Assembly: GCA_024653945.1 (NCBI GenBank)
Contig: JANLIT010000002.1
Location: forward strand, 146,508 to 210,507
DNA: 64,000 bases
Reading direction: 5' to 3'
DNA from: Candidatus Campbellbacteria bacterium
GTDB lineage: Bacteria; Patescibacteriota; Minisyncoccia; Phycocordibacterales; EsbW-18
The translations under genes were made by a program, and so were the position numbers. How positions within the stretch are numbered: position 1 is the first letter of the stretch; each line of letters opens with the position of its first letter. Below are positions 1 to 64,000 of this stretch, in pieces. The notes beneath the pieces were generated by a model. That model was not told the origin of the DNA. It worked only from the letters and a program-made list of their open reading frames with translations, and did not search any database.

Positions 1-260
1 AAATTGCCATGATTCGTGCGGACGAACACATAACAGAGAACAAGCTTTCTGAAGACGTTCGTTTGGTGTTACAAATTCATGACGAATTGATATTTGAAGT
101 GCGCGAAGAAAAAGTTGCCGAGATTGTTCCTATTATTAAAAATATTATGGAGAAAGCCTTACCCGCGGATAAGGCAGGTGGAGTACCCATTCTTACCGAA
201 GCCTCATCAGGAAAGAGGTGGAGTGAGATGAAAAGGGTAAGCACAAAATCCAAAGCATAA
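1..260 (+). CDS. polA: DNA polymerase I, C-terminal fragment (5' end lies outside the window)
   Basis: ORF 9..260 translation contains ...VLQIHDELIFEV..., the conserved C-terminal motif of family-A polymerases. The frame is open back to position 1. Confidence 0.8.
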   Translation, partial: IAMIRADEHITENKLSEDVRLVLQIHDELIFEVREEKVAEIVPIIKNIMEKALPADKAGGVPILTEASSGKRWSEMKRVSTKSKA

Positions 261-312
261 ATATAATTTAAATGCCCCAGTCTCTAATCTCCAGTATCTA
301 GTCTCTATTTAT

Positions 313-1017
313 ATGTTATACGTCCTACACGGAACAGATAGAAAAAAGGTGAGAGAGGAATCAAAAAAGATTCTTACAGGTCTCGCGATCAAGCGACCCG
401 GTGCGCAAGTGTTTCGTCTTGTTGATGAAGGAGCAACAATTGAACGTCTTAAAGAACTTCTTGAAAGCACTGGGCTTTTTGAAGCAAAATATATTGTTGT
501 ATTGGAGTTTGCTCTTGGTGACGAAATATTTGATGAAGCAATTATGTCGCTAGCACCCGCCCTCGCTGAGTCAAAACATATTTTTGTTATCTTGGAAGAA
601 AAAATAGGAACACCACTACAAAAAGTTTTTGAAGAACATGCAAACAAAGTACAGGAACTCGATCTTCCTAAAGAAGAGAAAAAAAGATTCAACATTTTTG
701 CGCTTACCGACGCGTGCGTTCGTCGTGATAAAAAGAATGCATGGACTGTGTTGCAAAAGGCACTACGCGAAGGAATGGTTCCAGAAGAAATTTTTGGAAG
801 TGTGTGGTGGCAATTTAAAACCCTCGCACTTGTTGATAGAGGCGATACTGAGGGTATGAAACCATTCACTATTACCAAAGCACGAAGTGCCTTGAAACTT
901 TTTTCTCAAGAAGAAATTCATACGTTAACTCATGAACTTGTAACGCTGTACCACGAAGCACGTCGTGAAGGTCCACCGCTTGAAATTGCTTTGGAAAAAT
1001 TTATTTTGAATTTATAG
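313..1017 (+). CDS. DNA polymerase III delta subunit-like protein (tentative)
   Basis: 234 aa. N-terminus MLYVLHGTD and overall size/composition resemble HolA of small-genome bacteria. It lies next to polA. The family assignment is weak. Confidence 0.45.
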   Translation: MLYVLHGTDRKKVREESKKILTGLAIKRPGAQVFRLVDEGATIERLKELLESTGLFEAKYIVVLEFALGDEIFDEAIMSLAPALAESKHIFVILEEKIGTPLQKVFEEHANKVQELDLPKEEKKRFNIFALTDACVRRDKKNAWTVLQKALREGMVPEEIFGSVWWQFKTLALVDRGDTEGMKPFTITKARSALKLFSQEEIHTLTHELVTLYHEARREGPPLEIALEKFILNL

Positions 1018-1648
1018 AGGTGTCCTCTTTCCAAAAAACATCCCGCTCGAGCATGTCTTTGCTGACGACCTCAACGAATTTTTGCATCACAGGAAAACCT
1101 TCGGTCGCTTTCCTCTTTCTTTCGATATGGTCTTGATATGTGTGGTGGGTGCGCTTCAAGGAGCGCTCATTGATTGGATCAAAAAGCTCAAATAGTGGCT
1201 CAATCTTATCAAGTGCATATGCAAAACGTGCTTCGCGACCGTCTTTTTCAGTGTATGCGCGCCAACTTTCATGCCCAATCTCTCGTAAAGACGGAGGTAG
1301 AGATGCAAACACCTCCTCCGCATCAGCTTGTTCACGTTCCTCATCCACTTTTGTTTTCAAGTGATAGGGGATGTCTCCGTGTGTTATCTCACCAAAGTCA
1401 TGGAACAAGAGAATTCGATATAGCTTTTGAACGTCTAGTTTGTCATCAGGGTCCTCAAAAGGCAAAAAATATTCTGCAAGAAAAAGCAACGCAAACACAT
1501 GCTCGGCGACGGACTCGTTGTGTACTGTAAGGTCTCGATCCGATGCATACCGCAGCGTCCGCTTGAGTTTATAGGCGACTTTTATCTGTCGCACAGCTTC
1601 CATAATCTGTTCGTCGGACAGTTTTGTAGAAATGGATATAGGTTTCAT
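1001..1648 (-). CDS. HD-domain phosphohydrolase (YfbR-like 5'-deoxynucleotidase family)
   Basis: Motifs SVAEHVFALLFLAEY and LLFHDFGEITHGDIPY (H..HD...D). The start is taken at the internal MKPISIS because the upstream 36 nt of the ORF overlap tRNA-Lys. Confidence 0.7.
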   Translation of the reverse strand: MKPISISTKLSDEQIMEAVRQIKVAYKLKRTLRYASDRDLTVHNESVAEHVFALLFLAEYFLPFEDPDDKLDVQKLYRILLFHDFGEITHGDIPYHLKTKVDEEREQADAEEVFASLPPSLREIGHESWRAYTEKDGREARFAYALDKIEPLFELFDPINERSLKRTHHTYQDHIERKRKATEGFPVMQKFVEVVSKDMLERDVFWKEDTSINSK

Positions 1649-1652
1649 CTTG

Positions 1653-1726
1653 TCCGCCCGGTTGGATTCGGACCAACGACCCACTCCTTAAAAGGGAGGT
1701 GCTCTACCAGGCTGAGCTACGGGCGG
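1653..1726 (-). tRNA. tRNA-Lys (anticodon UUU)
   Basis: Cloverleaf read on the minus strand. Acceptor CCGCCCG/CGGGCGG; D-arm GCTC-AGCCTGGTA-GAGC; anticodon loop CTTTTAA; T-arm GTTGG-TCCGAAT-CCAAC. Confidence 0.8.
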
Positions 1727-1796
1727 TTAAGTGCGGAACATGGACACTGTACAACAAAATTTTCTTCCAGACAAACTTTTTCATTACTTCATGTTT

Positions 1797-1849
1797 TGTG
1801 TTACGTGCTATATGTTACATGCTACATGTTATATGCTACATGTTACATG
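1797..1849 (+). repeat. Tandem ~14-nt repeat TGTTACATGCTACA (x3.5) ending in the start codon of the SpoU gene
   Basis: Sequence ttacgtgctatatgttacatgctacatgttatatgctacatgttacatgaac. Related copies occur at 9505-9547 and 36753-36850. Confidence 0.7.
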
Positions 1850-2302
1850 AACACATACGTCATCCTTGATAACATTCGAAGCGTGCATAATGTCGGTTCT
1901 ATTTTCCGTACCTGTGATGCTGCGGGTGTTACGAAACTCTACTTGTGTGGACTTACGCCGATACCAGTGGACCGATTCGGGCGCGTGCGAAAAGATATGG
2001 CAAAAGTTGCGCTTGGTGCGGAAAAGAACGCTGCGTGGGAGTATGCATACAATACACAGGATGTAATTGAAAAACTAAAACAAGATGGAGTTTGGATTGT
2101 TGCCGTTGAGCAAAACCCACATTCAAAGCTCTGTACCGATATATCGGTACAGGGACCGATCGCGTTTGTATTTGGTGGGGAAGTGGCTGGTATTTCAAAA
2201 GAAATCCTCAAGATGTGTGATGAAATAATTGAAATTCCTATGCGCGGGAAAAAAGAATCACTCAACGTATCTGTTACTGTCGGCATTATTCTTTTTAGAT
2301 AA
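1847..2302 (+). CDS. SpoU/TrmH-family RNA 2'-O-methyltransferase
   Basis: Motifs LDNIRSVHNVGSIFRTCDAAG ... VFGGEVAGIS ... IPMRGKKESLNVSV are typical of SpoU methylases. The upstream in-frame extension of the ORF overlaps tRNA-Lys and was discarded. Confidence 0.75.
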   Translation: MNTYVILDNIRSVHNVGSIFRTCDAAGVTKLYLCGLTPIPVDRFGRVRKDMAKVALGAEKNAAWEYAYNTQDVIEKLKQDGVWIVAVEQNPHSKLCTDISVQGPIAFVFGGEVAGISKEILKMCDEIIEIPMRGKKESLNVSVTVGIILFR

Positions 2303-2312
2303 ATGACGTCCT

Positions 2313-2340
2313 CCCCGCAGTAGCCTGCGGGGTTTCCTGT
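2313..2340. terminator. Rho-independent terminator hairpin
   Basis: Inverted repeat ccccgcag tagc ctgcgggg followed by tttcctgtt. Confidence 0.6.
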
Positions 2341-2418
2341 TACATTAAAAAAGGACCGCAATGCTTCGCAGTCCCCAGAATGCGGGAGGGTGTTACCCCT
2401 CTGCACGCTCTTGTCGTC

Positions 2419-2712
2419 TTACCGAACGAAGATTTGGAGGACCATCTCTCCTTGCTTGGTCTTGAAGTGACGCTCGCTTCCTTCACCTTCTTCGGAGAAT
2501 GTCACCGAAAGAGGGATCTCGAAAGTCCCAAGGCTGGGGGGATTACTCCCCGTGTCCTCAAACTCCACCACCAAGAGCTCTCGATTCGTATCGACCGTGA
2601 GGCCCTTGATAACACCACCGGACAACTCGTTGTTCTGATTCCTCACAACTCTGCCCGTTGGGGCAGATTTTGCAACATCTTCCCATCCCTTGTCCTGAAT
2701 GAATCTGATCAT
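2419..2712 (-). CDS. Hypothetical small protein (GC-rich ORFan with strong SD)
   Basis: GAGGAGG sits 6 nt upstream of the ATG (MIRFIQDKGW...). GC content is clearly above that of neighbouring genes. No recognisable family. Confidence 0.5.
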   Translation of the reverse strand: MIRFIQDKGWEDVAKSAPTGRVVRNQNNELSGGVIKGLTVDTNRELLVVEFEDTGSNPPSLGTFEIPLSVTFSEEGEGSERHFKTKQGEMVLQIFVR

Positions 2713-2789
2713 ACATACCTCCTCAGCCAAGTGGCCGAAAGTTGACTTCTGGAAGCACTGTAGAGTATTTAGTGTCTTACGTCAAGTAT

Positions 2790-3764
2790 TTAACGATATT
2801 CAAGAATATCAACCACTTTTCCCGTGTCATCAATAAGGGCGATTGCCTCACGCCTTTCTCGCCACAGAGTCTTACTTGAACCCAAAAAGAGTCGCCACGT
2901 ATTTCCTAAAAAGTCAGAATCTGTTTTGTGTAGTTCGAGACATCCATCATATGTGGAATACGTACGTATAAAAGCTCTACAAAAACTAGGGGTGGTGCTT
3001 GCATAGGTTCCGCGGTCACACGAACCAGTGTTTTCAATGCCATCCATGCACGCGTCGTATTCTTCTTCATCGTCAAATGCGTCTGGTGTAATGCCAAATG
3101 ACACAAGGTCTTCATCTTCTAGGAGGGGACACGACTGCCACATACTTGGATTAAAGTTGTAACTACGGTTCAAATATCCTGTACATTTGTTTTCTAAAAA
3201 TCCCGTGTTTATTCCAACTGCGTATCGCGAATTTATAATCGCCCGCTCGCCTGGTGCAAGAAAGACGTTTTGTTCTTTTTTCCACGGCTGGTTACCTTCA
3301 AGAACGGCAACACCTTTTGGTATAGCAACACGAGTACCAGAAACCAGACTTTCAAGTTTCCATCCAGAAATAACAATCGGGGCAGTATTTGCACCACTGG
3401 CTTCAATGATGAGATATTCATCACGAGAATTTTGTGTGTAGGTATTACCCGCGCTCAAAGTAATCATTCCGTGGTATACAGATTGGTTTTTTTCATCAAG
3501 GGCCTCTTGTACCGCCCGTGCAATTTTTGCAATTTCATCTTCAATACGGTTTAATTCGCCCTGTTTGTATTCTGCGTCACTGACAACGCCATCATTATTG
3601 TTGTCATATGAACGGGTGTATGCCGCAGAACTTTCAATAGAATCAGTACCACCCAAAAAACTGTATGACGAAGAATTATTAAGGACGGGAACAGTTTCTT
3701 GTACGTACGAGATAAAAAAGACGGCCGCAATGATAAAAAAAAGAAATTTGACGAGGTCGTTCAT
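2790..3764 (-). CDS. Membrane-anchored secreted protein, possible lamin-tail-like domain
   Basis: N-terminal TM helix FLFFIIAAVFFISYV. Segment VISGWKLES...GTRVAIPKGVAVLEGNQ...LAPGERAIIN resembles an LTD fold. Cys-rich C-terminus. Confidence 0.5.
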   Translation of the reverse strand: MNDLVKFLFFIIAAVFFISYVQETVPVLNNSSSYSFLGGTDSIESSAAYTRSYDNNNDGVVSDAEYKQGELNRIEDEIAKIARAVQEALDEKNQSVYHGMITLSAGNTYTQNSRDEYLIIEASGANTAPIVISGWKLESLVSGTRVAIPKGVAVLEGNQPWKKEQNVFLAPGERAIINSRYAVGINTGFLENKCTGYLNRSYNFNPSMWQSCPLLEDEDLVSFGITPDAFDDEEEYDACMDGIENTGSCDRGTYASTTPSFCRAFIRTYSTYDGCLELHKTDSDFLGNTWRLFLGSSKTLWRERREAIALIDDTGKVVDILEYR

Positions 3765-3812
3765 ATAAAGTAGAGGTTGGAAGTTGGATATGGGAAGTTG
3801 GAATGGGGGTGA

Positions 3813-5102
3813 TTAGTTTAGTTTTTTCAACTCTTCTCTGACTACCGTTGCGTCGTCCCAAGGTATTTTACTCCCATTCGGACCCATAATATACGGGTCG
3901 GTACCTTTGCCGGTTATAAGAACAGCAACACGCGCGTGGGGGTTTGTTGTAGCCATTTTTTGGGCCAGTACGAGTGCTTCATGGAGGGCCTCTCGTCTAT
4001 CAAGAATAATAGAAAGTTTTGATGTATCTTGTATACCCTCCGCCATTTGTTCTAGAATTTTTTGAGGGTCTTCGTCATATGGGTCTTCGTTGGTGAGAAA
4101 AATATGTTGGCAAGATGCTTCGGCAATACGCGCCATTTCAGGGCGCTTCCATGTGTCGCGTCCACCTCCAGTATTTCCAAGAACACCAACAACTCGAGAA
4201 AGAGAGAATGCCTCATAGATGCTTTTTAGTGAATCAGGTGTGTGTGCGTAGTCCACCACCACATCAAACGCTTGGCCTTCTCGTATAAATTCTGCACGCC
4301 CAGGAACGCTGGTTACACTTTCTAGCCCCTCTTTTATTTTCTGGGGTGGAATGTTTTGGCTCTGTGCAAAAGTTGCAGCCGATAGTGCGTTATACACATT
4401 AAAAAGTCCTGGAATAGCGAGATGGATACGCTCTCCACCAAATCCAAACTCATAACCCGTGCTTGTTTGGCTGTACGGTTTTGCGTCTGAAAGATGAAAA
4501 GGAAATGCACGATTGGCGCCACACTCTAAAAACGAAAGTGCCTCAGCATCGTCTGCGTTTGCAATAATCGCAGTATTTTGTTTGTGTGAGTGTGCAAGTT
4601 GTTGTGCGACAGACAATTTTGCATCGCGATAGTTCTCAAATGAGCCGTGTGATTCAAGGTGTTCGGGCGCGAGATTGGTAAAAATAAGCGCATCCATGGC
4701 AATCCATTTGTGGCGGAACTGTTTCGCACCCTCACTCGTCATTTCAATGATTGCCCAATCACATTTCTCAGTAACTGCGTTACGCAGAAACTTTTGCACA
4801 AAAAATCGCCCCGGAATCGTCATTTTGTAGAGGTTGCGTGTTTCGGTGTCGGCAACTTTGAAACGAATGGTGCCAAGAAGCGCGGTTGTGTATCCCGCGG
4901 ACTCAAGAATTGCATTTACCAACTCTGCTGTTGTTGATTTTCCTTTGGTGCCGGTGATGGCAACAACTTTGATATGGCGAGAAGGGAAGCGATAGACAAG
5001 CGTACCGAGGAGGGCGAGTTTCCAGTGGTAGATTGGTTGCAATGCCGTAAACAGCTTTGTGGGAATGAACCGTTTGATGAACCGAAGAGTTTTGTTGAGC
5101 AT
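3813..5102 (-). CDS. murE: UDP-N-acetylmuramoyl-tripeptide synthetase (Mur ligase, MurE-type)
   Basis: ITGTKGKSTT P-loop, DYAHTPDSL motif, Mur ligase middle and C-terminal domains. Confidence 0.75.
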   Translation of the reverse strand: MLNKTLRFIKRFIPTKLFTALQPIYHWKLALLGTLVYRFPSRHIKVVAITGTKGKSTTAELVNAILESAGYTTALLGTIRFKVADTETRNLYKMTIPGRFFVQKFLRNAVTEKCDWAIIEMTSEGAKQFRHKWIAMDALIFTNLAPEHLESHGSFENYRDAKLSVAQQLAHSHKQNTAIIANADDAEALSFLECGANRAFPFHLSDAKPYSQTSTGYEFGFGGERIHLAIPGLFNVYNALSAATFAQSQNIPPQKIKEGLESVTSVPGRAEFIREGQAFDVVVDYAHTPDSLKSIYEAFSLSRVVGVLGNTGGGRDTWKRPEMARIAEASCQHIFLTNEDPYDEDPQKILEQMAEGIQDTSKLSIILDRREALHEALVLAQKMATTNPHARVAVLITGKGTDPYIMGPNGSKIPWDDATVVREELKKLN

Positions 5103-5152
5103 GCTTGTTTATCAAGGTTAAACCTCGATATATCGAGGTTTAACCTTGATGA

Positions 5153-5722
5153 TTACCTGCCACCGAGAATTTTTAGGGCTTCTTTTATGCGTTCGTTTGT
5201 GCCGATTTTTGATACATCAATTTTTTTCACCGCATCACGTGCCTCTGTTTGTGAGTAACCCAATGACACAAGCACTTCCACCACATCAGCATCTTCACGA
5301 AGTTCTCCGCCCATCTCGCCGCGACTGCCGAGTCGGTCTTTGAGCGTTACCACAATGCGCTCTGCAGTTTTCTTTCCAATGCCGGATACTTTGGTGAGGT
5401 AGGTAATATTTTCTTCAGCAATAGCACGTCGAAGTGTCTCGGCACTTGCAAGCGAGAGTACGGCAAGAGCGGACTTCGGACCAATGCCCGGTACCGCTAA
5501 GAGCATTTCAAAAAATGCCAATTCGTCGCGGTCGGCAAATCCAAACAAATCCATAGATGTTTCGCGCACCGCCATATGCGTCCACAACGAAATCGTGTCA
5601 CCAATTTTTATTTTTGATGCCGTGTCGCGTGCCACATGAACACCGTAGCCAATGCCAGCAACATCAATAACGATGAGTCCTGGTTCTGTGTGAAGTGCTG
5701 TGCCTGAAATGTGGGAAATCAT
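5153..5722 (-). CDS. ruvA: Holliday junction DNA helicase RuvA
   Basis: MISHISGTAL...IDVAGIGYGVHV (OB domain), LLAVPGIGPKSALAVLS and VSGIGKKTAERIV (two HhH), C-terminal domain. Confidence 0.85.
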   Translation of the reverse strand: MISHISGTALHTEPGLIVIDVAGIGYGVHVARDTASKIKIGDTISLWTHMAVRETSMDLFGFADRDELAFFEMLLAVPGIGPKSALAVLSLASAETLRRAIAEENITYLTKVSGIGKKTAERIVVTLKDRLGSRGEMGGELREDADVVEVLVSLGYSQTEARDAVKKIDVSKIGTNERIKEALKILGGR

Positions 5723-5861
5723 ATATGAAGTATAAGCTCAAAATCCAAATATCAAAATCCAAAAACTTTTACTACTTGCTACTTGCTACTTTTCTTGCTA
5801 TGTTTACTACGCTCTACAAACTAAGAAGCTATAAAAGCTACAAGCTAAGAAGCTAATTCCT

Positions 5862-6128
5862 ATGCCAATAATCAAAGCAGCAAAAAAGGCACTTCGCAGT
5901 TCCGCACGAAAGCGTGTGGTTAACTTGCGTCGTACACGTGCCATGAAAGAAGTGGTGAAGGATATTCGCGATCTTACAGGAAAGGGTAGTGTAAAAGATG
6001 CGCAGGCAAAACTCGCCAGTGCCTACCAGGCAATTGATAAGGCGGCAAAACTCGGTATTATCAAAAAGAATGCAGCTTCACGAAAGAAATCACGCCTTGC
6101 CAAACTTCTTAAAAAATCATCGCAATAA
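5862..6128 (+). CDS. rpsT: 30S ribosomal protein S20
   Basis: MPIIKAAKKALRSSARKRVVNLRRTRAMKEV..., basic 88 aa. Confidence 0.85.
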   Translation: MPIIKAAKKALRSSARKRVVNLRRTRAMKEVVKDIRDLTGKGSVKDAQAKLASAYQAIDKAAKLGIIKKNAASRKKSRLAKLLKKSSQ

Positions 6129-6133
6129 TTCTA

Positions 6134-6162
6134 AAAACACCAGCCTCGGGCTGGTGTTTTTG
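6134..6162. terminator. Rho-independent terminator
   Basis: caccagcctcgggctggtg followed by tttttgtttg. Confidence 0.7.
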
Positions 6163-6211
6163 TTTGTGCGGTGGTATTGTCTCGGCAGATTCAACCAAGG
6201 GGAGAAACGCC

Positions 6212-6544
6212 ATGGGGAAGACTGTGTGGTATATCAAACCGAAGAATGGACATACCTCGGAAGCAGTCGGGAGAGTGACTTCCGACGAGGACCTGCGTTA
6301 CGAAATAAGATGCTCCGATGGGGTTAAGAGGAATCTTTACCGATGTGAGTGGGGAGTCCTCGAGACCGCCTTGGGCTCGGCGGAGAACATCTATCTTCAC
6401 TTCAATGTCTGGAGACAACGGGGGACCAGTCTTCCGGCGCCCTTTGATCCACGAAAGGTGTTCGTGGGGAAGGAGCCTCCTAAGGTTCAAGCACGTACAT
6501 GGCTCGCCAAGCAGAAGGCGCGCAAGGCCGCTCACACGTCGTGA
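6212..6544 (+). CDS. Hypothetical small basic protein (GC-rich ORFan with SD)
   Basis: AAGGGGAG lies 7 nt upstream of the ATG (MGKTVWYIKPKNGH...). GC content is well above flanking genes. A hairpin terminator overlaps the stop codon. Confidence 0.5.
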   Translation: MGKTVWYIKPKNGHTSEAVGRVTSDEDLRYEIRCSDGVKRNLYRCEWGVLETALGSAENIYLHFNVWRQRGTSLPAPFDPRKVFVGKEPPKVQARTWLAKQKARKAAHTS

Positions 6545-6557
6545 GCGGTTGTTTTTT
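6528..6557. terminator. Terminator hairpin
   Basis: ccgctcacacgtcgtgagcgg followed by ttgttttttt. Confidence 0.6.
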
Positions 6558-6567
6558 TATCTAGAAT

Positions 6568-7143
6568 CTATTCAACAAGATATTTTTCAATCAAACGTCG
6601 GGCAACTTTATTGAGAAGTATGATAACGACAATAATAAGCGCAATGCCAACCTCAAGTCGTGGAAGAAAATGTTGTGTTGAAAAGAGAGAGGCACTGAGC
6701 ACGTATGCCAAAACCCAAATAACGGATGACCACACAAACGTGGTGATTATGTTTGCTTCAAGGAATTGCTTTATGGGAACACCAATCATTCCCATACGAA
6801 TAAGTGTTGGACGACTCAAACCGTATAGAAAACGGGTGATGAGAAGTGATTTAAATATGTGCGCATGAAAAAGATGGTCAAATTGTCCTGCTTCACGGGT
6901 AACCCATGCGCTTATTTTTTTAGAGAGCGAAAGATTGGTGCCGAGCAAGAACCACAACAAATCACCGATAAAAACTCCAAGAAGTGTTATAGCGAGAATA
7001 TCGTAAAAGTTCAAAGAACCTTGGTGTACAAGAAAGGCGGCAAGAAAAAGAGTAAGCTCACCTTCAATGAGTAGTCCAACAAAAATGAGAACGTATGCGA
7101 ATACGTGGTATGTCTGAAGATACTGAAGAAATAGTGTGTGCAT
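6568..7143 (-). CDS. DedA/SNARE-associated family membrane protein
   Basis: Multi-TM protein: GLLIEGELTLFLAAFL, LLGVFIGDLLWFLLG, FLYGLSRPTLIRMGMIGV. Start taken at the ATG at 7141-7143 because the upstream part of the ORF overlaps tRNA-Ser. Confidence 0.7.
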   Translation of the reverse strand: MHTLFLQYLQTYHVFAYVLIFVGLLIEGELTLFLAAFLVHQGSLNFYDILAITLLGVFIGDLLWFLLGTNLSLSKKISAWVTREAGQFDHLFHAHIFKSLLITRFLYGLSRPTLIRMGMIGVPIKQFLEANIITTFVWSSVIWVLAYVLSASLFSTQHFLPRLEVGIALIIVVIILLNKVARRLIEKYLVE

Positions 7144-7144
7144 C

Positions 7145-7234
7145 TGGCGGTGGGAGTGAGATTCGAACTCACGGTCCCCGTTAAGGGACACCGCATTTCA
7201 AGTGCGGCGCGTTAGACCTCTCTGCCATCCCACC
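7145..7234 (-). tRNA. tRNA-Ser (anticodon UGA)
   Basis: Acceptor GGTGGGA/TCCCACC; anticodon loop CTTGAAA; long variable arm GTCCCTTAACGGGGACC; T-arm GTGAG-TTCGAAT-CTCAC; encoded CCA. Confidence 0.85.
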
Positions 7235-7279
7235 AGTACCAAGAAGATACTAACAAAGTCCTCTTTGAGCAAGGTGTAG

Positions 7280-7756
7280 ATGTGGTACGCTATAGGTATG
7301 CAAATTCACCTTGCGTGGAAGACATTGGAATACGAACACAAACCACGGAGCTCCGATTGGTTCTGGGGACTCGGTATTATTGCGATTGCGGGAGTCATTC
7401 TTTCAATTTTTTTAGGAAATTTTCTTTTTGGTGTTGTGATTGGTGTTGGTGCGGTTGCTCTCGGCTTACATGCACTTCGCCATCCGCATATCATAGAGTG
7501 TGAGATTCAAGACAGAGGGGTGCGTATTGGTGACACCCTTTTCCCGTATCGTACGCTTGAGTCTTTTTGGATAGATGAGCGCCTCATTCCAAATCGACTT
7601 CTTCTTAAATCACAAAAAATGTTTATGCCCCACATCATTGTGCCCCTTGCTGATATTTCTACCGATGAGGTTCGCGATACTCTTTTGCAGTATCTAGACG
7701 AAGAGGAGGTGCACGAAACATTTTCTGATAGAATTGTTGAGCTCGCTGGTTTTTAG
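7280..7756 (+). CDS. Hypothetical membrane protein
   Basis: Two predicted TM helices (WFWGLGIIAIAGVILSIFLGNFLFGVVIGVGAVALGL). Acidic C-terminus. Confidence 0.5.
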   Translation: MWYAIGMQIHLAWKTLEYEHKPRSSDWFWGLGIIAIAGVILSIFLGNFLFGVVIGVGAVALGLHALRHPHIIECEIQDRGVRIGDTLFPYRTLESFWIDERLIPNRLLLKSQKMFMPHIIVPLADISTDEVRDTLLQYLDEEEVHETFSDRIVELAGF

Positions 7757-7816
7757 TGGCGCCTCGTCATCATTTTTGCTAGAGTGTGCGTGTTGGACTC
7801 TCGTGTGGAAAATTCG

Positions 7817-7969
7817 CTCCTGTATGGAGTACCATACGGAAGCTCAGTCGGACCACATATGTGCTTGAGCTCCCACGTCCTCGGACCCGAGTAAAAAAGA
7901 AAACAGGCTTTCTTTTTTACTCTCTCCTCGAACGCTTCGCTCTACGCACATGCGTGTCATCCTCTTTTC
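7817..7969 (+). repeat. Conserved noncoding leader element, copy A, directly abutting tRNA-Arg
   Basis: About 85% identical to 12688-12841 (ctcctgtatggagtaccat...gaccacatat...gagctcccacgtcctcgga...aaaagaaaacaggctttctttttt...ctctcctcgaacgct...catgcgtgtca). The reading frames of the two copies differ, so it is not protein-coding. Confidence 0.7.
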
Positions 7970-8041
7970 GCTCCCGTCGTTCAACGGATAGGACGGCAGC
8001 TTGCGGAGCTGCTGATGTAGGTTCGATTCCTACCGGGGGCA
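7970..8041 (+). tRNA. tRNA-Arg (anticodon read as GCG)
   Basis: Acceptor GCTCCCG/CGGGGGC; anticodon stem GCAGC/GCTGC with loop TTGCGGA; T-arm GTAGG-TTCGATT-CCTAC. Confidence 0.7.
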
Positions 8042-8055
8042 CACTACACAATTAT

Positions 8056-8745
8056 ATGAAATTTGAGGAATCCTCAATATCTAAAGAACAAAGGCCAAAT
8101 TCCGAGGTGTATACCAAAGAATACGAAAGAATAAAAACTTGGCTTTTAAAACTTTTTAAGGATAAAAATGAGGAAGAAATAGAGGGCCTGTATTCTGAGA
8201 TACAATTTCTTGTATCTGCTATTGGGGAGGATCCAAGTATAATAATTGAAAAAATTAAGAAAGGGTGGAACCAAGAAGATCCGGAAGAATTTGTTGCTAT
8301 AGTTTTTGGTGCCACAAAAAAATATATAGACCAAAAAATAGAACACCCAGAAATTTTTGAAGAAATACGTCGAGAAAGAAGAATACAACGATTCGGAACT
8401 ATTAAATTGAGTGAACTTATGTATTATAGCCTTGACCTTCAAAACGGTGTGGCGATTATTCACGTCGAACCAAAGGGAAATTTAGGGTTTGGCGGAATAC
8501 TAAAATCATTTCGTGATGGAATGAAAGAGCTTGCAAAACAGGCAAAAAAAGACGAAAGAATAAAAGAAATTAAAGCCATGTCTTGGATAGTTGCATCAAA
8601 CCCCGGTCTCTTAGAAAAAGCTGGTTTTATAGTTGACGGTCCAATGGATGAAAAAACGAAAGTCCAACATTTCGGCGATGAAGAAAGACCGGTTTCGGTG
8701 GCTCACATGAGTAGGGAGACGTTGTTAGAAAAATATCTTGGTTAA
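8056..8745 (+). CDS. Hypothetical protein (AT-rich, first gene of a two-gene cassette)
   Basis: 230 aa, Lys/Glu-rich. Markedly lower GC than its surroundings. Starts 15 nt after tRNA-Arg. Confidence 0.5.
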   Translation: MKFEESSISKEQRPNSEVYTKEYERIKTWLLKLFKDKNEEEIEGLYSEIQFLVSAIGEDPSIIIEKIKKGWNQEDPEEFVAIVFGATKKYIDQKIEHPEIFEEIRRERRIQRFGTIKLSELMYYSLDLQNGVAIIHVEPKGNLGFGGILKSFRDGMKELAKQAKKDERIKEIKAMSWIVASNPGLLEKAGFIVDGPMDEKTKVQHFGDEERPVSVAHMSRETLLEKYLG

Positions 8746-8770
8746 TTGGTCTCTCATATCGGCTAACTAT

Positions 8771-9082
8771 ATGGAAAGTTCTGAACAATATATTCCCGAA
8801 ATACCGCCTACTCCAGATGTGCTAACAACACGTCTTGAGCTTGAGTACCGTGGCAAGCTTCAACACAATATCCTCATAAGCATTGGCAAGAGGGCCTTTG
8901 ACTCGGACTCCGCATATGAGCACGGAAAGAAAATTTTGGATTATATAAGTGCCATTATTGACGCTGATACTCCAGAGGGGGAAGAAATTCGAGAACTTGC
9001 CCGTGCTGAAAAATATGAAGAAGCAGAGACAAAGGTCATCGCGCTTCTTGACTTGAAAAAAGTAGAACTACCCCAAGCATGA
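8771..9082 (+). CDS. Hypothetical protein (second gene of the AT-rich cassette)
   Basis: ORF 8738..9082 overlaps the upstream gene. Start chosen at the internal MESSEQYIP. Acidic 104 aa. Confidence 0.4.
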   Translation: MESSEQYIPEIPPTPDVLTTRLELEYRGKLQHNILISIGKRAFDSDSAYEHGKKILDYISAIIDADTPEGEEIRELARAEKYEEAETKVIALLDLKKVELPQA

Positions 9083-9471
9083 TTCTCGGCATTGATTACG
9101 GAACAAAACGAGTTGGGGTTGCACTCTCGGATACAAGCGAAACGCTTGCATTTCCGCGAGAGGTTTTGCAAAACACAAAGTCGCTCGTAGCCGACATTGC
9201 CGGCATTGTTGCAAAAGAAAATGCGAACATTATTGTGATCGGTCATTCAACGGATACAAAAGGTAAAGATAACCCTGTCATGATTGCAATTCAGAGTTTT
9301 AAAGAAAAACTTGAGAAGGAAATAAACGTGCCAGTTGTGTTTGAACGTGAGTGGTTTTCTTCACAGGAGGCGACACGATTTACGGGTGCAAATAGTATGA
9401 TAGATGCATCGGCTGCCGCAATTATTTTGCAGAGATTTTTAGATAGAAAGAGGGGGGCACAAAACAGATAA
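9079..9471 (+). CDS. ruvX: Putative pre-16S rRNA nuclease / Holliday junction resolvase-like YqgF
   Basis: MILGIDYGTKRVGVALSD N-terminus, RNase H-like fold size (130 aa). Confidence 0.8.
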   Translation: MILGIDYGTKRVGVALSDTSETLAFPREVLQNTKSLVADIAGIVAKENANIIVIGHSTDTKGKDNPVMIAIQSFKEKLEKEINVPVVFEREWFSSQEATRFTGANSMIDASAAAIILQRFLDRKRGAQNR

Positions 9472-9504
9472 CATGTAACTTGAAACAAAATGTGTGGAAT
9501 AATA

Positions 9505-9547
9505 GTGTTACACGTTACATGCTACGTGTTACATAATTCATAACATA
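9505..9547 (+). repeat. GTTACATG-family motif cluster ending in the start codon
   Basis: gtgttacacgttacatgctacgtgttacataattcataacatatg. Confidence 0.6.
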
Positions 9548-9885
9548 TGATTACCATCGACCAATTAAAAACCGCAGATATTCGTATCGGACAAATTCTT
9601 TCTGCAGAAGAAGTTCCCGAGACAGACAAACTCCTTAGACTTACTGTTTCTTTTGGTGAAGAGACACCACGTCAAATTATTTCTGGAATTAAACAGTACG
9701 TTGCTGATATACAAACACTCGTGGGCAAAAAAACCGCATTTGTAGTAAACCTTGAACCCCGCACCATTAAAGGACTTGAAAGCAACGGCATGTTGTTTGC
9801 TGTCTCGACGGGTGAGGGTGAAGAACGACAGTTTTCTTTCATTGTCCCCGAGAGAGACATACCGCCAGGCGCCCGTTTGGGTTAG
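9547..9885 (+). CDS. tRNA-binding domain protein (CsaA / MetRS C-terminal-like)
   Basis: DIRIGQILSAEEVPETDKLLRLTVSFGEE..RQIISGIKQY matches the tRNA_bind OB-fold consensus. Confidence 0.75.
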   Translation: MITIDQLKTADIRIGQILSAEEVPETDKLLRLTVSFGEETPRQIISGIKQYVADIQTLVGKKTAFVVNLEPRTIKGLESNGMLFAVSTGEGEERQFSFIVPERDIPPGARLG

Positions 9886-9894
9886 TATTAAGTC

Positions 9895-10995
9895 ATGACA
9901 TTTACGTCACGAGTTCTTTCTCTTTTTCCTACACCGGCGTATCTCTCCATGCTCGCCGCGGGGATTGATGTGTCTGACAACTCGGTGAAGTACATTACCT
10001 TTTCAAAAAGTCGCACACACGGAAGGCGTTTGAGTGGGTATGGGTCAATGCAAATTCCAAAAGGGGTTGTTGTTGGTGGTAAGGTTGTTGATGCAAAAAA
10101 ACTCACAGAAGTACTCTCTCTTTTTCGAGAAAAATATAAGCTACATTTTGTGCGAGCATCGCTTCCTGAAGAAGAGGGATACATTTTTCCATCATACGTT
10201 CCAACTGGTATCACCAAAAAAGAAGTACAAGAAGTTCTTGAATTTAAATTGGCGGAAAATGTGCCACTTACAGCAAGCGAGGCGGTGTTTGATTTTGATA
10301 GTGTTCGTGATGCGTCTCTTTTTGTTGGTCAGCGACTCGTGTCCGTCTCTGCGTACCCTCAAGCAATTGCTCAACAATACGCAGATTTGCTTATTGCATC
10401 TGGACTTGAACCGTTGTCTCTTGAAATAGAGGCACAGGCAATCGCTCGCGCCATTGTCCCCAAAAGTTTTGTGGGTGCATGTATGGTTGTTGATGTTGGA
10501 AGAACAAGGTCTGGAATTTCAGTTGTACGAGGACAGGCCGTTCGTTTTACAGCTACAGTAGATATCGGGGGGGACAACGTAAGTGATGTCATACTCGCAA
10601 CACTTCCCGCCACAACCGAAGAAGACATGGTGCGAATAAAAAATCAGGAAGGATTGCATTTTTCTGGAGATGCAACCATTCGTCAGGGATTTGAAACTTT
10701 TGCAAAGAGTATTGCCACGGAACTTGACCGTTATATTGTGTATTGGCAAACCCACAAGGATATTAAAGATTCTAACGTATCTCACATCCCCATTGAGAGG
10801 GTGTTTCTCTCGGGTGGTAATGCAAATATTGCAGGTCTTCCAGAGTATCTCGCGCACGCGTTACATATACCTGTTGAAATTGGAAATGTATGGACAAATG
10901 CTTTTTCATTGGATGGATATGTTCCAGAAATACCATTCAATGATTCGCTTGGATATGCGTCCGCAATAGGACTTGCGCTTCACGAGCACGAGTAG
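9895..10995 (+). CDS. pilM: Type IV pilus assembly protein PilM (actin-like ATPase fold)
   Basis: 366 aa. CMVVDVGRTRSGISVV and VDIGGDNVSDVI are characteristic of PilM/FtsA-like proteins. Followed by pilN/pilO-like genes. Confidence 0.75.
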   Translation: MTFTSRVLSLFPTPAYLSMLAAGIDVSDNSVKYITFSKSRTHGRRLSGYGSMQIPKGVVVGGKVVDAKKLTEVLSLFREKYKLHFVRASLPEEEGYIFPSYVPTGITKKEVQEVLEFKLAENVPLTASEAVFDFDSVRDASLFVGQRLVSVSAYPQAIAQQYADLLIASGLEPLSLEIEAQAIARAIVPKSFVGACMVVDVGRTRSGISVVRGQAVRFTATVDIGGDNVSDVILATLPATTEEDMVRIKNQEGLHFSGDATIRQGFETFAKSIATELDRYIVYWQTHKDIKDSNVSHIPIERVFLSGGNANIAGLPEYLAHALHIPVEIGNVWTNAFSLDGYVPEIPFNDSLGYASAIGLALHEHE

Positions 10996-11059
10996 CACAT
11001 GACAGAATTATCCCACTTTTGATTATCTTTGAGGGAGAAGTGCGCGGTATACTAGAGGT

Positions 11060-11707
11060 GTGGTTAATTTGCTTCCAATAAAAAATCAACACATCGTTGC
11101 GTGGGAGCGTCGCGGGAGGGCTCTCCTTGTCGTTTTGATATTTGCTATTTGTTCATTGATTCTTTTGATATTTTTTCTTGCGCCGTCGCTCATTCTCGCA
11201 CGGTCTGCGGTAGGTGGATTTACAGACCAATTGGTTGCCACAAAAACACTTGTTGATTTACAACGGCGACAAAGTGGTACAGAAGTGTTGACAGACATAC
11301 AAACGCGCTCTGACCTCTTGAAAGATGTGTTATCACAGAGATCTTTGACGTCAATTCTTCAAGAGGTGATGCCACGAATTCCAAATGGGGTTTCTCTTCA
11401 ACAAATAACATACAGTACTCAAAAAAAAGAGATATCAGTAACACTTAAAGGAATTGCACAAACACGAAATGCATTGACGTCTCTCGGCGATTCGTTGCGT
11501 TCATCTCCACTATTCTCACGCGTTGATATTCCTGTTTCAAGTTTGGCACGAAGTGTAGATATTGATTTTACTGTAACACTTTTGTTGGAGATGGCAGGAG
11601 ACGTTGTTGAATACGCGGGGACACCAAGAACGAACGTGCCGTTGCCTGAAATGGGCACAGGGACATCAGCGACAACAGGTGCGCTGATAGAAAAAATAAC
11701 ACCATGA
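11060..11707 (+). CDS. pilN: PilN-like pilus assembly protein
   Basis: MVNLLPIKNQHIVAWERRGRALLVVLIFAICSLILLIFF: N-terminal LLP motif plus a single TM, typical of PilN. Confidence 0.6.
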   Translation: MVNLLPIKNQHIVAWERRGRALLVVLIFAICSLILLIFFLAPSLILARSAVGGFTDQLVATKTLVDLQRRQSGTEVLTDIQTRSDLLKDVLSQRSLTSILQEVMPRIPNGVSLQQITYSTQKKEISVTLKGIAQTRNALTSLGDSLRSSPLFSRVDIPVSSLARSVDIDFTVTLLLEMAGDVVEYAGTPRTNVPLPEMGTGTSATTGALIEKITP

Positions 11708-12258
11708 AAAAGGTAACAGAAAAAACGAAACGACGGTACGCTGTGTTTGTGTTTGCCCTTCTTGCGGTAGGTCTTGTTGGTGCATATGTGTGGGCCATTC
11801 TTTTGACCAATCAATACCACAATCAAATCATTCTTACACAAGAAGAACTACTTGTTCAGGTTGAACGCGAACGACGGGTTCGTGACACAGCGGGGGTGAT
11901 TGCTAGTCTCAAAGAAGAGCGTGAAGTTGTAAAAACTTTTTTTAAAACTCCTGACGACGTGATTTCTATTATTGAAGAAATTGAGGGGTTTGGTCGCACC
12001 ATTGGAGCCCTGGTGTCTGTTGTGCAGGTTCAGGTAGATGATGAGGACCCAAAGACGCGTGAAGGAACGTTTGTGGTGAGTATTTTTTCAACAGGTTCGT
12101 GGAAAAAAATGATGAACCTTATAGGACTGCTTGATTCGCTTCCGTATCAAGCAAAAGCAAGCCAAATAACTCTCGACACATCTCAAAAAGAGGGAGGGTC
12201 TACTACCGTTTTACCATGGACCGTTCGAGCGTCGTTATCTATAGTACTTAAAAAATAA
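11704..12258 (+). CDS. pilO: PilO-like pilus assembly protein
   Basis: Single N-terminal TM helix then a coiled-coil region. Translationally coupled to pilN (ATGA overlap). Confidence 0.5.
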   Translation: MKKVTEKTKRRYAVFVFALLAVGLVGAYVWAILLTNQYHNQIILTQEELLVQVERERRVRDTAGVIASLKEEREVVKTFFKTPDDVISIIEEIEGFGRTIGALVSVVQVQVDDEDPKTREGTFVVSIFSTGSWKKMMNLIGLLDSLPYQAKASQITLDTSQKEGGSTTVLPWTVRASLSIVLKK

Positions 12259-12260
12259 GT

Positions 12261-12578
12261 ATGTCATCACTTCAGACAGTTTGGTTATACATAAAGAAAA
12301 AAGCGCATACGTTTTTTGTTGCACAAACAGCCGCGGGTCTCTGGGTCCGACTTCTGTGTGTTGTAATAGTATTGAACATTTTTGGAATCACACTCTCGCT
12401 TATTTTCTTTTCTCGGATACAAAACATGAATCAATCAATCATTGTGCCAGTTGAGGTTGAACAGGCGGATGATGTTGACCGAGCGAGCGTACAAAAAACC
12501 CTCGAGGCTTTTTCTCGTCGTGTGGTTGAATTTGAATACAGAAAAACAAATGGCGTTTCTATTCCAGAGCCGAAGTAA
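12261..12578 (+). CDS. Hypothetical membrane protein (possible PilP-like)
   Basis: 105 aa with one TM helix. Last gene of the pilMNO operon. Confidence 0.4.
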   Translation: MSSLQTVWLYIKKKAHTFFVAQTAAGLWVRLLCVVIVLNIFGITLSLIFFSRIQNMNQSIIVPVEVEQADDVDRASVQKTLEAFSRRVVEFEYRKTNGVSIPEPK

Positions 12579-12687
12579 ACAGAAAATAGTAGCTAGTATG
12601 TGGAGGTTGGTATGTTGGGGTATTAAAATTTTCATAAAAAGTTTGTGAAGGTAAAAGGGAAGTTTTTGTGATAGGGTAGGCGTGTCC

Positions 12688-12841
12688 CTCCTGTATGGAG
12701 TACCATGCGGGAGGTCACTCGGACCACATATAAGCTCGAGCTCCCACGTCCTCGGAATCGAACAAAAAAGAAAACAGGCTTTCTTTTTTGTTCTCTCCTC
12801 GAACGCTACGCTCTATGACTCATGCGTGTCACCCTCATTTT
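12688..12841 (+). repeat. Conserved noncoding leader element, copy B, abutting tRNA-Arg(UCU)
   Basis: About 85% identity to 7817-7969. Confidence 0.7.
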
Positions 12842-12913
12842 CCTCCCGTAGTTTAATGGATAAAACAGGAGACTTCTAAGCTCTTAATGTAGGTTCGATT
12901 CCTGCCGGGAGGA
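12842..12913 (+). tRNA. tRNA-Arg (anticodon UCU)
   Basis: Acceptor CCTCCCG/CGGGAGG; anticodon loop CTTCTAA; T-arm GTAGG-TTCGATT-CCTGC. Paralogous to the tRNA-Arg at 7970. Confidence 0.75.
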
Positions 12914-12963
12914 CAAGAAAAAGAAGAAGACAGGCAGAAAAAAATATGTATAATTGGTCAGTC

Positions 12964-13036
12964 GGGCGCTTAGCTCAGTTGGTAGAGCAACTCTTTTACA
13001 CAGAGAAGGTCGGGGGTTCGAATCCCTCAGCGCCCA
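12964..13036 (+). tRNA. tRNA-Val (anticodon UAC)
   Basis: GGGCGCT-TA-GCTCAGTTGGTAGAGC; anticodon loop TTTACAC; T-arm GGGGG-TTCGAAT-CCCTC; acceptor AGCGCCC-A. Confidence 0.85.
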
Positions 13037-13168
13037 CAAAACAGTGCCTCCGCTACGTATGTAGTGGAGGTTTATGTTTTGTAGAGGCGGTGGGGATTCG
13101 AAGGTCAGAGACAGACGTGTCGAGACGGGGTCGCGGAACTTTTCAACAGAAAAGTATCCGTGACCGAA

Positions 13169-13190
13169 TCCCTCAGCGCCCACCAAAAAC
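13169..13190 (+). other. Duplicated 3' end of tRNA-Val with encoded CCA (tRNA fragment or att-like remnant)
   Basis: cgaatccctcagcgcccacca repeats the last ~19 nt of tRNA-Val 130 nt downstream. No complete cloverleaf can be formed there. Confidence 0.6.
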
Positions 13191-13256
13191 ACCCGAGAGG
13201 GTGTTTTTCTATTTTGGGTATATTAACTTTTTATCTTTAAGGGTCATACTAGGGTC

Positions 13257-13526
13257 ATGAACGAGATAGAGGCAGTTGTAATAGGTAAGGTTCAAAATGT
13301 TGGATTTCGAGAGTTCGTCTCACGACATGCCAACGCACTGTGGCTTCAGGGTTTTGTGCAGAACCAAGGTGTTGGCGAATTGAGGGTGGTTGCGCAAGGG
13401 CCAGAAGATAAACTGGAGCGACTCATAGAACACTTGCACAAAGGTCCGTTTCTTGCACACGTTCGTGATGTACAGGTACTATGGAGAGAACCAACAGAAC
13501 AGTTTACAGAGTTTTCTATAGTGTAA
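13257..13526 (+). CDS. acyP: Acylphosphatase
   Basis: VIGKVQNVGFREFV...GFVQNQGVGELRVVAQG matches the acylphosphatase signatures. 89 aa. Confidence 0.8.
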   Translation: MNEIEAVVIGKVQNVGFREFVSRHANALWLQGFVQNQGVGELRVVAQGPEDKLERLIEHLHKGPFLAHVRDVQVLWREPTEQFTEFSIV

Positions 13527-13629
13527 ACTGTAAGCACGAATACCGAATTACAAAAATCGAAACAAGTACGAATATCTTGAATTTCAAAAACAGTTTTTCG
13601 AATTTCGATATTCATATTTCGAATTTACT

Positions 13630-14355
13630 ATGAATATAAAAATTCTCTACGAAGACGATGATGTTGTGTTTATCAACAAGCCCTCTGGTGTGATGGTGCA
13701 CGAAGACGGGCGCGGAAAAGGTCAAACGCTGGTGGATTGGGTTATTGAACACTATCCCGACAGCGCGACGGTGGGTGAGCCACAAATGCTTTCTAACGGC
13801 ATGATGGTAGACCGTCCAGGAATTGTGCATCGTCTTGATGCTGACACATCGGGTGTGCTTGTGATTGCAAAAACAGAAGATGCGTTTGTGCATCTCAAGT
13901 GTGTGTTTCAGGAACGAGAGGCAACAAAAGTGTATCGAGCATTTGTGTACGGAAGCGTGAAAAAAGATACAGATGTCATCAACCGTCCGATTGGAAAAAG
14001 TAGAACTGACCCGCGCCTATGGTCAGCACAGAGAGGAGCTCGAGGTGTAATGCGTGATGCAATTACACACTACGATGTACTGCAGCGGGGAACAGAACAT
14101 TCATACCTTGAACTACGCCCAAAAACAGGACGAACGCACCAAATCCGCGTGCACCTCAAAGCAATCAATCATCCGGTCATTTGTGACCGTTTATACGCAC
14201 CCAAACAAGAAGCAGCGCTCGGCTTTGAACGCCTCGCACTTCATGCATGCTCACTCTCGCTCATGCTTCCATCGGGAACAATCAAGACCGTTGAGGCGCC
14301 CCTTCCTCCTGATTTTGTTCGTGCAGAAAAAATTCTCAAAAAAGAGGGTAAATAG
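13630..14355 (+). CDS. RluA-family pseudouridine synthase
   Basis: HRLDADTSGVLVIAKT (catalytic Asp) and TGRTHQIRVHL motifs. Confidence 0.85.
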   Translation: MNIKILYEDDDVVFINKPSGVMVHEDGRGKGQTLVDWVIEHYPDSATVGEPQMLSNGMMVDRPGIVHRLDADTSGVLVIAKTEDAFVHLKCVFQEREATKVYRAFVYGSVKKDTDVINRPIGKSRTDPRLWSAQRGARGVMRDAITHYDVLQRGTEHSYLELRPKTGRTHQIRVHLKAINHPVICDRLYAPKQEAALGFERLALHACSLSLMLPSGTIKTVEAPLPPDFVRAEKILKKEGK

Positions 14356-14510
14356 AATCTCCCATGACTCTAGTGGTTTTTTACTATGTTTGCACAATAC
14401 CAAACATCGCAAATTCTATAATTCTATAGAATAAGAGTTTTTGATGACTAATCACCAAGCAATAACACGGGTACTTCATTCTTGCCGTTTTTTTAGAGTC
14501 GTGCTAGAGT

Positions 14511-14966
14511 ATGGTTTCTTTACGAAATATGGCACAAAAAACAACCAAAATATCACCAATAAATATGGACGAACGAAAAGCCCTTCCTCTACGAGCAGGT
14601 GATACAGTTCGTGTCTGGGTAAAAGTTGAAGAAAAGGGAAAAACACGCCTCCAGGCGTTTGAAGGTACGATTCTTGCTCGAAAGGGAGGTACAACGGCGG
14701 GAGCAACATTCACCGTACGACGTGTGTCTGGTGGCTATGGTGTTGAGAAAATCTTCCCTCTCTATTCTCCTGCAATCGATAAAATTGAAATCACTCGCCG
14801 TGTGAAGACACGCCGTGCGAAGTTGTACGATATTCGTGACAAGGCGGCGCGTGAAATTCGCCGACAAATGCGCAAGATGCACACCGTCAACATTTCAACA
14901 GGCACTGCAAAAGATGAAGTAGTAGACGAAGTGGTGGCAGAGGTAGCCGTAGAAGATACAAAATAA
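14511..14966 (+). CDS. rplS: 50S ribosomal protein L19 (with C-terminal extension)
   Basis: [30 protein letters not shown]...[21 protein letters not shown]...ITRR. The start could instead be the internal MAQKTTK. Confidence 0.85.
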
Positions 14967-14975
14967 AAAAAGAAA

Positions 14976-15005
14976 CAGCCCCGACGTAACGTCGGGGCTG
15001 TTTTT
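14976..15005. terminator. Rho-independent terminator
   Basis: cagccccgacgtaacgtcggggctg followed by tttttcg. Confidence 0.75.
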
Positions 15006-15012
15006 CGTTCTG

Positions 15013-15096
15013 TGCGCAGGAGAGGATTTGAACCTCCAAGCCCTTGCGGGCGCTACCACCTCAAGGTAGTGCGTCTACCAATTTCGCCACCTGCGC
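15013..15096 (-). tRNA. tRNA-Leu (anticodon GAG)
   Basis: Acceptor GCGCAGG/CCTGCGC; 3-bp D-stem; anticodon loop TTGAGGT; long variable arm; T-arm GGAGG-TTCAAAT-CCTCT. Confidence 0.85.
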
Positions 15097-15171
15097 GGTG
15101 AGGGCAGTATAAACTAAAGTTGAAAAACAGGGAAGAGAACACAGATTTTGGTTCGGTGCTATTCTACATAT

Positions 15172-16254
15172 ATGCGAGAGACATTTCATAGAGTAAAAGA
15201 TTACTTAGAGCGACACGAACGTCCACTGTCGGCGGTCGCGCTTGTGTTTGGTTTTGTGATGGATTCACTCACACTGAGTCGTATTGATCTTCTCTCAAAC
15301 CAACTCGTTCTTTTTATATATCTCTGTATTGTTGGTTTTTGTATTATTATTCTTGCGTTGCAAGAAACACGAATTGCTGGCCACCCCGTTCTTTTGTGGG
15401 CAGTAACAATAGCACCACTCATCATGCAGATTGTGTTCGGTGGTTTATTCAGTGCGCTTGTTGTTTTTTATTCTCGAAGTGCATCTTTTTCGGCAAGTTG
15501 GCCATTCATTTTGTTTCTTATTGGAATGCTTATCGGTAATGAAACATTTCGTGCGCGATATGAGCGAATGGTGTTTCGTGTGAGTATTTTTTTCATTGCA
15601 CTCCTTTCATTCAGTGTTCTGATTGTTCCTGTGGTTCTTCACTCAATTGGAGTTCTTCCATTTCTACTTAGTGTGTCTGTCAGTATTATTCTTGTGTACT
15701 GTTTTATTTTACTGCTCACTTTTTTTTCTCGAGAGCATGTATACGAAGTTCGACACGTGCTCATGCAGAGTATTGGCATCATTACCATTGTGTACATGAT
15801 TGCCTATATCACCAATATTATTCCTCCTGTGCCACTGGCACTTAAAGATTTTGCCGTAGCACACAGCGTTGTACGTGTTGACGATGGATACCGACTTTCA
15901 GTTGAGCCACATTCACTTTCTGATTACTTCCAATTGTCTGAAATCTACCACAGAACACCTGGTGAGCCGGTGTATATATGGACATCGGTGTTTGCACCAA
16001 CGAAGCTTTCCACGGCAATCGTTCATAACTGGCAGTATAAAGAAGGAAATTCGTGGAAGACGGCAAGCAGAATTTCATTTCCAATTACCGGAGGCAGTGA
16101 TGGGGGATACCGAGGATATTCTATGAAAGAAAATCTGGGAGCGGGTGCGTGGCGCGTGTCTGTGGAAACATCTCGTGGTCAAGTCATTGGACGTGTACGT
16201 TTTGATATTGTTGATGTTGGTGCAACGCAACCCCAACAACTTATTGAGAAATAA
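15172..16254 (+). CDS. Hypothetical polytopic membrane protein with C-terminal extracytoplasmic domain
   Basis: About 7 TM helices followed by a ~130-aa soluble domain. Start at MRETFHRV. Confidence 0.5.
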   Translation: MRETFHRVKDYLERHERPLSAVALVFGFVMDSLTLSRIDLLSNQLVLFIYLCIVGFCIIILALQETRIAGHPVLLWAVTIAPLIMQIVFGGLFSALVVFYSRSASFSASWPFILFLIGMLIGNETFRARYERMVFRVSIFFIALLSFSVLIVPVVLHSIGVLPFLLSVSVSIILVYCFILLLTFFSREHVYEVRHVLMQSIGIITIVYMIAYITNIIPPVPLALKDFAVAHSVVRVDDGYRLSVEPHSLSDYFQLSEIYHRTPGEPVYIWTSVFAPTKLSTAIVHNWQYKEGNSWKTASRISFPITGGSDGGYRGYSMKENLGAGAWRVSVETSRGQVIGRVRFDIVDVGATQPQQLIEK

Positions 16255-16347
16255 TTTTTTTTGTCGCTTTACTGAAGGTTTTTTGGTACAGTATCCCCAC
16301 AACTTGTCTTGAGCGAGCCAGAGCCCGTCCTCGGCGAGTCGAAATAT

Positions 16348-16419
16348 GGTGCCTATAGTTTAGTGGTAAAACTCCGCTCTGTGGCAGCGGTGTCGAGAGT
16401 TCGATTCTCTCTAGGCACC
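16348..16419 (+). tRNA. tRNA-His (anticodon GUG) with encoded G-1
   Basis: G-1 plus GTGCCTA acceptor; anticodon loop CTGTGGC; T-arm GAGAG-TTCGATT-CTCTC; discriminator C73. Confidence 0.85.
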
Positions 16420-16459
16420 CCAATTAGAGGTAGGTTCTGGTCGAGCAAGGGTTGTGACC

Positions 16460-16888
16460 CTACTGGATAAAGTTTATAAGGTATTTTTTTATCGTTACCC
16501 GGATATTTTGTAACACTTTTTCACGTGACGTCGGACGGCTTTTTGCAATACCAACTGCAAAATTATATAAATCGTTCTGATCCATCTTTATCCATTTATT
16601 ATTGTGTGCTAGAAAAACAAGTAGTGTCATAATAGCGACTCTTTTATTGCCGTTTTGAAATGGATGATTTTTTATCATCAAATAAAACAACATCGTTGAT
16701 TTTTCAACCAACCCTCTATACATATCTTTTTGGTCAAAGCTGGTAAATGGAACATCTAAACAACTTTCAAGCGCGTTGGGAAGACGTGTCCTAAAGTCAG
16801 GTATCGGCTCATCCCATGTCATTAGCTCTTTTGCTAACGCAAAAGCAGTAAATTCCACCTCTGCCATTGTGATAGGTTTTGTTTTCAT
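16460..16888 (-). CDS. Fic/Doc-family toxin (death-on-curing-like)
   Basis: HPFQNGNKRVA matches the Doc/Fic motif H-x-F-x-(D/N)-G-N-K-R. 142 aa. Confidence 0.7.
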   Translation of the reverse strand: MKTKPITMAEVEFTAFALAKELMTWDEPIPDFRTRLPNALESCLDVPFTSFDQKDMYRGLVEKSTMLFYLMIKNHPFQNGNKRVAIMTLLVFLAHNNKWIKMDQNDLYNFAVGIAKSRPTSREKVLQNIRVTIKKYLINFIQ

Positions 16889-17139
16889 TCCTTGGCCAAT
16901 CTCCTGAATGCTCCTCCGTACTCTTTCACGGCCTTTTTCACTGCCGTTTCAATTTTTTGTTTTCTACTTGAACCAACAGCCTGACCCAACGCTTCCAAAA
17001 GATCTTCGTGGGCGATTACATAATTACGTCCTATTTTTTCGGCCCTTAGTCTTTTACTCTTTATTTTTCTAAAAACCTCCACACGACTTAAGTGCAATAT
17101 TTTTGCTACCTCTGCCGTGGAATAAAATTTTCTGTTCAT
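16885..17139 (-). CDS. HTH (excisionase/MerR-like) DNA-binding protein, probable cognate antitoxin
   Basis: STAEVAKILHLSRVEVFRKIKSKRL is a helix-turn-helix. The gene overlaps the Doc gene by 4 nt. The 30-bp perfect palindrome lies immediately upstream. Confidence 0.6.
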   Translation of the reverse strand: MNRKFYSTAEVAKILHLSRVEVFRKIKSKRLRAEKIGRNYVIAHEDLLEALGQAVGSSRKQKIETAVKKAVKEYGGAFRRLAKE

Positions 17140-17140
17140 A

Positions 17141-17170
17141 TTCGTATAGTAACATATGTTACTATACGAA
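17141..17170. promoter_or_regulatory. Perfect 30-bp palindrome, candidate autoregulatory operator of the HTH/Doc operon
   Basis: ttcgtatagtaacat|atgttactatacgaa starts 2 nt upstream of the antitoxin start codon. Confidence 0.6.
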
Positions 17171-17274
17171 ATAAGGCTTTAAAAAGGGGCTCGTGGGGGA
17201 ATGGGGTCAGACCCCTTTTCCTCATTAGTTCCAGCTCGAGATAGCCACCCCCAAATAGTGGAAGTTAGTGGTTA

Positions 17275-17294
17275 CCTGCCTGCCGGCAGGCAGG
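17275..17294. repeat. REP-like perfect 20-nt palindrome CCTGCCTGCCGGCAGGCAGG (copy 1 of 4)
   Basis: Flanked by ggaagttagtgg / gggatgttggaagttgg. The other copies are at 20019, 57524 and 59219. Confidence 0.75.
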
Positions 17295-17363
17295 GATGTT
17301 GGAAGTTGGTGATTTGTCCAAGTACTCTAATTGTAGTTTGAACTGGTATACTTTTGGTATGGT

Positions 17364-18053
17364 ATGGAAGAGCGTTCACACAAAACAAAAACAATTCTCA
17401 TTACGGGAATAGGCAAAGGAATTGGGAAGGCGCTTGCGCAAAAATTTCTCGCGGAAGGAAACCGTGTTATTGGTACAGCACTAACGGGTGCCGTTGATTT
17501 TTCTGATCCAAACCTCTCCGTGTTTCATCTAGATATACGAAGTGAAGAAAGTATAGAGAAATGCGTTGCAGACATTAAAAATACAGGGCATACGATAGAT
17601 ATTCTCATTAATAACATCGGCGTGCTTCTTGATGAAGACGAGACGGTAGTTGTTATGGACAAACTGCGAGGAACGTTAGAAGTAAATCTTATCGGCACGA
17701 TTGGTTTTACTGAAAAAGCCATTTCTCTTTTGTCTGAGGGAGCCCATCTTCTAACCATCACCTCCTCGGCTGGCTCAATCACTCAAGTAGCGACCGAGAG
17801 TCATTTTCCTGGACACTATCCTGCATACAAAATTTCAAAGGCCGCTCTCAATATGTATGTCAAAACACTTTCAGAGAGGTTGAAAGGGAAGGCGATTGTT
17901 TCTGCAGTTCATCCTGGGTGGGTAAAGACCGACATGGGTGGACAAGAGGCCGATGTAACACCGGAAGATGCCGCTGATGGAATCTATACTCTTGCCCTCT
18001 CTCAACCTGAAACAGGACACTTTTGGTTTAGAGACAAAGAATTGCCGTGGTAA
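17364..18053 (+). CDS. Short-chain dehydrogenase/reductase (SDR) family oxidoreductase
   Basis: ILITGIGKGIGKALA Rossmann motif; NNIG; YPAYKISKAA (YxxxK catalytic pair). Confidence 0.8.
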   Translation: MEERSHKTKTILITGIGKGIGKALAQKFLAEGNRVIGTALTGAVDFSDPNLSVFHLDIRSEESIEKCVADIKNTGHTIDILINNIGVLLDEDETVVVMDKLRGTLEVNLIGTIGFTEKAISLLSEGAHLLTITSSAGSITQVATESHFPGHYPAYKISKAALNMYVKTLSERLKGKAIVSAVHPGWVKTDMGGQEADVTPEDAADGIYTLALSQPETGHFWFRDKELPW

Positions 18054-18544
18054 GTACTTCTGATATGGAAATAAGAAAACCCGTTTTAAATAAAGGTATT
18101 CTGAAAAAGAAAACTTTTACGAATATTTCCGTGACGGAACTTGAGGGTGTTTTTATTGTTGGTGGTTCTTTAGAAAATCAGAATATTGAAGATATAAAAA
18201 TTGATACCAGCGCCCTAGAAGACATCTCCTTTCAATCCTCAAAAGTAAAAGATATACAATGTATTGATTCAACCCTCACAGGTGCTAACTTTGCCGGAGC
18301 TTCCTTTGAACAAACTTATTTTGAAAGAGTTTTAATAACAAAAAGTCGTTTCCAAGGGACACAGTTTATGGGGTGTGTTGTCCGTGATGTGATGATTGAG
18401 AAATCAAAGTGTGCAGATGTATCATTTAGGTTTGCAAAAATAAAAGATGTGGTTTTTCTTGGTTGTGATTTAGAAAATGCCGACTTCATGGGGGCTAGTA
18501 TGGAGAATGTTGTGTTTAAGGATTGCAGTCTTAGGAATTCATAA
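18047..18544 (+). CDS. Pentapeptide-repeat protein (interrupted by in-frame TAA at 18542-18544)
   Basis: Tandem A(D/N)LxG-type repeats. After the TAA the same frame continues for 49 more repeat-like codons (FSQTKLKNISFKDADIEG...) to a TAG at 18692. Confidence 0.65.
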   Translation: MVSTSDMEIRKPVLNKGILKKKTFTNISVTELEGVFIVGGSLENQNIEDIKIDTSALEDISFQSSKVKDIQCIDSTLTGANFAGASFEQTYFERVLITKSRFQGTQFMGCVVRDVMIEKSKCADVSFRFAKIKDVVFLGCDLENADFMGASMENVVFKDCSLRNS

Positions 18545-18811
18545 TTTTCCCAAACAAAATTAAAAAACATTAGTTTTAAAGACGCAGATATTGAAGGAAT
18601 TGTGATAGACAAAAACTCACTCAACAGTATTACTGTCAATACGGGGCAGGCCCTATATCTTGCCACACTATTGGGGTTTAAAATTGAAAATTAGGTCTAA
18701 AAAATTTATTTTTTTAAAACATTGCTCTTACTGGTAATTAGGAATACTATCCTCACCAGAAGAAATTGTTCCTCGTCAGCTTCACCCCACCACCAACCTA
18801 GGAGACGTGAC

Positions 18812-19498
18812 ATGAGCGTGAGTGAGAAGGTTATCGTAGCCACAGACGAGCTTCCTCTCGGTGCGTGCTTGGATTTGGCGCGCGCCATCGGGCAACAGGT
18901 CTATGCGTTCAAGGTTCACAACCTGTACGATATGGACCCGTCCATCGTCACCCAGCTTCACAAGGCAGGTGCGCGACGCGTCTGGGTTGACGCGAAACTT
19001 CACGACATCCCGAACACGGTCAGGCTTCGTGCTCAGGCATTCGCCGACGCAGGTGCAGACATCATCACGGTGCATGCATCGGGTGGTATCGAAATGATGA
19101 TGGCCGCACTTCAGAGCGGTATTCCCGAGATCTTTGCGATTACGGTTCTCACCTCTCTCTCGGAAGAGGAGACGCATCTATTACATGGGCAGCCGTCCAA
19201 GGCGGCAGTGCTCTACCTCGCGCGCATGGCCAAGCTTGCCGGCATGCAAGGTGTTGTCTGTTCGCCGAAGGAAGTCGGCATTCTCTCCAAACGTCCCGAG
19301 CTCAAAGGTCTCACTCTCGTGACGCCGGGAGTTCGTTCCGTCGGTAAGGATGCCGGCGACCAACAGCGTGTTGATACGCCCCTCGCGGCACTCAACGCCG
19401 GTGCGTCCTACCTCGTTGTGGGTCGCCAACTCACAAAGGCGCCCGATCCTGTCGCCGCTCTCGCCCAGCTCGAAGAAGAGATCGCCGAGGTAATCTGA
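18812..19498 (+). CDS. pyrF: Orotidine 5'-phosphate decarboxylase
   Basis: VIVATDE, DAKLHDIPNTV (the D-x-K-x-x-D-I-P-x-T signature), VHASGG. AGGAGACG SD. GC content is clearly higher than the window average. Confidence 0.8.
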   Translation: MSVSEKVIVATDELPLGACLDLARAIGQQVYAFKVHNLYDMDPSIVTQLHKAGARRVWVDAKLHDIPNTVRLRAQAFADAGADIITVHASGGIEMMMAALQSGIPEIFAITVLTSLSEEETHLLHGQPSKAAVLYLARMAKLAGMQGVVCSPKEVGILSKRPELKGLTLVTPGVRSVGKDAGDQQRVDTPLAALNAGASYLVVGRQLTKAPDPVAALAQLEEEIAEVI

Positions 19499-19603
19499 AG
19501 CTTTTTTGGTTCAAACCGTCCACCAACGAAAAGAAAAACCGTTGGGAGGGCGGTTTTTCTTTTTTAGACTATAAAAATAATTTTAGTCGGGTATACTTTT
19601 AGT

Positions 19604-19951
19604 ATGAACACAGTACTTCCTTTAGATGTCGTAGTACCGTTTATTGGATTTGTTCTCTTTTTTGTCGTACAAGCAACGGGCAAGACAAGCGAAAAAGCAC
19701 TAACGCTTACTGTGATATTTCTCAGCGGAGGTATTTTTGCATTGCATTACAACGTGGGTGAAATAGCACTTTTCCTACTCGGTCTTGCTTTTGGTTTGGT
19801 AATTGAGATTGGATTACGAAAACTTGGATCGCAACAGAAATGGTCACGTGCATCTCTATTTGGTATTCCATATTGGTTACCATTTGCATGGGGAATTGGA
19901 TTTGTCATTATTACTCGTGTTGGTATTTTTGTCCGCGCTTTCTTTTTGTAA
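19604..19951 (+). CDS. Hypothetical membrane protein (4 TM)
   Basis: Hydrophobic 115 aa. No recognisable family. Confidence 0.45.
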   Translation: MNTVLPLDVVVPFIGFVLFFVVQATGKTSEKALTLTVIFLSGGIFALHYNVGEIALFLLGLAFGLVIEIGLRKLGSQQKWSRASLFGIPYWLPFAWGIGFVIITRVGIFVRAFFL

Positions 19952-19958
19952 AAACACT

Positions 19959-19981
19959 GAACTTTTGCAGAACAAAAGTTC
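19959..19981. repeat. GAACTTTTG-cagaa-CAAAAGTTC palindrome (inverted-orientation copy of the pilB/pilC upstream element)
   Basis: The reverse complement region tccgtacctgaacttttgttctgcaaaagttcag matches 33494-33529 and 35436-35467. Confidence 0.65.
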
Positions 19982-20018
19982 AGGTACGGAATGAGTTTTG
20001 CTTCTCAAAAAACTCTCG

Positions 20019-20038
20019 CCTGCCTGCCGGCAGGCGGG
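20019..20038. repeat. REP-like palindrome, degenerate copy (cctgcctgccggcaggcggg)
   Basis: One mismatch relative to the 20-nt consensus. Confidence 0.6.
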
Positions 20039-20133
20039 GAGCCCGATGAGGGCGAGAGGGAGTGCTTTTTCAGTAGAAAAAGACACGTGTTTTTGGGAAG
20101 CAAAACGAATGTAGAGTTTTCCACAGCCATCCA

Positions 20134-20163
20134 TTGACAGGTGAACGACCGTTCACCTATACT
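20134..20163 (+). promoter_or_regulatory. Sigma70-like promoter (TTGACA-18-TATACT) with embedded LexA/Cheo-type box GAACGACCGTTC
   Basis: ttgacaggtgaacgaccgttcacctatact is 40 nt upstream of the small ORF that precedes lexA. GAAC-N4-GTTC is the Gram-positive-type SOS box. Confidence 0.65.
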
Positions 20164-20204
20164 TATAACCAACAAAAGGTTATAGGTAACTAACAATTAT
20201 TCAT

Positions 20205-20399
20205 ATGAAGTACCAAGACTACATACAATATATAGATAAAGAGATTGAGGCCCTTAACTGGACTATTGATGAAAAAATAATGCAAGGAATTTCGTATCGT
20301 TCTGAAGCAAAGAGACACAAAGAGCTGATACGGTGGGCACGACGCAATCGTCGTCCATCACTTTTTAAAAGACTTTCATCAGTCATGGCACTCTTTTAA
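20205..20399 (+). CDS. Small basic protein co-transcribed with lexA
   Basis: 64 aa. Its stop overlaps the lexA start (TAATG). It lies downstream of the SOS-box promoter. Confidence 0.45.
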   Translation: MKYQDYIQYIDKEIEALNWTIDEKIMQGISYRSEAKRHKELIRWARRNRRPSLFKRLSSVMALF

Positions 20400-20971
20400 T
20401 GCTTACCGAGTACACACAAAAACTTCATTCGTTTTATGAAAAGAATAAACGAATGCCAACGTATACAGAGATGGCGAAGCTTTTCGGTTTTAAATCTAAA
20501 AACGCAGTTTTTAAAGTTGTTGAAAAACTTGTTGAAGCGGGTGCAGTAACCAAAGATTATCTCGGACGTCTCACACCAACAATGCTCTTTGGTGAAGTAA
20601 AAATGCTCGGCTTCATTGAGGCGGGTATTCCGTCACCAACAGAAGAACACGAATTTGATTCTCTTACGCTTGATGAGTGGCTCATCAACGATCACAATGC
20701 GACATTCATTCTTAAGGTAAAAGGGGACTCCATGGTGGACGCGGGAATTTTTGAAGGAGATTTCGTACTTGTTGAACGCACCGACACATGGAAGGTGGGG
20801 AATATTGTGGTTGCTGACATTGATGGGTTGTGGACACTCAAATATTTACGTCGTAATGCAGAGGGCTACTATCTCCAACCGGGAAACAAAAAATATCAGA
20901 ATATCTATCCCCAAGAGGAACTCAAAATTGGTGCAGTGGTCCGCTCGGTGATTCGACGGTACGAAAAATAG
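20399..20971 (+). CDS. lexA: LexA repressor
   Basis: N-terminal winged HTH, Ala-Gly-type linker, S24 peptidase domain with GDSM (catalytic Ser) and Lys (VGNIVVADIDGLWTLK). Confidence 0.85.
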   Translation: MLTEYTQKLHSFYEKNKRMPTYTEMAKLFGFKSKNAVFKVVEKLVEAGAVTKDYLGRLTPTMLFGEVKMLGFIEAGIPSPTEEHEFDSLTLDEWLINDHNATFILKVKGDSMVDAGIFEGDFVLVERTDTWKVGNIVVADIDGLWTLKYLRRNAEGYYLQPGNKKYQNIYPQEELKIGAVVRSVIRRYEK

Positions 20972-21007
20972 CCAAGCCCTCCACAAGACTCTAACAGGGT
21001 TGACACA

Positions 21008-21028
21008 GTATACCCCATGGGGGTATAC
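21008..21028. promoter_or_regulatory. CsoR-type operator (perfect palindrome GTATACCCCATGGGGGTATAC) overlapping the -10 of a TTGACA/TATACT promoter
   Basis: A GC-rich ATACCCC..GGGGTAT dyad like known CsoR operators. Sits directly upstream of csoR-copA. Confidence 0.65.
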
Positions 21029-21039
21029 TGCTTTTATAT

Positions 21040-21306
21040 ATGCATACACACATACATAAAAACGTTGAAAACCGTCTCAAACGTATTGAGGGGCAAGTTC
21101 GTGGTTTACAGAAAATGGTTGTAGAGGGTAAGTACTGTATTGATGTTATTACCCAATCATCGGCCATCAGAAATGCACTTGCCTCGGTGGAGGACTTAAT
21201 GTTGCAAAACCACTTGACGCAACACGTAGTGCACCAGATGAAACACGGCAAAGAAACGAAGGCGGCACAGGAGATTCTCAAAGTGTACAAACTCAAACGA
21301 AAATAA
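21040..21306 (+). CDS. csoR: CsoR/RcnR-family metal-sensing repressor (DUF156)
   Basis: 88 aa. [40 protein letters not shown]...H...H fits the C-H-C copper-sensing helix-bundle layout. Confidence 0.75.
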
Positions 21307-21311
21307 TTTTT

Positions 21312-23669
21312 ATGGATACTACAAAAACATACAACATAAAAGGAATGCACTGTGCGTCATGCGCAGCAATTATTGAGAAAACCTTTAAGAAAACAGACGG
21401 TGTTACATCCGTACAAGTAAACTATGGCACAGAAACCGCAAAAGTTTCTTTCGATGAGTCAAAAACAAACCCAACAGATCTTTCAAAGAAGATAGAGCCA
21501 CTCGGATACTCTCTACGCTTGCCAGATAGCCCGAGTGTGAAAGAAACGAGTCCCGTTAGAGGCCGCGAAGACATGGAGCGGTCTTCTGACTCTAATGGGA
21601 TGGGAATGTCTGAGGATGAACATTCGGCACATCTCGGTCTTAATCAATCCAAAAAAGAGAAATTGGCAGAACTGGCTGACATGAAAAGTAAAATTATTTC
21701 AGTTATTCCACTTACCATCATCAGTACCATCATTTTAGTGTGGGATATTGTTGCGCGATTTAACTCAGGCGCCGCAATGCCGGAGTTTTGGAGTGAATTC
21801 TTTCACCACCTACTTCCTATAATGGCGACCTATACACTTTTTGTTGTAGGACAGCCATATCTTCTTGGTTTTTACAGATTTCTTCGTTATGGCAAAGCAA
21901 ACATGGATACGCTTATCGGTATTGGTACGTCCGTGGCGTTCCTCTACAGTTTTATTGTTACTGCGTTTGAAGAAACATTACGACCATTCATTAATGTAGA
22001 TAATACGTACTATGACGTTACCATTATTGTTATTGCCTTCATTGCATTTGGTAAATATCTTGAGGCGCGTTCAAAATTAAAGACAGGAGATGCGATTGAA
22101 AAACTTCTCAATTTGCAGGCAAAAACAGCACTCGTGATTCGTGATGGAAAAGAAATAGAGATTCCGGTGAATGAGGTGAAACACGGAGACGTACTTGTCG
22201 TAAAACCCGGCGCAAAAATTCCTGTTGACGGGACAATCATGGAAGGCTCTTCGTTTGTGGACGAGTCCATGGTGACAGGAGAGCCGATGCCTGCACAGAA
22301 AAAAGTGGGGGATAGTGTTGTTGCTGGAACCATTAATACCACAGGTTCATTTACATTCACCGCAACAAAAGTTGGCTCGGAGACACTGCTTGCTCAGATT
22401 ATTCACATGGTTGAAGAGGCACAGGGAAGCAAGGCACCGATTCAGGCACTCGCAGATAAGATATCTGGTGTCTTTGTCCCAATTGTGCTCGTTATTGCCT
22501 TCGTAACTCTGGGTACATGGCTTCTTGTGGGGACACAATACCTCGGATTCTCACAAGCACTTTCATTTGGGCTCGTGTCGTTCGTGGGAATTTTGGTGAT
22601 TGCGTGTCCGTGCGCACTAGGGCTCGCAACGCCGACGGCAATTATCGTTGGAGTGGGCAAAGGTGCAAAAGAAGGTATTCTTATTAAAGATGCAGCAACA
22701 TTAGAGAAATTACATAAGGTGGATACGGTTATTGTGGACAAAACAGGAACCATCACCATTGGAAAACCAACACTTGTTGATATTCAGAATTTCTCAAAAA
22801 TGTCAGATGATGAACTTGTATCACTTCTTGCATCACTTGAGAAAAAATCAGAACATCCTATTGCACACGCAATTGTGTCGTATGTACAAGATAAGGCTAT
22901 TAGTGTTGAAGATGCTTCAAATTTTGAAGGAATTCAAGGAAAGGGTGTGACGGCAACGGTCAAAGGAATTCAGTACTATGCGGGAAATGTAAAATTGATT
23001 TCAGACCTCGGCACTTCTTTTGATGCTTCAAAAATTGAAACGTTTACCGCGCAAGGAAAAACTCCAGTTATTCTTGCGACGAAAGAGAGCGTTCTCGGGT
23101 TTGTTATGGTTGCTGATGAAATAAAAATAGAATCAAAACAGGCAATTGCAGATCTTCACAAACTCGGAATCAAAGTGGTGATGCTCACCGGAGATGATGA
23201 GAAGGCGGCGAAATACATGGCATCTCTTGTTGGTATTGATGACGTGGTAGCACATGTGTTGCCACAGGACAAGTTGGCAAAAATAAAAGAATTGCAGTCG
23301 CGGGGACGTATTGTTGCTATGGCAGGAGATGGAGTGAATGACGCACCGGCACTTGCTCAAGCGGATGTTGGTATTGCGATGGGTACAGGAACTGATGTTG
23401 CCATAGAATCAGCAGGCATTACGCTTCTTGGTGGAGATATCTCAAAGCTAGTGAAAGCAATTAAGCTTTCAAAGATGACCATGTGGGGAATCAAGCAAAA
23501 CTTGTTCTGGGCGTTTATTTACAACATCGTTGGTATTCCACTTGCTGCAGGAGTATTTTATCCAGTTTTTGGATGGCTACTCTCTCCGGTGTTTGCTGGT
23601 TTTGCGATGGCAATGTCTTCAGTGTCTGTGGTATCAAATTCCTTACGAATTAAAACTAAAAAATTATAA
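21312..23669 (+). CDS. copA: Copper-translocating P1B-type ATPase
   Basis: N-terminal HMA ([12 protein letters not shown]), CPC in TM6 ([12 protein letters not shown]), DKTGTIT phosphorylation site, [10 protein letters not shown]. Confidence 0.9.
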
Positions 23670-23682
23670 GTAATTAAAAAAT

Positions 23683-24306
23683 ATGAATAATAAAATTATT
23701 TTTGGAATCGGAGGAATCATTGCCGGCCTCCTGCTGGCGTTCATTCTTACACCTGGGGGTTTTTTCGGGTACCGTACCGCAGGATTTAGAATGATGGGCT
23801 TTGATACTGAAGGCGTAGGGAATACCCAAGTGATGAATGGTATTGATAGACATTTTATTGAACAGATGATACCGCACCACGAGGGAGCCATAGCAATGGC
23901 TACCCTTGCACTACAAAAGGCAGTGCATCCAGAAATTAAAACATTGGCGCAGGCAATCCTTGTGGCCCAAACAAAAGAAAATGTAGATATGAGAGTATGG
24001 TACGGAGAGTGGTTCGGTACAGATGCCCCCGAGAACACCCTTTCCATGATGGGGGGGATGATGTCACAAAGAGGAATGCATATGGGTGGGCAGGAAGATA
24101 TAAACAAACTGAACACTGCCGCAGATTTTGACAAGGAGTTTATTGAACAGATGATACCGCACCACCAAATGGCAATTATGATGGCACAGATGCTAAAAGC
24201 TGGGACCAGCAGACTGGAAATGTTAACTCTTGCAAATAATATTACCGAATCGCAGTCAAAAGAAATAGAACAAATGGAAAGTTGGTATAAGAGTTGGTAT
24301 AAGTAA
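23683..24306 (+). CDS. DUF305-family protein (copper-resistance associated, two repeats)
   Basis: Signal/TM followed by two FIEQMIPHH..AI.MA repeats. Confidence 0.7.
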   Translation: MNNKIIFGIGGIIAGLLLAFILTPGGFFGYRTAGFRMMGFDTEGVGNTQVMNGIDRHFIEQMIPHHEGAIAMATLALQKAVHPEIKTLAQAILVAQTKENVDMRVWYGEWFGTDAPENTLSMMGGMMSQRGMHMGGQEDINKLNTAADFDKEFIEQMIPHHQMAIMMAQMLKAGTSRLEMLTLANNITESQSKEIEQMESWYKSWYK

Positions 24307-24349
24307 AATTATATAAGTTAAGATTATTAGATTAATTAAAGAACTTATT

Positions 24350-24571
24350 ATGAAACTATCTAAATTAATGCATGTCGTCAGTGTTATCGTGGGGTTTGTC
24401 GGAATCATAGTGTTTGCAGGTGCCATTCTAGGTGGGTCGGATAATTTGGTTTTTGGAATTACAAAAGTGGGTGCTCTACTCTGTGCCGGAATTCTTATTC
24501 TTATAGCAATTTGGTTTGCGATTGCAACAATTCATCACACGATGCTTGAGAAGCGAGGAGGAATTGTTTAA
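24350..24571 (+). CDS. Small membrane protein (2 TM)
   Basis: 73 aa, hydrophobic. Confidence 0.4.
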   Translation: MKLSKLMHVVSVIVGFVGIIVFAGAILGGSDNLVFGITKVGALLCAGILILIAIWFAIATIHHTMLEKRGGIV

Positions 24572-24589
24572 TAGATTAATAAAAATTAT

Positions 24590-24853
24590 ATGGAACTATC
24601 ATTAAAAAAATATGGTTGGAAATGTGTACTTGGCTCGGAGGTTATCTACGTTATTTGTCTTCTTGGGGGGTATATTCCATGGCGTTCAGAAGTAGCCACC
24701 GAATTACACCACCGTTTGTTTGAAACTCTCCCCGGTTTTGTGTGGGGAAATTCTAGCAGTATTGTTCTTGGTGCGGTGTATATGTTTGTCTTTGCTTGGA
24801 TATTTGGGAGTTATATGGTCTGGATGCACAATTCAAGTTTAAAGAAGAGCTAG
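24590..24853 (+). CDS. Small membrane protein
   Basis: 87 aa, two hydrophobic segments. Confidence 0.4.
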   Translation: MELSLKKYGWKCVLGSEVIYVICLLGGYIPWRSEVATELHHRLFETLPGFVWGNSSSIVLGAVYMFVFAWIFGSYMVWMHNSSLKKS

Positions 24854-24870
24854 AGTACCCGCTTGACTAC

Positions 24871-24889
24871 TATACCCCGTGGGGGTATA
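24871..24889. promoter_or_regulatory. Second CsoR-type operator (TATACCCCGTGGGGGTATA) within a TTGACT/TATAAT promoter
   Basis: cttgactactataccccgtgggggtataatg has 8-bp arms identical to the csoR operator. Confidence 0.6.
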
Positions 24890-24912
24890 ATGAACTTCAA
24901 TATGAATATGAA

Positions 24913-25332
24913 ATGAATATGAATTCTCTGTTTAAAAAAAATATAGCCATCATTGTTCTGGTAGTATTTTCAATGCTGGTTCTTTTCAGTTTTGGTGTGG
25001 TGGCACATGAGTCGGGGAAACAAATGACGGGCGACTGCCCCTTCTCAACGGCGGGAGCCACCATTTGTCCACAAGATGTACTTTCGGTGGCCATTCACCA
25101 CATCTCTGCGTATAATTCGTTTTTTAATGTACCAACAAGTTTTGGATTGACCGCACTCATTATTTCTGTGTTGTCGGTAATCGCCACTCTGTTTGTTATT
25201 TCCCCGCGGTTACAGCTACCGAGTCGATTGGTTTTTGCCCATACTGTACACACCTCTCCCACAGTCAATTCATATACTAGGAAAATAATTCAGTGGCTGT
25301 CTCTTTTTGAAAATAGCCCCTCCCGCACCTAA
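24913..25332 (+). CDS. Hypothetical membrane protein downstream of the second CsoR box
   Basis: MNMNSLFKKNIAIIVLVVFSMLVLFSFGVVAHE...CPFSTAGATICPQD. The upstream part of the ORF track entry overlaps the promoter and was trimmed. Confidence 0.45.
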   Translation: MNMNSLFKKNIAIIVLVVFSMLVLFSFGVVAHESGKQMTGDCPFSTAGATICPQDVLSVAIHHISAYNSFFNVPTSFGLTALIISVLSVIATLFVISPRLQLPSRLVFAHTVHTSPTVNSYTRKIIQWLSLFENSPSRT

Positions 25333-25430
25333 AAGCACTTAAAAAGTCTAGCTTTTTAAGTGCTTTCGACTCGCGCATGCATCGCGGGTTTTTGTATTAC
25401 AAAATACTACTCACTTCTAATCTACAAATT

Positions 25431-25946
25431 ATGAAACCACAAACAGTTATTATCACAGTCCTTGCATTCGCCACTGTTATAGGTCTTCTTGTTGTCGGCT
25501 ATAACAAAAACGGAAACGCAGCAGCATCTGTACAAGGTGTGTCAGCGGTTACAGGAGAAAGTGGACTCACTGTGTCTGAAACCCTCTATGATTTTGGCAC
25601 AATATCCATGAAAAATGGAAACGTAACAAAAGATTTCACACTTACTAACCCGACCGATGCAGATATTATGGTTGGTCGTGTTGAAACGTCATGTATGTGT
25701 ACAGCTGCATATATTGTTGAACCGGATGGAACCAACAAGGGACCGTTTGGTATGCCGGGACACGGAGGTGCGGTTCCTCCAGCAAATGAAATAATCCCAG
25801 CAGGAGAAAGTCGCATCATTCGTGTTGTGTATGACCCAAATGCTCACGGTCCAGCAGGTGTTGGAAAAATTGACCGTTTCATTACCATCACAGATTCTGC
25901 AAACCAATCTATTCGTATTGAAGTTAAAGCTGTAGTAACCCCATAG
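25431..25946 (+). CDS. DUF1573-like secreted protein
   Basis: Signal anchor followed by FGTISMKNGNVTKDFTLTN...VETSCMCTAA, which resembles the DUF1573 S-C-x-C-T motif. Confidence 0.45.
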   Translation: MKPQTVIITVLAFATVIGLLVVGYNKNGNAAASVQGVSAVTGESGLTVSETLYDFGTISMKNGNVTKDFTLTNPTDADIMVGRVETSCMCTAAYIVEPDGTNKGPFGMPGHGGAVPPANEIIPAGESRIIRVVYDPNAHGPAGVGKIDRFITITDSANQSIRIEVKAVVTP

Positions 25947-25950
25947 TCAT

Positions 25951-26730
25951 ATGAAAAAACTTATTATTAGTATTGGGGTGGTGCTCATCGCACTTAGTGC
26001 GGTTGTTGTTCTGAAGTACAGTCCCGGATTCTCAACATTCCTATGGAACGCGAGCAATGGCGGTGTCTGGCTCCTGCCTCTTGTTGGTTTTTCGGCGCTT
26101 CTTGACAGTGTGCATCCGTGCTCATTCTCGATTTTGCTCATCACTATTGCGTTTCTCTTTGGTCTACAAATGACCAGAAAGAAAATTCTCCAGATTGGTG
26201 GATTCTACATTGCTGGAATCTTTGCCGCGTACTTTACGATTGGCATCGGTATCTTGAAGGTCATCCACATCTTCAATGTGCCGCACTTTATGGGGAAACT
26301 TGGGGCAGCGCTCCTTATTATCTTCGGAATACTCAACCTCCTCGGCGCGCTCTTTCCGAAGTTCCCTATAAAACTCAAACTTCCTGACGCTGCGCACGGG
26401 GCGATGAGTAAACTTATTAACACCGTCTCCGTGCCAGCAGTGTTTGCTCTCGGATTACTAGTTGGACTCTGTCAGTTTCCATGTATGGGTGGTCCGTACC
26501 TTATGGTTATTGGTCTTCTGCATGACCAAGTTACCTACTTCTCAGGTCTTGGATATCTCCTCCTCTACAATGTGATTCTCGTTGTACCACTTGTAGCGAC
26601 CCTTTGGATTGCTGCAAATCCAACACTTATCGACAAAATTATGCTGTGGAAAAAAACCCAAATGAAAGACGTTCATCTGTGGGCGGGTATTGCAATGATT
26701 ATTATCGGCATCCTAGTACTTTTCATCTAA
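25951..26730 (+). CDS. ccdA: CcdA/DsbD-family thiol:disulfide transporter
   Basis: 6-8 TM. Conserved Cys in TM1 (VHPCSFS) and TM4 (CQFPCMGGP). Confidence 0.65.
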   Translation: MKKLIISIGVVLIALSAVVVLKYSPGFSTFLWNASNGGVWLLPLVGFSALLDSVHPCSFSILLITIAFLFGLQMTRKKILQIGGFYIAGIFAAYFTIGIGILKVIHIFNVPHFMGKLGAALLIIFGILNLLGALFPKFPIKLKLPDAAHGAMSKLINTVSVPAVFALGLLVGLCQFPCMGGPYLMVIGLLHDQVTYFSGLGYLLLYNVILVVPLVATLWIAANPTLIDKIMLWKKTQMKDVHLWAGIAMIIIGILVLFI

Positions 26731-26731
26731 T

Positions 26732-27121
26732 ATGACATTTCTCAAGAAAGTCTGTCCGGTGTGCACGCTCGTAGCTCTCACATGGCTTTCAATGTTTGTG
26801 TTCAAGGTACTTGGGTATGCCGTTAATAATGAGCTCCTTGCGATGCTCATGGGCGGTAGTGTGGTTGGTATCTCGTACACACTTGCCGCACGACTGCGAC
26901 CTGTCTTTCATAAACCAGTGACGATGTATTGGAAGCTCATTACAATCCCTCTCGGGTTTATAGCCATGTATGCGACTTTACAGTTTATGTGGTGGTATAC
27001 CGTCGGGGCAGTAGGTATATACGCTCTTGTGTGGGCGGTTTTCAACGGTATGTTTACCGCAACGGAGAAGGGGGAACATTTAGAAGACATTACTAAAGCA
27101 TTAGATACGTGTTGTGAATAA
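26732..27121 (+). CDS. Hypothetical membrane protein with CPVC motif
   Basis: 129 aa, 4 TM. N-terminal CPVC and C-terminal CC. Confidence 0.4.
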   Translation: MTFLKKVCPVCTLVALTWLSMFVFKVLGYAVNNELLAMLMGGSVVGISYTLAARLRPVFHKPVTMYWKLITIPLGFIAMYATLQFMWWYTVGAVGIYALVWAVFNGMFTATEKGEHLEDITKALDTCCE

Positions 27122-28070
27122 TTATATGGAAGAAACAAAATACACAGAAGAAACTATAGTAAACAATCCAGCACCTCGCAGTGGTTCAAATCCAATACCA
27201 CTCGCAATTCTTGTTGCTGGAGTTCTTATCGCTGGTGCAATGTGGTTCAGAGGTACTGGTGGAGTGGGTCAACTTCAGGCGACAGGTGACAAAGAAGTAA
27301 ACAGTCAAGTGTTGGCTTTTGAAGAGTCAATTATTCCATCGGAAGGTGTTGTCTTACCAGCAACGTGGGGTGATCTTGGAGCAAAACTTGTCAGTGTTGG
27401 TGCAATTGATGTTGAAAAATTAAAGACAACCTATGATCAGAGGGGCGCACTTCCAGAGGGATTTAATAAACTTCTCCTTGAACAAAACAATGGCAAGTTA
27501 AAAATAACTCGTGAGAATTCCGCCTATCTTCTCAATCTCTTATGGGCGCTCGGGCTTGCAAGCGATAATTCTATTTTGGAATCAGGAGAAATGTCTGACC
27601 CGAAGTATGGTGGTGCACAAAACTTTACTTCAACCGCTGGTTGGACAATTGCACAAGGTAACCCAATGGACCACTACAGCAAACATAGATTCTTCAATCT
27701 CACACCAGAGCAACAGGCACTCGTAGACAAAGTATCGCGGGGCATATTCCGTCCATGCTGTGGAAACTCCACACATTTTCCTGACTGCAATCACGGCATG
27801 GCGATGCTCGGCCTTCTTGAACTGATGGCATCACAAGGTGTGAGTGAAGAAGACATGTACAAAGCAGCTCTTGCAGTCAATTCGTACTGGTTTCCTGATA
27901 CCTATCGTACCATTGCGACATACATGAAAAACAAAGGTATCGCATGGGCGAATGTGTCTCCATCAGAAGTGCTTGGTGCACAATACTCGAGTGGTACGGG
28001 ATACGCAAAAATTAAGGCACAAGTTACACAACCACAACAGCAACAAGGTGGAGGTGGGTGTAGTGTGTAG
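27114..28070 (+). CDS. Hypothetical membrane-anchored protein with CCGNSTHFPDCNHG motif
   Basis: 318 aa, one N-terminal TM, C-terminal Gly run. Possible metal-binding Cys/His cluster. Confidence 0.45.
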   Translation: MNNYMEETKYTEETIVNNPAPRSGSNPIPLAILVAGVLIAGAMWFRGTGGVGQLQATGDKEVNSQVLAFEESIIPSEGVVLPATWGDLGAKLVSVGAIDVEKLKTTYDQRGALPEGFNKLLLEQNNGKLKITRENSAYLLNLLWALGLASDNSILESGEMSDPKYGGAQNFTSTAGWTIAQGNPMDHYSKHRFFNLTPEQQALVDKVSRGIFRPCCGNSTHFPDCNHGMAMLGLLELMASQGVSEEDMYKAALAVNSYWFPDTYRTIATYMKNKGIAWANVSPSEVLGAQYSSGTGYAKIKAQVTQPQQQQGGGGCSV

Positions 28071-28155
28071 TTTGCTTAAAAAGCAACCATTGCACGTTGT
28101 AAAAAGTTGGATATCCAACAAAAACTTCTTACCAATAATATAGTGCTCTATACCT

Positions 28156-28443
28156 ATGCATATTCACGATGAAAAAAATAATAGTGGCATGATGTGGATG
28201 ATGGTGCTCTGTTGTGTTCTACCACTTCTTCTTATAGTGATTTTTGGTGCGGGTGGAAAAGCAATCGGTGCTCCAACGTGGTTTATTTTTGGTGGAATTA
28301 TAGTGATGGTGGTGATTCACTTCGTTATGATGAGAAAATCACACAAACATTCTGATGAACAGCATGAAGTAACTGATACAAACAACAAGAAGCAAGATAC
28401 CAAAAACGATGCGGGTCATTCTGGACACAGCTGCTGTCACTAA
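28156..28443 (+). CDS. Small membrane protein with His/Cys-rich tail (HSGHSCCH)
   Basis: 95 aa, two TM. Metal-binding-like C-terminus. Confidence 0.45.
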   Translation: MHIHDEKNNSGMMWMMVLCCVLPLLLIVIFGAGGKAIGAPTWFIFGGIIVMVVIHFVMMRKSHKHSDEQHEVTDTNNKKQDTKNDAGHSGHSCCH

Positions 28444-28446
28444 TAG

Positions 28447-28668
28447 TTGTTAAAAACAAATACTATGGAAAACAGAGTTAAATCACTAATTAAAAAGCTG
28501 AGTAGATTTGGGTTTAGTGTAAAAGAAAAAGATCGTATTGATCCTGTGTGTGGAATGAAATCAACAAGCGATTTATTTGAGAGCGACTATCGGGGTAAAA
28601 TATATTATTTTTGTTCCGAACACTGTAAAAACCAATTCGATGGCAATCCAAGCACGTATGTAAAATGA
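28447..28668 (+). CDS. YHS/TRASH-domain metal-binding protein
   Basis: DPVCGMKS...YYFCSEHCKNQF is a YHS-domain Cys pattern. Confidence 0.7.
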   Translation: MLKTNTMENRVKSLIKKLSRFGFSVKEKDRIDPVCGMKSTSDLFESDYRGKIYYFCSEHCKNQFDGNPSTYVK

Positions 28669-28669
28669 C

Positions 28670-29119
28670 ATGGACAAAAAACAGAAGTCAAAAACCTATC
28701 TGTTCGCCATTAGTGCGACCGCCGTACTCCTGCTTGTCTATATAGGTGTAGTTACAGCGGTATCTGGATGGAAATTTGCCCAAGATCAATTTGGAAATTA
28801 CTGGTACTTTCTGGTCAGTTTAGCGGGTGGTTTCGGAGTCCAAGTTGGGTTGTACTCATATCTCAAACAGCTCGTGACAAATGGCGGTATGGTTGTAGGG
28901 GGTAAGATAATGGCTACGACAGGGACAACCTCCACACTCACAATGATTTCTTGCTGTGCACATTATCTAGCAAACATAGTACCAATACTTGGGATTGCGG
29001 GGGTGTTGTCTACCATCGCTCAATATCAAGTTGAGTTTTTCTGGGTTGGGCTTGCTTTCAACGCGCTTGGCATTGTCTTTATTAGCAATAAAATAATTAC
29101 ATACAAAAGACGCGTATGA
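28670..29119 (+). CDS. Hypothetical membrane protein (CCAHY motif)
   Basis: 149 aa, 4 TM. Confidence 0.4.
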   Translation: MDKKQKSKTYLFAISATAVLLLVYIGVVTAVSGWKFAQDQFGNYWYFLVSLAGGFGVQVGLYSYLKQLVTNGGMVVGGKIMATTGTTSTLTMISCCAHYLANIVPILGIAGVLSTIAQYQVEFFWVGLAFNALGIVFISNKIITYKRRV

Positions 29120-29580
29120 GTATAAAAAAATCACTATGGATAATTATGACGATCGCCGCTGTCATTGCGGGGGCTTTTGTGTTCTATAAGAAGCTACCAT
29201 CTCTGCCGGCATCTCCAATTGAAGTTGTCACACCATCTGCAATACATACATGGGAGACAAAGATTGACGAACAGGCCGGCGTGACGGTGTCTGTCACTCC
29301 GGAAATAAACCTGGTAGATTCACAAGAGTGGAAGTTCGACATTATTATGGATACCCATTCGGTTGAGTTAGATCAGAATATGACCGAAGTTGCTGTGCTT
29401 GTCGATGACTTTGGAAATGAGTACGGTCCAACTACATGGGAGGGTGCGCCAGTAGGAGGTCACCACCGAGGAGGTGTTCTTGTCTTTACTCCGATTGTGC
29501 CGTATCCACAACATTTGAAATTAAATATACAAGGCGTTGGTGGCGTGCAAAGATCGTTTTCGTGGATTCTGACCGAATAA
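29116..29580 (+). CDS. Hypothetical secreted protein
   Basis: 154 aa, N-terminal signal anchor. No recognisable family. Confidence 0.4.
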   Translation: MSIKKSLWIIMTIAAVIAGAFVFYKKLPSLPASPIEVVTPSAIHTWETKIDEQAGVTVSVTPEINLVDSQEWKFDIIMDTHSVELDQNMTEVAVLVDDFGNEYGPTTWEGAPVGGHHRGGVLVFTPIVPYPQHLKLNIQGVGGVQRSFSWILTE

Positions 29581-29632
29581 CGTTATAGATGCGAGCGTCA
29601 TGCTGGTGCGTTTTGTGGTACAATGACGCACT

Positions 29633-30667
29633 ATGGCAGATTTAAATCAAAAAAAGTACACATTTCATGTTCATGGAATGCACTGTAAAGCATGTGTGCT
29701 TTTGACGGAAGCCGAACTAAAAGAATTGCCTAACGTGTCGTATGTAAAATCAAGTCTTACCAATCATTCAGTTGAAGTGGTGGGGGATTTTGGTGACAAA
29801 ACACCAGAGCAAATTGCGCAGGAATTGACCATTCCATTGAAAGCAAGTGGGTACATCGTGTCGGTTGAACGACAAGAACACACAGCAATATGGAGTGATT
29901 TTAAAATCGCGATTCCAATAGCACTTGGGTTTGCGGTGCTCTTTGTTCTGTTACAAAAGGCAGGACTGGTGAATCTTATCAACGCAAATGGCGTGTCGTA
30001 TGGAACGGCATTTGTTATTGGTATTGTTGCATCGCTCTCAACATGTATGGCAGTTGTTGGGGGACTCCTCCTCTCTATGTCTGCAACGTTTGCCAAGGAG
30101 GGAGACAAGATTAAACCACAACTCATGTTTCATGGCGGGCGCATTGTTTCATTCTTTCTTCTCGGTGGGGTTATTGGTGCGCTGGGATCGGCATTTACAC
30201 TCGGTACAATGGGAACGTTTATTTTAGGTCTCCTTGTTGCACTCGTGATGCTCATTCTCGGCATCAATCTTCTCGATGTATTTCCATGGGCGAAAAAGTT
30301 ACAACTATCAATGCCAGCATTTATAGGGAAGCATGCGCACGGTATTTCAAAATTCAATCACACACTCACACCACTTCTCGTTGGTGTTGCAACATTCTTT
30401 TTGCCGTGTGGATTCACACAGTCAATGCAGTTGTATGCACTTACAACAGGAAGTTTTATGAGTGGGGGACTCACCATGCTTGCCTTTGCCCTCGGTACAC
30501 TACCAGTTTTGACACTCGTGAGCTTTAGTTCATTTAGTATTAAAAATAGTTCAAAATCGGGCATCTTCTTTAAATCAGCAGGACTTATTGTTATTATGTT
30601 TGCACTGTTTAATCTCATTAACAGTCTTGTGGTCATCGGTCTTATTCCACCAGTTTTTAGCTTCTAG
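29633..30667 (+). CDS. Heavy-metal-associated (HMA) domain fused to a polytopic membrane domain (DsbD_2/UreH-like)
   Basis: N-terminal GMHCKAC HMA motif. 6-8 TM with conserved Cys (STCMAV, FLPCGFTQ). Confidence 0.6.
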   Translation: MADLNQKKYTFHVHGMHCKACVLLTEAELKELPNVSYVKSSLTNHSVEVVGDFGDKTPEQIAQELTIPLKASGYIVSVERQEHTAIWSDFKIAIPIALGFAVLFVLLQKAGLVNLINANGVSYGTAFVIGIVASLSTCMAVVGGLLLSMSATFAKEGDKIKPQLMFHGGRIVSFFLLGGVIGALGSAFTLGTMGTFILGLLVALVMLILGINLLDVFPWAKKLQLSMPAFIGKHAHGISKFNHTLTPLLVGVATFFLPCGFTQSMQLYALTTGSFMSGGLTMLAFALGTLPVLTLVSFSSFSIKNSSKSGIFFKSAGLIVIMFALFNLINSLVVIGLIPPVFSF

Positions 30668-30674
30668 TATCCGT

Positions 30675-31064
30675 ATGAACAAACTCACACTTCTGTCATT
30701 CGTTATTGCCGGCGCACTTATCTTTTTTGCGTTCACTTTCTCTAAATCAAACCCACTTCCAAATGATGTTCCAGAAAACAACGTTTCAATTGTGGATGGG
30801 GTTCAGGTTGTTGAAATTCTTGCAAAAGGAGGATACTTTCCTGAAAAAAGTGTGGCAAAGGCAGGTATTCCAACTATTTTGCGTCTCAAAACCAGCGGTA
30901 CGTTTGATTGTTCATCAATAGTCCGTATTCCGAGCTTGAATATCACGAAAAATCTGCCACCATCGGGAGGTCTTGATGTGGACCTCGGAAGTCCAAAAGC
31001 CGGAGTGATGCAGGGAACATGTGGTATGGGTATGTACCCATACGAAATTGATTTTCAAGAATAA
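30675..31064 (+). CDS. Secreted protein, possible cupredoxin-like copper-binding domain
   Basis: Signal anchor then a small beta-rich domain with C...GTCGMGMY. The cupredoxin_1-like assignment is tentative. Confidence 0.35.
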   Translation: MNKLTLLSFVIAGALIFFAFTFSKSNPLPNDVPENNVSIVDGVQVVEILAKGGYFPEKSVAKAGIPTILRLKTSGTFDCSSIVRIPSLNITKNLPPSGGLDVDLGSPKAGVMQGTCGMGMYPYEIDFQE

Positions 31065-31135
31065 TTTAATTATTTTCTGGTATATTCTGCACATAATTTT
31101 GAAAAAAGGTATGTGCGGGATATACTCTCTCTGTT

Positions 31136-31678
31136 ATGGAAACAATCCCCTATCCAATCATTAATACGCTCATCATGCTCGGCATTGCCGTGCTGCAGGT
31201 GGCATCTCTTACACTTTTGCTCGGATTGCTCAACGTGCGTGGGTTTTCTTCTGTGGTTTCGTTTGTCCGCTCTCGTGGAATGACCATTTCGTTTCTTATT
31301 CTTTTCGCGTCATTTATTGGTAGCTTGTACTACTCAGAAATTGCTGGTTTTCCAGCATGCTCGCTGTGTTGGTATCAGCGAATTCTTCTCTACCCGCAAC
31401 TTATTCTTTTTGGCGCCGCGTTGTGGAAGGGAAGACAGGATGTGTTTTTGTACACCAACACACTTTCGGCTGTTGGGTTATGTATTGCGCTGTACAACAT
31501 TGCCATTCAAACATTTCAAACAGTTTCCACTTTTTGTGATCCAGGAGGATTGGCCGTGTCATGTCTTCAAAAATATGTTATTGGGTACGGATACATTACT
31601 ATTCCGGTGATGTCAGCAACGGCTTTTGCACTTCTTCTTCTTATTGGTTGGGCAATGAGCCCCAAAATGGACAAGTAA
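31136..31678 (+). CDS. dsbB: DsbB-family disulfide bond formation protein (BdbC-like)
   Basis: 4 TM. CSLCWYQR in the first periplasmic loop and a second Cys pair (CDPGG..C). Confidence 0.75.
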   Translation: METIPYPIINTLIMLGIAVLQVASLTLLLGLLNVRGFSSVVSFVRSRGMTISFLILFASFIGSLYYSEIAGFPACSLCWYQRILLYPQLILFGAALWKGRQDVFLYTNTLSAVGLCIALYNIAIQTFQTVSTFCDPGGLAVSCLQKYVIGYGYITIPVMSATAFALLLLIGWAMSPKMDK

Positions 31679-31747
31679 GGGTTTTTTGCACTGTGGTATA
31701 ATGATCTTATTAGTACAGTTGTTTTTATTTAATTTCCATATTTATTT

Positions 31748-32410
31748 ATGCACCAAAAAACTATCTGGGTTCTTATTATTGTTATCCTTCTTGCCGGCGG
31801 TTGGTATTTTATGTCGCGTAAGACGGTGGAAGCTCCTAATGACATAGCAACAACAACACGGCAAGGTTCCGTGGGTACGCTCACTGACGGTGTGTACGCA
31901 CTTGATGTAGAGAAAAGTTCCCTTACATGGACGGGAAGTAAGACACTCATTAAAGAATATTTTGACAACGGAACGCTTTCATTCAAGGAAGGGTCTGTAA
32001 TTGTAACGGGGGGCACTCTTGTTGCGGGTTCGTTTGTTGTTGATATGAAGTCATTCAAAACGATTTCAACAAGCAATCAAAAAGTTCCAGGAAGCGCTCT
32101 GGAGACTCATCTCAAATCGGCAGATTTTTTTGATGTTGCAACGTATCCGATTGCAACCGTTGGTATCAAGAGTGTTGAAAACGGCATCGTGAAAGCGGAC
32201 GTAACCATTAAAAATGTGACGAAGGAGGTTTCTTTCCCGGCAACAATTTCACAAGATGGAAAAACACTTTCAGGCACAGCATCACTGACTCTTGACAGAA
32301 CACTGTGGGACATTCGTTACGGTTCAGGCAAATTCTTTAGTGATCTTGGGGATAAGGTTATTTCAGACTCGGTCAAAATTGACCTTACACTCGTTGCGCA
32401 AAGTAACTAG
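31748..32410 (+). CDS. YceI-like family protein
   Basis: Signal anchor followed by a YceI lipocalin-like domain (LTWTGSKTLIKEYFDNGTLSF...DVATYPIATV...GKTLSGTASLTLDRTLWDI). Confidence 0.75.
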   Translation: MHQKTIWVLIIVILLAGGWYFMSRKTVEAPNDIATTTRQGSVGTLTDGVYALDVEKSSLTWTGSKTLIKEYFDNGTLSFKEGSVIVTGGTLVAGSFVVDMKSFKTISTSNQKVPGSALETHLKSADFFDVATYPIATVGIKSVENGIVKADVTIKNVTKEVSFPATISQDGKTLSGTASLTLDRTLWDIRYGSGKFFSDLGDKVISDSVKIDLTLVAQSN

Positions 32411-32526
32411 CACACAAAGAGATTCAATCTCTAAGAACGACACCACCCTCACTGTGTAACATTTTACTGACCTCGGCGTATACTGGAGTAGATAGTACCA
32501 ATATTAAACAACTAACATTTCATTAT

Positions 32527-33387
32527 ATGGAAACAAGTGCAGTACAAAAAGCGGTAAAGTATCTTGGGTGGCTTTGTATCGTTCTCATTATTTTTGTTGG
32601 TGTTTCAGCATTAAATGCTCTTAAAGAAAACCGCTACATTGGCGGAGGGGTTTCTGCGTCTAACGTCATTACCATCAACGGTGAAGGCGAAGTATTTGCG
32701 GTTCCCGATATTGCAGAAATAGGTTTTTCGGTTTTTGCAGAGAAAAAAACACTAACCGAAGCACAGAGTGTATCGGCAGAAAAGATGAATACAATTCTCG
32801 CATTCCTTAAAGACCAAGGAATTGATGACAAAGATATTAAAACGACCAACTACAGTGCAAATCCGAAATATGAATGGACAAACGAAGTAACGCCAATGTC
32901 TAGTGGTTCGTCTGGTGCCGCAGAGCCTGGATATGGTGGTGTGCAAACATCTGTTGTATATCCTGACTACTACCCACGACCACAAAATCAAGTCATTGTT
33001 GGGTATGAAGTTCGACAAACTATTACCGTGAAAATTCGTGATACAGAGAAAGTCGGGGCACTCGTTTCTGGTATTGGTGAGAAGGGTGCGACCGATATCT
33101 ACGGTCCAACATTTACCATTGATGATGAGGTGGCATTGCAACGCGAAGCACGTCAGAAAGCAATTGATGATGCAAAAAATAAAGCAGAACAATTGGCAAA
33201 AGACCTCGGTGTAAGAATCGTGCGCATTGTAAGTTTCTCGGAAAATGGTGGTGGCTACTACCCAATGATGTTTAAGGGTATGGAAGCAACAGTATCAAGT
33301 GATTCTTCAGTTCCACCCGTCCCCCAAATTCCAGTTGGTGAGAACAAAATCACTGCAAACGTTTCTATTACGTACGAAATTCGCTAG
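32527..33387 (+). CDS. SIMPL-domain protein (YggE/DUF541-like, oxidative stress associated)
   Basis: N-terminal TM then ITINGEGEVFAVPDIAEIGFSV ... ITANVSITYEI, the SIMPL architecture. Confidence 0.7.
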   Translation: METSAVQKAVKYLGWLCIVLIIFVGVSALNALKENRYIGGGVSASNVITINGEGEVFAVPDIAEIGFSVFAEKKTLTEAQSVSAEKMNTILAFLKDQGIDDKDIKTTNYSANPKYEWTNEVTPMSSGSSGAAEPGYGGVQTSVVYPDYYPRPQNQVIVGYEVRQTITVKIRDTEKVGALVSGIGEKGATDIYGPTFTIDDEVALQREARQKAIDDAKNKAEQLAKDLGVRIVRIVSFSENGGGYYPMMFKGMEATVSSDSSVPPVPQIPVGENKITANVSITYEIR

Positions 33388-33420
33388 CTCTGCACTCGTC
33401 TCATATTTTGTAGAAGCACG

Positions 33421-33442
33421 AAAACCGCCTGGTGGCGGTTTT
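33421..33442. terminator. Rho-independent terminator nested in a 14-bp long-range inverted repeat
   Basis: aaaaccgcctggtggcggtttt, flanked by tattttgtagaagc ... gcttctacaaaata. Confidence 0.65.
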
Positions 33443-33502
33443 CTCCTTCCAGCGCCGCCGCGCTTCCAGAGGCTTCTACAAAATAGAGACTCACTCCGTA
33501 CC

Positions 33503-33529
33503 CCGAACTTTTGTGTTACAAAAGTTCGG
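33503..33529. promoter_or_regulatory. CCGAACTTTTGTGTTACAAAAGTTCGG palindrome with conserved flank, upstream of pilB
   Basis: ctccgtaccccgaacttttgtgttacaaaagttcggtgaaaataca is near-identical to 35436-35480 upstream of pilC. Confidence 0.6.
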
Positions 33530-33578
33530 TGAAAATACAAGAAGTGCTACAATATACCTAACACCCTAACACCTTTTC

Positions 33579-35327
33579 ATGCACTTTGATTTACAACAAC
33601 TCATTCAGTTTCTTGTTGATACAAAAATGCTTTCCCTTGGTAAGGCGCAAGAACTTGAAAAACGGGCCCTCGAGCAAAAAATGTCGTTTGAGGATCTCGT
33701 TGTGTCCGAGGGAATTATTCCTGAAGATGATTTGCGGAGAGCAAAATCGCACGTTCTCGGCATTCCATTTGTTGATTTAAAGAATGAAAAAATAGATTTC
33801 AAAACACTGTCGCTCATTCCTGAACCGATTGCTCGTTCAAATAATGTTGTTGCATTTCGTGTTACGGGCACAGATTTAGAGGTTGCCATGTTGGATGTGC
33901 AGGACCTTAAGGCAATTGACTTCATAAAAAAGAAAACAGGTCTTAGCATCCTTCCGCGTCTTACCGATGTTGACTCAATAAAAAATGCACTCATTCAATA
34001 CCAACGAAGTTTGAAATTGGAGTTTGGTGATATTTTGAAAAATGAGGCAGCTGCACTTTCTGCTACATCGGGAAGTGTTGGTGAAAATGCCTCTGGAGAA
34101 ACACTCAAAAAGTTAGCCGAAGATCTTCCCGTGGTACGTATTGTTGAAACGCTTATCCGCCACGCGGTTGTTGAGGGTGCATCTGATATTCATATTGAAC
34201 CCATGGAAAAGGATTTGCTTATTCGGTACCGCATTGACGGACTACTTCATGATGCAATGACCTTACCCAAACAGGTTTCGGCCGGAATAGTCGCGCGCAT
34301 TAAGGTGCTTTCCAATTTAAAACTTGATGAAAAACGACTACCACAGGATGGACGATTTAAAATGGACATTGAAAGTGAACGTGTGAGTTTTCGTGTTTCA
34401 ACACTTCCTATTTACTACGGAGAGAAGATTGTGATGCGTATTCTTCACGAAGGCGCATCCGGTTTTACACTTGAAACACTCGGTTTTCACGGAGAAGGAC
34501 TTGAAGCGCTCCATTGGGCAACAAAGCAGGCAACGGGATTGATTCTTGCAACCGGTCCGACTGGGTCAGGTAAGACAACGACCCTGTATACAGTTTTGGA
34601 TATTCTCAACACACCAGATGTAAACATTTCAACCATTGAAGACCCAATTGAGTATCAGATGCCACGGGTAAATCAGACGCAAGTAAAACCAGAAATAGGG
34701 ATGACGTTTGGAAATGGATTGCGCGCACTTGTTCGTCAGGACCCGGATATTATTATGGTGGGAGAAATTCGTGATGGAGAAACGGTCGGACTTGCAATCA
34801 ACGCCGCATTGACCGGACACCTCGTACTCTCAACAATTCACACAAACTCCGCAGCTGGTGCGGTGCCAAGAATGTTGGACATGGGTGCGGAACCATTTCT
34901 TATCGCATCTACGCTCAAGGTCATTGTTGGTCAGCGTCTTGTGCGTGTTCTTGCACGAAAAGAAAAATATTCTCTGTCTGCGGATGAATTAAAAGCGCTT
35001 GGTAAGTCAGTTGACCTTGATCGCATGCTCGGCTTTCTTATAACCGAAGGATTGGTTGCAAAGAACGCAACGTGGAAAGAAGTTCCGTTCTATCGTCCAA
35101 AAGAAGTGAAAGACGGAGATGATGGATACAAGGGGCGTATTGGTATTCATGAGGTGCTTAAGGTTTCAAGTGCACTACGCGAACTTATGATTAAACGTGC
35201 CTCAATGGAAGAAATGGAAAATCAAGCAAAGAGCGAGGGAATGATGACGATGATTGAGGACGGTGTCTTTAAGGCGGTTATGGGTTTGACGACCCTTGAG
35301 GAGGTGTTGCGTGTGGTTACCGAATAA
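33579..35327 (+). CDS. pilB: Type IV pilus assembly ATPase PilB (GspE family)
   Basis: GPTGSGKTTTLY Walker A, Asp/His boxes, N-terminal GSPII_E domain. 582 aa. Confidence 0.9.
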   Translation: MHFDLQQLIQFLVDTKMLSLGKAQELEKRALEQKMSFEDLVVSEGIIPEDDLRRAKSHVLGIPFVDLKNEKIDFKTLSLIPEPIARSNNVVAFRVTGTDLEVAMLDVQDLKAIDFIKKKTGLSILPRLTDVDSIKNALIQYQRSLKLEFGDILKNEAAALSATSGSVGENASGETLKKLAEDLPVVRIVETLIRHAVVEGASDIHIEPMEKDLLIRYRIDGLLHDAMTLPKQVSAGIVARIKVLSNLKLDEKRLPQDGRFKMDIESERVSFRVSTLPIYYGEKIVMRILHEGASGFTLETLGFHGEGLEALHWATKQATGLILATGPTGSGKTTTLYTVLDILNTPDVNISTIEDPIEYQMPRVNQTQVKPEIGMTFGNGLRALVRQDPDIIMVGEIRDGETVGLAINAALTGHLVLSTIHTNSAAGAVPRMLDMGAEPFLIASTLKVIVGQRLVRVLARKEKYSLSADELKALGKSVDLDRMLGFLITEGLVAKNATWKEVPFYRPKEVKDGDDGYKGRIGIHEVLKVSSALRELMIKRASMEEMENQAKSEGMMTMIEDGVFKAVMGLTTLEEVLRVVTE

Positions 35328-35444
35328 CTCTCCACTCGCCTAGATTGCCTCAAAAGCACGCGTCGTTTTCTGCTGAAAACGCGCTCACTCTCGGACTCAC
35401 GTCCTCCGAGAGTCTTTTTCGGCAATAGGCGAGCTCCGTACCAC

Positions 35445-35467
35445 GAACTTTTGTTGTACAAAAGTTC
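35445..35467. promoter_or_regulatory. GAACTTTTGTTGTACAAAAGTTC palindrome with conserved flank, upstream of pilC
   Basis: gctccgtaccacgaacttttgttgtacaaaagttctgtaaaataca. Confidence 0.6.
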
Positions 35468-35531
35468 TGTAAAATACACAGAATCCACCACGTGTGGGTT
35501 TTTTTGTGCGTAACTATGCGATAATGGTGCT

Positions 35532-36743
35532 ATGCGTTTGAAGTACAAAGCGGTAGCGGCTACAGGTGAAGTCTACGAAAAAATTACGGACGCGGAAGAT
35601 TCATTTGCGCTTGCCAAACAACTCACCGAAGAAGGTGAAACCCTTGTTGTTGCGACCGAAATAAAAGAAAAGGTATGGTATCAGCGATTTAATATTGACT
35701 TCGGAGGTGGTATTAAAATTACAGAGAAGATTACGTTTGCAAAAAATCTTGCAGCAATGGTTGATGCGGGTCTTACAATATCGCGAGGTATCGCAATTAT
35801 GGAACGACAATCAGGAAGTAGAAAGTTTCGTGAAGTACTCTCTCTTATTGGTGCAGAAATTCAAAAAGGAACACCTGTTTCAGCTGCGTTTGCAAAATTT
35901 CCAAAAGTATTTACAACGCTTTTTGTTGCCATGGTTCGTGCTGGAGAAGAATCGGGGAAGCTTGGAGAGGCACTACGTATTACCGCCGAACAGATGGATA
36001 GAAGTTTTGCACTCCGCCGTCGTATTCGTGGTGCGATGATGTATCCAGCCGTTATTATGTCGCTCATGGTGGTTATTGGTATTCTCATGCTCATGTATGT
36101 TGTTCCGACACTGACGACTACCTTTAAAGAATTAAAAGTTGACTTACCAGCAAGCACCCAGTTTATTATTACCATTTCGGACGGACTCGCAAATCATCCA
36201 ATACTCTATATTGGAGGACTCATACTTTTTGTTGTGTTGTGTATGCAGGCACTCCGAACTACTACGGGAAAGCGTCTGTTTGAACGTGCCATCATGCATT
36301 TGCCGGTTATTAAAACACTTGTGCAACAAACAAACTCTGCGCGTATGGCACGAACGTTCGCTTCACTCCTCTCGTCTGGTGTTGAAATTGTGTCAGGTAT
36401 CGGTATTACGAGTGATGTGCTACAGAACTCTTTTTACAAAGCGGTCTTAAAAGAAGCAGAAACAGAAATTCAAAAAGGAACACAACTTTCTGTTGTTTTT
36501 GCGCGGTATCCAAAGTTATATCCGCCCATGGTGACCGAAATGGTTGCTGTTGGAGAAGAAACGGGAAAACTACCGGACATGTTTCTCCAAATTGCGACAT
36601 TCCTTGAAACAGAAGTTGACCAGAAAACAAAAGACATGTCCACGATTATTGAGCCACTCCTGATGGTGGTTATTGGTGCGGCTGTTGGGTTTTTTGCCGT
36701 ATCAATGATTACACCAATTTACTCGCTTTCATCAAGTATTTAG
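35532..36743 (+). CDS. pilC: Type IV pilus inner-membrane platform protein PilC (GspF family)
   Basis: Two T2SSF repeats, 3 TM, 403 aa. Confidence 0.85.
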   Translation: MRLKYKAVAATGEVYEKITDAEDSFALAKQLTEEGETLVVATEIKEKVWYQRFNIDFGGGIKITEKITFAKNLAAMVDAGLTISRGIAIMERQSGSRKFREVLSLIGAEIQKGTPVSAAFAKFPKVFTTLFVAMVRAGEESGKLGEALRITAEQMDRSFALRRRIRGAMMYPAVIMSLMVVIGILMLMYVVPTLTTTFKELKVDLPASTQFIITISDGLANHPILYIGGLILFVVLCMQALRTTTGKRLFERAIMHLPVIKTLVQQTNSARMARTFASLLSSGVEIVSGIGITSDVLQNSFYKAVLKEAETEIQKGTQLSVVFARYPKLYPPMVTEMVAVGEETGKLPDMFLQIATFLETEVDQKTKDMSTIIEPLLMVVIGAAVGFFAVSMITPIYSLSSSI

Positions 36744-36752
36744 GACAAGAGA

Positions 36753-36850
36753 CATGAAACATGTAACAGGAAACATGTACCATGAAGCATAAAACAAATA
36801 ACAAAACACAAGAATCAAATTGTTACATGGTACATGCTACACGACACATG
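36753..36850 (+). repeat. GTTACATG/CATGTAAC motif cluster spanning the pseudopilin start codon
   Basis: catgaaacatgtaacaggaaacatgtaccatg...ttgttacatggtacatgctacacgacacatg. Confidence 0.6.
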
Positions 36851-38623
36851 AATGCTGGGTTCACCCTTGTGGAGACAGTGGTCGCATCCACGATATTTCT
36901 TCTCATTGCAGTGAGTTTGTATCAAGCATACACAACACTTTTTCGTGTCATTAATTCATCGCGTGTCAATCTTGTCGCATCATCCCTCGCGACTGAACAG
37001 TTTGAAATTATACGCAACATGCCGTACGCAAAAGTTGGTGTTGCCGGAAGTATTCCTTCGGGCCTTGTTCCTCATACCCAAACACTCATACGTGATGGAT
37101 TTACATTTACCGTGACAACGATTGTGCGAAATATTGATAACCCGTTTGACGGCACGCTTGGGGGAACACCCAATGACACGGCTCCAGCTGACTATAAGCT
37201 TGTGGAGACAGAAATTGCATGTGACACGTGCAGAGACTTTCCACCAAAGATATTTACAACACACGTTAGTCCAAAAAACCTTGAGCTCGCCTCAACAAAT
37301 GGTGCACTCTTTGTTCGTGTTTTTGACGCGAATGGTGTGCCGGTACAAGGTGCTGATGTGCGTGTAGAAAATAATCAAATCGTGCCGTCTATTCGCATAG
37401 ATGACGTTACCGATACCAATGGAAACTTGCAACTTGTTGATATTCCGCCAGGCGCGGGGGCGTATGAAGTATACGTGAGTAAAGACGGATACTCTTCAGA
37501 CCAAACATATACCGCCACAGTGAGCAACCCAAATCCAACGACGCCGTATGCAACGGTTGCCCAACAGCAGGTTACCCAAATTAGTTTTTCTATAGACAAG
37601 GTAAGTTCGTTGTCTATTACCAGCGTTACGCAAACATGTGAAGCAGTTGCCGGTGTTGGTATTGATATACAAGGCAGTAAGCTTATAGGCACAAGTCCTG
37701 ATGTAAATAAATACTCTCAATCGCATACAACGAACGGGTTGGGAGAAAAAGTAATAAATGATTTAGAGTGGGATACCTACTCACTTTCGGTGAGTGGTAG
37801 TACATACCAACTTCTCGGTCTTATTCCACTTCTTCCTCCAACAATTGCACCCGACTCCAATCTTGATGTACAAGTGGTTGTTGGCCCACTTAATCCAAAC
37901 GCACTACTGGTAACTGTTAAAGACAGTGCAACAGCACTACCTATATCCGAGGCAGATGTTGCGATTACGGGGGAAGAGACGCAAACAACAGGGCGAGGAT
38001 TTTTGCGACAAACGGATTGGTCGGGCGGGTCTGGTGAAACGGTGTGGTCTGGTGGTTCTCGATATAGTTCAGATGATGGAAACATTGAAACCGATACGCC
38101 GGCGGGTGTTATGGAGTTGGTATTGTTTGCGGGATCGTACACTCCATCGGGTGATCTCACATCGTCAATATTTGATGTCGGAACAACAAGTAATTTTTAT
38201 AGAATTACGTGGCAACCAGAGGATCAGCCACCGCTTGCGGGCGCAGACCCTGTTCGTTTTCAGATTGCAACAAGTAATGATGTGGCGACAACGACATGGA
38301 ATTTTCTCGGACCAGATGCAACGAATGGTAGTTACTATACTGTTGCAGACCAAAATATTAATGTGGTCCACAATGCACAGCAATATTTTCGATACAAAGT
38401 TTTCTTAGAAACCGAGGATGTGTCCGTTACACCAACTATTTCAGACGTTTCGTTCACGTTTACCTCAGAGTGTGTTCCACCAGGTCAAGTTACATTTTCA
38501 GGACTTTCAAGTGGTTCGTATACTGTTTCTGTGTCAAAATCGGGATATCAACCATACACAAGTGCTCCACTATCAGTAACGAGCAATTTTATATCATATG
38601 AAGCGATTCTTACCCCAGAATGA
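36827..38623 (+). CDS. Prepilin-type N-terminal cleavage/methylation domain protein (large minor pilin/pseudopilin)
   Basis: Leader MVHATRHMNAG|FTLVETVVASTIFLLIAV (class III signal), then ~570 aa of beta-rich repeats. Start ambiguous (36782, 36827 or 36848). Confidence 0.7.
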   Translation: MVHATRHMNAGFTLVETVVASTIFLLIAVSLYQAYTTLFRVINSSRVNLVASSLATEQFEIIRNMPYAKVGVAGSIPSGLVPHTQTLIRDGFTFTVTTIVRNIDNPFDGTLGGTPNDTAPADYKLVETEIACDTCRDFPPKIFTTHVSPKNLELASTNGALFVRVFDANGVPVQGADVRVENNQIVPSIRIDDVTDTNGNLQLVDIPPGAGAYEVYVSKDGYSSDQTYTATVSNPNPTTPYATVAQQQVTQISFSIDKVSSLSITSVTQTCEAVAGVGIDIQGSKLIGTSPDVNKYSQSHTTNGLGEKVINDLEWDTYSLSVSGSTYQLLGLIPLLPPTIAPDSNLDVQVVVGPLNPNALLVTVKDSATALPISEADVAITGEETQTTGRGFLRQTDWSGGSGETVWSGGSRYSSDDGNIETDTPAGVMELVLFAGSYTPSGDLTSSIFDVGTTSNFYRITWQPEDQPPLAGADPVRFQIATSNDVATTTWNFLGPDATNGSYYTVADQNINVVHNAQQYFRYKVFLETEDVSVTPTISDVSFTFTSECVPPGQVTFSGLSSGSYTVSVSKSGYQPYTSAPLSVTSNFISYEAILTPE

Positions 38624-38691
38624 TACCTGCCTATATATGTATTCTCACAATACTAAAAAAGGATTCAGCCAGCACTAAACATTATATTTTT

Positions 38692-39333
38692 ATGATACTT
38701 TCTTTTATTACAAAAAAACCTTACAGAAAGAGACTGTTGTTTAGTGCTGGGTTCAGTCTCGTAGAGGCACTCGTCGCCATGGGAATTTTTACTGTCATTG
38801 GTATTGCGGTGATGACCTTTTTTTCCGACATTTTTTCATTCTCAAAGAGTGCTCAGGGACAATTACAAATACAGCAAGAATTGCAGGTGTTAACACGACG
38901 AATGAGTGCCGAGCTCCGTGCCGCGTCACAAAGTAGTGTTGGGTCATATGCGCTTGCAACGACCTCATCATCAACACTTTCGTTTTATGTAGATACTGAT
39001 AACGATGGCGTGAAAGAGCGGATACGATATTTTCTCCAAGGAACAGAACTAAAAAAAGGAACCTTGAAACCAACAGGGAGTCCGTTGGCGTATACAGGGA
39101 GCGAAACCACACGGAGTATGGTAAAAAATGTGCAAGCAACAACCACACCATTATTTTCGTACTACGATACCAACTATGCCGGAACAACAACACCGCTTAC
39201 GCAACCGGTTACTGTATCAAGCGTTCGTCTTGTGAAGATAACTATTGTTGTTGATGATAATGCACTTATTCCACCACCAGCGATTATTGGAACAACGCAG
39301 ATCTCTCTTCGTACCATTAAAGATAATTTGTAA
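38692..39333 (+). CDS. Prepilin-type minor pilin (PilW/GspJ-like)
   Basis: KRLLFSAG|FSLVEALVAMGIFTVIGIAV prepilin N-terminus. Confidence 0.65.
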   Translation: MILSFITKKPYRKRLLFSAGFSLVEALVAMGIFTVIGIAVMTFFSDIFSFSKSAQGQLQIQQELQVLTRRMSAELRAASQSSVGSYALATTSSSTLSFYVDTDNDGVKERIRYFLQGTELKKGTLKPTGSPLAYTGSETTRSMVKNVQATTTPLFSYYDTNYAGTTTPLTQPVTVSSVRLVKITIVVDDNALIPPPAIIGTTQISLRTIKDNL

Positions 39334-39336
39334 ACA

Positions 39337-40782
39337 ATGTATTCTCTTTTGACAAAAAAACGTTTGACGTCCAGTCAGGTCCTACACAAAGGAGGATTAT
39401 TGGTAACGGTGCTCGTTTTTGCATCCATTGGTATTTTAATGCTGACAGGGCTCGTTGCTTGGACAGGAATGAACGCACGGGTTTTGCGGACTGCAACATC
39501 ACGCGAACTCGCCTTTCATGTTGCGGAGGCCGGTATTGATTACTATCGATGGCATTTGGCACACGCACCAACTGACTACCAAGACGGAACAGGTGTCGCT
39601 GGTCCATATGTTCACCCGTTCTATGACACCGCAGGAAACATGGTTGGAAATTTCTCTCTCACCATTACGGCGCCAGTAGCGGGGTCCACGATTGTGAGAG
39701 TGCGTTCCACAGGTTCCACTATTGCAGAACCAACAATCACACGAAAAATTGAAGTACTCTTTGCCATTCCATCGTTTGCAAAATACGCGTGGGTGTTAAA
39801 TAGTTTCGTGAATTTTGGTTCAACTGCGTATGTGTATGGACCAATTCACTCAAACACAGGATTGCGTTTTGACGGTATTGCATACAACTTAGTAACGAGT
39901 GCCACATCAACATTTGATGACCCAGACCATTCGGGTGGATATGAATTTGGGGTTCATACGCACGATTCTCCTGTTGATCCGCTCCCACCAGCGGCGGTAC
40001 CTAATCGCGCGGATGTCTTTGTTGCGGGTCGCCAATTTCCAGTACCTGCAGTTGATTTTACTGGAATCATTTCAGATTTGTCACAAATAAAAAGTGCCGC
40101 ACAATCAGAGGGACGCTATTTTGCGGCATCAGGAGGTCTCGGGTATCATGTGGTGCTCAAAACAAATGATACGTTTGATTTGTATCGTGTAAATACCATG
40201 TACTCAAAAAGTGGGTGTTCATGTAGTGGTACGGGGTGTGGAACGTTGAGTATCAAAAGTGGTGGAGAAACGTTCCTTAGTAACTACACATTTCCAGCGA
40301 ACGGTCTTATTTTTGTGGAGGATCATATGTGGGTTAATGGAACGATTGATGGCGCGCGTCTTACCATAGCGTCTGCAAAGTTTCCTGACAATCCTTCAAC
40401 ACGGACAAATATCAATGTTACTAACGATATACGATATACGAATTATGATGGCACCGATGTCATTGGTCTCATTGCACAGGGTAATTTTAATGTTGGTTTA
40501 GTGAGCGAGGATGACCTTCGTGTTGATGCGGCAATTATTGCTCAAAATGGACGAATAGGTAGGTATAGCTACACTTCTGAGTGTTCACCGAATCATTTGC
40601 GCACACTTCTTACCACATACGGTATGTTGGGTACAAACCAGCGATCTGCCCTGTGGTATGGGAGTAATGGCTATCAAACCCGTAATTATATTTACGATGC
40701 AAACTTATTGTATGCGCCTCCGCCATCTTTTCCGCTTACTGCAGACCAATACATAACTATTTCCTGGGAAGAGGTTGAGTAA
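39337..40782 (+). CDS. Pilus-associated protein with PilX-like N-terminal hydrophobic segment
   Basis: N-terminal GGLLVTVLVFASIGILMLTGLVAWTG. Last gene of the pilin cluster. 481 aa. Confidence 0.4.
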   Translation: MYSLLTKKRLTSSQVLHKGGLLVTVLVFASIGILMLTGLVAWTGMNARVLRTATSRELAFHVAEAGIDYYRWHLAHAPTDYQDGTGVAGPYVHPFYDTAGNMVGNFSLTITAPVAGSTIVRVRSTGSTIAEPTITRKIEVLFAIPSFAKYAWVLNSFVNFGSTAYVYGPIHSNTGLRFDGIAYNLVTSATSTFDDPDHSGGYEFGVHTHDSPVDPLPPAAVPNRADVFVAGRQFPVPAVDFTGIISDLSQIKSAAQSEGRYFAASGGLGYHVVLKTNDTFDLYRVNTMYSKSGCSCSGTGCGTLSIKSGGETFLSNYTFPANGLIFVEDHMWVNGTIDGARLTIASAKFPDNPSTRTNINVTNDIRYTNYDGTDVIGLIAQGNFNVGLVSEDDLRVDAAIIAQNGRIGRYSYTSECSPNHLRTLLTTYGMLGTNQRSALWYGSNGYQTRNYIYDANLLYAPPPSFPLTADQYITISWEEVE

Positions 40783-40809
40783 GTGTATGGCATGATATAA
40801 TGGGTGTGT

Positions 40810-41571
40810 ATGCGTTTACTTTTTGTTGCTAATTGGAAAATGAATCCCGACTCTGTGCGTGAGGCTGTTATGTTATGGAATGCAACGAAGAAATACGCAC
40901 AAAAGGCTCGTAAGACGAGTGTGGTTGTCTGTCCACCAACGCCTTTTATTGCATCATGTGCGACAAAGAGTGATGGTTTGGTTTTTTTTGGTGCGCAAGA
41001 TGTGTCTCTTTTTCCTAATGGAGCACACACCGGAGAAGTTTCAACGGGTATGCTCAAAGATATGCATGTTCGATACATTATTGCAGGACATTCAGAGCGT
41101 CGTGCTCTTGGGGAGTCAAATGAGTTAATCGCTCGAAAAGTACAAGCGGTCCTTGCATCAGGCCTTACACCAATTCTCTGTATTGGGGAACATGAACGCG
41201 GTATGCATGGGGAACATTTTGCATTTATTGAAGAGCAGATACGAGGTTCTCTACATGGTATTTCAAAAGCACGAGCACCAAAAATAATTCTGGCGTATGA
41301 GCCATTGTGGGCAATCGGCAGAACATCTGCACAGGCAATGAGCCCAAATGATGTTCATGAAATGGCATTATTTATACGAAAAATACTTTCAAAAATGTAT
41401 GGTCGCTCGGTTGGTATGTCAATTCCCATTTTGTATGGTGGGTCTGTTGAACCGAGCAACATCAACCCCATTGTGCGCGAGGGTGCGGTGCAAGGTGTTC
41501 TTGTTGGACACGCAAGCCTTGTTGCAAAAAATGTGGCTGACATGCTTTTTGCACTAGAAAAAGCACACTAG
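40810..41571 (+). CDS. tpiA: Triosephosphate isomerase
   Basis: FVANWKMN, AYEPLWAIG, ILYGGSV motifs. Confidence 0.9.
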   Translation: MRLLFVANWKMNPDSVREAVMLWNATKKYAQKARKTSVVVCPPTPFIASCATKSDGLVFFGAQDVSLFPNGAHTGEVSTGMLKDMHVRYIIAGHSERRALGESNELIARKVQAVLASGLTPILCIGEHERGMHGEHFAFIEEQIRGSLHGISKARAPKIILAYEPLWAIGRTSAQAMSPNDVHEMALFIRKILSKMYGRSVGMSIPILYGGSVEPSNINPIVREGAVQGVLVGHASLVAKNVADMLFALEKAH

Positions 41572-41576
41572 AATAT

Positions 41577-42698
41577 ATGTTGAAATCTATTACTGAAGCA
41601 CCCATCTCTCTCGGTGACCGTGTCTTGGTCCGTGGAAATCTTAATGTTCCTATTGAACATGGTGTCATAGCAGATACCTCCAGGGTTCTCGGAAACCTAC
41701 CCACACTGCGGTTTCTCAAGAGTAAAGGCGCAAAGGTTATTCTTATAGGACATTTGTCTGTTGAAGGGGAATCTCTTAAAACCGTTGCGGGCGTTCTCGC
41801 ACAGCACATTCCGGTTTCGTTTCTCACTAATCCGTTTAATTCTGAAGGAAAAGAAGTACTAAAAAAAATGGCAGATGGAGATATTGTGTGTATTGAAAAC
41901 ATTCGTCAATTTCCCGAAGAAGAAAAAAACGACGTAGATTTTGCAAAAAAACTTGCTGGGCTTGCTGACATGTTTGTGAATGACGATTTTACCTCTGCAC
42001 ATCGTGCGCACGCGTCTGTTGTTGGTGTGCCGAAATTGATACCGTCATACATGGGACTGGAATTTGCGGAGGAATATACACATCTTTCTCAAGCGTTTAA
42101 CCCGCAACACCCGTCGGTACTTATTGTTGGTGGTGCAAAACCGGAAACAAAACTCCCATTGATTACGGCACTTGCGCCTCACATGGATACAGTGTTTGTA
42201 TTTGGTGTTTCAGGAAACTCACTTCTTCGTGCAAAGGGATTTTCTGTTGGAAAGTCTCTGGTTGCTGTATCCAGCGATGAATCTCTTCAAACTATTTTGG
42301 CCATGCCAAACATATCTGCATATAGAGACGTACTCACTATTGATACAGGCGGAAAAGAACATGTACTCAAACCAGAAGCAATTGGGCCGGATGACACCAT
42401 TGTTGATGCTGGACCAGAGACACTGGCACACCTTTCTCAAGTTGTTTCTGGTGCGTCATTTGTGTTATGGAATGGTCCACTTGGCTTGTATGAAAAAGGA
42501 TTTTCTGTAGGAACGCAGGAATGTGCGCGCGCCATTGCGTCATCACATGCTGAAAGTATTGTTGGTGGTGGAGATACTGACGCCGTTCTTGCCGAGGGTC
42601 ATATCACGGGACACTTTTCTTTTATTTCATCTGCCGGCGGAGCGATGTTGGAATTTTTGGCGAAAGGAACACTTCCGGGGATTGAAGCGTTGAAGTAG
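41577..42698 (+). CDS. pgk: Phosphoglycerate kinase
   Basis: VLVRGNLNVP N-terminus, IENIRQFPEE, GGGDT C-terminal motif. Confidence 0.9.
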   Translation: MLKSITEAPISLGDRVLVRGNLNVPIEHGVIADTSRVLGNLPTLRFLKSKGAKVILIGHLSVEGESLKTVAGVLAQHIPVSFLTNPFNSEGKEVLKKMADGDIVCIENIRQFPEEEKNDVDFAKKLAGLADMFVNDDFTSAHRAHASVVGVPKLIPSYMGLEFAEEYTHLSQAFNPQHPSVLIVGGAKPETKLPLITALAPHMDTVFVFGVSGNSLLRAKGFSVGKSLVAVSSDESLQTILAMPNISAYRDVLTIDTGGKEHVLKPEAIGPDDTIVDAGPETLAHLSQVVSGASFVLWNGPLGLYEKGFSVGTQECARAIASSHAESIVGGGDTDAVLAEGHITGHFSFISSAGGAMLEFLAKGTLPGIEALK

Positions 42699-42760
42699 TT
42701 GACGGATGTGGTTTCTCCATGTATTGTCGACACGGATACAGTTCTTTCAGGGAGGGAATT

Positions 42761-42982
42761 ATGAACAAAGACGACCCATCGCTCGCGTATCGCCAGGAAC
42801 AGGACGAATTTGCCATCTACGGATCGAATGGAAGTGGTCCTGTCGTGCTTTCACTCGAGGATTTTCGGAAACTTCTCGATGAAGGACACCGTCTGCTTCT
42901 AGACCGAAGTCTGCGTCGTCATGAGTGGAACAAAAAGACTCCACCCAACGATTCCGCGGAGGTATCTCATCAGGAGGCATGA
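42761..42982 (+). CDS. Hypothetical small acidic protein (GC-rich ORFan, SD GGGAGGG)
   Basis: MNKDDPSLAYRQEQDEF... 74 aa. Strong SD. Confidence 0.45.
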   Translation: MNKDDPSLAYRQEQDEFAIYGSNGSGPVVLSLEDFRKLLDEGHRLLLDRSLRRHEWNKKTPPNDSAEVSHQEA

Positions 42983-43023
42983 TGCTGTTGACGACAACGT
43001 AGCCTTTTCAAAGGAGGTGGCAT

Positions 43024-43269
43024 ATGTCACTGCACAGGAGCTTTCATTCCAAGATCTCACGGTCTCGTCGGAAGACTCGGCAGCAGACGCCAGGTCAGGC
43101 TCGTTCTGCCGAGCGCAAGCGCCAGTGCCAGAAGCGTCGGTTGAAGGGAGCCGATGTAGGGCGTCTCTATCAGGAGGCTCTGCGTCAGAGCGAGGAATTC
43201 CGGCGCTTCGAAAGGGACAGGGAGGCGAAGAACAGAGATAGGTATCCCTACAGCTACAGTCGCTGGTAG
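43024..43269 (+). CDS. Hypothetical Arg-rich basic small protein (GC-rich ORFan, SD AAGGAGGTG)
   Basis: MSLHRSFHSKISRSRRKTRQQ... 81 aa, about 30% Arg/Lys. Confidence 0.45.
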   Translation: MSLHRSFHSKISRSRRKTRQQTPGQARSAERKRQCQKRRLKGADVGRLYQEALRQSEEFRRFERDREAKNRDRYPYSYSRW

Positions 43270-43318
43270 GTTTTCGAAGCAAGAAGCAAGCCTCGCACGG
43301 AAGTGTGGGGCGTTTCAT

Positions 43319-43735
43319 TTATATAAATGCATTTCGAATTTTTTCTCCGGTCTGTTGCATTTCTCCTTCAGCATAGGGTTTGCCGTGCCACTGCTCGCGC
43401 CCGTCGTCTGCTAAGCGTGGAATGACGTGTATGTGGGCATGGAACACAATTTGCCCCGAAATACCACCATTGTTTGAAACGATATTAACACCGTCACAAC
43501 CAGTTTTTTTCAAGGCGGTAGCCACTTTCTTTGCTGTGATTACCACGTGACTAAGTGTTTCTTCGGGTGTATCAAATATGTTCAAAAAGTGTTTTTTGGG
43601 AAGAACAAGTGTGTGCCCAGGATTCACAGGATTGAGGTCTAAAAAAGCAAAGGTATATTCATCTTCGTATACCTTTTCTGCAGGAATTTTTCCCGCCACG
43701 ATTTTACAAAAAATACAGTCTGACATACCTGCCAT
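43319..43735 (-). CDS. HIT-family (histidine triad) hydrolase
   Basis: C-terminal HAHIHVIPR histidine triad. Ap4A hydrolase-like fold. Confidence 0.8.
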   Translation of the reverse strand: MAGMSDCIFCKIVAGKIPAEKVYEDEYTFAFLDLNPVNPGHTLVLPKKHFLNIFDTPEETLSHVVITAKKVATALKKTGCDGVNIVSNNGGISGQIVFHAHIHVIPRLADDGREQWHGKPYAEGEMQQTGEKIRNAFI

Positions 43736-43756
43736 TGTAGCGGTATACTGCTCTCA

Positions 43757-45511
43757 ATGAAAGAGTACACAATTGCTGAAAAACCAAGCGGGGAGAGGGC
43801 ACGGGAGCTCGCCGAATACTCGGAGATTGTTCAAAATCTCTTATTTCACCGAGGTATTGTGACTGCACCCGCAGCGGAGGCGTTTATTTCGCCAGACTAC
43901 GACCGTGATGTGCACGACCCGTTTTTGCTCCACAACATGGACAAAGCAATTGAGCGTATTCTTTTGGCGATAGAGCGCAATGAACACATTGCACTCTTTT
44001 CTGATTTTGACGCAGACGGTATTCCTTCTGCGGTGGTGATGCACGACGTCCTCAAAAAAATTGGATATGAAAATTTCTCTATCACTATTCCACACCGAAA
44101 TATAGAAGGGTTTGGTCTCAATGAAACGGCAATCTCAAATTTTATTGAGAAAAAAGTCGGACTCATCATCACACTTGATTGTGGTATGGGAGATGTTGGA
44201 CATATTGCTCGCGCAACCGAAGCGGGTATTGATGTCATCATCACCGACCACCATATGGAAAATCAAGAGGTGCCGAAAGCATTTGCAATTGTGAATCCAA
44301 ACCAAGAAGGGGACACGTATCCAAACAAAAATTTGTGTGGCGCAGGTGTTGCGTTCAAAGTCGCACAAGCATTTCTTCAAAAACTAGAGGACAAAAGTAA
44401 AAAGAAAGAGCTCACACCTGCATTTATGCTCCACCCGTCCATTGCCCCAGGGTGGGAGAAGTGGCTTTTGGATATGGTTGGTATCGCAACACTCTCTGAC
44501 ATGGTCTCGCTCACGGGAGAAAATCGTGTGTTTGTGCACTATGGACTTCTTGTGTTACGAAAGTCACCACGTCTCGGTGTTCGCACACTTCTTTCACATT
44601 TGCGGATAAAACAACACACGCTCACCGAAGATGATGTGGTATTTATGATTACTCCACGGATTAATGCAGCATCACGCATGGATGAACCAGAGGCAGCATT
44701 TCAACTTCTTTCAACAACAGATCTGACGGAAGCAGAAACACTGGTGCGTCACTTGGATACTATCAACAACGAACGAAAAGGTGCGGTTGCGCAGATGTCC
44801 AAGGAAATAAAACAAAAATTTGAGGAAACACCAAATGAATTTCCAGTTATTGTTGTGGGGAATACGCACTGGCGTCCAGGCTTACTTGGACTCGCTGCAA
44901 CACATGCGGTTGAAGCCTACGGAAAAAGTGCCTTTGTGTGGGGACGGGGAGACGCGGCCGTTATTAAAGGCTCCGTGCGGTCCGATGGGCGTGTTGGTGT
45001 GATGGAGTTGATGAGTGAAGTACGACATCTCTTTATTGAATTTGGGGGACACAAGTATTCGGGCGGTTTTTCTATCACGGTAGAAAATCTCATGTTGTTG
45101 GAAGGTGCACTTTCAGAGGCACATACAAAACTTGCATCAAAAGAAGTTTCTGAAGAAAAGCTTACCGTTGATGCAGTACTTTCTCTTGATGATGTTACAC
45201 AAACTACGTACTCAGACATTACACAACTGGCTCCTTTTGGTGCAGGAAACCCAAAACCAGTGTTTGCATTTGAACAGATACAAATTGATAGAGTAGAAAT
45301 GTTTGGAAAAGAAAAACAGCATATTAAATTACTTTTTAAAACATCAGCAAACAAAATGATTTCTGCAGTGAAGTTTTTTGCGAAAGGAAATCCTACATTG
45401 GAAGGGTTGTCAGCAGGGCAGAGCATCACACTTCTTGCATCTCTTGAAAAAGAAACATTTGGCTACACGAATGGCATCCGATTGCGCATTGTTGACGTAC
45501 TCACGTCCTAA
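43757..45511 (+). CDS. recJ: Single-stranded-DNA-specific exonuclease RecJ
   Basis: DHH motifs (FSDFDADGIPS, DCGMGDV, ITDHH), DHHA1 domain, C-terminal OB. Confidence 0.8.
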   Translation: MKEYTIAEKPSGERARELAEYSEIVQNLLFHRGIVTAPAAEAFISPDYDRDVHDPFLLHNMDKAIERILLAIERNEHIALFSDFDADGIPSAVVMHDVLKKIGYENFSITIPHRNIEGFGLNETAISNFIEKKVGLIITLDCGMGDVGHIARATEAGIDVIITDHHMENQEVPKAFAIVNPNQEGDTYPNKNLCGAGVAFKVAQAFLQKLEDKSKKKELTPAFMLHPSIAPGWEKWLLDMVGIATLSDMVSLTGENRVFVHYGLLVLRKSPRLGVRTLLSHLRIKQHTLTEDDVVFMITPRINAASRMDEPEAAFQLLSTTDLTEAETLVRHLDTINNERKGAVAQMSKEIKQKFEETPNEFPVIVVGNTHWRPGLLGLAATHAVEAYGKSAFVWGRGDAAVIKGSVRSDGRVGVMELMSEVRHLFIEFGGHKYSGGFSITVENLMLLEGALSEAHTKLASKEVSEEKLTVDAVLSLDDVTQTTYSDITQLAPFGAGNPKPVFAFEQIQIDRVEMFGKEKQHIKLLFKTSANKMISAVKFFAKGNPTLEGLSAGQSITLLASLEKETFGYTNGIRLRIVDVLTS

Positions 45512-45577
45512 GCATATAGTGCGGGCAGAAGCACCCGACGGTATACTACTCTCGGGATAAGAAGAAAGGAGTCGACC

Positions 45578-46195
45578 ATGTCTCACGACACGCTCGGCAG
45601 AACAGTTGTGGCGTTTATGGATGCCAGCGAGGAGTCCCAGAATCTCATCACCGATTTTGCGGAGAAGCTCATGAATCCTACCCCCGAGTGGGTTCGAGAG
45701 TCAAAACACTTTCTTCGCAAGGAGCCGTGCTGGGTTTCGTATGGGGTGGTTGCCACTCCGATGCTCAACCTCCTCGAGTTCTTCAAAACTCGAGAGGGTC
45801 TCGGGGTCTCGTGGGAGTTTAAAGAGCAAATTCTCGCTCCAGCGCTCGCGATGGGGGGCGACTTGCTGGCAACGGTTGGCACGCCGTTTGACCTGCCGAA
45901 GGACATGGACGAGGGCGAAATCCGCAAGGAGCTCGGCGAGAACCATGTCTTCGAAGATGCTCGCTCGTTCTGCCTCTACCTTGCCAGCGCTCTCGGGCGT
46001 CAGTGGGACGGCAAGGATGGGGACTTCCTGACCAATGGGAGCGCGAACACCTTCTATGTTTGCGGACTCAACGGTGAGGTCTTTGTGGTCGACGCCTACT
46101 GGAGCACTGACGACAGCGGGTGGAGCGTGCTAGTGTATTACTTAGACACCATTCGCTGGGATGCAGGTGACCGTGCCTTTCCCTGCAGTTCCTGA
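45578..46195 (+). CDS. Hypothetical protein (GC-rich ORFan with AAGGAG SD)
   Basis: 205 aa. No recognisable motifs. GC content higher than the flanking recJ/rnhA. Confidence 0.45.
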   Translation: MSHDTLGRTVVAFMDASEESQNLITDFAEKLMNPTPEWVRESKHFLRKEPCWVSYGVVATPMLNLLEFFKTREGLGVSWEFKEQILAPALAMGGDLLATVGTPFDLPKDMDEGEIRKELGENHVFEDARSFCLYLASALGRQWDGKDGDFLTNGSANTFYVCGLNGEVFVVDAYWSTDDSGWSVLVYYLDTIRWDAGDRAFPCSS

Positions 46196-46268
46196 AGAAG
46201 TTTGGGCCCGCCGATGCACAAGAGTGCAGGGCGGGTCTTTTTCGTATTTATTTTGCTACAATATCGGG

Positions 46269-46694
46269 ATGAATTACATTGTCTACACAGATGGAGGTGC
46301 GAGAGGAAATCCGGGTCCTGCGGGAATTGGTTTTGTGATTGTTGAAGGAAATATTACCGTTAAACGCGGGCACGCACACATTGGTGAGACGACAAATAAT
46401 CAAGCCGAATATGAAGCACTTATTCGAGCGCTTACGGAACTCGATATCCGTATGCCTAAAAAAGGAAGAGAAGAACATAACGTGGAGGTTCGTATGGACA
46501 GCGAATTGGTAATTAAACAACTTCGTCATGAATACAAAGTGAAAGACGTTGGGTTGAAATTACAGTTTGCAAAAGTTGACGCACTTCTTTCGCGGTTTCC
46601 ACACGTCACCTTCAAGCATATTTTTAGAGCACAAAATGCAGAGGCGGATGCACTTGCCAACGAAGCGATGGATGTACACCATACATCCAAATAA
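46269..46694 (+). CDS. rnhA: Ribonuclease HI
   Basis: YTDGGARGNPGPAGIGFVI, NNQAEYEALIRAL, DSELVIKQL, NAEADALANE are the catalytic D-E-D-D residues. Confidence 0.85.
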   Translation: MNYIVYTDGGARGNPGPAGIGFVIVEGNITVKRGHAHIGETTNNQAEYEALIRALTELDIRMPKKGREEHNVEVRMDSELVIKQLRHEYKVKDVGLKLQFAKVDALLSRFPHVTFKHIFRAQNAEADALANEAMDVHHTSK

Positions 46695-46779
46695 TCAATA
46701 ACCAAGCATCACATTCCAAACAAAATCATCATAGATAAAAAACCAGCACCACTCTGAAACACATCAGTGGTGCTGGAAG

Positions 46780-47022
46780 TCATACGGCGATGATGACCAC
46801 GGCTTTTCTTTTTTGAAGTTCGGCAAGATCAAGGTCAAGCAGGTACATTCCCGCAGTCACTCGAACAAGACAGCATTCTTTGTCCGTGAAGAACAAGGAT
46901 TCTGTCCTACGAGTAAAAACAACCTTGAATTGTTGGAATGTAACCTCCGTGCCATACCTCTCAGTAAACTCGGTGTAAACGAGCTCTGCGGGTACGACAA
47001 CAACAAGTTTTGCAAACCCCAT
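46780..47022 (-). CDS. Hypothetical small protein
   Basis: 80 aa ORF. An alternative +strand ORF of similar length overlaps it. Strand choice uncertain. Confidence 0.25.
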   Translation of the reverse strand: MGFAKLVVVVPAELVYTEFTERYGTEVTFQQFKVVFTRRTESLFFTDKECCLVRVTAGMYLLDLDLAELQKRKAVVIIAV

Positions 47023-47119
47023 AGGTTCCCCTTTCTCTCATCTGTCTGAATCCTAGCAGAGAAACTACCGTCCTCCAATTTTATCCTGTCTTTATGAGGA
47101 AAGGGTACGCTAGAAGACC

Positions 47120-48607
47120 ATGCCGAGTATTTTTGTATATGCTGGAGTCATTGGTTTTCTTGTGGGTGTTGCGGTGAGAAGTGTGTTTGAGGTGCCAATG
47201 ATTTTTGAGGTTTGTGTGGGAATTGTTGGAGTCTGTGTATGTGTGGCAGGTGCCGCACGGCGCGGGAGTACCCGCGCCGTGCTCTCGTGTGGTATCTGTT
47301 TTGTTCTTTTTTCTGCTGGGCTCATTCGTGCAGATGTTTCATTTGCGAACGATGGAAATTTCCTTGATGCACAACTCGGACAAACAATAATTGAAGGAAT
47401 TGTTGTCGGTGAGCCCTCGTTTACGGAGAAATCTCAAAATGTGACGCTCAAAGTTTTGCACGAAAAAGAAACAGCACGCGTGAGTATTATTACTTCGCCA
47501 TTCCCTCCGTTTGTGTATGGCGACGTGCTTCGGGTATCTGGAAATCTCAAAAAACCCGAATCATTTGTTACTGATAACGGCTCAACGTTCAACTATCCAG
47601 CGTATCTTGCTAAAGACGGCATTTTTCAGCAGATGCTGTTTCCTATAATAGACATTATTTCACGTGGCAAAGGAAACTTTTTGTATCGCGCGTTGTTTTC
47701 TGTTCGACGACGGTTCGTTGATACTGTTGCCACACATCTACCCGAACCGAACGCATCACTCCTTTCAGGAATTTCTATTGGTGCAAAAGATGGTATGGAT
47801 GATGCAACAGATGAAATGTTTCGGCGGGTGGGCTTGATTCATATTGTCGTGTTATCTGGATACAACATTACGGTTGTGTCAGATACGGTGATGCGACTTC
47901 TCTCGTTTTTACCACGTGCGTTTATGTTGGGAGGGGGAGGTGTGGTGGTACTTTTATTTACTATTATGACTGGTGCAACGGCCACAGCGGTTCGTGCAGC
48001 AAGTATGGCAGTGCTCGCGCTTCTTGCTCGAATAGTGGAAGCGAAATACGACATTGTTCGCGCGCTGTTTCTTGTTGCGTTTGTGATGGTTCTACACAAT
48101 CCGCGCGTACTGCTGTTTGACCCGTCGTTTCAGCTTAGTTTTCTGGCGACGTTTGGGCTCATCACACTTTCACCGATTATTGAGAAAAAACTCGCGCGTG
48201 TTACCAACACGTTTTCATTGCGTCAAACACTTTCTGCAACACTTGCCACACAAGTATTTGTGGTACCACTATTGGTACATATGAATGGGCAGGTGAGTTT
48301 CATTTCGCTTGTTGCGAATGTTGTTGTGTTGCCAGTCATTCCGCTCTCCATGTTTTTCACGTATCTTTTGGGTGGTATTGGTCCATTTGTAGCACCAGTC
48401 GCAACACTTCTTTCATTTCCAACATTTGTTGTTTCCGAATACATTTTGGAGGTAAGTGACTTTTTCTCGCGTGTACCCTTTGCATCAGTTGATGTTGGTT
48501 TGCATCCTGCCATACTCCTTGTTGTGTACAGTGTACTTCTCTGGTGGATTTGGAAACAACAACACCCACCAAAGAGGCGGGTGTTGGGTGACAACCAGAA
48601 TGTGTAG
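47120..48607 (+). CDS. comEC: ComEC/Rec2-family DNA internalisation channel protein (no lactamase domain)
   Basis: N-terminal DUF4131-like TM/OB region. Competence domain with DDATDEMFRRVGLIHIVVLSGYNITVV and multiple TM helices. Confidence 0.75.
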   Translation: MPSIFVYAGVIGFLVGVAVRSVFEVPMIFEVCVGIVGVCVCVAGAARRGSTRAVLSCGICFVLFSAGLIRADVSFANDGNFLDAQLGQTIIEGIVVGEPSFTEKSQNVTLKVLHEKETARVSIITSPFPPFVYGDVLRVSGNLKKPESFVTDNGSTFNYPAYLAKDGIFQQMLFPIIDIISRGKGNFLYRALFSVRRRFVDTVATHLPEPNASLLSGISIGAKDGMDDATDEMFRRVGLIHIVVLSGYNITVVSDTVMRLLSFLPRAFMLGGGGVVVLLFTIMTGATATAVRAASMAVLALLARIVEAKYDIVRALFLVAFVMVLHNPRVLLFDPSFQLSFLATFGLITLSPIIEKKLARVTNTFSLRQTLSATLATQVFVVPLLVHMNGQVSFISLVANVVVLPVIPLSMFFTYLLGGIGPFVAPVATLLSFPTFVVSEYILEVSDFFSRVPFASVDVGLHPAILLVVYSVLLWWIWKQQHPPKRRVLGDNQNV

Positions 48608-49033
48608 TTATACGTTGTCTGCTGACTCTGATTCTGAACCCGTGTCAGTTGCACGACATGCTTTTGCGTCTGTTTTGAATGTTTTCCAGGCACTCTTGCG
48701 GGCACTGTTCCACGTTCTCCACATGCCTTTCTTCGCATCTTTAAAACTTTTCCACGCAGCCTTGATTGCCGCATTGCGTTCTTTTCTGTCTTCTATTTTC
48801 CACGCTTCAACAAGTGCATCTCGACGTGCCTTGAGTGCAGTTGTGGCAGTGGTATGTAGTGTGTCCCACGCAGTAATAATTGTATTCTCACGTTTCTCAA
48901 CCGCCGTTTGCATGCACGTAAGGTCTACGATTTTTCCATTCGATCTAGGTGATGAAGAATCGCTTTCTGCGAGTGCGGGCGTAGCAGAAAGTAAAATACC
49001 AACCACCATTAAAAATGCAATAAGTTTTTTCAT
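48608..49033 (-). CDS. Hypothetical secreted/lipoprotein-like protein
   Basis: Signal peptide MKKLIAFLMVVGILLSATPALA. Lys/Ala-rich helical repeats. Confidence 0.5.
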   Translation of the reverse strand: MKKLIAFLMVVGILLSATPALAESDSSSPRSNGKIVDLTCMQTAVEKRENTIITAWDTLHTTATTALKARRDALVEAWKIEDRKERNAAIKAAWKSFKDAKKGMWRTWNSARKSAWKTFKTDAKACRATDTGSESESADNV

Positions 49034-49125
49034 ACAACAGTAATGATTATGTAGTAATTATTAAACGACACCCGTGTACGAATGTCGTTTATAGTATATC
49101 TGATATTGCTGTAGTTGCCACAAGT

Positions 49126-49725
49126 CTATGAAACTCGTTCGTGGACAAACAACTCATTCGCTTTAGTCCAGTTGAAATTTTCAAGGTAGGCATCAATATA
49201 CTTCATCTTGTCTGCAGGTGCATAGTCCATGAGATATGCGTGCTCCCACATGTCCAGCATGATGATTGGATGAAGTCCGACAAGATGACCGAGGTGTTGC
49301 TCATCAACCCACTGTGTGAGAAGTCGATCGCCCGCAGGATCATAGAGGAGTGCGGCCCAGCCAATGCCTCGAGTGAGAGCGATTGCTTTAAATCGAGCCA
49401 TGAACTGAGGAATACTTTCCCATGTTTTGGTTATTTCAACAGCGAGGGGCGAGTCAGAAGGGAGAGGTTGAGAACCACCTTCGAGTGCGCCGAAGTAAAA
49501 CTCATGATTGCGCATGCCGTCAAATTCAAAGGCAAAACGTCTCTGGAGCTCACCGAGAGCGTATGCATTCTTCGTAGAATCCTTCGCATACTCCTCAATT
49601 TGGCTCAAAATAAGGTTTGTATTTTTTACGTATCCCTCGTAGAGCTTAAGGTGGGTCTCAATAGTCTTTTGAGATAGACCGGAGAGGGCGGGGAGGTTGA
49701 ATTCTTGTGGTTTGTAGTCGGTCAT
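49126..49725 (-). CDS. sodA: Fe/Mn superoxide dismutase
   Basis: DMWEHAYL signature. N-terminal helical and C-terminal alpha/beta domains. Confidence 0.9.
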   Translation of the reverse strand: MTDYKPQEFNLPALSGLSQKTIETHLKLYEGYVKNTNLILSQIEEYAKDSTKNAYALGELQRRFAFEFDGMRNHEFYFGALEGGSQPLPSDSPLAVEITKTWESIPQFMARFKAIALTRGIGWAALLYDPAGDRLLTQWVDEQHLGHLVGLHPIIMLDMWEHAYLMDYAPADKMKYIDAYLENFNWTKANELFVHERVS

Positions 49726-49989
49726 AAAGGTTACAAATAGGAGACATAGGTCAGATGCCCAGAAAAAGTCTCCAAGATACTAATAATGGTAAAAGTATAG
49801 CATAATCTAAAAAATGGCTCAACTAAGCCACTTTTAAAGGTACTGGTTGACAGACTCTAGAAAGTATTTTCCTCTATTGACAAAACTTGCCCTAGGGTTA
49901 TAATAAAGGACCTTTCTTCGAAAGACCGTCCCTTGTGGGCGGCCTTTTGTATCTATGAGAATAGGTACAGCGAGGCGAGGCAAAACTAT

Positions 49990-50580
49990 ATGAAATCAAA
50001 AATTCTAGCAAGCTTTCCAAGTTTTTCAGCCAAAGTATGTGCTTTCGGTCTTATTCACGTATTAACGTTTGGTACAGGTGTTAATCTTCTCTCAAATCCA
50101 TCCGTTGTTACGGCTGCGATTGCAGGGGATGAGGCAACACCGGTCGTTGATGTACAGGATGAAATTTTGTGGTTTGCCCGAGCTATTTATTCGGAAACCA
50201 AAGTTCCCGCTGAGCAAACACTCGTTGCGTGGGTTATTCGTAACCGTGTTGAATCAGGCAAGTTCCGCGACACCTACAAAGGAGTAGTGTTACAACCCGG
50301 TCAGTTTTCAGGATTTTCTTCTGTTGACGCGCAGTATGGTATTAACTCATCACTGACACTTGAAGATGAGAATCCTTCATGGAAAAGTGCGGTTGCAATT
50401 GCGGAGGCGGTGTATGTTGCTAATCCAATATTACGCCCCTTGTCTGCAGATGTGCTTCACTTCTATTCACCAATTTCTGTTGTGAATACCCCAAAGTGGG
50501 CGCAAGGACGTGACGCAGACCACGTGGTTCGCGATATGCGAGGAAACGCACGTTTTGCCTTCTACGCCGATATACTATAA
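49990..50580 (+). CDS. Cell-wall hydrolase, SleB/CwlJ-like (Hydrolase_2 family)
   Basis: Signal/TM then FARAIYSETKV...EQTLVAWVIRNRV...YKGVVLQPGQFS. Confidence 0.55.
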   Translation: MKSKILASFPSFSAKVCAFGLIHVLTFGTGVNLLSNPSVVTAAIAGDEATPVVDVQDEILWFARAIYSETKVPAEQTLVAWVIRNRVESGKFRDTYKGVVLQPGQFSGFSSVDAQYGINSSLTLEDENPSWKSAVAIAEAVYVANPILRPLSADVLHFYSPISVVNTPKWAQGRDADHVVRDMRGNARFAFYADIL

Positions 50581-50593
50581 ACAAAACAAAACC

Positions 50594-50625
50594 ACCCCGC
50601 ACATTTCTGTGCGGGGTGGTTTTTG
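50594..50625. terminator. Rho-independent terminator
   Basis: accccgcacatttctgtgcggggtggtttttg. Confidence 0.7.
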
Positions 50626-50698
50626 TATACAAATTGCTTTTCTTCTGCTATACATGCAGATAGGTTTGGTCTTTTAATCAACGAATATGGAGGGTGCC

Positions 50699-52027
50699 AT
50701 GGTTCAAACACTTCGTCGTGTGGCAGCAAAGGCCCGGGCGGTACGGTCAGAAGACCTCTTTTACTGTCCTGTCCATCGGTCTAGAATTAGTGTTGGGGCA
50801 TGTAAGGCATTCTGCTCTGTTCCGCAGAACAACACGGAACGGTGCACGAGGGAGTTTCACTGCGAGTCGCCGTGGCGACTCTGCTGGGCGTGTCTTCTGA
50901 ACCACGGTTTAGGAGAGAGGGGTGGTGTGGCAGAAAACAAGGACCGCGGACTCTGTGATTTTCATCTCAAGAACGGTATTGAGAAGCGTCCCGATTGGGC
51001 GCCAAAGAGAGATGGAGAAAGCGGGCACGGTTCTTCTATCGACGACATCTCAGACCGTATCAGGAGTCACTCGCACACGGCGGGGGGTGGAGGAAGCGGT
51101 ACAGTAAAGACACAGAAGACTATCCATCTCGTCAAAGGGAAACAAGTTCCCGTCGACACCGTTCTTGAAGTTGACTGTGCGCTGGTAGTTCCTCTGAGTG
51201 AACAGCCACGCACGTACTTCGACAAAGATGAGCTCGAGGGTCTCCTCAACTCAATTGCCGAAGCGGGGCAGATTCAGACCGTTCCGGCGGTTTCACTTCC
51301 CGACGGCACATTCCGCATTCGTGATGGTGAACGACGGTGGCGAGTGTGCACGAAGCTCAAGCGTCCGCTACGTGTCGTTGTCGTTCCCGAGCTTCCTCAT
51401 GAGGAGGAGATTGAACAGGCGGCAATCGCAAACTTCCTTCGGCAAGGTCACACACCGATTGAACAAGCGCGCATCTTCATGCGACTCAAGGAAGGACCGC
51501 TGAAGCGCACCGTCGCGAAGATTGGTCAGATGTTTGGCATGACGACCGCGAGCGTCTACAACCACCTCATCCTCATCGAGAAGCTCGACGTGCGCGTTCA
51601 GAATCTCATGGATCCGGTGAAGCAGGGAAGTTCAAAAGCAATCCTGCGTCCCTCGGTGGCTCAGTATCTCACCGCATTTCACGAACGTCCTGAAGAGCAG
51701 GTGGGGCTCGCGCGAGAAATTATGAAGCGCAAGCTCAACCTGCGCGAAGCAAAGACCTTGATCGACAAGTATGCCGACAAGCTCAAGATCAAGACGGGGC
51801 GTGGGCGAGAGGCACAACCGTATGACCACATCCGGACTATCAAACGGACGATGGCAAACACCAGTATCGTTCTCGATCGGTTCTCGGAATTCTCCGACGA
51901 CGATTGGGAGCGTCTGTGGAAGACGCACTCATGGACCGAGCGGGAACTTGTTGCCAATCGTTTGACCACGCTCATCAAACGACTACAGGAGCTCCAAGGT
52001 CACGTTGACCGGACGCTCAAAGGTTAG
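50699..52027 (+). CDS. ParB-like nuclease-domain protein with N-terminal 8-Cys cluster (GC-rich island)
   Basis: N-terminus CPVHRS..C..C..C..C..C..C..C. ParB_N motif FRIRDGERRWRV. HTH TVAKIGQMFGMTTASVYNHLIL. GGAGGG SD. GC far above the window average. Confidence 0.65.
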   Translation: MVQTLRRVAAKARAVRSEDLFYCPVHRSRISVGACKAFCSVPQNNTERCTREFHCESPWRLCWACLLNHGLGERGGVAENKDRGLCDFHLKNGIEKRPDWAPKRDGESGHGSSIDDISDRIRSHSHTAGGGGSGTVKTQKTIHLVKGKQVPVDTVLEVDCALVVPLSEQPRTYFDKDELEGLLNSIAEAGQIQTVPAVSLPDGTFRIRDGERRWRVCTKLKRPLRVVVVPELPHEEEIEQAAIANFLRQGHTPIEQARIFMRLKEGPLKRTVAKIGQMFGMTTASVYNHLILIEKLDVRVQNLMDPVKQGSSKAILRPSVAQYLTAFHERPEEQVGLAREIMKRKLNLREAKTLIDKYADKLKIKTGRGREAQPYDHIRTIKRTMANTSIVLDRFSEFSDDDWERLWKTHSWTERELVANRLTTLIKRLQELQGHVDRTLKG

Positions 52028-52232
52028 TGTGAAGAAGGTCTTTTTGCGGCGCGGTGGGGAAGTCCCTACCGCGTCGTTTTGTTTTTCATACAATATATAG
52101 AGCACACAAAAGACCTTGACTTTTACGTAATTCCAAGTATAATCGTCCTCGGAAGTAGCTTGTAAACTAAGAAACAAAAGAAGTACAAAACTGGAGCATA
52201 CTGCTCCACAACTCTCTCGAAAGGAGAGCAAC

Positions 52233-53462
52233 ATGCGAAAGCTCGCGATAGCGCTGTCTGTCCTCGTTCTCATGATCGTCGCCGTTCCGGCGATGGCATT
52301 CGAGATTACTCCAAACAACCCGATCGACAACGGCAATTTCGCCAAGTCGACGGCGTCGTGCGACGGCAAGTTCCTGATCGGACAGTCCGGTCAGAACAAT
52401 GTTGAAGTGTACACCCACGCGGGTGTCTACCTCAACTCGTTTGGGGCACCTAGCTACCAGCTCTCCGGATTCTTCGGTGAGTCGTTGGCCGTCACTCCCA
52501 ACTGCGCGACGGCCGTCGTCGGCGCCAAGGGGTACGATGGCACCGGTGCCATCTTCGTCTTCGACTGGAACGCATCTCTGGGTGAGTATCAATTCGTCGT
52601 GAAGAAAACGGCGGCGGGGCTCGTCCCGGGCGATGACTTCGGTCAGTCGGTCGCGGTGACCGACGATGGTCAAACCGCCTTTGGCGCGTCGTACCTCAAG
52701 AACAAAGTGTCTTCGTTCGCGCGGTCTGCAAGTTGGACCGAACACGTCGTTTCGATGCCCGATCTTTCGGCTAGCGATTACGCGGGGTTCGCCCTGTGTG
52801 TCGCGGGCGACGACTTGGGTGTCGGTGTTCCTCTGCAGTACAACAGCGGCATTCCCGGTGCACTCTACGTTCACCGAAAAAATACTGGTGGCGCAGGAAA
52901 CTGGGGGTACGTGACCAAGTTCACAGGCCTCGAGCGTCTCGGGTATTCATGCGGAGGGAGCGGACCACGTTTCATCTCCGGCGCTCCGCTTCACAACTTC
53001 GACACACTTCCTCCAGGGTCTGGTGCTGGACAAGGACAGGGTGTTGTGGTGACGTTCCGCCGACACGTCGGCGGGTCGTACACCGTCGAGCATACCTTTG
53101 CCCCCTCGCTCGGCTTCGCCGAGTGCGGTACGTCCGTCGGGATTTCCGGGATCAACGTCATGTTCGGCTGTCCGTACGCGGACGTGGGTTCGGTGGACGA
53201 TGGAAAGTCCAACGCCTTCTCTCGGGCAAACGGTCTGGGGAACTGGACTTCCGAGTTCACCCTGTTCGACAACGACCCACAGGTACTCGATCGTGTCGGA
53301 TTCTCCTGCGCTGTCGGTGGTGGGGAGGGGATTGCCGGTGCGCCGTTTTCCGGTGAGGTTGCTACCAATGCCGGAGCCGCATACTACAACACCTACTCGT
53401 TGGTGTTTGCCGACGGCTTCGAGTACGGCGATACGTTGGAGTGGTCGTCCGCCGTTCCGTAA
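52233..53462 (+). CDS. Secreted FG-GAP-repeat protein (integrin-alpha-like beta-propeller) (GC-rich island)
   Basis: Signal peptide MRKLAIALSVLVLMIVAVPAMA. At least four FG..A....GD..G..D...GAP-like repeats (FGESLAVT, FGQSVAVTDDGQTAFGAS, VGFSCAVGGGEGIAGAPF). AAGGAGAG SD. Confidence 0.6.
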   Translation: MRKLAIALSVLVLMIVAVPAMAFEITPNNPIDNGNFAKSTASCDGKFLIGQSGQNNVEVYTHAGVYLNSFGAPSYQLSGFFGESLAVTPNCATAVVGAKGYDGTGAIFVFDWNASLGEYQFVVKKTAAGLVPGDDFGQSVAVTDDGQTAFGASYLKNKVSSFARSASWTEHVVSMPDLSASDYAGFALCVAGDDLGVGVPLQYNSGIPGALYVHRKNTGGAGNWGYVTKFTGLERLGYSCGGSGPRFISGAPLHNFDTLPPGSGAGQGQGVVVTFRRHVGGSYTVEHTFAPSLGFAECGTSVGISGINVMFGCPYADVGSVDDGKSNAFSRANGLGNWTSEFTLFDNDPQVLDRVGFSCAVGGGEGIAGAPFSGEVATNAGAAYYNTYSLVFADGFEYGDTLEWSSAVP

Positions 53463-53615
53463 GTTTCTTGGTTTTCTTCGCGCCGGGCACCCTTCACAGG
53501 GAGCCCGGTGTTTTTTTATCCAGCACTTATGTTAAGTGCTGGATTTATTTCTTTTGGAGGAGCTAAGCTCCTCCAAACTAATCTGGATTTTATCTCACGG
53601 ATATATACTGAACAC

Positions 53616-54488
53616 ATGCGCTCATGGAAACTATATCTTTTTGCACTCGCGCTTCTTGTTTTTATAACGGGAAGTATTTGGTATGTTGCACACCAATTTG
53701 AACGTGAGCCAGTTTTAACCGTTGCATTTTTAGATATTGGACAAGGCGACTCTATATTTATTGAAAGCCCGTCGGGAAAGCAGATGCTTATTGATGGTGG
53801 TCCAGACAAGCATGTCATACAACAACTCTCTCGTGTGATGCCGTTTTTTGATAGAAGCGTTGATGTCGTTCTCAACACACATCCGGACAAAGACCACATC
53901 GGCGGATTGCCCGAGATACTGCGTCGCTATGATGTGTCGTACGTTATGGATCCAGGAATTGAATCGGACAGTGGAACGTACGGATACTACATACAACTTG
54001 TCGAACAGGAAATACAGAAGGGCGGAAAATATATTGAAGCTCGGCGAGGACAAATAATTAATTTTCAAGATGGTGCATACGTGCGCATTTTATTTCCTGA
54101 CCGTGACGTAAGCGCTGTGACAAACAATAACAATGCATCTATTGTTGTGCAGGTTGTGTATGGAAACACAGAAGTGATGCTGACAGGTGACGCACCACAA
54201 AGTATTGAAAAATATGTGGTGGCGCTTGACGGAGCAACACTCAAGAGTGATATTTTGAAAGCGGGACACCATGGTTCACGAACATCAAGCTCTCCTGAAT
54301 TTGTACGAGCAGTTTCTCCGACGTACGCGATTATTTCTGCGGGAAAAGATAATCAGTATGGCCACCCACACAAAGAGGTTATGCAACTTTTTGCATCATC
54401 AAGCATTCAAACCCTCGCCACATACGACCTCGGTATAATCATTTTTGAAAGCGACGGGAAAACAGTAAAAGTAGAAAGTGGTATGTAG
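53616..54488 (+). CDS. Metallo-beta-lactamase-fold protein, ComEC C-terminal domain-like
   Basis: One N-terminal TM. DIGQGDS, HPDKDHIGG, AGHHGSRTS motifs as in the ComEC lactamase domain. Start chosen at MRSWK because 53508-53600 forms two perfect stem-loops. Confidence 0.65.
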   Translation: MRSWKLYLFALALLVFITGSIWYVAHQFEREPVLTVAFLDIGQGDSIFIESPSGKQMLIDGGPDKHVIQQLSRVMPFFDRSVDVVLNTHPDKDHIGGLPEILRRYDVSYVMDPGIESDSGTYGYYIQLVEQEIQKGGKYIEARRGQIINFQDGAYVRILFPDRDVSAVTNNNNASIVVQVVYGNTEVMLTGDAPQSIEKYVVALDGATLKSDILKAGHHGSRTSSSPEFVRAVSPTYAIISAGKDNQYGHPHKEVMQLFASSSIQTLATYDLGIIIFESDGKTVKVESGM

Positions 54489-54600
54489 TAAGCACAGAAG
54501 TTCAACTCTGCCGGGGTGGGGTTTCCACGGTGAACGGTGTATGGTTTCATACACACGTGCTATTATGTATGGACGTTATTACCTTATCTATATAAACACT

Positions 54601-55260
54601 ATGTCAGAAAAAATAACCAAATATCTCACACCTGTCGTCGCACTGTTCTTCGCAACTGCGCTTGGCGTTACCGCCGCAACTACTATTGGGACGGACATTG
54701 TGACAGGGGGAATCCTTACCGTAACAGGTACTTCAACATTATCGGGGAATATACAGGGACTCGCAGGTGTTGAACAACCCAGAGCCCTGTTCGGCGACAC
54801 TGAAGCAGTTTTGTATGGTGATGGCGCAACACCGCCAAGTATTACTTTGGGTGGAACCGCTGTTTCTCTCTTTAGTCCTGATACTTCATCAAATGTTACC
54901 GTGCAAGATACCTCTGCAAGCATAACCTCAGGACTCGCATCTATTACGGTGTATAGTTCAGATTCCATTTCTATTTCTACCTCAAACCTGCAAGTCCCCG
55001 CCCTTATCACTGCAGGAAACGACACCGTGATTGACGCGGGAGGTGACGGGACAGCACTCTCATTTGATTCTTCTGGTGGTGGTCCGGTGAAGTCAAACGT
55101 CCCTTTTGCCATCCCGTCTGCCGCAACCCTTCCTGCCTGTTCCAGCGGTATTGCACCTGCCGGATTTGCTGCGCTTATGTTGGATACAACCGGCCCCGAC
55201 TTATGTTTCTGTAACGGTACTTCCTGGGCACCCGTTGATGGGACGGGCACGTGCTCGTAA
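54601..55260 (+). CDS. Secreted Gly/Thr/Ser-rich protein
   Basis: Signal peptide, low-complexity beta-rich sequence, C-terminal Cys pair. Confidence 0.45.
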   Translation: MSEKITKYLTPVVALFFATALGVTAATTIGTDIVTGGILTVTGTSTLSGNIQGLAGVEQPRALFGDTEAVLYGDGATPPSITLGGTAVSLFSPDTSSNVTVQDTSASITSGLASITVYSSDSISISTSNLQVPALITAGNDTVIDAGGDGTALSFDSSGGGPVKSNVPFAIPSAATLPACSSGIAPAGFAALMLDTTGPDLCFCNGTSWAPVDGTGTCS

Positions 55261-55397
55261 TTTGTAATTTATTAAGGTGGCATTTATAAACAAAAATCAC
55301 GCTTTGTGTCTGTAACAGTACTGCGTATGTGTTAGTTTCAGATACAGTAACGGCTTGTACTTTTAACGCAAACTAATTACATTAATACACACCAGAT

Positions 55398-55919
55398 ATG
55401 AAACATATACAAACTCTTGTTTTTGTGGCGATGTTATTTGTTTGTGGTTTTGTTCTTACTCCAAAAACATACGCGACGTTTGACGAGGTCACACTTGAAA
55501 CAGCGGCGATTATTACCGTTGGTGTGTACGATTTAACTATCTATGGAAGCAGTGCCGAAATCGCAAGTATAACCGTTGATGAAAATGATTTTTCAGTTAC
55601 CATCGAGAATGGTTCCGCTATTGTCGTTGCTTCAGCGGATAGGGTTGCTTTTTCACACGACGGGAATGCACTGTATGTAACAAGTGAAGTATGTAGTGAT
55701 ACCGAATCTCGCCTTGGTCTTGCTTCTGCAAGCGACACCACAACAATAACAGTTACTCCTTCAGGAACGTGTACATCTGAATCCGTGGGTGGGGGTTCTT
55801 CAGGAAGGAGACATGTTCTTGTTCCTCAAAATACCCAAACACTTCTCGAACAGTTCCAACTGCAGCTGATTGAGCTTCTCAAACAATATCTTGCGTTACT
55901 CGTGGCCTCGATGCACTAG
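55398..55919 (+). CDS. Hypothetical secreted protein
   Basis: Signal peptide MKHIQTLVFVAMLFVCGFVLTPKTYA. 173 aa. Confidence 0.45.
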   Translation: MKHIQTLVFVAMLFVCGFVLTPKTYATFDEVTLETAAIITVGVYDLTIYGSSAEIASITVDENDFSVTIENGSAIVVASADRVAFSHDGNALYVTSEVCSDTESRLGLASASDTTTITVTPSGTCTSESVGGGSSGRRHVLVPQNTQTLLEQFQLQLIELLKQYLALLVASMH

Positions 55920-55926
55920 TTGGTAG

Positions 55927-56012
55927 CCCCGACGCTACGGTCGGGGTCCCGACTGAAACGTCGGGAAAAGTAGAAAGCAAAAACACTCGGCATACTGCCG
56001 AGTGTTTTTTGT
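55927..56012. terminator. Three consecutive hairpins ending in a bidirectional terminator
   Basis: ccccgacgctacggtcgggg; cccgactgaaacgtcggg; acactcggcatactgccgagtgt followed by tttttt. Confidence 0.65.
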
Positions 56013-56018
56013 TGAAAC

Positions 56019-56273
56019 CTATTTGAGGGCGCCGACTTTCTTGAGGGCGGCATACGCACCATTTTTGCGAATTGTTTTCATGCCACGGTTTGACACGACA
56101 ACGTGTACACTTTTTCCGAGTTCAGGAATAAAAAGCTTGCGCTTCTGTAAGTTGGCCTTTCGGCGCTTCTTACCTCGTTTTACGCCAGGGTTAAACTGTG
56201 TCGCACGTGTTCTGTTGCTGTAGCGACCAGCGGTTAGTGTTGTTGCTCCTGTTATTACGCATTCTTTGGACAT
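56019..56273 (-). CDS. rpmB: 50S ribosomal protein L28
   Basis: MSKECVITGATTLTAGRYSN... basic 84 aa typical of L28. Confidence 0.75.
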   Translation of the reverse strand: MSKECVITGATTLTAGRYSNRTRATQFNPGVKRGKKRRKANLQKRKLFIPELGKSVHVVVSNRGMKTIRKNGAYAALKKVGALK

Positions 56274-56334
56274 AAATCATTTATGAGAAATTTGACTTTA
56301 TTGAAACTTGATACTAGCACAGTAAAATGTGCCA

Positions 56335-56365
56335 GTCAAAGCCCAAAATCCAAAGCACAAAGCTC
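56335..56365 (+). repeat. AAAATCCAAAGCACAAAGCTCAAAA module (left arm flanking the four-helix-bundle gene)
   Basis: Module copies also at 232-262 (partial), 5745-5770 (AAAATCCAAA x2), 56771-56795 (each sub-module inverted) and 58071-58096. Confidence 0.6.
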
Positions 56366-56370
56366 AAAAA

Positions 56371-56760
56371 ATGACAAACGAAGTTCAACAAGAGAAGAAA
56401 ATATTTGATTTAGAAGAACGAAGTAGGACATTTGCAATGAATGTTCGACATTTTACGTCCACTCTTCAAAAAACTCAGGCAAATATAGAGGACGGTAAAC
56501 AACTCGTCAGGTCGTCAGGATCAGTGGGGGCTAATTACATTGAGGCAAATGAGTGTTTGAGTCGTAAAGATTTTGTTTTTCGTATACGAATTTGTCGTAA
56601 AGAATCTCGAGAAAGTAGCTATTGGCTTAGCCTTATTTCAATTAACACCGAGGAACTCGAAGGAGTCCGAAAACGCTTATACCGTGAGTCGTTGGAACTT
56701 GCTCGAATATTTAGTACTATCATGTGGAACACTGAAGCCAAAATAAAATCTTCTAAATAA
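56371..56760 (+). CDS. Four-helix-bundle protein of the 23S-rRNA intervening-sequence type (PF05635-like)
   Basis: GSVGANYIEANEC...RKDFVFRIRICRKESRESSYWL is the hallmark motif of this family. Confidence 0.7.
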   Translation: MTNEVQQEKKIFDLEERSRTFAMNVRHFTSTLQKTQANIEDGKQLVRSSGSVGANYIEANECLSRKDFVFRIRICRKESRESSYWLSLISINTEELEGVRKRLYRESLELARIFSTIMWNTEAKIKSSK

Positions 56761-56802
56761 TTTTTTTGGATTTTGTACTTTGAGCTTTGTGCTTTCCTCA
56801 TC

Positions 56803-57411
56803 ATGTCTGAAACCATTATTGTTATTGCTATTGTAATGTTGTCTGTCGTTTTGCACGAAGTGGCGCATGGCTACATGGCAAATGCATTAGGCGACCCGAC
56901 CGCACGACTCGCTGGTCGTCTCACACTCAATCCAATTTCTCACCTTGACCTCATTGGTTCTATTATTGTTCCAACCGTCACATGGCTTTCGGGAGGATTT
57001 ATTTTTGGATGGGCAAAACCGGTTCCATACAATCCGTACAATTTGCGTGCGGGGAAGTGGAGCGAAGCGTACGTTGCCCTTGCTGGTCCTGCAACCAATC
57101 TTCTCCTTGCTCTTATTTTTGGTTTACTCGTTCGTTTTGCGGGAGGGGTACTTCCTCAGGGCGTTCTCTCTGTCGCAGTTCTTGTTGTGGTGACCAATAT
57201 TGCGCTGATGGTATTTAACCTTATCCCTGTACCACCATTGGATGGTTCAAAGGTGCTTATGGCTGTACTCCCACTCCAGTGGGCATCACGTTTTCAGCAA
57301 ATTGAACGATTTGGGTTTATTTTTGTGTTTATTGTGGTTATCGTCGGATGGCGTTTCATTGCGCCCCTCGTCGGCTTCTTGTTTACCCTTATTACCGGCA
57401 TTTCTTTTTAA
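56803..57411 (+). CDS. Site-2 protease family (peptidase M50) membrane metalloprotease
   Basis: HEVAHG (HExxH) in TM1. LDG in a later TM. About 6 TM. Confidence 0.8.
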   Translation: MSETIIVIAIVMLSVVLHEVAHGYMANALGDPTARLAGRLTLNPISHLDLIGSIIVPTVTWLSGGFIFGWAKPVPYNPYNLRAGKWSEAYVALAGPATNLLLALIFGLLVRFAGGVLPQGVLSVAVLVVVTNIALMVFNLIPVPPLDGSKVLMAVLPLQWASRFQQIERFGFIFVFIVVIVGWRFIAPLVGFLFTLITGISF

Positions 57412-57523
57412 ATCAGGCGGGTCCCCCAAGGGGATTGCGATTTGCAACCCTGCTGTGCAGGGGCAAATCGGGAACTTGCACGAGGGCTCTTTCTATAGTA
57501 TTCTCCCTGAAGCCGCTCCTGCG

Positions 57524-57543
57524 CCTGCCTGCCGGCAGGCAGG
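57524..57543. repeat. REP-like 20-nt palindrome (copy 3), followed by a T-run
   Basis: cctgcctgccggcaggcagg then gatttttt. Confidence 0.75.
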
Positions 57544-57651
57544 GATTTTTTAAACCGGACCCCGCACTCTCAGAGTGGTAGGGGAAAGAAAAAAAGAGTG
57601 CGGGATGACGACTTTGAAAGTCTCGCCTCGCTCACTAACAAAGTCAGCCAC

Positions 57652-58068
57652 ATGTCTACAATCAACCAACTCATACGAAAGAATCGAAAGAAATCAGCTC
57701 GTAAGACAAAGACGACTGCTCTTGGTCGTGGTTTTAACACACTTGAGAACCGACCATCACGATACCCATCTCCATTTAAGCGTGGTGTGTGTACACAAGT
57801 GAAGACAACAACCCCAAAGAAACCAAACTCGGCTATTCGAAAAATTGCGCGTGTACGATTGACGAACGGTCAGGAAGTAACGGCGTACATTCCAGGAATG
57901 GGACACAAGTTGCAGGAACACTCGGTGGTGCTGTTGCGAGGCGGTCGTGTAAAAGACATCGGAGTTCGTTACACTATTGTTCGTGGAACATTTGATGCTG
58001 AAGGAGTAGAGAAGCGAAGAAAAGGACGAAGTCACTATGGGGCAAAAAGACCAAAAGTAACCAAATAA
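57652..58068 (+). CDS. rpsL: 30S ribosomal protein S12
   Basis: [10 protein letters not shown]...[54 protein letters not shown]. Confidence 0.9.
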
Positions 58069-58070
58069 GC

Positions 58071-58096
58071 ACAAAATCCAAAGCACAAAGCTCAAA
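58071..58096 (+). repeat. AAAATCCAAAGCACAAAGCTCAAAAG module between rpsL and rpsG (gene-less copy)
   Basis: Followed 28 nt later by ttttttggatttt (inverted sub-module). Confidence 0.6.
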
Positions 58097-58169
58097 AGAA
58101 CTTTAAATTATAAACAATCAAACATTTTTTGGATTTTAAATTTTGAACTTCGAATTTTAACTCATCATT

Positions 58170-58667
58170 ATGCGTCGCAAACTAAAAGAACGAGAAAAAC
58201 ACCCAATGCTTCCAGACCGAGTGTACCACTCAGTTACGGTCAGTAAGCTTATTGCGCACGTGATTAAAGATGGAAAGAAGAGTGTTGCTCAAAAGCTTGT
58301 GTATGATGCATTTGATATTTTGAAGACAAAGAACAACATTGAAGATCCTTCGGCATTTTTGGAACAAACAATTCAAAGTGTTGCGCCAACAATGGAAGTT
58401 CGCTCACGACGTGTGGGAGGTGCAAACTACCAGGTTCCTCATCCGGTTCGTCCCGCACGACAATTGGCCCTCGCACTTCGCTGGATTCTTGAAGGCGCTC
58501 GTGCAAAGAAAGGTGCAGATTTTGCAACACGACTCGCAGGAGAATTGCTTGCCGCAAGTAAAGGGGAGGGAGGTGCCATGGCAAAGCGTGACAACGTTCA
58601 CAAAATGGCAGAAGCCAACAAAGCATTTGCTCACTTCGCACTTGCGAGACCGAAAAAAAGAACGTAG
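58170..58667 (+). CDS. rpsG: 30S ribosomal protein S7
   Basis: VAPTMEVRSRRVGGANYQVP...ALRWI is the S7 core. Confidence 0.9.
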   Translation: MRRKLKEREKHPMLPDRVYHSVTVSKLIAHVIKDGKKSVAQKLVYDAFDILKTKNNIEDPSAFLEQTIQSVAPTMEVRSRRVGGANYQVPHPVRPARQLALALRWILEGARAKKGADFATRLAGELLAASKGEGGAMAKRDNVHKMAEANKAFAHFALARPKKRT

Positions 58668-58686
58668 TCATCATTTTTTCAAACAC

Positions 58687-58710
58687 GAAAACCGCCAACT
58701 GGCGGTTTTT
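58687..58710. terminator. Rho-independent terminator
   Basis: aaaaccgccaactggcggtttttt. Confidence 0.75.
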
Positions 58711-58783
58711 TGTTGACATAAATATCGAGAAAGAGTAGTGTGTTTTTAGGTTTTGTACTCTGTCTACAAAGAAAGGAAAAACA

Positions 58784-59068
58784 ATGACCACCGTTTCGCT
58801 GGAAAAGCTTCGAGAGGCCGTCGACTTTCTCAAGGGGGAAGAAGAAAGACTTCGACAGGTTTGTAAGCGAGCCTGTTACTGCGAAGAGAATCACATGGAT
58901 CTCAAAGGGGCGTGCCACCATTGCAACACTCACGGTCTCGTTTTCGATCTTGCGAAGACGGGTGGAAAAATTCTCGAGATGGAGACGGAGGAATTCCACA
59001 TCGAAGCACCGACCTTTCTCGCTCGTGTGCAGAAGCAGTTTCCTAAGGCAGCCGCAGCGGCTATCTGA
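58784..59068 (+). CDS. Hypothetical Cys/His-rich small protein inserted between rpsG and fusA (GC-rich)
   Basis: 94 aa with CYCEENH...CHHCNTHG (putative Zn site). Followed by a hairpin and a REP-like palindrome. Confidence 0.5.
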   Translation: MTTVSLEKLREAVDFLKGEEERLRQVCKRACYCEENHMDLKGACHHCNTHGLVFDLAKTGGKILEMETEEFHIEAPTFLARVQKQFPKAAAAAI

Positions 59069-59218
59069 GTCTGGTAGTCGCACCCCGCGAGCTCATATGA
59101 GCGAGCGGGGTTTCTTCATACCTATATATTTTTTCTCGTGTACATTGCCAAAAAGTCCAATGGTGCTATAGTGTCGTTGCCCGTGTGGGCGTTTTTATAT
59201 CATTGTTATTCCAACATC

Positions 59219-59238
59219 CCTGCCTGCCGGCAGGCAGG
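59219..59238. repeat. REP-like 20-nt palindrome (copy 4, inverted flank orientation relative to copy 1)
   Basis: ccaacatcc-cctgcctgccggcaggcagg-taacttccaac. Confidence 0.75.
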
Positions 59239-59369
59239 TAACTTCCAACTTCTAACCTCTACTTTATATGGACCGCGACTATCCTCTAGAAAAAGTACGT
59301 AACCCCGCACCAACGCAATGCGTGGTACGGGGCATGCTTCGGTATCAACATGTTCTAAATCATTAAACT

Positions 59370-61514
59370 ATGAATAGAGATTACCCACTTGAGAAAGTAA
59401 GAAATTTTGGAATTGTGGCGCACATTGACGCAGGAAAAACAACCGTGTCTGAGCGCGTGCTTTTTTATACAGGAGTGTCTCACAAAATTGGTGAAGTGCA
59501 TGAAGGAGATACCGTCATGGATTGGATGGACCAAGAGCGTGAACGTGGTATTACGATTACCGCCGCGGCAACGACGTGTTTTTGGACACCGTCGTATGAC
59601 ACGACGAACACGGCACTCAAGCACCGATTCAATCTTATTGATACCCCAGGACACATTGACTTTACGATTGAAGTGAAGCGCTCTCTCCGTGTGTTGGATG
59701 GTGCCGTTGTGGTATTTGACGGTGTGTCAGGAGTTGAACCACAGTCAGAAACAAACTGGCGTTATGCAGAAGAAGGAAAGGTGCCACGTATGTGTTTCAT
59801 CAACAAGTTGGACCGCATTGGTGCATCATTTGAACGCTCATACGCCTCTATTCTTGACCGCCTCACCAAGGACGCAGTTCGCATGCAAATTCCAATTGGT
59901 GAGGAAGAAAAACATGAAGGTGTGATTGATTTGCTCACGATGCGCGCATTTTATTTTGAAGGAGATAAAGGTAGTGTTCTCCGACAAGATGACATTCCTG
60001 AAAACTTAAAAGCAGACGCAGAAAAATATCGTCACGAACTTATTGAAAAAATTGTCTCCGAGGATGAAGCACTCATGCATCTGTACTTGGAAGGAAAAGA
60101 AATTCCACTTGCCGAACTAAAAGCGGTGCTTCGCAAGGCGGTTATTGCAAACCTCATCATTCCGGTGTTCACTGGTTCTGCGCTCAAAAACAAAGGTGTT
60201 CAATTAGTACTTGATGCGGTTATTGATTACCTCCCATCACCGCTTGATATTCCTCCCGCAAAAGGAATTGACCCAAATACAAATGAAGAAATTGTTCGTC
60301 ATGCGTCCGATGAAGAACCCTTCGCAGCTCTCGCATTTAAGGTGCAATCAGATCCATTCATTGGTCAGCTTACATTCTTCCGCGTGTACTCAGGTTCCCT
60401 TGAAGCCGGTTCGTATGTGTATAACGCTACAAAAGAAACAAAAGAGCGCGTTGGGCGTATTGTGCGTTTGCATGCAAACGATCGAGAAGAAGTGAAGAAA
60501 GTGTTTGCTGGAGAAATCGCAGCAGCGGTTGGACTTAAGGACACAAAAACATCCGATACGCTCTGTGATGAAGAGCACCCAATTATTCTTGAACGAATTA
60601 AAATTCCCGAACCAGTTATCTCTCTCCGTATTGAACCAAAAACAAAGGCAGACCAAGAAAAACTCGGCATGGCACTCAAACGTCTTTCGGATGAAGACCC
60701 AACCTTCCGCGTAACATCAGATCCAGAAACACTCGAAACCATCATTGCGGGCATGGGCGAATTGCACCTTGAAGTGCTTGTTGAACGCATGCGTCGTGAA
60801 TTTTCAGTTGATGCGAACGTTGGTAAGCCACAGGTGGCCTATCGTGAAACGATTCTCGGGGAAGCAGATGTTGAAAATAAATATGTTAAACAAACTGGTG
60901 GAAAAGGTCAGTATGGTCACGTGAAGATTAAAGTGAAGCCGATGGACACATCTATAAAAGATGAAGATTTGCCAAAGAACACAAAGCGAGATGAGGGATT
61001 TGAATTCATCAACAGCATCAAAGGAGGTGTTATTCCACAAGAATTTATTCCAGCAGTTCAGAAAGGACTTCGCGAAGCGATGGACCGAGGTATTGTGGCT
61101 GGTTATCGCATGGTGAACGTGTCCGTTGAACTCTATGATGGTTCGTACCACGATGTGGACTCATCTGAAATTGCGTTCAAGATTGCTGCATCACAGGCGT
61201 TACAAGAAGCTGCACGAAAATCACGCCCCGTGCTTCTTGAACCAATTATGAAAATTGAAGTGGTTATTCCAGAGCAATTCATGGGGGACATCACCGGAAA
61301 CCTTTCATCAAAGCGTGGACAAATTGAAGGGATGGAAGACCGCGGTCAGCTCAAAGTGGTTCGTGCGTTTGTTCCACTCTCTGAAATGTTTGGATACAGT
61401 ACAGCGCTTCGTTCTATGACGGAAGGACGTGGAAACTCAACAATGGAATTTGACCACTACGAAGTGGTTCCTGACAGCGTCGCAAAAGCAATTATTGAAC
61501 AGCGAGCAAAGTGA
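59370..61514 (+). CDS. fusA: Elongation factor G
   Basis: [10 protein letters not shown]1 motif, DTPGH, NKLD, domains II-V. 714 aa. Confidence 0.95.
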
Positions 61515-61639
61515 TAGTTGCACGTCGTTGATGATGTGTTACTCTCAACAAAGGTTCTTTTTCTTGGAGACGGGAGGTGCTCATAAAACACCGCAGTGAG
61601 TGCGGCAGTGCGGCAAAACCTGTGAGGATTGCCGTTCGT

Positions 61640-61674
61640 GCGCCAGTGGGTAACCACTGGCGCATTTTCTTTTT
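61640..61674. terminator. Rho-independent terminator
   Basis: gcgccagtgggtaaccactggcgc followed by attttcttttt. Confidence 0.7.
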
Positions 61675-62053
61675 ATTATATTTTTAACAAATTGACTTCC
61701 ATGATAGTGAGGCGTATCGTCGTTTTTAGGCAGTTCTTACAGACAAGTCGGAGAAAGGGCTCCCATGAAGAACCTTTTAAGGGAAACTGCAATTCTCTTC
61801 AAGCTTCTGGTTTTTGTTTCTCTTGCCTTGGTATATGTACTTGTCGTTGGCATTCCTGCCAGCGCAAAACGAGCCTAGGAGCGTTCCCACTAGCACCGGA
61901 GCCGTCCACAGTACGTTCAACTCACCCCGCCAAGGCAGGGTGATTTTTTAACAGTCCAACACACTTTTTACGGTCTTCTAAACGAGATATCCACTGTTAA
62001 GCCATTATTAAGAGAAATGAACTCAATAGTGCTTTATACTTGTAGGTAGCTCT

Positions 62054-64000
62054 ATGAGTCAGCCACTTTTCATTGAAAATAAGAAATTTATATCGACAAA
62101 GGAGGCGTCGAAACTGTCTGGTTATACCAGTGACTATATTGAACAGCTCAGTCGAGCGGGAAAAATCGAGTCAATGCTCGTGGGTCACGTTCGACTTGTT
62201 GAAGAAAAAAGCTTTCTTGCGTTTGTGGTGGGGGCAGAATATAAAGGTTTCGGCACACCTGCCCCCACTCTAGCTTCTGTAGAAGAATTTCCTGTTTTGA
62301 CGGACACACCAGAGACACTTGACGTACCGCATCCAGTCACCACAACTCCTACGCCTGCACACAACATAGCATCACCATATCGTTCTCCTAAAAAACTTCC
62401 AGCAGCCAGCACGCTCGTTGGCATATTTTTTATTTTGCTTGGACTCTTTGCACTTGAAACACATCCTGCATACGCACGCAAAACATATGACACACTCGCT
62501 CGCGTACCACACACGGTTCTTTCTTTAGAGGGAGTTGTTGTGAAGATACTTGCAGATGGAACTCGCGACACACTCAACATGACAGTAAGAGGTTTTGAAA
62601 CGTTTGCACGCACAGCACCACGACAGACATACAACACTCTTGCAGAAGTACCGAACACCGTCCTTACTTTTGTCACACACCCAATAAAAACAATTCAGGC
62701 AGTTGTACAGAACATACACACTTTTGCACGGACTCTCGTTAATATCAACTCTACGATTACGGGCATGTATACCACTGGTGCAGAAAAAACAGTAGCCCTG
62801 ACACTTGGGGGTTTTGATACCGTTGTGAGTGCAACACAACAACTTGCTCGAAACACACAATCGGTTTTCAAGAAAAGCCTTGCAGCTGTCGCGGAAAGTT
62901 TTAATGCGCCAAGTGTGGGCACTACCACACCAAGCACACCAACTTTTTTTGAAAGAATGGGGATTTTTTTTGGAAGAGTACGACTTGCACTACGCTCGTG
63001 GCTTGGTATCACCAATACACCACAGACCGTCATCAATCTGCCCTCAAACACTTCGCCAACCCTACCACCGTCGACAGTGACACAACCAATAGTGCAAGGA
63101 CCAGAGCGCACGATTGAAACACGCACCATCACAACCAATACCGTCTCCGGCATCACTTTTCTCGACATGACGAATGCCATTTCTGGACTTCGCGCAGAAC
63201 TGCTTCCTAAAATTAGAATCGCAGCTCTGTCTCCTGATAATCGTTCTCCCGACAACTTTCTCGAACTCTCCGGCGGTACACTCACGGGCACACTCACCGG
63301 CACATCACTGTCACTCTCAAACAACCTCTCTGCTCTTTCTGCCAACATTGATAGCGGAACCCTCGTTATTGATGACATAAACAATCGTGTTGGCGTTGGC
63401 ACGACCTCTCCAACCGACACGTTATCAGTCAACGGTCCTGTGTATCTTGTAAATACCACCCCAGGAGCAACAGGAAACCGACTCTACTCTGATTCGTTGG
63501 GCGACCTCTACTGGAGTGGCAACCTTGTTGGTGGTGGCGCTGTCGGTACATGGACATCTGCAGGTGGTGATGTGTACCGCCCAACGGGCAACGTCGGCAT
63601 CGGCACCACTTCCCCATATGCCAAGCTCTCCGTTGCAGGTGACCTCGCGCTTACCGGCGGTTTGTATGACAACAATGCAACGCGTGGCACAAACGGTGCA
63701 GTACTCTGGTCAACAGGTACCGGACTCACATGGGTCGCCACCACCACCCTTGGTCTCGCGGGATTTCCTGTCGACTACATCAATTCGTCATCCACGATTG
63801 CCCATGCAGGCAACGCATCACTTGGCAACCTCATCCAGTGGAATGGCAGTGCGTGGGTTGCGACAGCAACATCGACACTCAACGTACTGCACTCGTCTCT
63901 CGCAGGATTACTCACTGACGATCACACCCAGTACGCCTTGCTTGCAGGACGTTCTGGCGGACAAACGCTTGTTGGTGGTACATCTGGCTCGGCGACATTG
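62054..64000 (+). CDS. Large surface protein, partial (3' end outside the window): N-terminal HTH-like segment, one TM, then tail-fibre-like Gly/Thr-rich repeats
   Basis: Open frame from the ATG at 62054 to the window end with no stop. STKEASKLSGYTSDYIEQLSRAGKI is HTH-like. TM LVGIFFILLGLFAL. Repeats of the form VGIGTTSP.AKLSV / VGVGTTSPTDTLSV. Confidence 0.6.
   Translation, partial: MSQPLFIENKKFISTKEASKLSGYTSDYIEQLSRAGKIESMLVGHVRLVEEKSFLAFVVGAEYKGFGTPAPTLASVEEFPVLTDTPETLDVPHPVTTTPTPAHNIASPYRSPKKLPAASTLVGIFFILLGLFALETHPAYARKTYDTLARVPHTVLSLEGVVVKILADGTRDTLNMTVRGFETFARTAPRQTYNTLAEVPNTVLTFVTHPIKTIQAVVQNIHTFARTLVNINSTITGMYTTGAEKTVALTLGGFDTVVSATQQLARNTQSVFKKSLAAVAESFNAPSVGTTTPSTPTFFERMGIFFGRVRLALRSWLGITNTPQTVINLPSNTSPTLPPSTVTQPIVQGPERTIETRTITTNTVSGITFLDMTNAISGLRAELLPKIRIAALSPDNRSPDNFLELSGGTLTGTLTGTSLSLSNNLSALSANIDSGTLVIDDINNRVGVGTTSPTDTLSVNGPVYLVNTTPGATGNRLYSDSLGDLYWSGNLVGGGAVGTWTSAGGDVYRPTGNVGIGTTSPYAKLSVAGDLALTGGLYDNNATRGTNGAVLWSTGTGLTWVATTTLGLAGFPVDYINSSSTIAHAGNASLGNLIQWNGSAWVATATSTLNVLHSSLAGLLTDDHTQYALLAGRSGGQTLVGGTSGSATL

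Follow-up and report, generated by a model that had tools for sequence, protein, structure and literature searches.

A ParB/Noc-type gene with a Cys-rich N-terminal domain beside a secreted FG-GAP protein gene in Candidatus Campbellbacteria

Two adjacent genes of a Candidatus Campbellbacteria chromosome, one encoding a ParB-like protein headed by a cluster of cysteines and the other a secreted FG-GAP protein, differ in composition from the rest of the 64,000-nucleotide stretch of DNA that we analysed (hereafter the window). Their pairing raises the question of whether they form a partition module, a mobile or defence island, a surface-protein cassette with its own regulator, or two independent genes that share a site on the chromosome.

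Two genes and their transcription signals

The initial annotation described a GC-rich island of two genes between strong terminators, each gene with a canonical Shine-Dalgarno sequence, and open reading frames, composition and hairpin folding agree with this description apart from small corrections (Table 1). The reading frame of gene 1 is open from an ATG at 50687 (50687..52027, 446 aa), and the real start is most likely the ATG at 50699, because a Shine-Dalgarno sequence, GGAGGG, lies at 50689-50694 and because the NCBI protein P0001, which is 100% identical to the product and named ParB/RepB/Spo0J family protein of Ca. Campbellbacteria, is 442 aa long; residue numbers of gene 1 follow the 446-aa frame throughout. 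The product of gene 2 is 100% identical to P0010. The locus has a SOD gene, a cell-wall hydrolase gene and parts of ComEC as neighbours.

The hairpin that ends the upstream hydrolase gene has a perfect 16-bp stem followed by a T-run (predicted -30.3 kcal/mol, z -7.8), and this stem recurs with identical sequence in the related genome L009 and as a close variant in L179; a leader block, TTCTTCTGCTATACA, is likewise kept in L179 and partly in L009. Between the two genes lies a hairpin that is absent from the initial annotation (predicted -33.9 kcal/mol, z -6.6), and a homologous terminator stands 3' of the ParB gene in L179. The hairpin at 53480-53511, downstream of gene 2 (predicted -27.5 kcal/mol, z -5.0), precedes a T-run that would be transcribed as U7. 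Judged by these predicted signals, the two genes are separate transcription units.

Both genes are as GC-rich as had been claimed. Gene 1 has 55% GC and gene 2 60%, against about 44-45% for the window, and their GC3 values of 0.60 and 0.71 lie 2.5 and 3.8 SD above that of the 62 other ORFs of the window (0.40 +/- 0.08).

Table 1. Features of the locus, in coordinates of the window
Feature	Coordinates	Strand	Description
Upstream terminator	50588..50623	+	Intrinsic terminator of the Hydrolase_2 (SleB-like) gene; left edge of the GC-rich stretch
Candidate gene 1 promoter	50646..50654	+	Putative extended -10, TGcTATACA, read from the sequence
Gene 1	50699..52027	+	Orphan ParB/Noc-type protein with N-terminal Cys7His domain; 442 aa
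Cys7His domain	50750..50980	+	Residues 22-98; from alignments and AF2
Linker	50981..51148	+	Low-complexity, residues 99-154, joins the Cys domain to the CTPase fold; pLDDT <50, poorly conserved
ParB N-terminal (CTPase-fold) domain	51161..51433	+	PF02195; profile match to M. xanthus ParB 7bnk
ParB-type HTH	51452..51772	+	Residues 256-362; PF17762; aligns with Noc, ParB and KorB DNA-binding domains
C-terminal helical region	51782..52024	+	Residues 366-446; presumed dimerisation module; begins at invariant GRGRE
Gene 1 terminator	52046..52077	+	14-bp stem with 10 GC pairs, then TTTTGTTTTT
Gene 2 promoter	52116..52143	+	Sigma-70-type, near-consensus: TTGACT-16 nt-TATAAT, 11/12 matches
Gene 2	52233..53462	+	Secreted FG-GAP_2 beta-propeller protein, 409 aa; Shine-Dalgarno sequence AGGAG at 52222-52226
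Gene 2 terminator	53480..53518	+	Intrinsic; right edge of the GC-rich stretch

A ParB core behind a Cys7His domain

Profile searches uphold the earlier reading of gene 1 as a ParB N-terminal domain with a GERRWR motif, followed by a ParB-type HTH: the product matches PF02195 (ParB_N; E 1.6e-10), PF17762 (HTH_ParB; 23.5 bits against a cut-off of 22.6) and TIGR00180 (79.6 bits against a cut-off of 58.45). Its best solved relatives are M. xanthus ParB (7bnk, E 3e-50), Noc (E 1.4e-45) and Caulobacter ParB. The FRIRDGERRWRV motif was confirmed, and the CTP-binding motifs for which the initial annotation proposed a search are present, namely QPR (173-175), Box I (LLNSIAEAGQIQTVPAV), Box II DGERRWR (213-219) and Box III ANFLRQ (248-253), the last with its Asn kept and its Glu replaced. 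At the C-terminus the AF2 model places helices at 378-400, 404-412 and 416-445 (pLDDT 79-90), and G371, R372 and D380 are invariant in the family; the Pfam model of the C-terminal ParB domain (PF23552) has no match in gene 1. By homology, gene 1 is a Campbellbacteria member of a ParA-less chromosomal ParB/Noc-type family, which is one of CPR/Patescibacteria as far as names and contexts show.

The replaced residue bears on catalysis. Gene 1 has Ala at the first position of Box III in place of the catalytic Glu (ANFLR versus ENLQR; E111 in B. subtilis), a position that we verified by its distance of 33 residues from the GERR Glu. Among the ParB-core family members scored, this position holds Ala in 30 of 49, Ser in nine and Glu in two, and about 45 of 50 scored lack the Box III Glu. 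The hydrolysis residues of M. xanthus and Caulobacter ParB are the Q of QPR and the E of GERR; since gene 1 retains both, its predicted CTPase activity may persist. In B. subtilis ParB, the substitutions E78Q and E111Q abolish hydrolysis while CTP binding, gate closure and Smc recruitment are kept, and ParABS function fails (PMC8494293).

Ahead of this core, eight Cys fall within residues 27-90, and seven of them together with His93 are invariant in the family, so that the candidate ligands are C27, C39, C53, C59, C66, C69, C90 and H93 (72 diverse sequences) within the signature C..C..N..C..CxSPWRxCxxC..GLCxFH. The initial annotation took the eight Cys for a probable zinc ribbon and suggested modelling them. 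A conserved Cys cluster fused to a ParB core is indeed there, and AF2 folds it confidently (pLDDT 92.9) into a structure without a known relative; a recognisable zinc ribbon did not materialise, as neither Pfam nor the PDB yielded a match and no similarity, in structure or sequence, to a described zinc-binding fold was found. As judged from alignments and the model, Cys7His is a previously undescribed domain that is predicted to bind metal, probably two Zn held by Cys4 and Cys3His sites, with an Fe-S cluster as the alternative.

The domain extends well beyond this protein. A search of 1.84 billion proteins found it in at least 134 cluster representatives (E<=1e-3); it is fused to a ParB core in 58 of 133 clusters, and its other fusion partners are H-NS, LuxR (GerE) and Cro-type or other HTH DNA-binding modules. 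Those members that have names or a readable context are CPR chromosomal genes amid housekeeping neighbours.

Orphan status and probable exchange within a conserved slot

The initial annotation noted that no ParA partner was nearby and that the locus did not resemble a standard partition module, and wider searches agree. The deviant Walker A motif of ParA, KGGxGK[ST], occurs in none of the ORFs of the 64-kb window, and a scan of 10 further family loci (up to +/-10 kb of sequence) likewise turned up no parA. A regular expression for the ParA-binding motif of PMC12704722, (L/F/I)G(K/R)G(L/F/I), finds no match in the gene 1 product, nor at the N-terminus of any of 133 family representatives, ParB-core members included; the canonical relative P0009 carries LGRGL. 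The genome beyond the 64-kb window could contain a parA or a second canonical parB, and a canonical parAB operon is present in at least one CPR lineage (L067, Moraniibacteriota).

The search for parS-like palindromes that had been suggested turned up no canonical parS (TGTTNCACGTGAAACA) in the window, where a single match with 3 mismatches, at 34463, compares with 0.68 such matches expected by chance. A repeated 20-bp palindrome in the window is a lead only, its half-site spacing varying among genomes. A GC-rich 18-20-bp palindrome occurs in three family-bearing CPR lineages and in none of 180 other loci fetched, most of them non-CPR, and could be a candidate loading site of the ParB clamp.

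In five related genomes (L009, L001, L002, L179 and L181) the ParB gene occupies the same slot between genes for Hydrolase_2 and a ComEC-type MBL protein, with homologous leader and terminators, so that a comparison of the island's boundaries reveals no left junction. The gene is inverted in L181, where an unrelated membrane protein shares the slot and a dnaA-like gene lies ~7.4 kb away. In other CPR lineages the family's neighbours are housekeeping genes, including ftsAZ, hisS, gyrA, secA and infB: the family gene stands between lepB and S1, near ftsAZ and gyrA, in L173, L176 and L177, adjoins secA in L178 and is near infB in L175. The initial annotation would have given up its reading for a canonical chromosomal parB of native composition beside parA or origin markers in relatives. 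The gene proves to be a conserved chromosomal one, as that alternative supposes, and in L181 it has the dnaA-like gene in its vicinity; it is never beside parA, however, and its composition is non-native in the clade.

Composition and descent point to exchange. In each of the five lineages the ParB gene has a higher GC3 than the Hydrolase_2 and MBL genes that adjoin it, and its tree is discordant with its flanks: ParB identity between the window and L002 is 75% where the flanks (Hydrolase_2 / MBL) reach 53-58%, between the window and L009 it is 55% where they reach 64-71%, and between L002 and L001 it is 55% where Hydrolase_2 reaches 77%. The GC-rich signature probably reflects the swapping of slot contents by homologous recombination between Campbellbacteria lineages that differ in GC, with no mobile-element insertion.

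Gene 2 lives up to its first description as a signal-peptide protein with FG-GAP repeats. It has a Sec-type signal peptide (residues 1-22, MRKLAIALSVLVLMIVAVPAMA followed by FE, read from the sequence), a PF14312 (FG-GAP_2) match that scores 31.5 bits where the cut-off is 23, some six to seven blades of FG-GAP-like type and a C-terminal tail, FADGFEYGDTLEWSSAVP. All 14 remote homologues found among 5.8 billion proteins carry PF14312 and are at most 31% identical to it, and its identity to FG-GAP proteins of related genomes is 25-28%; the same C-terminal motif recurs in the L002 protein and in P0017. Gene 2 encodes a fast-evolving secreted FG-GAP beta-propeller, probably a surface or adhesion protein. 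The FG-GAP gene is downstream of ParB in the window, upstream in L001 and L002, and absent in L009 and apparently in L179. We conclude that gene 2 is independent, a gene of variable position in the same slot and no functional partner of gene 1, while adjacency of ParB and FG-GAP genes in three lineages and two gene orders could reflect selection for linkage.

Competing explanations and relation to known systems

An ordinary segregation ParB, with its ParA and parS outside the 64 kb and the Cys domain as a lineage-specific decoration, would account for the passing TIGR00180 score, for chromosomal ParBs and Noc as nearest solved structures, for the conserved chromosomal position that in L181 is close to a dnaA-like gene, and for the existence of parAB in some CPR lineages (L067). 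We consider it unlikely, since gene 1 and all ParB-core members lack the ParA-binding motif, neither the window nor the 10 other loci contain parA, the window is without a canonical parS, and Box III has lost its Glu, a change that in B. subtilis cripples ParABS specifically (PMC8494293). The surface-adhesion cassette with its own regulator that the initial annotation had proposed, here in the form of a VirB/KorB-type clamp that switches the neighbouring FG-GAP gene on and off, strikes us as quite improbable. The two genes remain neighbours in the window, L001 and L002 although their order is swapped, GC3 is high for both in every lineage, ParB-like regulators with weak CTPase activity are known (PMC10770331), and the Cys domain is also fused to H-NS-type modules; against this, promoter and terminator are separate for the two genes, FG-GAP is missing beside the ParB of L009 and apparently of L179, L181 pairs an inverted ParB with a different neighbour, distant CPR lineages have ParB with no FG-GAP gene nearby, and no shared palindrome was found near FG-GAP promoters.

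We regard as very improbable a horizontally acquired island, whether a plasmid or phage remnant or a defence module with a ParB-like nuclease or CTPase, although the initial annotation favoured a mobile-element maintenance or defence module and the strong GC3 anomaly, the discordant tree and the frequency of orphan ParBs on mobile elements (PMC12704722) would fit one. Moreover, among the closest Cys-less relatives is one encoded on L008, a phage-like contig that also carries a Mu-type portal and an S49 protease, so the ParB core is possibly of mobile-element origin. Yet atypical composition is the only island feature at the locus: no integrase, transposase, tRNA or flanking direct or att-like repeat lies in or next to 50.6-53.5 kb, PADLOC matches neither gene, the supposed left junction is homologous in relatives, and the architecture is the full ParB/Noc one with HTH, unlike that of a nuclease-type protein with ParB_N only. 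Because the same slot is occupied in five of five related genomes, gene 1 is no mobile or defence island.

The explanation that we favour, and hold to be probably right, is an orphan chromosomal ParB clamp with a Cys7His head, an independent gene 2 and exchange of slot contents. By homology, a dimer would bind a specific DNA site through its ParB HTH and bind CTP in its N-terminal fold, where QPR, Box I, GERRWR and the Box III Asn are kept; as in the family at large, CTP binding would shut the dimer into a clamp that slides off its loading site. Hydrolysis is probably slow or absent, because the Box III Glu (B. subtilis E111) is replaced by Ala in gene 1 and by Ala or Ser in about 90% of the family, and this one residue suggests long-lived clamps. 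Such clamps may organise or mark the chromosome, or regulate genes, without ParA, a role that fits B. subtilis hydrolysis mutants, in which Smc recruitment persists while ParA-dependent segregation fails. The architecture suggests that the ParA-activating peptide of canonical ParB has been supplanted by a Cys7His domain that is structured and tethered by a flexible linker; because the same domain heads H-NS-, LuxR- and Cro-type DNA-binding proteins, it most likely recruits partners, oligomerises or senses redox state or metal for nucleoid-associated proteins. Beyond this we entertain, as a rather doubtful proposition, that the Cys7His domain defines a CPR-specific, ParA-independent chromosome-organising system, in which a new fold that binds metal, and may sense redox state or metal, heads ParB, H-NS, LuxR and Cro-type binders, and a hydrolysis-dead ParB clamp with a lineage-specific loading site uses the Cys domain to recruit a partner such as SMC, replacing ParABS in ultra-small cells.

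ParB-type CTP switches are an active field, and the Cys7His-ParB architecture would escape a Pfam-limited survey. The family offers a natural test of a ParB clamp without ParA and, probably, without hydrolysis, as one of the two Glu on which hydrolysis depends in B. subtilis ParB is Ala or Ser in most members, and it provides a handle on chromosome organisation and segregation in ultra-small uncultivated bacteria. The presence of Cys7His on H-NS-like and LuxR-like proteins as well points to a common input or partner, whereas the FG-GAP gene by itself is ordinary in CPR genomes, a fast-evolving surface protein.

Gene 1 shares with chromosomal ParB/Spo0J proteins (M. xanthus 7bnk, Caulobacter 6t1f, B. 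subtilis Spo0J 6sdk) the CTPase fold with QPR, Box I and GERRWR and the HTH, at about 28% identity over roughly 200 residues. It departs from them in having a 77-residue Cys7His domain and linker instead of an N-terminal ParA-binding peptide, ANFLR instead of ENLQR in Box III, an Asp before Box II (DGERRW), a helical C-terminal region that the model of the ParB dimerisation domain (PF23552) does not match, and neither parA nor canonical parS nearby. Noc (7nfu / 7ol9), an orphan paralogue of chromosomal ParB, has the fold and HTH in common with gene 1, and its N-terminal extension is an amphipathic membrane-targeting helix in place of the ParA interaction, where gene 1 has a folded, predicted metal-binding domain. 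Noc is restricted to Firmicutes and retains ENLQR, and gene 1 scores 67.4 bits against the cut-off of 315 of the Noc equivalog TIGR04285; it is therefore not a Noc.

VirB, KorB and BisD are CTP-switch regulators free of a ParA cycle that load at palindromic sites and slide, much as we propose for gene 1, and VirB is a ParB-like clamp whose CTPase is weak because one catalytic residue is missing (PMC10770331). They are, however, encoded on plasmids or ICEs, kin to plasmid ParBs and without a Cys-rich N-terminal domain, whereas gene 1 lies on the chromosome and has its nearest relatives in chromosomal ParB and Noc, its match to KorB being weak (E 2e-12). Among secreted FG-GAP_2 (PF14312) beta-propellers, with which gene 2 shares its signal peptide and repeats, P0017 and the L002 protein have the same tail, F-x-DGFE-x-G...W; gene 2 has no recognised anchoring domain such as T9SS or PEP-CTERM.

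Orphan ParBs fused to lineage-specific domains proved common in a recent survey, whose catalogue is based on Pfam-A and in whose main text Patescibacteria do not appear (Kaljevic et al., PNAS 2025; PMC12704722). Gene 1 fits the orphan ParB of that survey, being TIGR00180-positive, encoded outside a parAB operon, devoid of the ParA-binding motif and joined to a lineage-specific domain; as Cys7His has no Pfam model, the architecture would be counted there among long "single-domain" proteins. Gene 1 is thus a new form of orphan ParB, from a CPR family that carries a Cys7His domain where canonical ParB has its ParA-activating peptide.

An orphan ParB with a Cys7His head

The first gene of the GC-rich island (gene 1) is best described as an orphan ParB, an undescribed variant headed by a Cys7His domain and kept on CPR chromosomes. 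Its product carries ParB_N at residues 159-249 (Pfam, E 1.6e-10; 446-aa frame) and HTH_ParB at residues 256-362 (Pfam, 23.5 bits; cut-off 22.6), passes the NCBIfam model TIGR00180 (79.6 bits against 58.45), and scores far below the cut-offs of the NCBIfam Noc, RepB and PRTRC models. A family profile matched 7bnk, the ParB of M. xanthus, at E 3e-50; it also matched Noc, Caulobacter ParB and Spo0J, and KorB only weakly, in agreement with a Foldseek search using the AF2 model of gene 1. A nuclease reading was rejected on the strength of the full ParB/Noc architecture with its HTH. The initial annotation had judged the island not to be a standard partition module, and this holds: the ParA deviant Walker A motif is absent from every ORF of the 64-kb window, canonical parS is absent from the window, its matches being at chance level, and the ParA-binding motif (L/F/I)G(K/R)G(L/F/I) occurs neither in the gene 1 protein nor at the N-terminus of 133 family representatives. 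The criteria set out by Kaljevic et al. 2025 (PMC12704722) place gene 1 among the orphan ParBs, and its role beyond that of a site-specific, CTP-gated DNA clamp without ParA is one we infer. A search of the literature for ParB in CPR, Patescibacteria or Parcubacteria yielded no description of a Cys7His-ParB family.

The N-terminal domain keeps seven Cys and one His (C27, C39, C53, C59, C66, C69, C90 and H93) without change in four close homologues and also in a 72-sequence alignment, in which N49, R64, G88 and G97 are nearly invariant; the family signature reads C..C..N..C..CxSPWRxCxxC..GLCxFH. With an earlier 9-sequence alignment AF2 left this domain below a pLDDT of 50, and a confident model came with the 72-sequence alignment (pLDDT 92.9, pTM 0.80); it is built of a beta-hairpin and four helices, which leaves the zinc-ribbon label first given to the Cys cluster unsupported. 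The invariant residues would form two tetrahedral metal sites, Cys4 and Cys3His, the latter presumably as CxxC...CxxH at two helix starts; an Fe-S cluster is a conceivable alternative.

An 80-position Cys7His profile matched 134 proteins at E<=1e-3 among 1.84 billion cluster representatives, nearly always at the N-terminus. The ParB core seen in gene 1 is attached in 58 of 133 representatives, 44 of which extend to the C-terminal helices; Pfam identified ParB_N in 50 of the 133, HTH_ParB in 42, GerE/LuxR in 5 and the H-NS C-terminal domain in 2, besides various HTH domains of Cro/C1 type, and many of the remainder are short proteins or fragments. Cys7His thus recurs as the N-terminal module of proteins that bind DNA or associate with the nucleoid. 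Named records belong to Ca. Campbellbacteria, "Patescibacteria group bacterium" (proteins P0025 and P0026) and Ca. Paceibacterota (locus L079). The domain is doubled or internal in some proteins (P0026, P0060, P0065, P0111 and P0153); P0026, a 633-aa Patescibacteria ParB (locus L178, 3436-5337), has two stretches that match it.

Gene organization and composition of the island

A 238-kb contig of Ca. Campbellbacteria in NCBI encodes proteins with 100% identity to the products of gene 1 and of gene 2, its FG-GAP neighbour. The most likely start of gene 1 is ATG 50699 (442 aa): the SD GGAGGG (50689-50694) lies ahead of it, and the NCBI model begins at this codon, as does the closest homologue. 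The strong terminators reported to bound the island were recovered, together with a third between the genes (Table); own promoters and terminators therefore make genes 1 and 2 separate transcription units, and this, with the variation of the second gene among relatives, speaks against a surface-adhesion cassette with its own regulator. Gene 2 encodes a Sec signal peptide and scores above the PF14312 threshold; six to seven FG-GAP-like blades can be read from its sequence. Among 5.8 billion proteins it has no homologue above 31% identity, and it is 25-28% identical to the FG-GAP proteins at the same site in the related loci L001 and L002; a C-terminal tail, F-x-DGFE-x-G...W, is common to gene 2, the L002 protein and protein P0017. 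Gene 2 looks like a fast-evolving surface protein, and such proteins are ordinary in episymbiotic CPR bacteria.

The GC-rich character of the island was confirmed: gene 1 has 55% GC and gene 2 has 60%, where the window as a whole has about 44-45%. Their GC3 values, 0.60 and 0.71, compare with 0.40 +/- 0.08 for 62 other window ORFs, and the anomaly is therefore not solely one of amino-acid content. Other GC3-rich ORFs (Table) suggest further small compositional islands elsewhere in the genome.

Table. Features of the island and of the wider window (window positions)
Feature	Position	Detail
GC3-rich ORF	2380-2745	GC3 0.56; no Pfam match
GC3-rich ORF	6164-6544	GC3 0.62; no Pfam match
GC3-rich ORF	18722-19498	GC3 0.63; OMP decarboxylase family match, likely pyrF
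GC3-rich ORF	45578-46195	GC3 0.70; no Pfam match
ComEC piece	47120-48607	DUF4131 and Competence domain
14-nt inverted repeat, perfect	49087-49100 / 50569-50582	GTTTATAGTATATC / GATATACTATAAAC
26-nt inverted repeat, imperfect	50570-50595 / 52073-52098	around gene 1
Intrinsic terminator	50588-50623	folding z-score -7.8
Gene 1 candidate extended -10 element	50646-50654	TGcTATACA, plausible; leader kept in relatives
Gene 1 ORF	50687-52027	ORF call
Intrinsic terminator	52046-52077	folding z-score -6.6
Gene 2 own promoter	52116-52143	TTGACT-16-TATAAT, near consensus
Gene 2 ORF	52233-53462	ORF call
Intrinsic terminator	53480-53511 and T-run	folding z-score -5.0
MBL-leader hairpin	53518-53544	ATCCAGCACTTAtgtTAAGTGCTGGAT; perfect, 12-bp arms
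MBL-leader hairpin	53553-53577	TTTGGAGGAGCTaAGCTCCTCCAAA; perfect, 12-bp arms
ComEC piece	53616-54488	TM helix and metallo-beta-lactamase domain
Small secreted/membrane proteins	54478-55260, 55398-55919	no Pfam or NCBIfam match
CCTGCCTGCCGGCAGGCAGG copies	17275-17294, 20019-20038, 57524-57543, 59219-59238	perfect 20-bp palindrome, GC-rich
GAACTTTTG-N5-CAAAAGTTC copies	19959-19981, 33505-33527, 35445-35467	palindrome

The slot in relatives and the origin of its composition

Five related genomes have a window-like neighbourhood, and the slot between the Hydrolase_2 (SleB-like) gene and the ComEC-type MBL gene varies among them. It holds ParB then FG-GAP in the window, FG-GAP then ParB in L001 and L002, ParB alone in L009 (Campbellbacteria AMX-MBFR-44, GC 53%; order ComEC-N, SOD, Hydrolase_2, ParB, MBL), a 196-aa membrane protein followed by an inverted ParB in L181, and, in L179, ParB between two terminators with Hydrolase_2 upstream, the contig stopping before the downstream gene. 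Synteny between the window and L181 runs through RecJ, RNase H, ComEC-N, SOD, Hydrolase_2, the slot, MBL, M50, S12, S7 and EF-G, and the Hydrolase_2 terminator and ParB leader are homologous across the window, L179 and L009. This common slot, leader and terminator indicate that ParB is ancestral at the site and that the second gene alone varies. In more distant family loci, the gene lies between lepB and S1, near ftsA-ftsZ, hisS and gyrA (L173, L176 and L177); L178 has it between the genes for S30AE and SecA, L175 near infB, and L079 between dus and a gene for a ferric reductase, with no parA near it in any of the six.

In L181 a dnaA-like gene comes after EF-G (fusA); downstream of fusA, window 61600-64000 holds no Pfam-recognisable ORF and no Rfam match, GC rises to 53.6% at 63-64 kb and GC skew flips sign there. 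The window's ComEC is divided over two genes some 5 kb from each other, which enclose five more (for a 141-aa secreted protein, SOD, Hydrolase_2, ParB and FG-GAP), and a ComEC split enclosing SOD, Hydrolase_2 and ParB is conserved in L009 and L181. The small secreted or membrane proteins just 3' of MBL make the island neighbourhood rich in surface proteins.

The initial annotation had set against its own reading a canonical chromosomal parB beside parA or origin markers in relatives, with native composition: ParB proved to be conserved on the chromosome, with its leader and terminator, but it is never beside parA, and it exceeds its two neighbours, Hydrolase_2 and MBL, in GC3 in all five lineages. 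The second gene of the slot, where there is one, is likewise GC3-rich. Family genes in L173, L176 and L178 are native in composition. Protein identities of ParB disagree with those of the flanking genes (Hydrolase_2 / MBL): the window ParB is 75% identical to that of L002 with flanks at 53-58%, 55% identical to that of L009 with flanks at 64-71%, and 75% identical to that of L179, for which flank identity is not available, and the ParB proteins of L002 and L001 are 55% identical with Hydrolase_2 at 77%. The simplest reading is allele exchange, in which slot contents would have been swapped between Campbellbacteria lineages differing in GC, possibly by homologous recombination at the conserved flanks.

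A mobile-element or defence module, as proposed earlier, fits the same slot in five relatives poorly. The island has no integrase, tRNA or flanking repeat, and an Rfam scan found only tRNAs in the window and nothing in the island; PADLOC was empty at the island, and the defence reading was rejected. The closest Cys-less relatives (P0006-P0008; 37-42% identity) have the DGERRW and ANxNR signatures in common, and one lies on a GC-63% phage-like contig (L008 / L093; JGI Ga0070741_10009426, 1430-4158) with tandem ParB genes, a Mu-type portal and an S49 protease, so the ParB core has also moved on mobile elements; a metagenome scan for family loci gave nothing new besides this contig. One of its ParBs is long and of canonical type (ENLQR), with a Cys-rich C-terminal part, the other is the Cys-less protein of the DGERRW/ANMNR subfamily (318 aa, 41% identical to gene 1), and a small zinc-ribbon-like ORF lies immediately upstream. 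For the island itself, we favour allele exchange.

Candidate binding sites and a probable CTP switch

A palindrome and repeat search in and around the island, where a look for parS-like palindromes had been proposed, gave no convincing ParB binding site. The palindromes found are the terminators and two perfect hairpins in the MBL leader, which lie in the 153-nt leader that separates the terminator of gene 2 from the MBL ATG at 53616 (joint fold z -6.7), the second pairing GGAGGA with its complement; neither is conserved in relatives. The outer arms ATCCAGC...GCTGGAT recur in an L001 hairpin (2391-2421). Another palindrome, 18 bp long at 50864-50881, was rejected, as it codes the conserved ESPWRL peptide and the DNA itself is not conserved. 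The 26-nt repeat around gene 1 looks like an AT-rich promoter or terminator flank, and the 14-nt repeat bracketing SOD and Hydrolase_2 (chance expectation about 0.1 in this 7-kb region) may likewise be promoter or terminator flank sequence.

The palindrome CCTGCCTGCCGGCAGGCAGG (4 window copies against 0 expected) sits in the 5' leaders of an SDR gene, a lexA-like gene, rpsL and fusA, with otherwise unrelated flanks. Its arms recur in L001 (1323-1340, no spacer; a half-site at 1628 lies inside the Hydrolase_2 promoter spacer) and in L175 (3747-3765, 1-nt spacer), a different CPR lineage with the family, and are absent from 180 other loci compared, mostly non-CPR. The half-site spacing (0, 1 or 2 nt) argues against a ParB dimer site, and this, with the unrelated genes that follow, led us to reject it as a parS candidate and to keep it as a lead only. 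Another palindrome, GAACTTTTG-N5-CAAAAGTTC (3 window copies against 0.01 expected), precedes a gene for a LexA-like S24 peptidase (20399-20971) and other genes, among them one for a GSGKTT-motif ATPase that may be PilB/GspE-like (33579-35327), and is a candidate LexA/SOS operator.

The ParB CTP-binding motifs are largely in place: QPR (173-175), Box I and Box II (DGERRWR) are intact, and Box III reads ANFLRQ against ENLQR. Its first position is Ala in 30 of 49 scored family members, Ser in 9 and Glu in 2. The B. subtilis mutations E78Q and E111Q abolish CTP hydrolysis and cripple ParABS-dependent segregation, with CTP binding, gate closure, loading and Smc recruitment kept (PMC8494293). Judged by its motifs, the CTP switch of gene 1 is probably hydrolysis-poor: the position of B. 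subtilis E111, 33 residues past the Glu of GERR, is Ala in gene 1, whereas the M. xanthus and Caulobacter hydrolysis residues (Q of QPR and E of GERR) are both retained, and we therefore infer loss of CTPase activity rather than take it as certain.

What the first reader, a model, noticed from the sequence alone, without database searches (positions are those of the whole stretch)
58668..59369. Foreign-looking insertion splitting the conserved rpsG-fusA junction of the str operon
In most bacteria fusA follows rpsG within a few dozen nucleotides. Here 700 nt intervene. They contain a terminator, a GC-rich 94-aa Cys/His-rich protein (CYCEENH...CHHCNTHG) with its own SD, a second hairpin and a REP-like palindrome.

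The insertion probably uncouples fusA from the rpsL-rpsG transcript. It places an ORFan zinc-binding-like protein in one of the most conserved operons, so a ribosome-associated accessory protein is a possibility.
Basis: partly seen in the sequence, partly recalled or inferred. Interest (0 to 1): 0.5.

Follow-up and report, generated by a model that had tools for sequence, protein, structure and literature searches.

The report
Swappable gene slot between rpsG and fusA
In this tiny-genome bacterium (Candidatus Campbellbacteria) the gap between two core translation genes is a slot where close relatives carry different small genes; here it holds a rare, probably zinc-binding 94-residue protein of unknown role, which is a modest curiosity rather than a new ribosomal component.

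Summary
rpsG ends at 58667 and fusA starts at 59370. The 702-nt gap contains a strong terminator, a real 94-aa gene with its own promoter-like site and SD, a second hairpin and a dispersed palindrome. In 77 related Patescibacteria the median gap is 97 nt.

Relatives with 91-97% identical S7 share the flanks (L28-IVP-M50-S12-S7 ... EF-G). In the gap they carry unrelated cargo: a ~280-aa membrane protein, or a 171-aa plus a 266-aa protein. More distant relatives carry nothing. Only one Logan contig has the 94-aa gene (70% identity), also upstream of fusA. So this is an accessory-gene hotspot, not a conserved operon member.

The insertion does not uncouple fusA. The rpsG terminator and a conserved fusA promoter plus 5' hairpin also occur in relatives with empty slots.

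The protein belongs to a rare family seen so far only in Patescibacteria. It has an invariant CxC...C..C/H motif and a confident helical-bundle model, with no Pfam, PDB or defence-system match. Homologues elsewhere are not linked to ribosomal genes.

Extra finding: a degenerate in-frame copy of fusA codons 1-12 lies 102 nt upstream of the true start. It looks like a recombination scar.

The parts
58170..58667 (+). rpsG (ribosomal protein S7), the left core flank of the slot
   Evidence: Pfam PF00177, 2.5e-53. 100% identical to MCR4274728.1 of Candidatus Campbellbacteria.
58682..58714 (+). T1: intrinsic terminator directly after rpsG, conserved in relatives
   Evidence: -17.1 kcal/mol, z -4.5, T6 tail. 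Homologous AAAACCGCC..GGCGGTTTT hairpins follow rpsG in L090, L093, L002 and L004.
58713..58741 (+). P1: promoter-like site of the cargo gene (TTGACA-17-TAGTGT)
   Evidence: Read. The same GTTGAC..AAAGAGTAGTGTG precedes a different cargo in L091. Below the threshold of the consensus scan, so this is inferred.
58784..59068 (+). 94-aa gene with an AAGGA SD at 58773..58777. It encodes a small helical protein with the motif CxC-x10-CxxC(H) and is probably zinc-binding.
   Evidence: dN/dS 0.11 against L001. C31, C33, G42, C44 and F71 are invariant, and position 47 is C or H. AF2 pLDDT 91.7. No Pfam, PHROG, NCBIfam or PADLOC hit.
59082..59111 (+). T2: hairpin/terminator after the 94-aa gene
   Evidence: -22.5 kcal/mol, z -4.2. 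A homologous hairpin follows the 94-aa gene in L001. It resembles the hairpin after rpsG in L003.
59145..59172 (+). P2: conserved fusA promoter (TTGCCA-16-TG-TATAGT)
   Evidence: 10 of 12 matches with an extended -10. The same site occurs in L003, L004 and L090, and in L001, L002, L091 and L093.
59178..59196 (+). Conserved GCCC-loop-GGGC hairpin plus T5 at the predicted 5' end of the fusA transcript
   Evidence: The stem is conserved and the loop varies among W and L001-L004, L090, L093. Its function (5' stabiliser or attenuator) is inferred.
59209..59242 (.). REP-like element (20-nt perfect palindrome 59219..59238 plus flanks) inserted in the fusA leader
   Evidence: 4 copies in the window against 0 expected. 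A 34-nt match at 100% identity lies at 17271..17304. Absent from all 95 related loci. Relatives' leaders lack it.
59268..59303 (+). Degenerate duplicate of fusA codons 1-12 ([12 protein letters not shown]). It opens a 32-codon uORF (59268..59366) in frame with fusA, whose stop lies 3 nt before the fusA ATG.
   Evidence: 92% identical to the fusA start of L003 (33/36 nt) and 67% to this genome's own. From the alignment it differs from L090's fusA start at 4 of 36 nt. Only this window has two copies among 96 sequences.
59304..59369 (+). 66-nt unique insert between the pseudo-start and the true start. It contains hairpin 59303..59332.
   Evidence: No match elsewhere in the window or in any locus. 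Hairpin -19.4 kcal/mol, z -2.5.
59370..61514 (+). fusA (EF-G), the right core flank. Its first 36 nt are unusually diverged.
   Evidence: Pfam EF-G domains. 9-12 differences from L090, L093 and L091 in nt 1-36, against about 5 per 36 nt afterwards.

Best explanation
The rpsG-fusA interval of this Candidatus Campbellbacteria genome is an accessory-gene hotspot bounded by two conserved core genes.

The ancestral state for the clade already separates the genes. An rpsG terminator is followed by a dedicated fusA promoter (P2), a 5' hairpin and an AU-rich leader without an SD. Whatever lies between the terminator and P2 turns over among lineages. In this genome the occupant is a self-contained cassette of promoter-like site, SD, 94-aa gene and terminator.

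The product is a cytoplasmic protein of about 10.6 kDa. It is predicted to be a three- to four-helix bundle pinned by one tetrahedral metal site, probably Zn, formed by C31, C33, C44 and C47. It belongs to a rare family found so far only in Patescibacteria, either free-standing or as the C-terminal domain of ~215-aa proteins. It most likely acts by binding a partner protein or a metal, as a strain-specific accessory function and not as part of the ribosome.

Turnover most likely proceeds by recombination of incoming DNA anchored in the conserved flanking coding sequence: the rpsG 3' end and the fusA block that encodes the G1 motif from codon 13. When one joint is illegitimate it leaves scars. 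Here the scar is the old fusA start (codons 1-12) stranded 102 nt upstream of a replacement start. A lineage-specific REP-like element later landed in the leader.

Shown: the anatomy, cargo variability, promoter and terminator conservation, purifying selection and motif conservation. Inferred: transcription units, metal binding, the recombination mechanism and the protein's role.
For: Slot variability with conserved flanks:
- This window carries the 94-aa gene.
- L090, L093 and L002 carry a 276-292-aa membrane protein.
- L091/L092 (CP064977.1) and L095 carry a 171-aa gene. L091/L092 also carry a 266-aa gene; the L095 contig ends just after the 171-aa gene.
- L003 and L004 are empty (125 and 197 nt).
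- L001 carries the 94-aa homologue plus a 153-aa membrane protein.
- These cargos are mutually unrelated by blastp/tblastn.
- Across 77 relatives the median gap is 97 nt, and 9 gaps exceed 380 nt with assorted ORFs.

Conserved boundaries:
- T1 and P2 with the hairpin are conserved whatever the cargo.

The gene is real:
- dN/dS is 0.11.
- 17 HMMER hits share the invariant CxC..G.C motif.
- AF2 pLDDT is 91.7.
- Hosts of remote homologues are Minisyncoccota and Moranbacteria.

Recombination:
- L001 and L004 differ at 4 of 108 nt from the P2 -35 through fusA codon 12. After that they differ at 9-10 per 36 nt.
- The pseudo-start in this window ends at the same codon 12/13 boundary and is 92% identical to the fusA start of L003. 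It differs from L090's start at 4 of 36 nt (read).
- The real start carries 9-12 changes in 36 nt.
- Several cargos are GC-rich relative to their host fusA.

Literature: hotspots flanked by core genes and lacking mobile-element genes are a described pattern (PMC5635113). Integration with one homologous and one illegitimate joint is described (PMC3240628).
Against: - No transcript data exist. The promoters and terminators are consensus matches only.
- The direction of history is unresolved. Synonymous sites are saturated between this window and L001 for both fusA (pS 0.78) and the 94-aa gene (pS 0.68). The gene could therefore be an old resident lost elsewhere rather than an import.
- Only 141 nt of fusA are available for L001.
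- The divergence excess in fusA nt 1-108 is modest: 23 observed differences from L090 (summed). About 15 would be expected from the 14.3% overall divergence, my own arithmetic.
- The 66-nt insert has no identifiable donor.
- The protein's function is a guess.
Confidence: 0.62

Rival explanations
1. The 94-aa protein is a lineage-conserved member of the str operon that works with the ribosome or EF-G.
For: It sits between S7 and EF-G in two diverged lineages (this window and L001). It is under purifying selection. Small Cys4 proteins are common among ribosomal proteins (general knowledge). One remote homologue lies two genes from L33 and another lies next to Obg.
Against: Six of the closest related loci (L090, L093, L002, L091, L092, L095) have other genes in the slot, and L003 and L004 have none. 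It has its own promoter-like site and is bracketed by terminators. Remote homologues share no common neighbours. There is no similarity to any ribosomal protein family in Pfam, NCBIfam or PDB.
Confidence: 0.06
2. The slot is serviced by a dedicated site-specific mechanism, either integron-like cassettes or an element that targets the 5' end of fusA and carries a replacement promoter plus codons 1-12.
For: Two independent boundaries fall at fusA codon 12/13: the L001/L004 identity break and the pseudo-start in this window. In L001 the 153-aa cassette is flanked by a ~65-nt diverged direct repeat of hairpin T2 plus the -35 of P2. Hairpins starting CCCCGC recur at cassette ends.
Against: No integrase or transposase was seen next to the slot in this window or in any relative (gene tables; Pfam). 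The hairpins lack integron attC core sites (by eye). The flanking 'repeats' are diverged, as expected for donor-derived homologous sequence rather than target duplication. Codon 13 is where the universally conserved G1-motif coding block begins, which is an obvious homologous anchor.
Confidence: 0.1
3. The 94-aa gene is an ancient resident of this position that was lost or replaced in other lineages. It is not an insertion into this genome.
For: A homologue with 70% identity lies at the same position in L001, with the same 5' UTR and downstream hairpin. Its amino-acid divergence matches that of S7 between the two lineages (71% for this window against L004). Synonymous sites are saturated. Composition in L001 is native-like.
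Against: It needs at least three independent losses or replacements (L003, L004 and the L090/L093/L091/L095/L002 group). In this genome the gene's GC3 is about 1.8 sd above the mean. Mosaic identity patterns show that DNA at this junction moves between lineages.
Confidence: 0.2
4. The arrangement is an artefact: a chimeric metagenome assembly creates the duplicated fusA start, or the ORF is spurious.
For: The source is a metagenome-assembled genome. The duplicated start is unique to this window.
Against: The two copies share no k-mer longer than about 6 nt at the junctions, so a de Bruijn mis-join is unlikely (read). The ORF has homologues, purifying selection and a confident fold. An independent assembly (L001) has the same gene upstream of fusA.
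Confidence: 0.02

Closest known systems
Horizontal-transfer hotspots / flexible genomic islets between conserved core genes (PMC5635113)
   Same: The two core flanks are identical across related genomes and the gene content between them differs. Turnover is rapid, no mobile-element genes were seen in the slot, several cargos have atypical composition, and the mosaic flanks suggest homologous recombination.
   Different: The slot lies inside the str gene cluster, which is normally tightly packed, and in a genome of about 0.8 Mb. Cargos are only one or two small genes. The right boundary reaches into the first 12 codons of an essential gene.
Homology-facilitated illegitimate recombination in transformable bacteria (PMC3240628)
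   Same: A stranded old gene start followed by unique DNA and a replacement start is what one homologous joint (in the fusA G1 block) plus one illegitimate joint would leave.
   Different: No donor was identified. The process itself was not observed, and competence of this organism is only presumed. A T2SS-F/PilC-like gene is present in the window.
Canonical str operon (rpsL-rpsG-fusA-tufA) as in E. coli (general knowledge)
   Same: The order rpsL-rpsG-fusA is kept.
   Different: There is a terminator after rpsG and fusA has a separate promoter. No tuf follows fusA within the 2.5 kb left in the window. The downstream ORF of at least 648 aa has no Pfam hit.
REP/BIME-type repeated extragenic palindromes
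   Same: A perfect 20-nt GC-rich palindrome with conserved flanks, several intergenic copies, and one copy doubling as a terminator (57524).
   Different: The sequence is unrelated to enterobacterial REPs and specific to this lineage (absent from 95 related loci). No RAYT-type transposase was looked for.
Small Cys4 zinc-binding modules (e.g. B-box, SEC-C, the Hsp33 CxC..CxxC switch)

Membership tests
Core-gene-flanked HGT hotspot / genomic islet | Same pair of conserved flanking genes in related genomes | tested here: met
   S12-S7 on the left and EF-G on the right in the window and in L002-L004, L090-L093; L28/IVP/M50 lie further left where the contigs reach. L095 shows the left flank only.
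Core-gene-flanked HGT hotspot / genomic islet | Different, non-homologous gene content between the flanks in closely related genomes | tested here: met
   Three unrelated cargo sets plus empty slots, with no cross-hits by blastp or tblastn.
Core-gene-flanked HGT hotspot / genomic islet | Signs of foreign origin or recombination (atypical composition, mosaic flanks) | tested here: inconclusive
   The 94-aa gene's GC3 is +1.8 sd. Cargo in L091 and L001 is GC-rich, while cargo in L090 and L093 is native-like. There is a sharp identity break between L001 and L004 at codon 12/13.
Co-transcribed str operon | rpsG and fusA adjacent and read as one transcript | tested here: not met
   702-nt gap, two terminator hairpins and a 10/12 promoter match before fusA. 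Transcription itself is not testable here.
Ribosome-associated accessory protein | Conserved presence in the lineage and conserved linkage to ribosomal genes among homologues | tested here: not met
   Absent from eight of the nine related slot loci examined in detail (L002-L004, L090-L093, L095). Remote homologues have varied neighbours.
Ribosome-associated accessory protein | Physical association with ribosomes or factors | not testable with these tools
   Needs biochemistry.
Zinc-binding small protein | Four conserved Cys/His ligands | tested here: met
   C31, C33 and C44 are invariant, and position 47 is C or H, in 18 sequences and in 9 long homologues.
Zinc-binding small protein | Membership of a described zinc-finger family | tested here: not met
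   No Pfam, NCBIfam or PDB sequence match.
Zinc-binding small protein | Metal actually bound / ligands adjacent in 3D | not testable with these tools
Needs ICP-MS or a solved structure.
Integron gene cassette | IntI integrase and attC recombination sites at cassette ends | not tested
   No integrase among the genes called next to the slot, but the whole genome was not scanned. The hairpins lack an obvious GTTRRRY core by eye.
REP-like repeated palindrome | Multiple intergenic copies of a palindromic unit beyond chance | tested here: met
   4 copies against 0 in 100 shuffles, all between ORFs.
Anti-phage defence system component | Match to a known defence protein model | tested here: not met
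   PADLOC gave no hit for the 94-aa protein, its long homologue or the relatives' cargos.

The most novel reading that the evidence does not exclude
The rpsG-fusA slot of Campbellbacteria and related Paceibacteria may be serviced by a dedicated exchange mechanism. It would swap whole modules of cargo gene(s) plus the fusA promoter and leader plus fusA codons 1-12, with a fixed right-hand joint at codon 12/13. Cargo would thereby be tied to expression of an essential gene. In addition, the 94-aa Cys4 protein may define a new Patescibacteria-specific metal- or redox-responsive regulator that acts on translation.
Probability: 0.08. Interest if true: 0.7.

Novelty: new member of a known kind. Interest (0 to 1): 0.33.

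Why it matters
Patescibacteria have some of the smallest and most streamlined bacterial genomes, and the str cluster is among the most conserved gene arrangements known. This locus shows that even there a fixed chromosomal slot takes up and swaps small accessory genes. The core-gene flanks appear to act as recombination anchors.

It also gives a concrete place to look for strain-specific functions in organisms that cannot yet be cultured alone. One such candidate is a previously undescribed, probably zinc-binding small protein family.

The practical lesson is that the long gap does not signal a new ribosomal component, and that fusA in this clade has its own promoter whatever the slot holds.

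Tried and rejected
Searches on the 94-aa protein and related proteins that found nothing:
- Pfam, PHROGs, NCBIfam and PADLOC on the 94-aa protein.
- Pfam on the 18 family members of alignment A2.
- Pfam and PADLOC on the relatives' cargos.
- NCBIfam on the long homologues.
- PDB sequence profiles: nothing below E 0.26.
- Foldseek against PDB: no hit with E <= 0.001.
- afdb50 was unavailable.

Collection scans:
- The 2-sequence alignment of the 94-aa protein found no relative in GTDB genomes or JGI metagenomes.
- Exact look-up of this window's own S7 and 94-aa protein found no record.

Other ideas rejected:
- Rfam gave only sub-threshold chance hits in the gap (RNAI E 0.21, cyano-S1 leader E 0.87), so no known riboswitch or leader is present.
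- Wholesale replacement of fusA is rejected. fusA is 86% identical to relatives along its whole length, similar to the relatives among themselves.
- Simple tandem duplication for the double fusA start is rejected. The sequences upstream of the two copies are unrelated.
- Programmed ribosomal bypass is rejected as unnecessary, because the second copy has a complete start.
- The rpsG 3' half shows no mosaic signal.

Full report
OBSERVATION

The window carries rpsL (57652..58068), rpsG (58170..58667) and fusA (59370..61514), all confirmed by Pfam.
- a strong terminator hairpin right after rpsG (58682..58714, -17.1 kcal/mol, z -4.5, T6 tail);
- a 94-aa ORF (58784..59068) preceded by AAGGA 6 nt upstream and by TTGACA-17-TAGTGT;
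- a second hairpin (59082..59111, -22.5 kcal/mol);
- a perfect 20-nt palindrome (59219..59238) with four copies in the window (one with 1 mismatch) against none expected.

The ORF is moderately GC-rich. It has GC 52.5% and GC3 57.4%, against 45.2 +/- 4.7% and 40.5 +/- 9.4% for 63 long ORFs, and 5-7 of those ORFs are as GC-rich.

WHOSE GENOME

S7 of the window is 100% identical to MCR4274728.1, a Candidatus Campbellbacteria MAG. The nearest genomes are all Patescibacteria/Paceibacteria.

IS THE GAP UNUSUAL?

Yes. In 77 related genomes the median rpsG-fusA gap is 97 nt and many are under 30 nt. Nine exceed 380 nt and contain assorted ORFs, for example a 205-aa membrane protein, a four-helix-bundle protein and others.

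IS THE 94-AA ORF A GENE?

Yes.
- One close homologue exists (P0001, 70% identity, Logan contig L001).
- The comparison gives dN/dS 0.11, with most changes at third codon positions.
- An exhaustive HMMER search of 1.84 billion representatives found 17 hits. A profile search of the 5.8-billion-cluster set found 13.
- The family members are 84-126 aa long, or form the C-terminal domain of proteins of about 215 aa.
- C31, C33, G42, C44 and F71 are invariant, D39 is nearly so, and position 47 is Cys or His. This gives a CxC-x10-CxxC/H four-ligand pattern.
- AlphaFold2 models the protein confidently (pLDDT 91.7) as a helical bundle, with the Cys pairs at the end of helix 1 and the start of helix 3.
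- The long homologue adds an N-terminal domain of mixed strands and helices.
- Hosts of remote homologues are other Patescibacteria (Minisyncoccota, Moranbacteria).
- Their gene neighbourhoods differ from one another and are not the str cluster.

WHAT RELATIVES HAVE AT THIS POSITION

The closest relatives have S7 91-97% identical. For L090, L093 and L091 fusA is 86% identical at the nucleotide level. Where the contigs reach, they share the synteny L28, IVP, M50 peptidase, S12, S7, slot, EF-G. The slot content differs:

| Locus | Slot content |
|---|---|
| This window | 94-aa gene |
| L090, L093, L002 | 276-292-aa membrane protein |
| L091/L092 (complete genome CP064977.1) | 171-aa gene plus 266-aa gene |
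| L095 | 171-aa gene (contig ends just after it) |
| L003, L004 (more distant) | empty, 125 and 197 nt |
| L001 | 94-aa homologue plus a 153-aa membrane protein, upstream of fusA |

These cargos are mutually unrelated. None has a Pfam or defence-system match.

CONSERVED BOUNDARIES

A terminator hairpin follows rpsG in all the relatives. fusA is always preceded by the same promoter-like site (TTGyCA-16-TG-TATAGT, 10 of 12 matches). That site is followed at once by a GCCC-loop-GGGC hairpin, a T5 run and an AU-rich leader without an SD. This holds in the window, in empty-slot relatives L003 and L004, in L090 and in the others.

Separation of fusA from rpsL-rpsG is therefore ancestral to the clade and was not caused by the 94-aa gene. 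The hairpin begins about 7 nt after the -10 element, so I infer a 5'-terminal stem-loop of the fusA mRNA rather than a terminator.

SCARS OF REARRANGEMENT

Three scars are visible.
- The fusA leader of this genome carries a REP-like element (59209..59242). A 34-nt identical copy lies at 17271..17304. The element is absent from all 95 related loci and from the relatives' leaders.
- 59268..59303 encodes [12 protein letters not shown], a duplicate of fusA codons 1-12. It is in frame with fusA and opens a 32-codon uORF whose TAA lies 3 nt before the true ATG.
  - This copy sits in the ancestral promoter-leader context.
  - It is 92% identical to the fusA start of L003 and 67% to this genome's own start. 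It differs from L090's start at 4 of 36 nt (read).
  - The true start has 9-12 differences in 36 nt from close relatives, against about 5 per 36 nt further on.
  - The 66 nt between the copies match nothing.
  - No other locus has two copies.
- L001 and L004 differ at only 4 of 108 nt from the -35 of the fusA promoter through codon 12. After that they differ at 9-10 per 36 nt. This is a sharp recombination boundary at the same codon 12/13 position.

Codon 13 is where the universally conserved G1-motif block ([13 protein letters not shown]) begins, which makes it a natural homology anchor. In L001 the extra 153-aa cassette is bracketed by a diverged ~65-nt repeat of the hairpin plus the -35 element.

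MECHANISM

The best reading is a hotspot for gene turnover between two core genes, the pattern described across bacteria in PMC5635113. Exchange is driven by recombination anchored in the conserved flanks. Occasional joints with one homologous and one illegitimate end (as defined in PMC3240628) would explain the stranded old fusA start. A T2SS-F/PilC-type gene in the window is compatible with DNA uptake, but that link is inference.

Whether this genome imported the 94-aa gene or kept an old resident cannot be settled:
- synonymous sites are saturated for both fusA and the 94-aa gene between the two carriers;
- the gene looks native in L001 and somewhat GC-rich here.

For the protein, I commit to a small cytoplasmic, zinc-stabilised helical adaptor or metal-binding protein with a strain-specific accessory role, at low confidence. 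Nothing supports a ribosomal role.

RIVALS

- A conserved ribosome-linked operon member is contradicted by its absence from close relatives.
- A dedicated site-specific cassette system is suggested by the coincident codon-12 boundaries, but no recombinase or att site was seen.
- Ancient residence with repeated loss remains possible.
- An assembly artefact is unlikely, because the two fusA starts share no long k-mer and an independent assembly shows the same gene before fusA.

VERDICT

The feature is real and the description accurate. The interpretation needs three corrections:
- it is a variable accessory slot, not a one-off intrusion;
- it is not the cause of fusA's separate transcription;
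- it is probably unrelated to the ribosome.

It is a new example of a known kind of locus and carries an undescribed small protein family. Interest is modest.

Noticed in passing
window 17271-17304, 20019-20038, 57524-57543, 59209-59242: A lineage-specific REP-like repeat. It is the perfect palindrome CCTGCCTGCCGGCAGGCAGG with CCAACATC / TAAC..AACTTCC flanks, always between ORFs. The copy at 57524 is followed by a T-run and scores as a terminator for the M50 peptidase gene. It is absent from all 95 related loci.
   Followed up: partly
window 3765-3790 (- strand) and 59244-59270 (+): Two unrelated genes share an almost identical G-poor leader, CCAACTTC(C/T)AACCTCTACTTTAT, immediately before the ATG (24 nt, 96%). 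It could be a mobile or selected translation-initiation leader related to the REP flanks.
   Followed up: no
window 59268-59366: A 32-codon uORF begins with a copy of the EF-G N-terminus. It ends with TAA 3 nt before the fusA ATG (TAA-ACT-ATG), so fusA may be translated by termination-reinitiation.
   Followed up: partly
L001 326-1075: A 153-aa gene for a multi-pass membrane protein is bracketed by a diverged ~65-nt direct repeat (hairpin CGCCCCGCGAGC... plus CTTCATATCTCATTGCCAAAG). It appears to be inserted between the -35 and -10 of the fusA promoter.
   Followed up: partly
L001 1041-1254 vs L004 4623-4836: The fusA promoter, leader and first 12 codons are 96% identical between two lineages whose fusA bodies differ by about 25%. 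This is a sharp recombination boundary at codon 12/13.
   Followed up: yes
window 57561-57570 / 57595-57604: A perfect 10-bp inverted repeat, CCCGCACTCT ... AGAGTGCGGG with a 24-nt A-rich loop, lies about 50 nt upstream of rpsL. It may be an rpsL leader structure. It has no Rfam match.
   Followed up: no
window 56329-56760: A four-helix-bundle '23S rRNA intervening sequence protein' gene (PF05635) lies between L28 and the M50 peptidase. It is present in L091-L093 and L095 and absent in L090, so it is another small variable gene near the str cluster.
   Followed up: no
window 61515-64000: fusA is not followed by tuf. After a small 37-aa ORF, an ORF of at least 648 aa starts at 62054 and runs off the window, with no Pfam hit. 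In L090 the corresponding position holds a 1442-aa protein with a Peptidase_S74 domain.
   Followed up: partly
window, e.g. 45578-46195, 52233-53462, 50687-52027, 18722-19498, 42899-43318: A minority of ORFs have GC3 of 0.54-0.71 against a mean of 0.40. They include a ParB-like protein and an FG-GAP repeat protein, and may be further acquired genes.
   Followed up: partly
window 57640-57654, 58155-58172, 59355-59372 vs 58770-58786: rpsL, rpsG and fusA have no recognisable Shine-Dalgarno sequence. The accessory 94-aa gene has a clear AAGGA, conserved in L001.
   Followed up: no
P0016, P0018-P0025 (loci L082-L087): In other Patescibacteria the 94-aa module is fused behind an N-terminal domain of about 115 aa with mixed strands and helices and no family match. 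In L082 the gene lies three genes upstream of a heavy-metal P-type ATPase, with a redoxin gene two genes further downstream.
   Followed up: partly
L002 about 2800-2905: The closest GTDB relative has a masked run of N inside fusA. This truncates protein alignments there and explains the apparent partial EF-G match.
   Followed up: no
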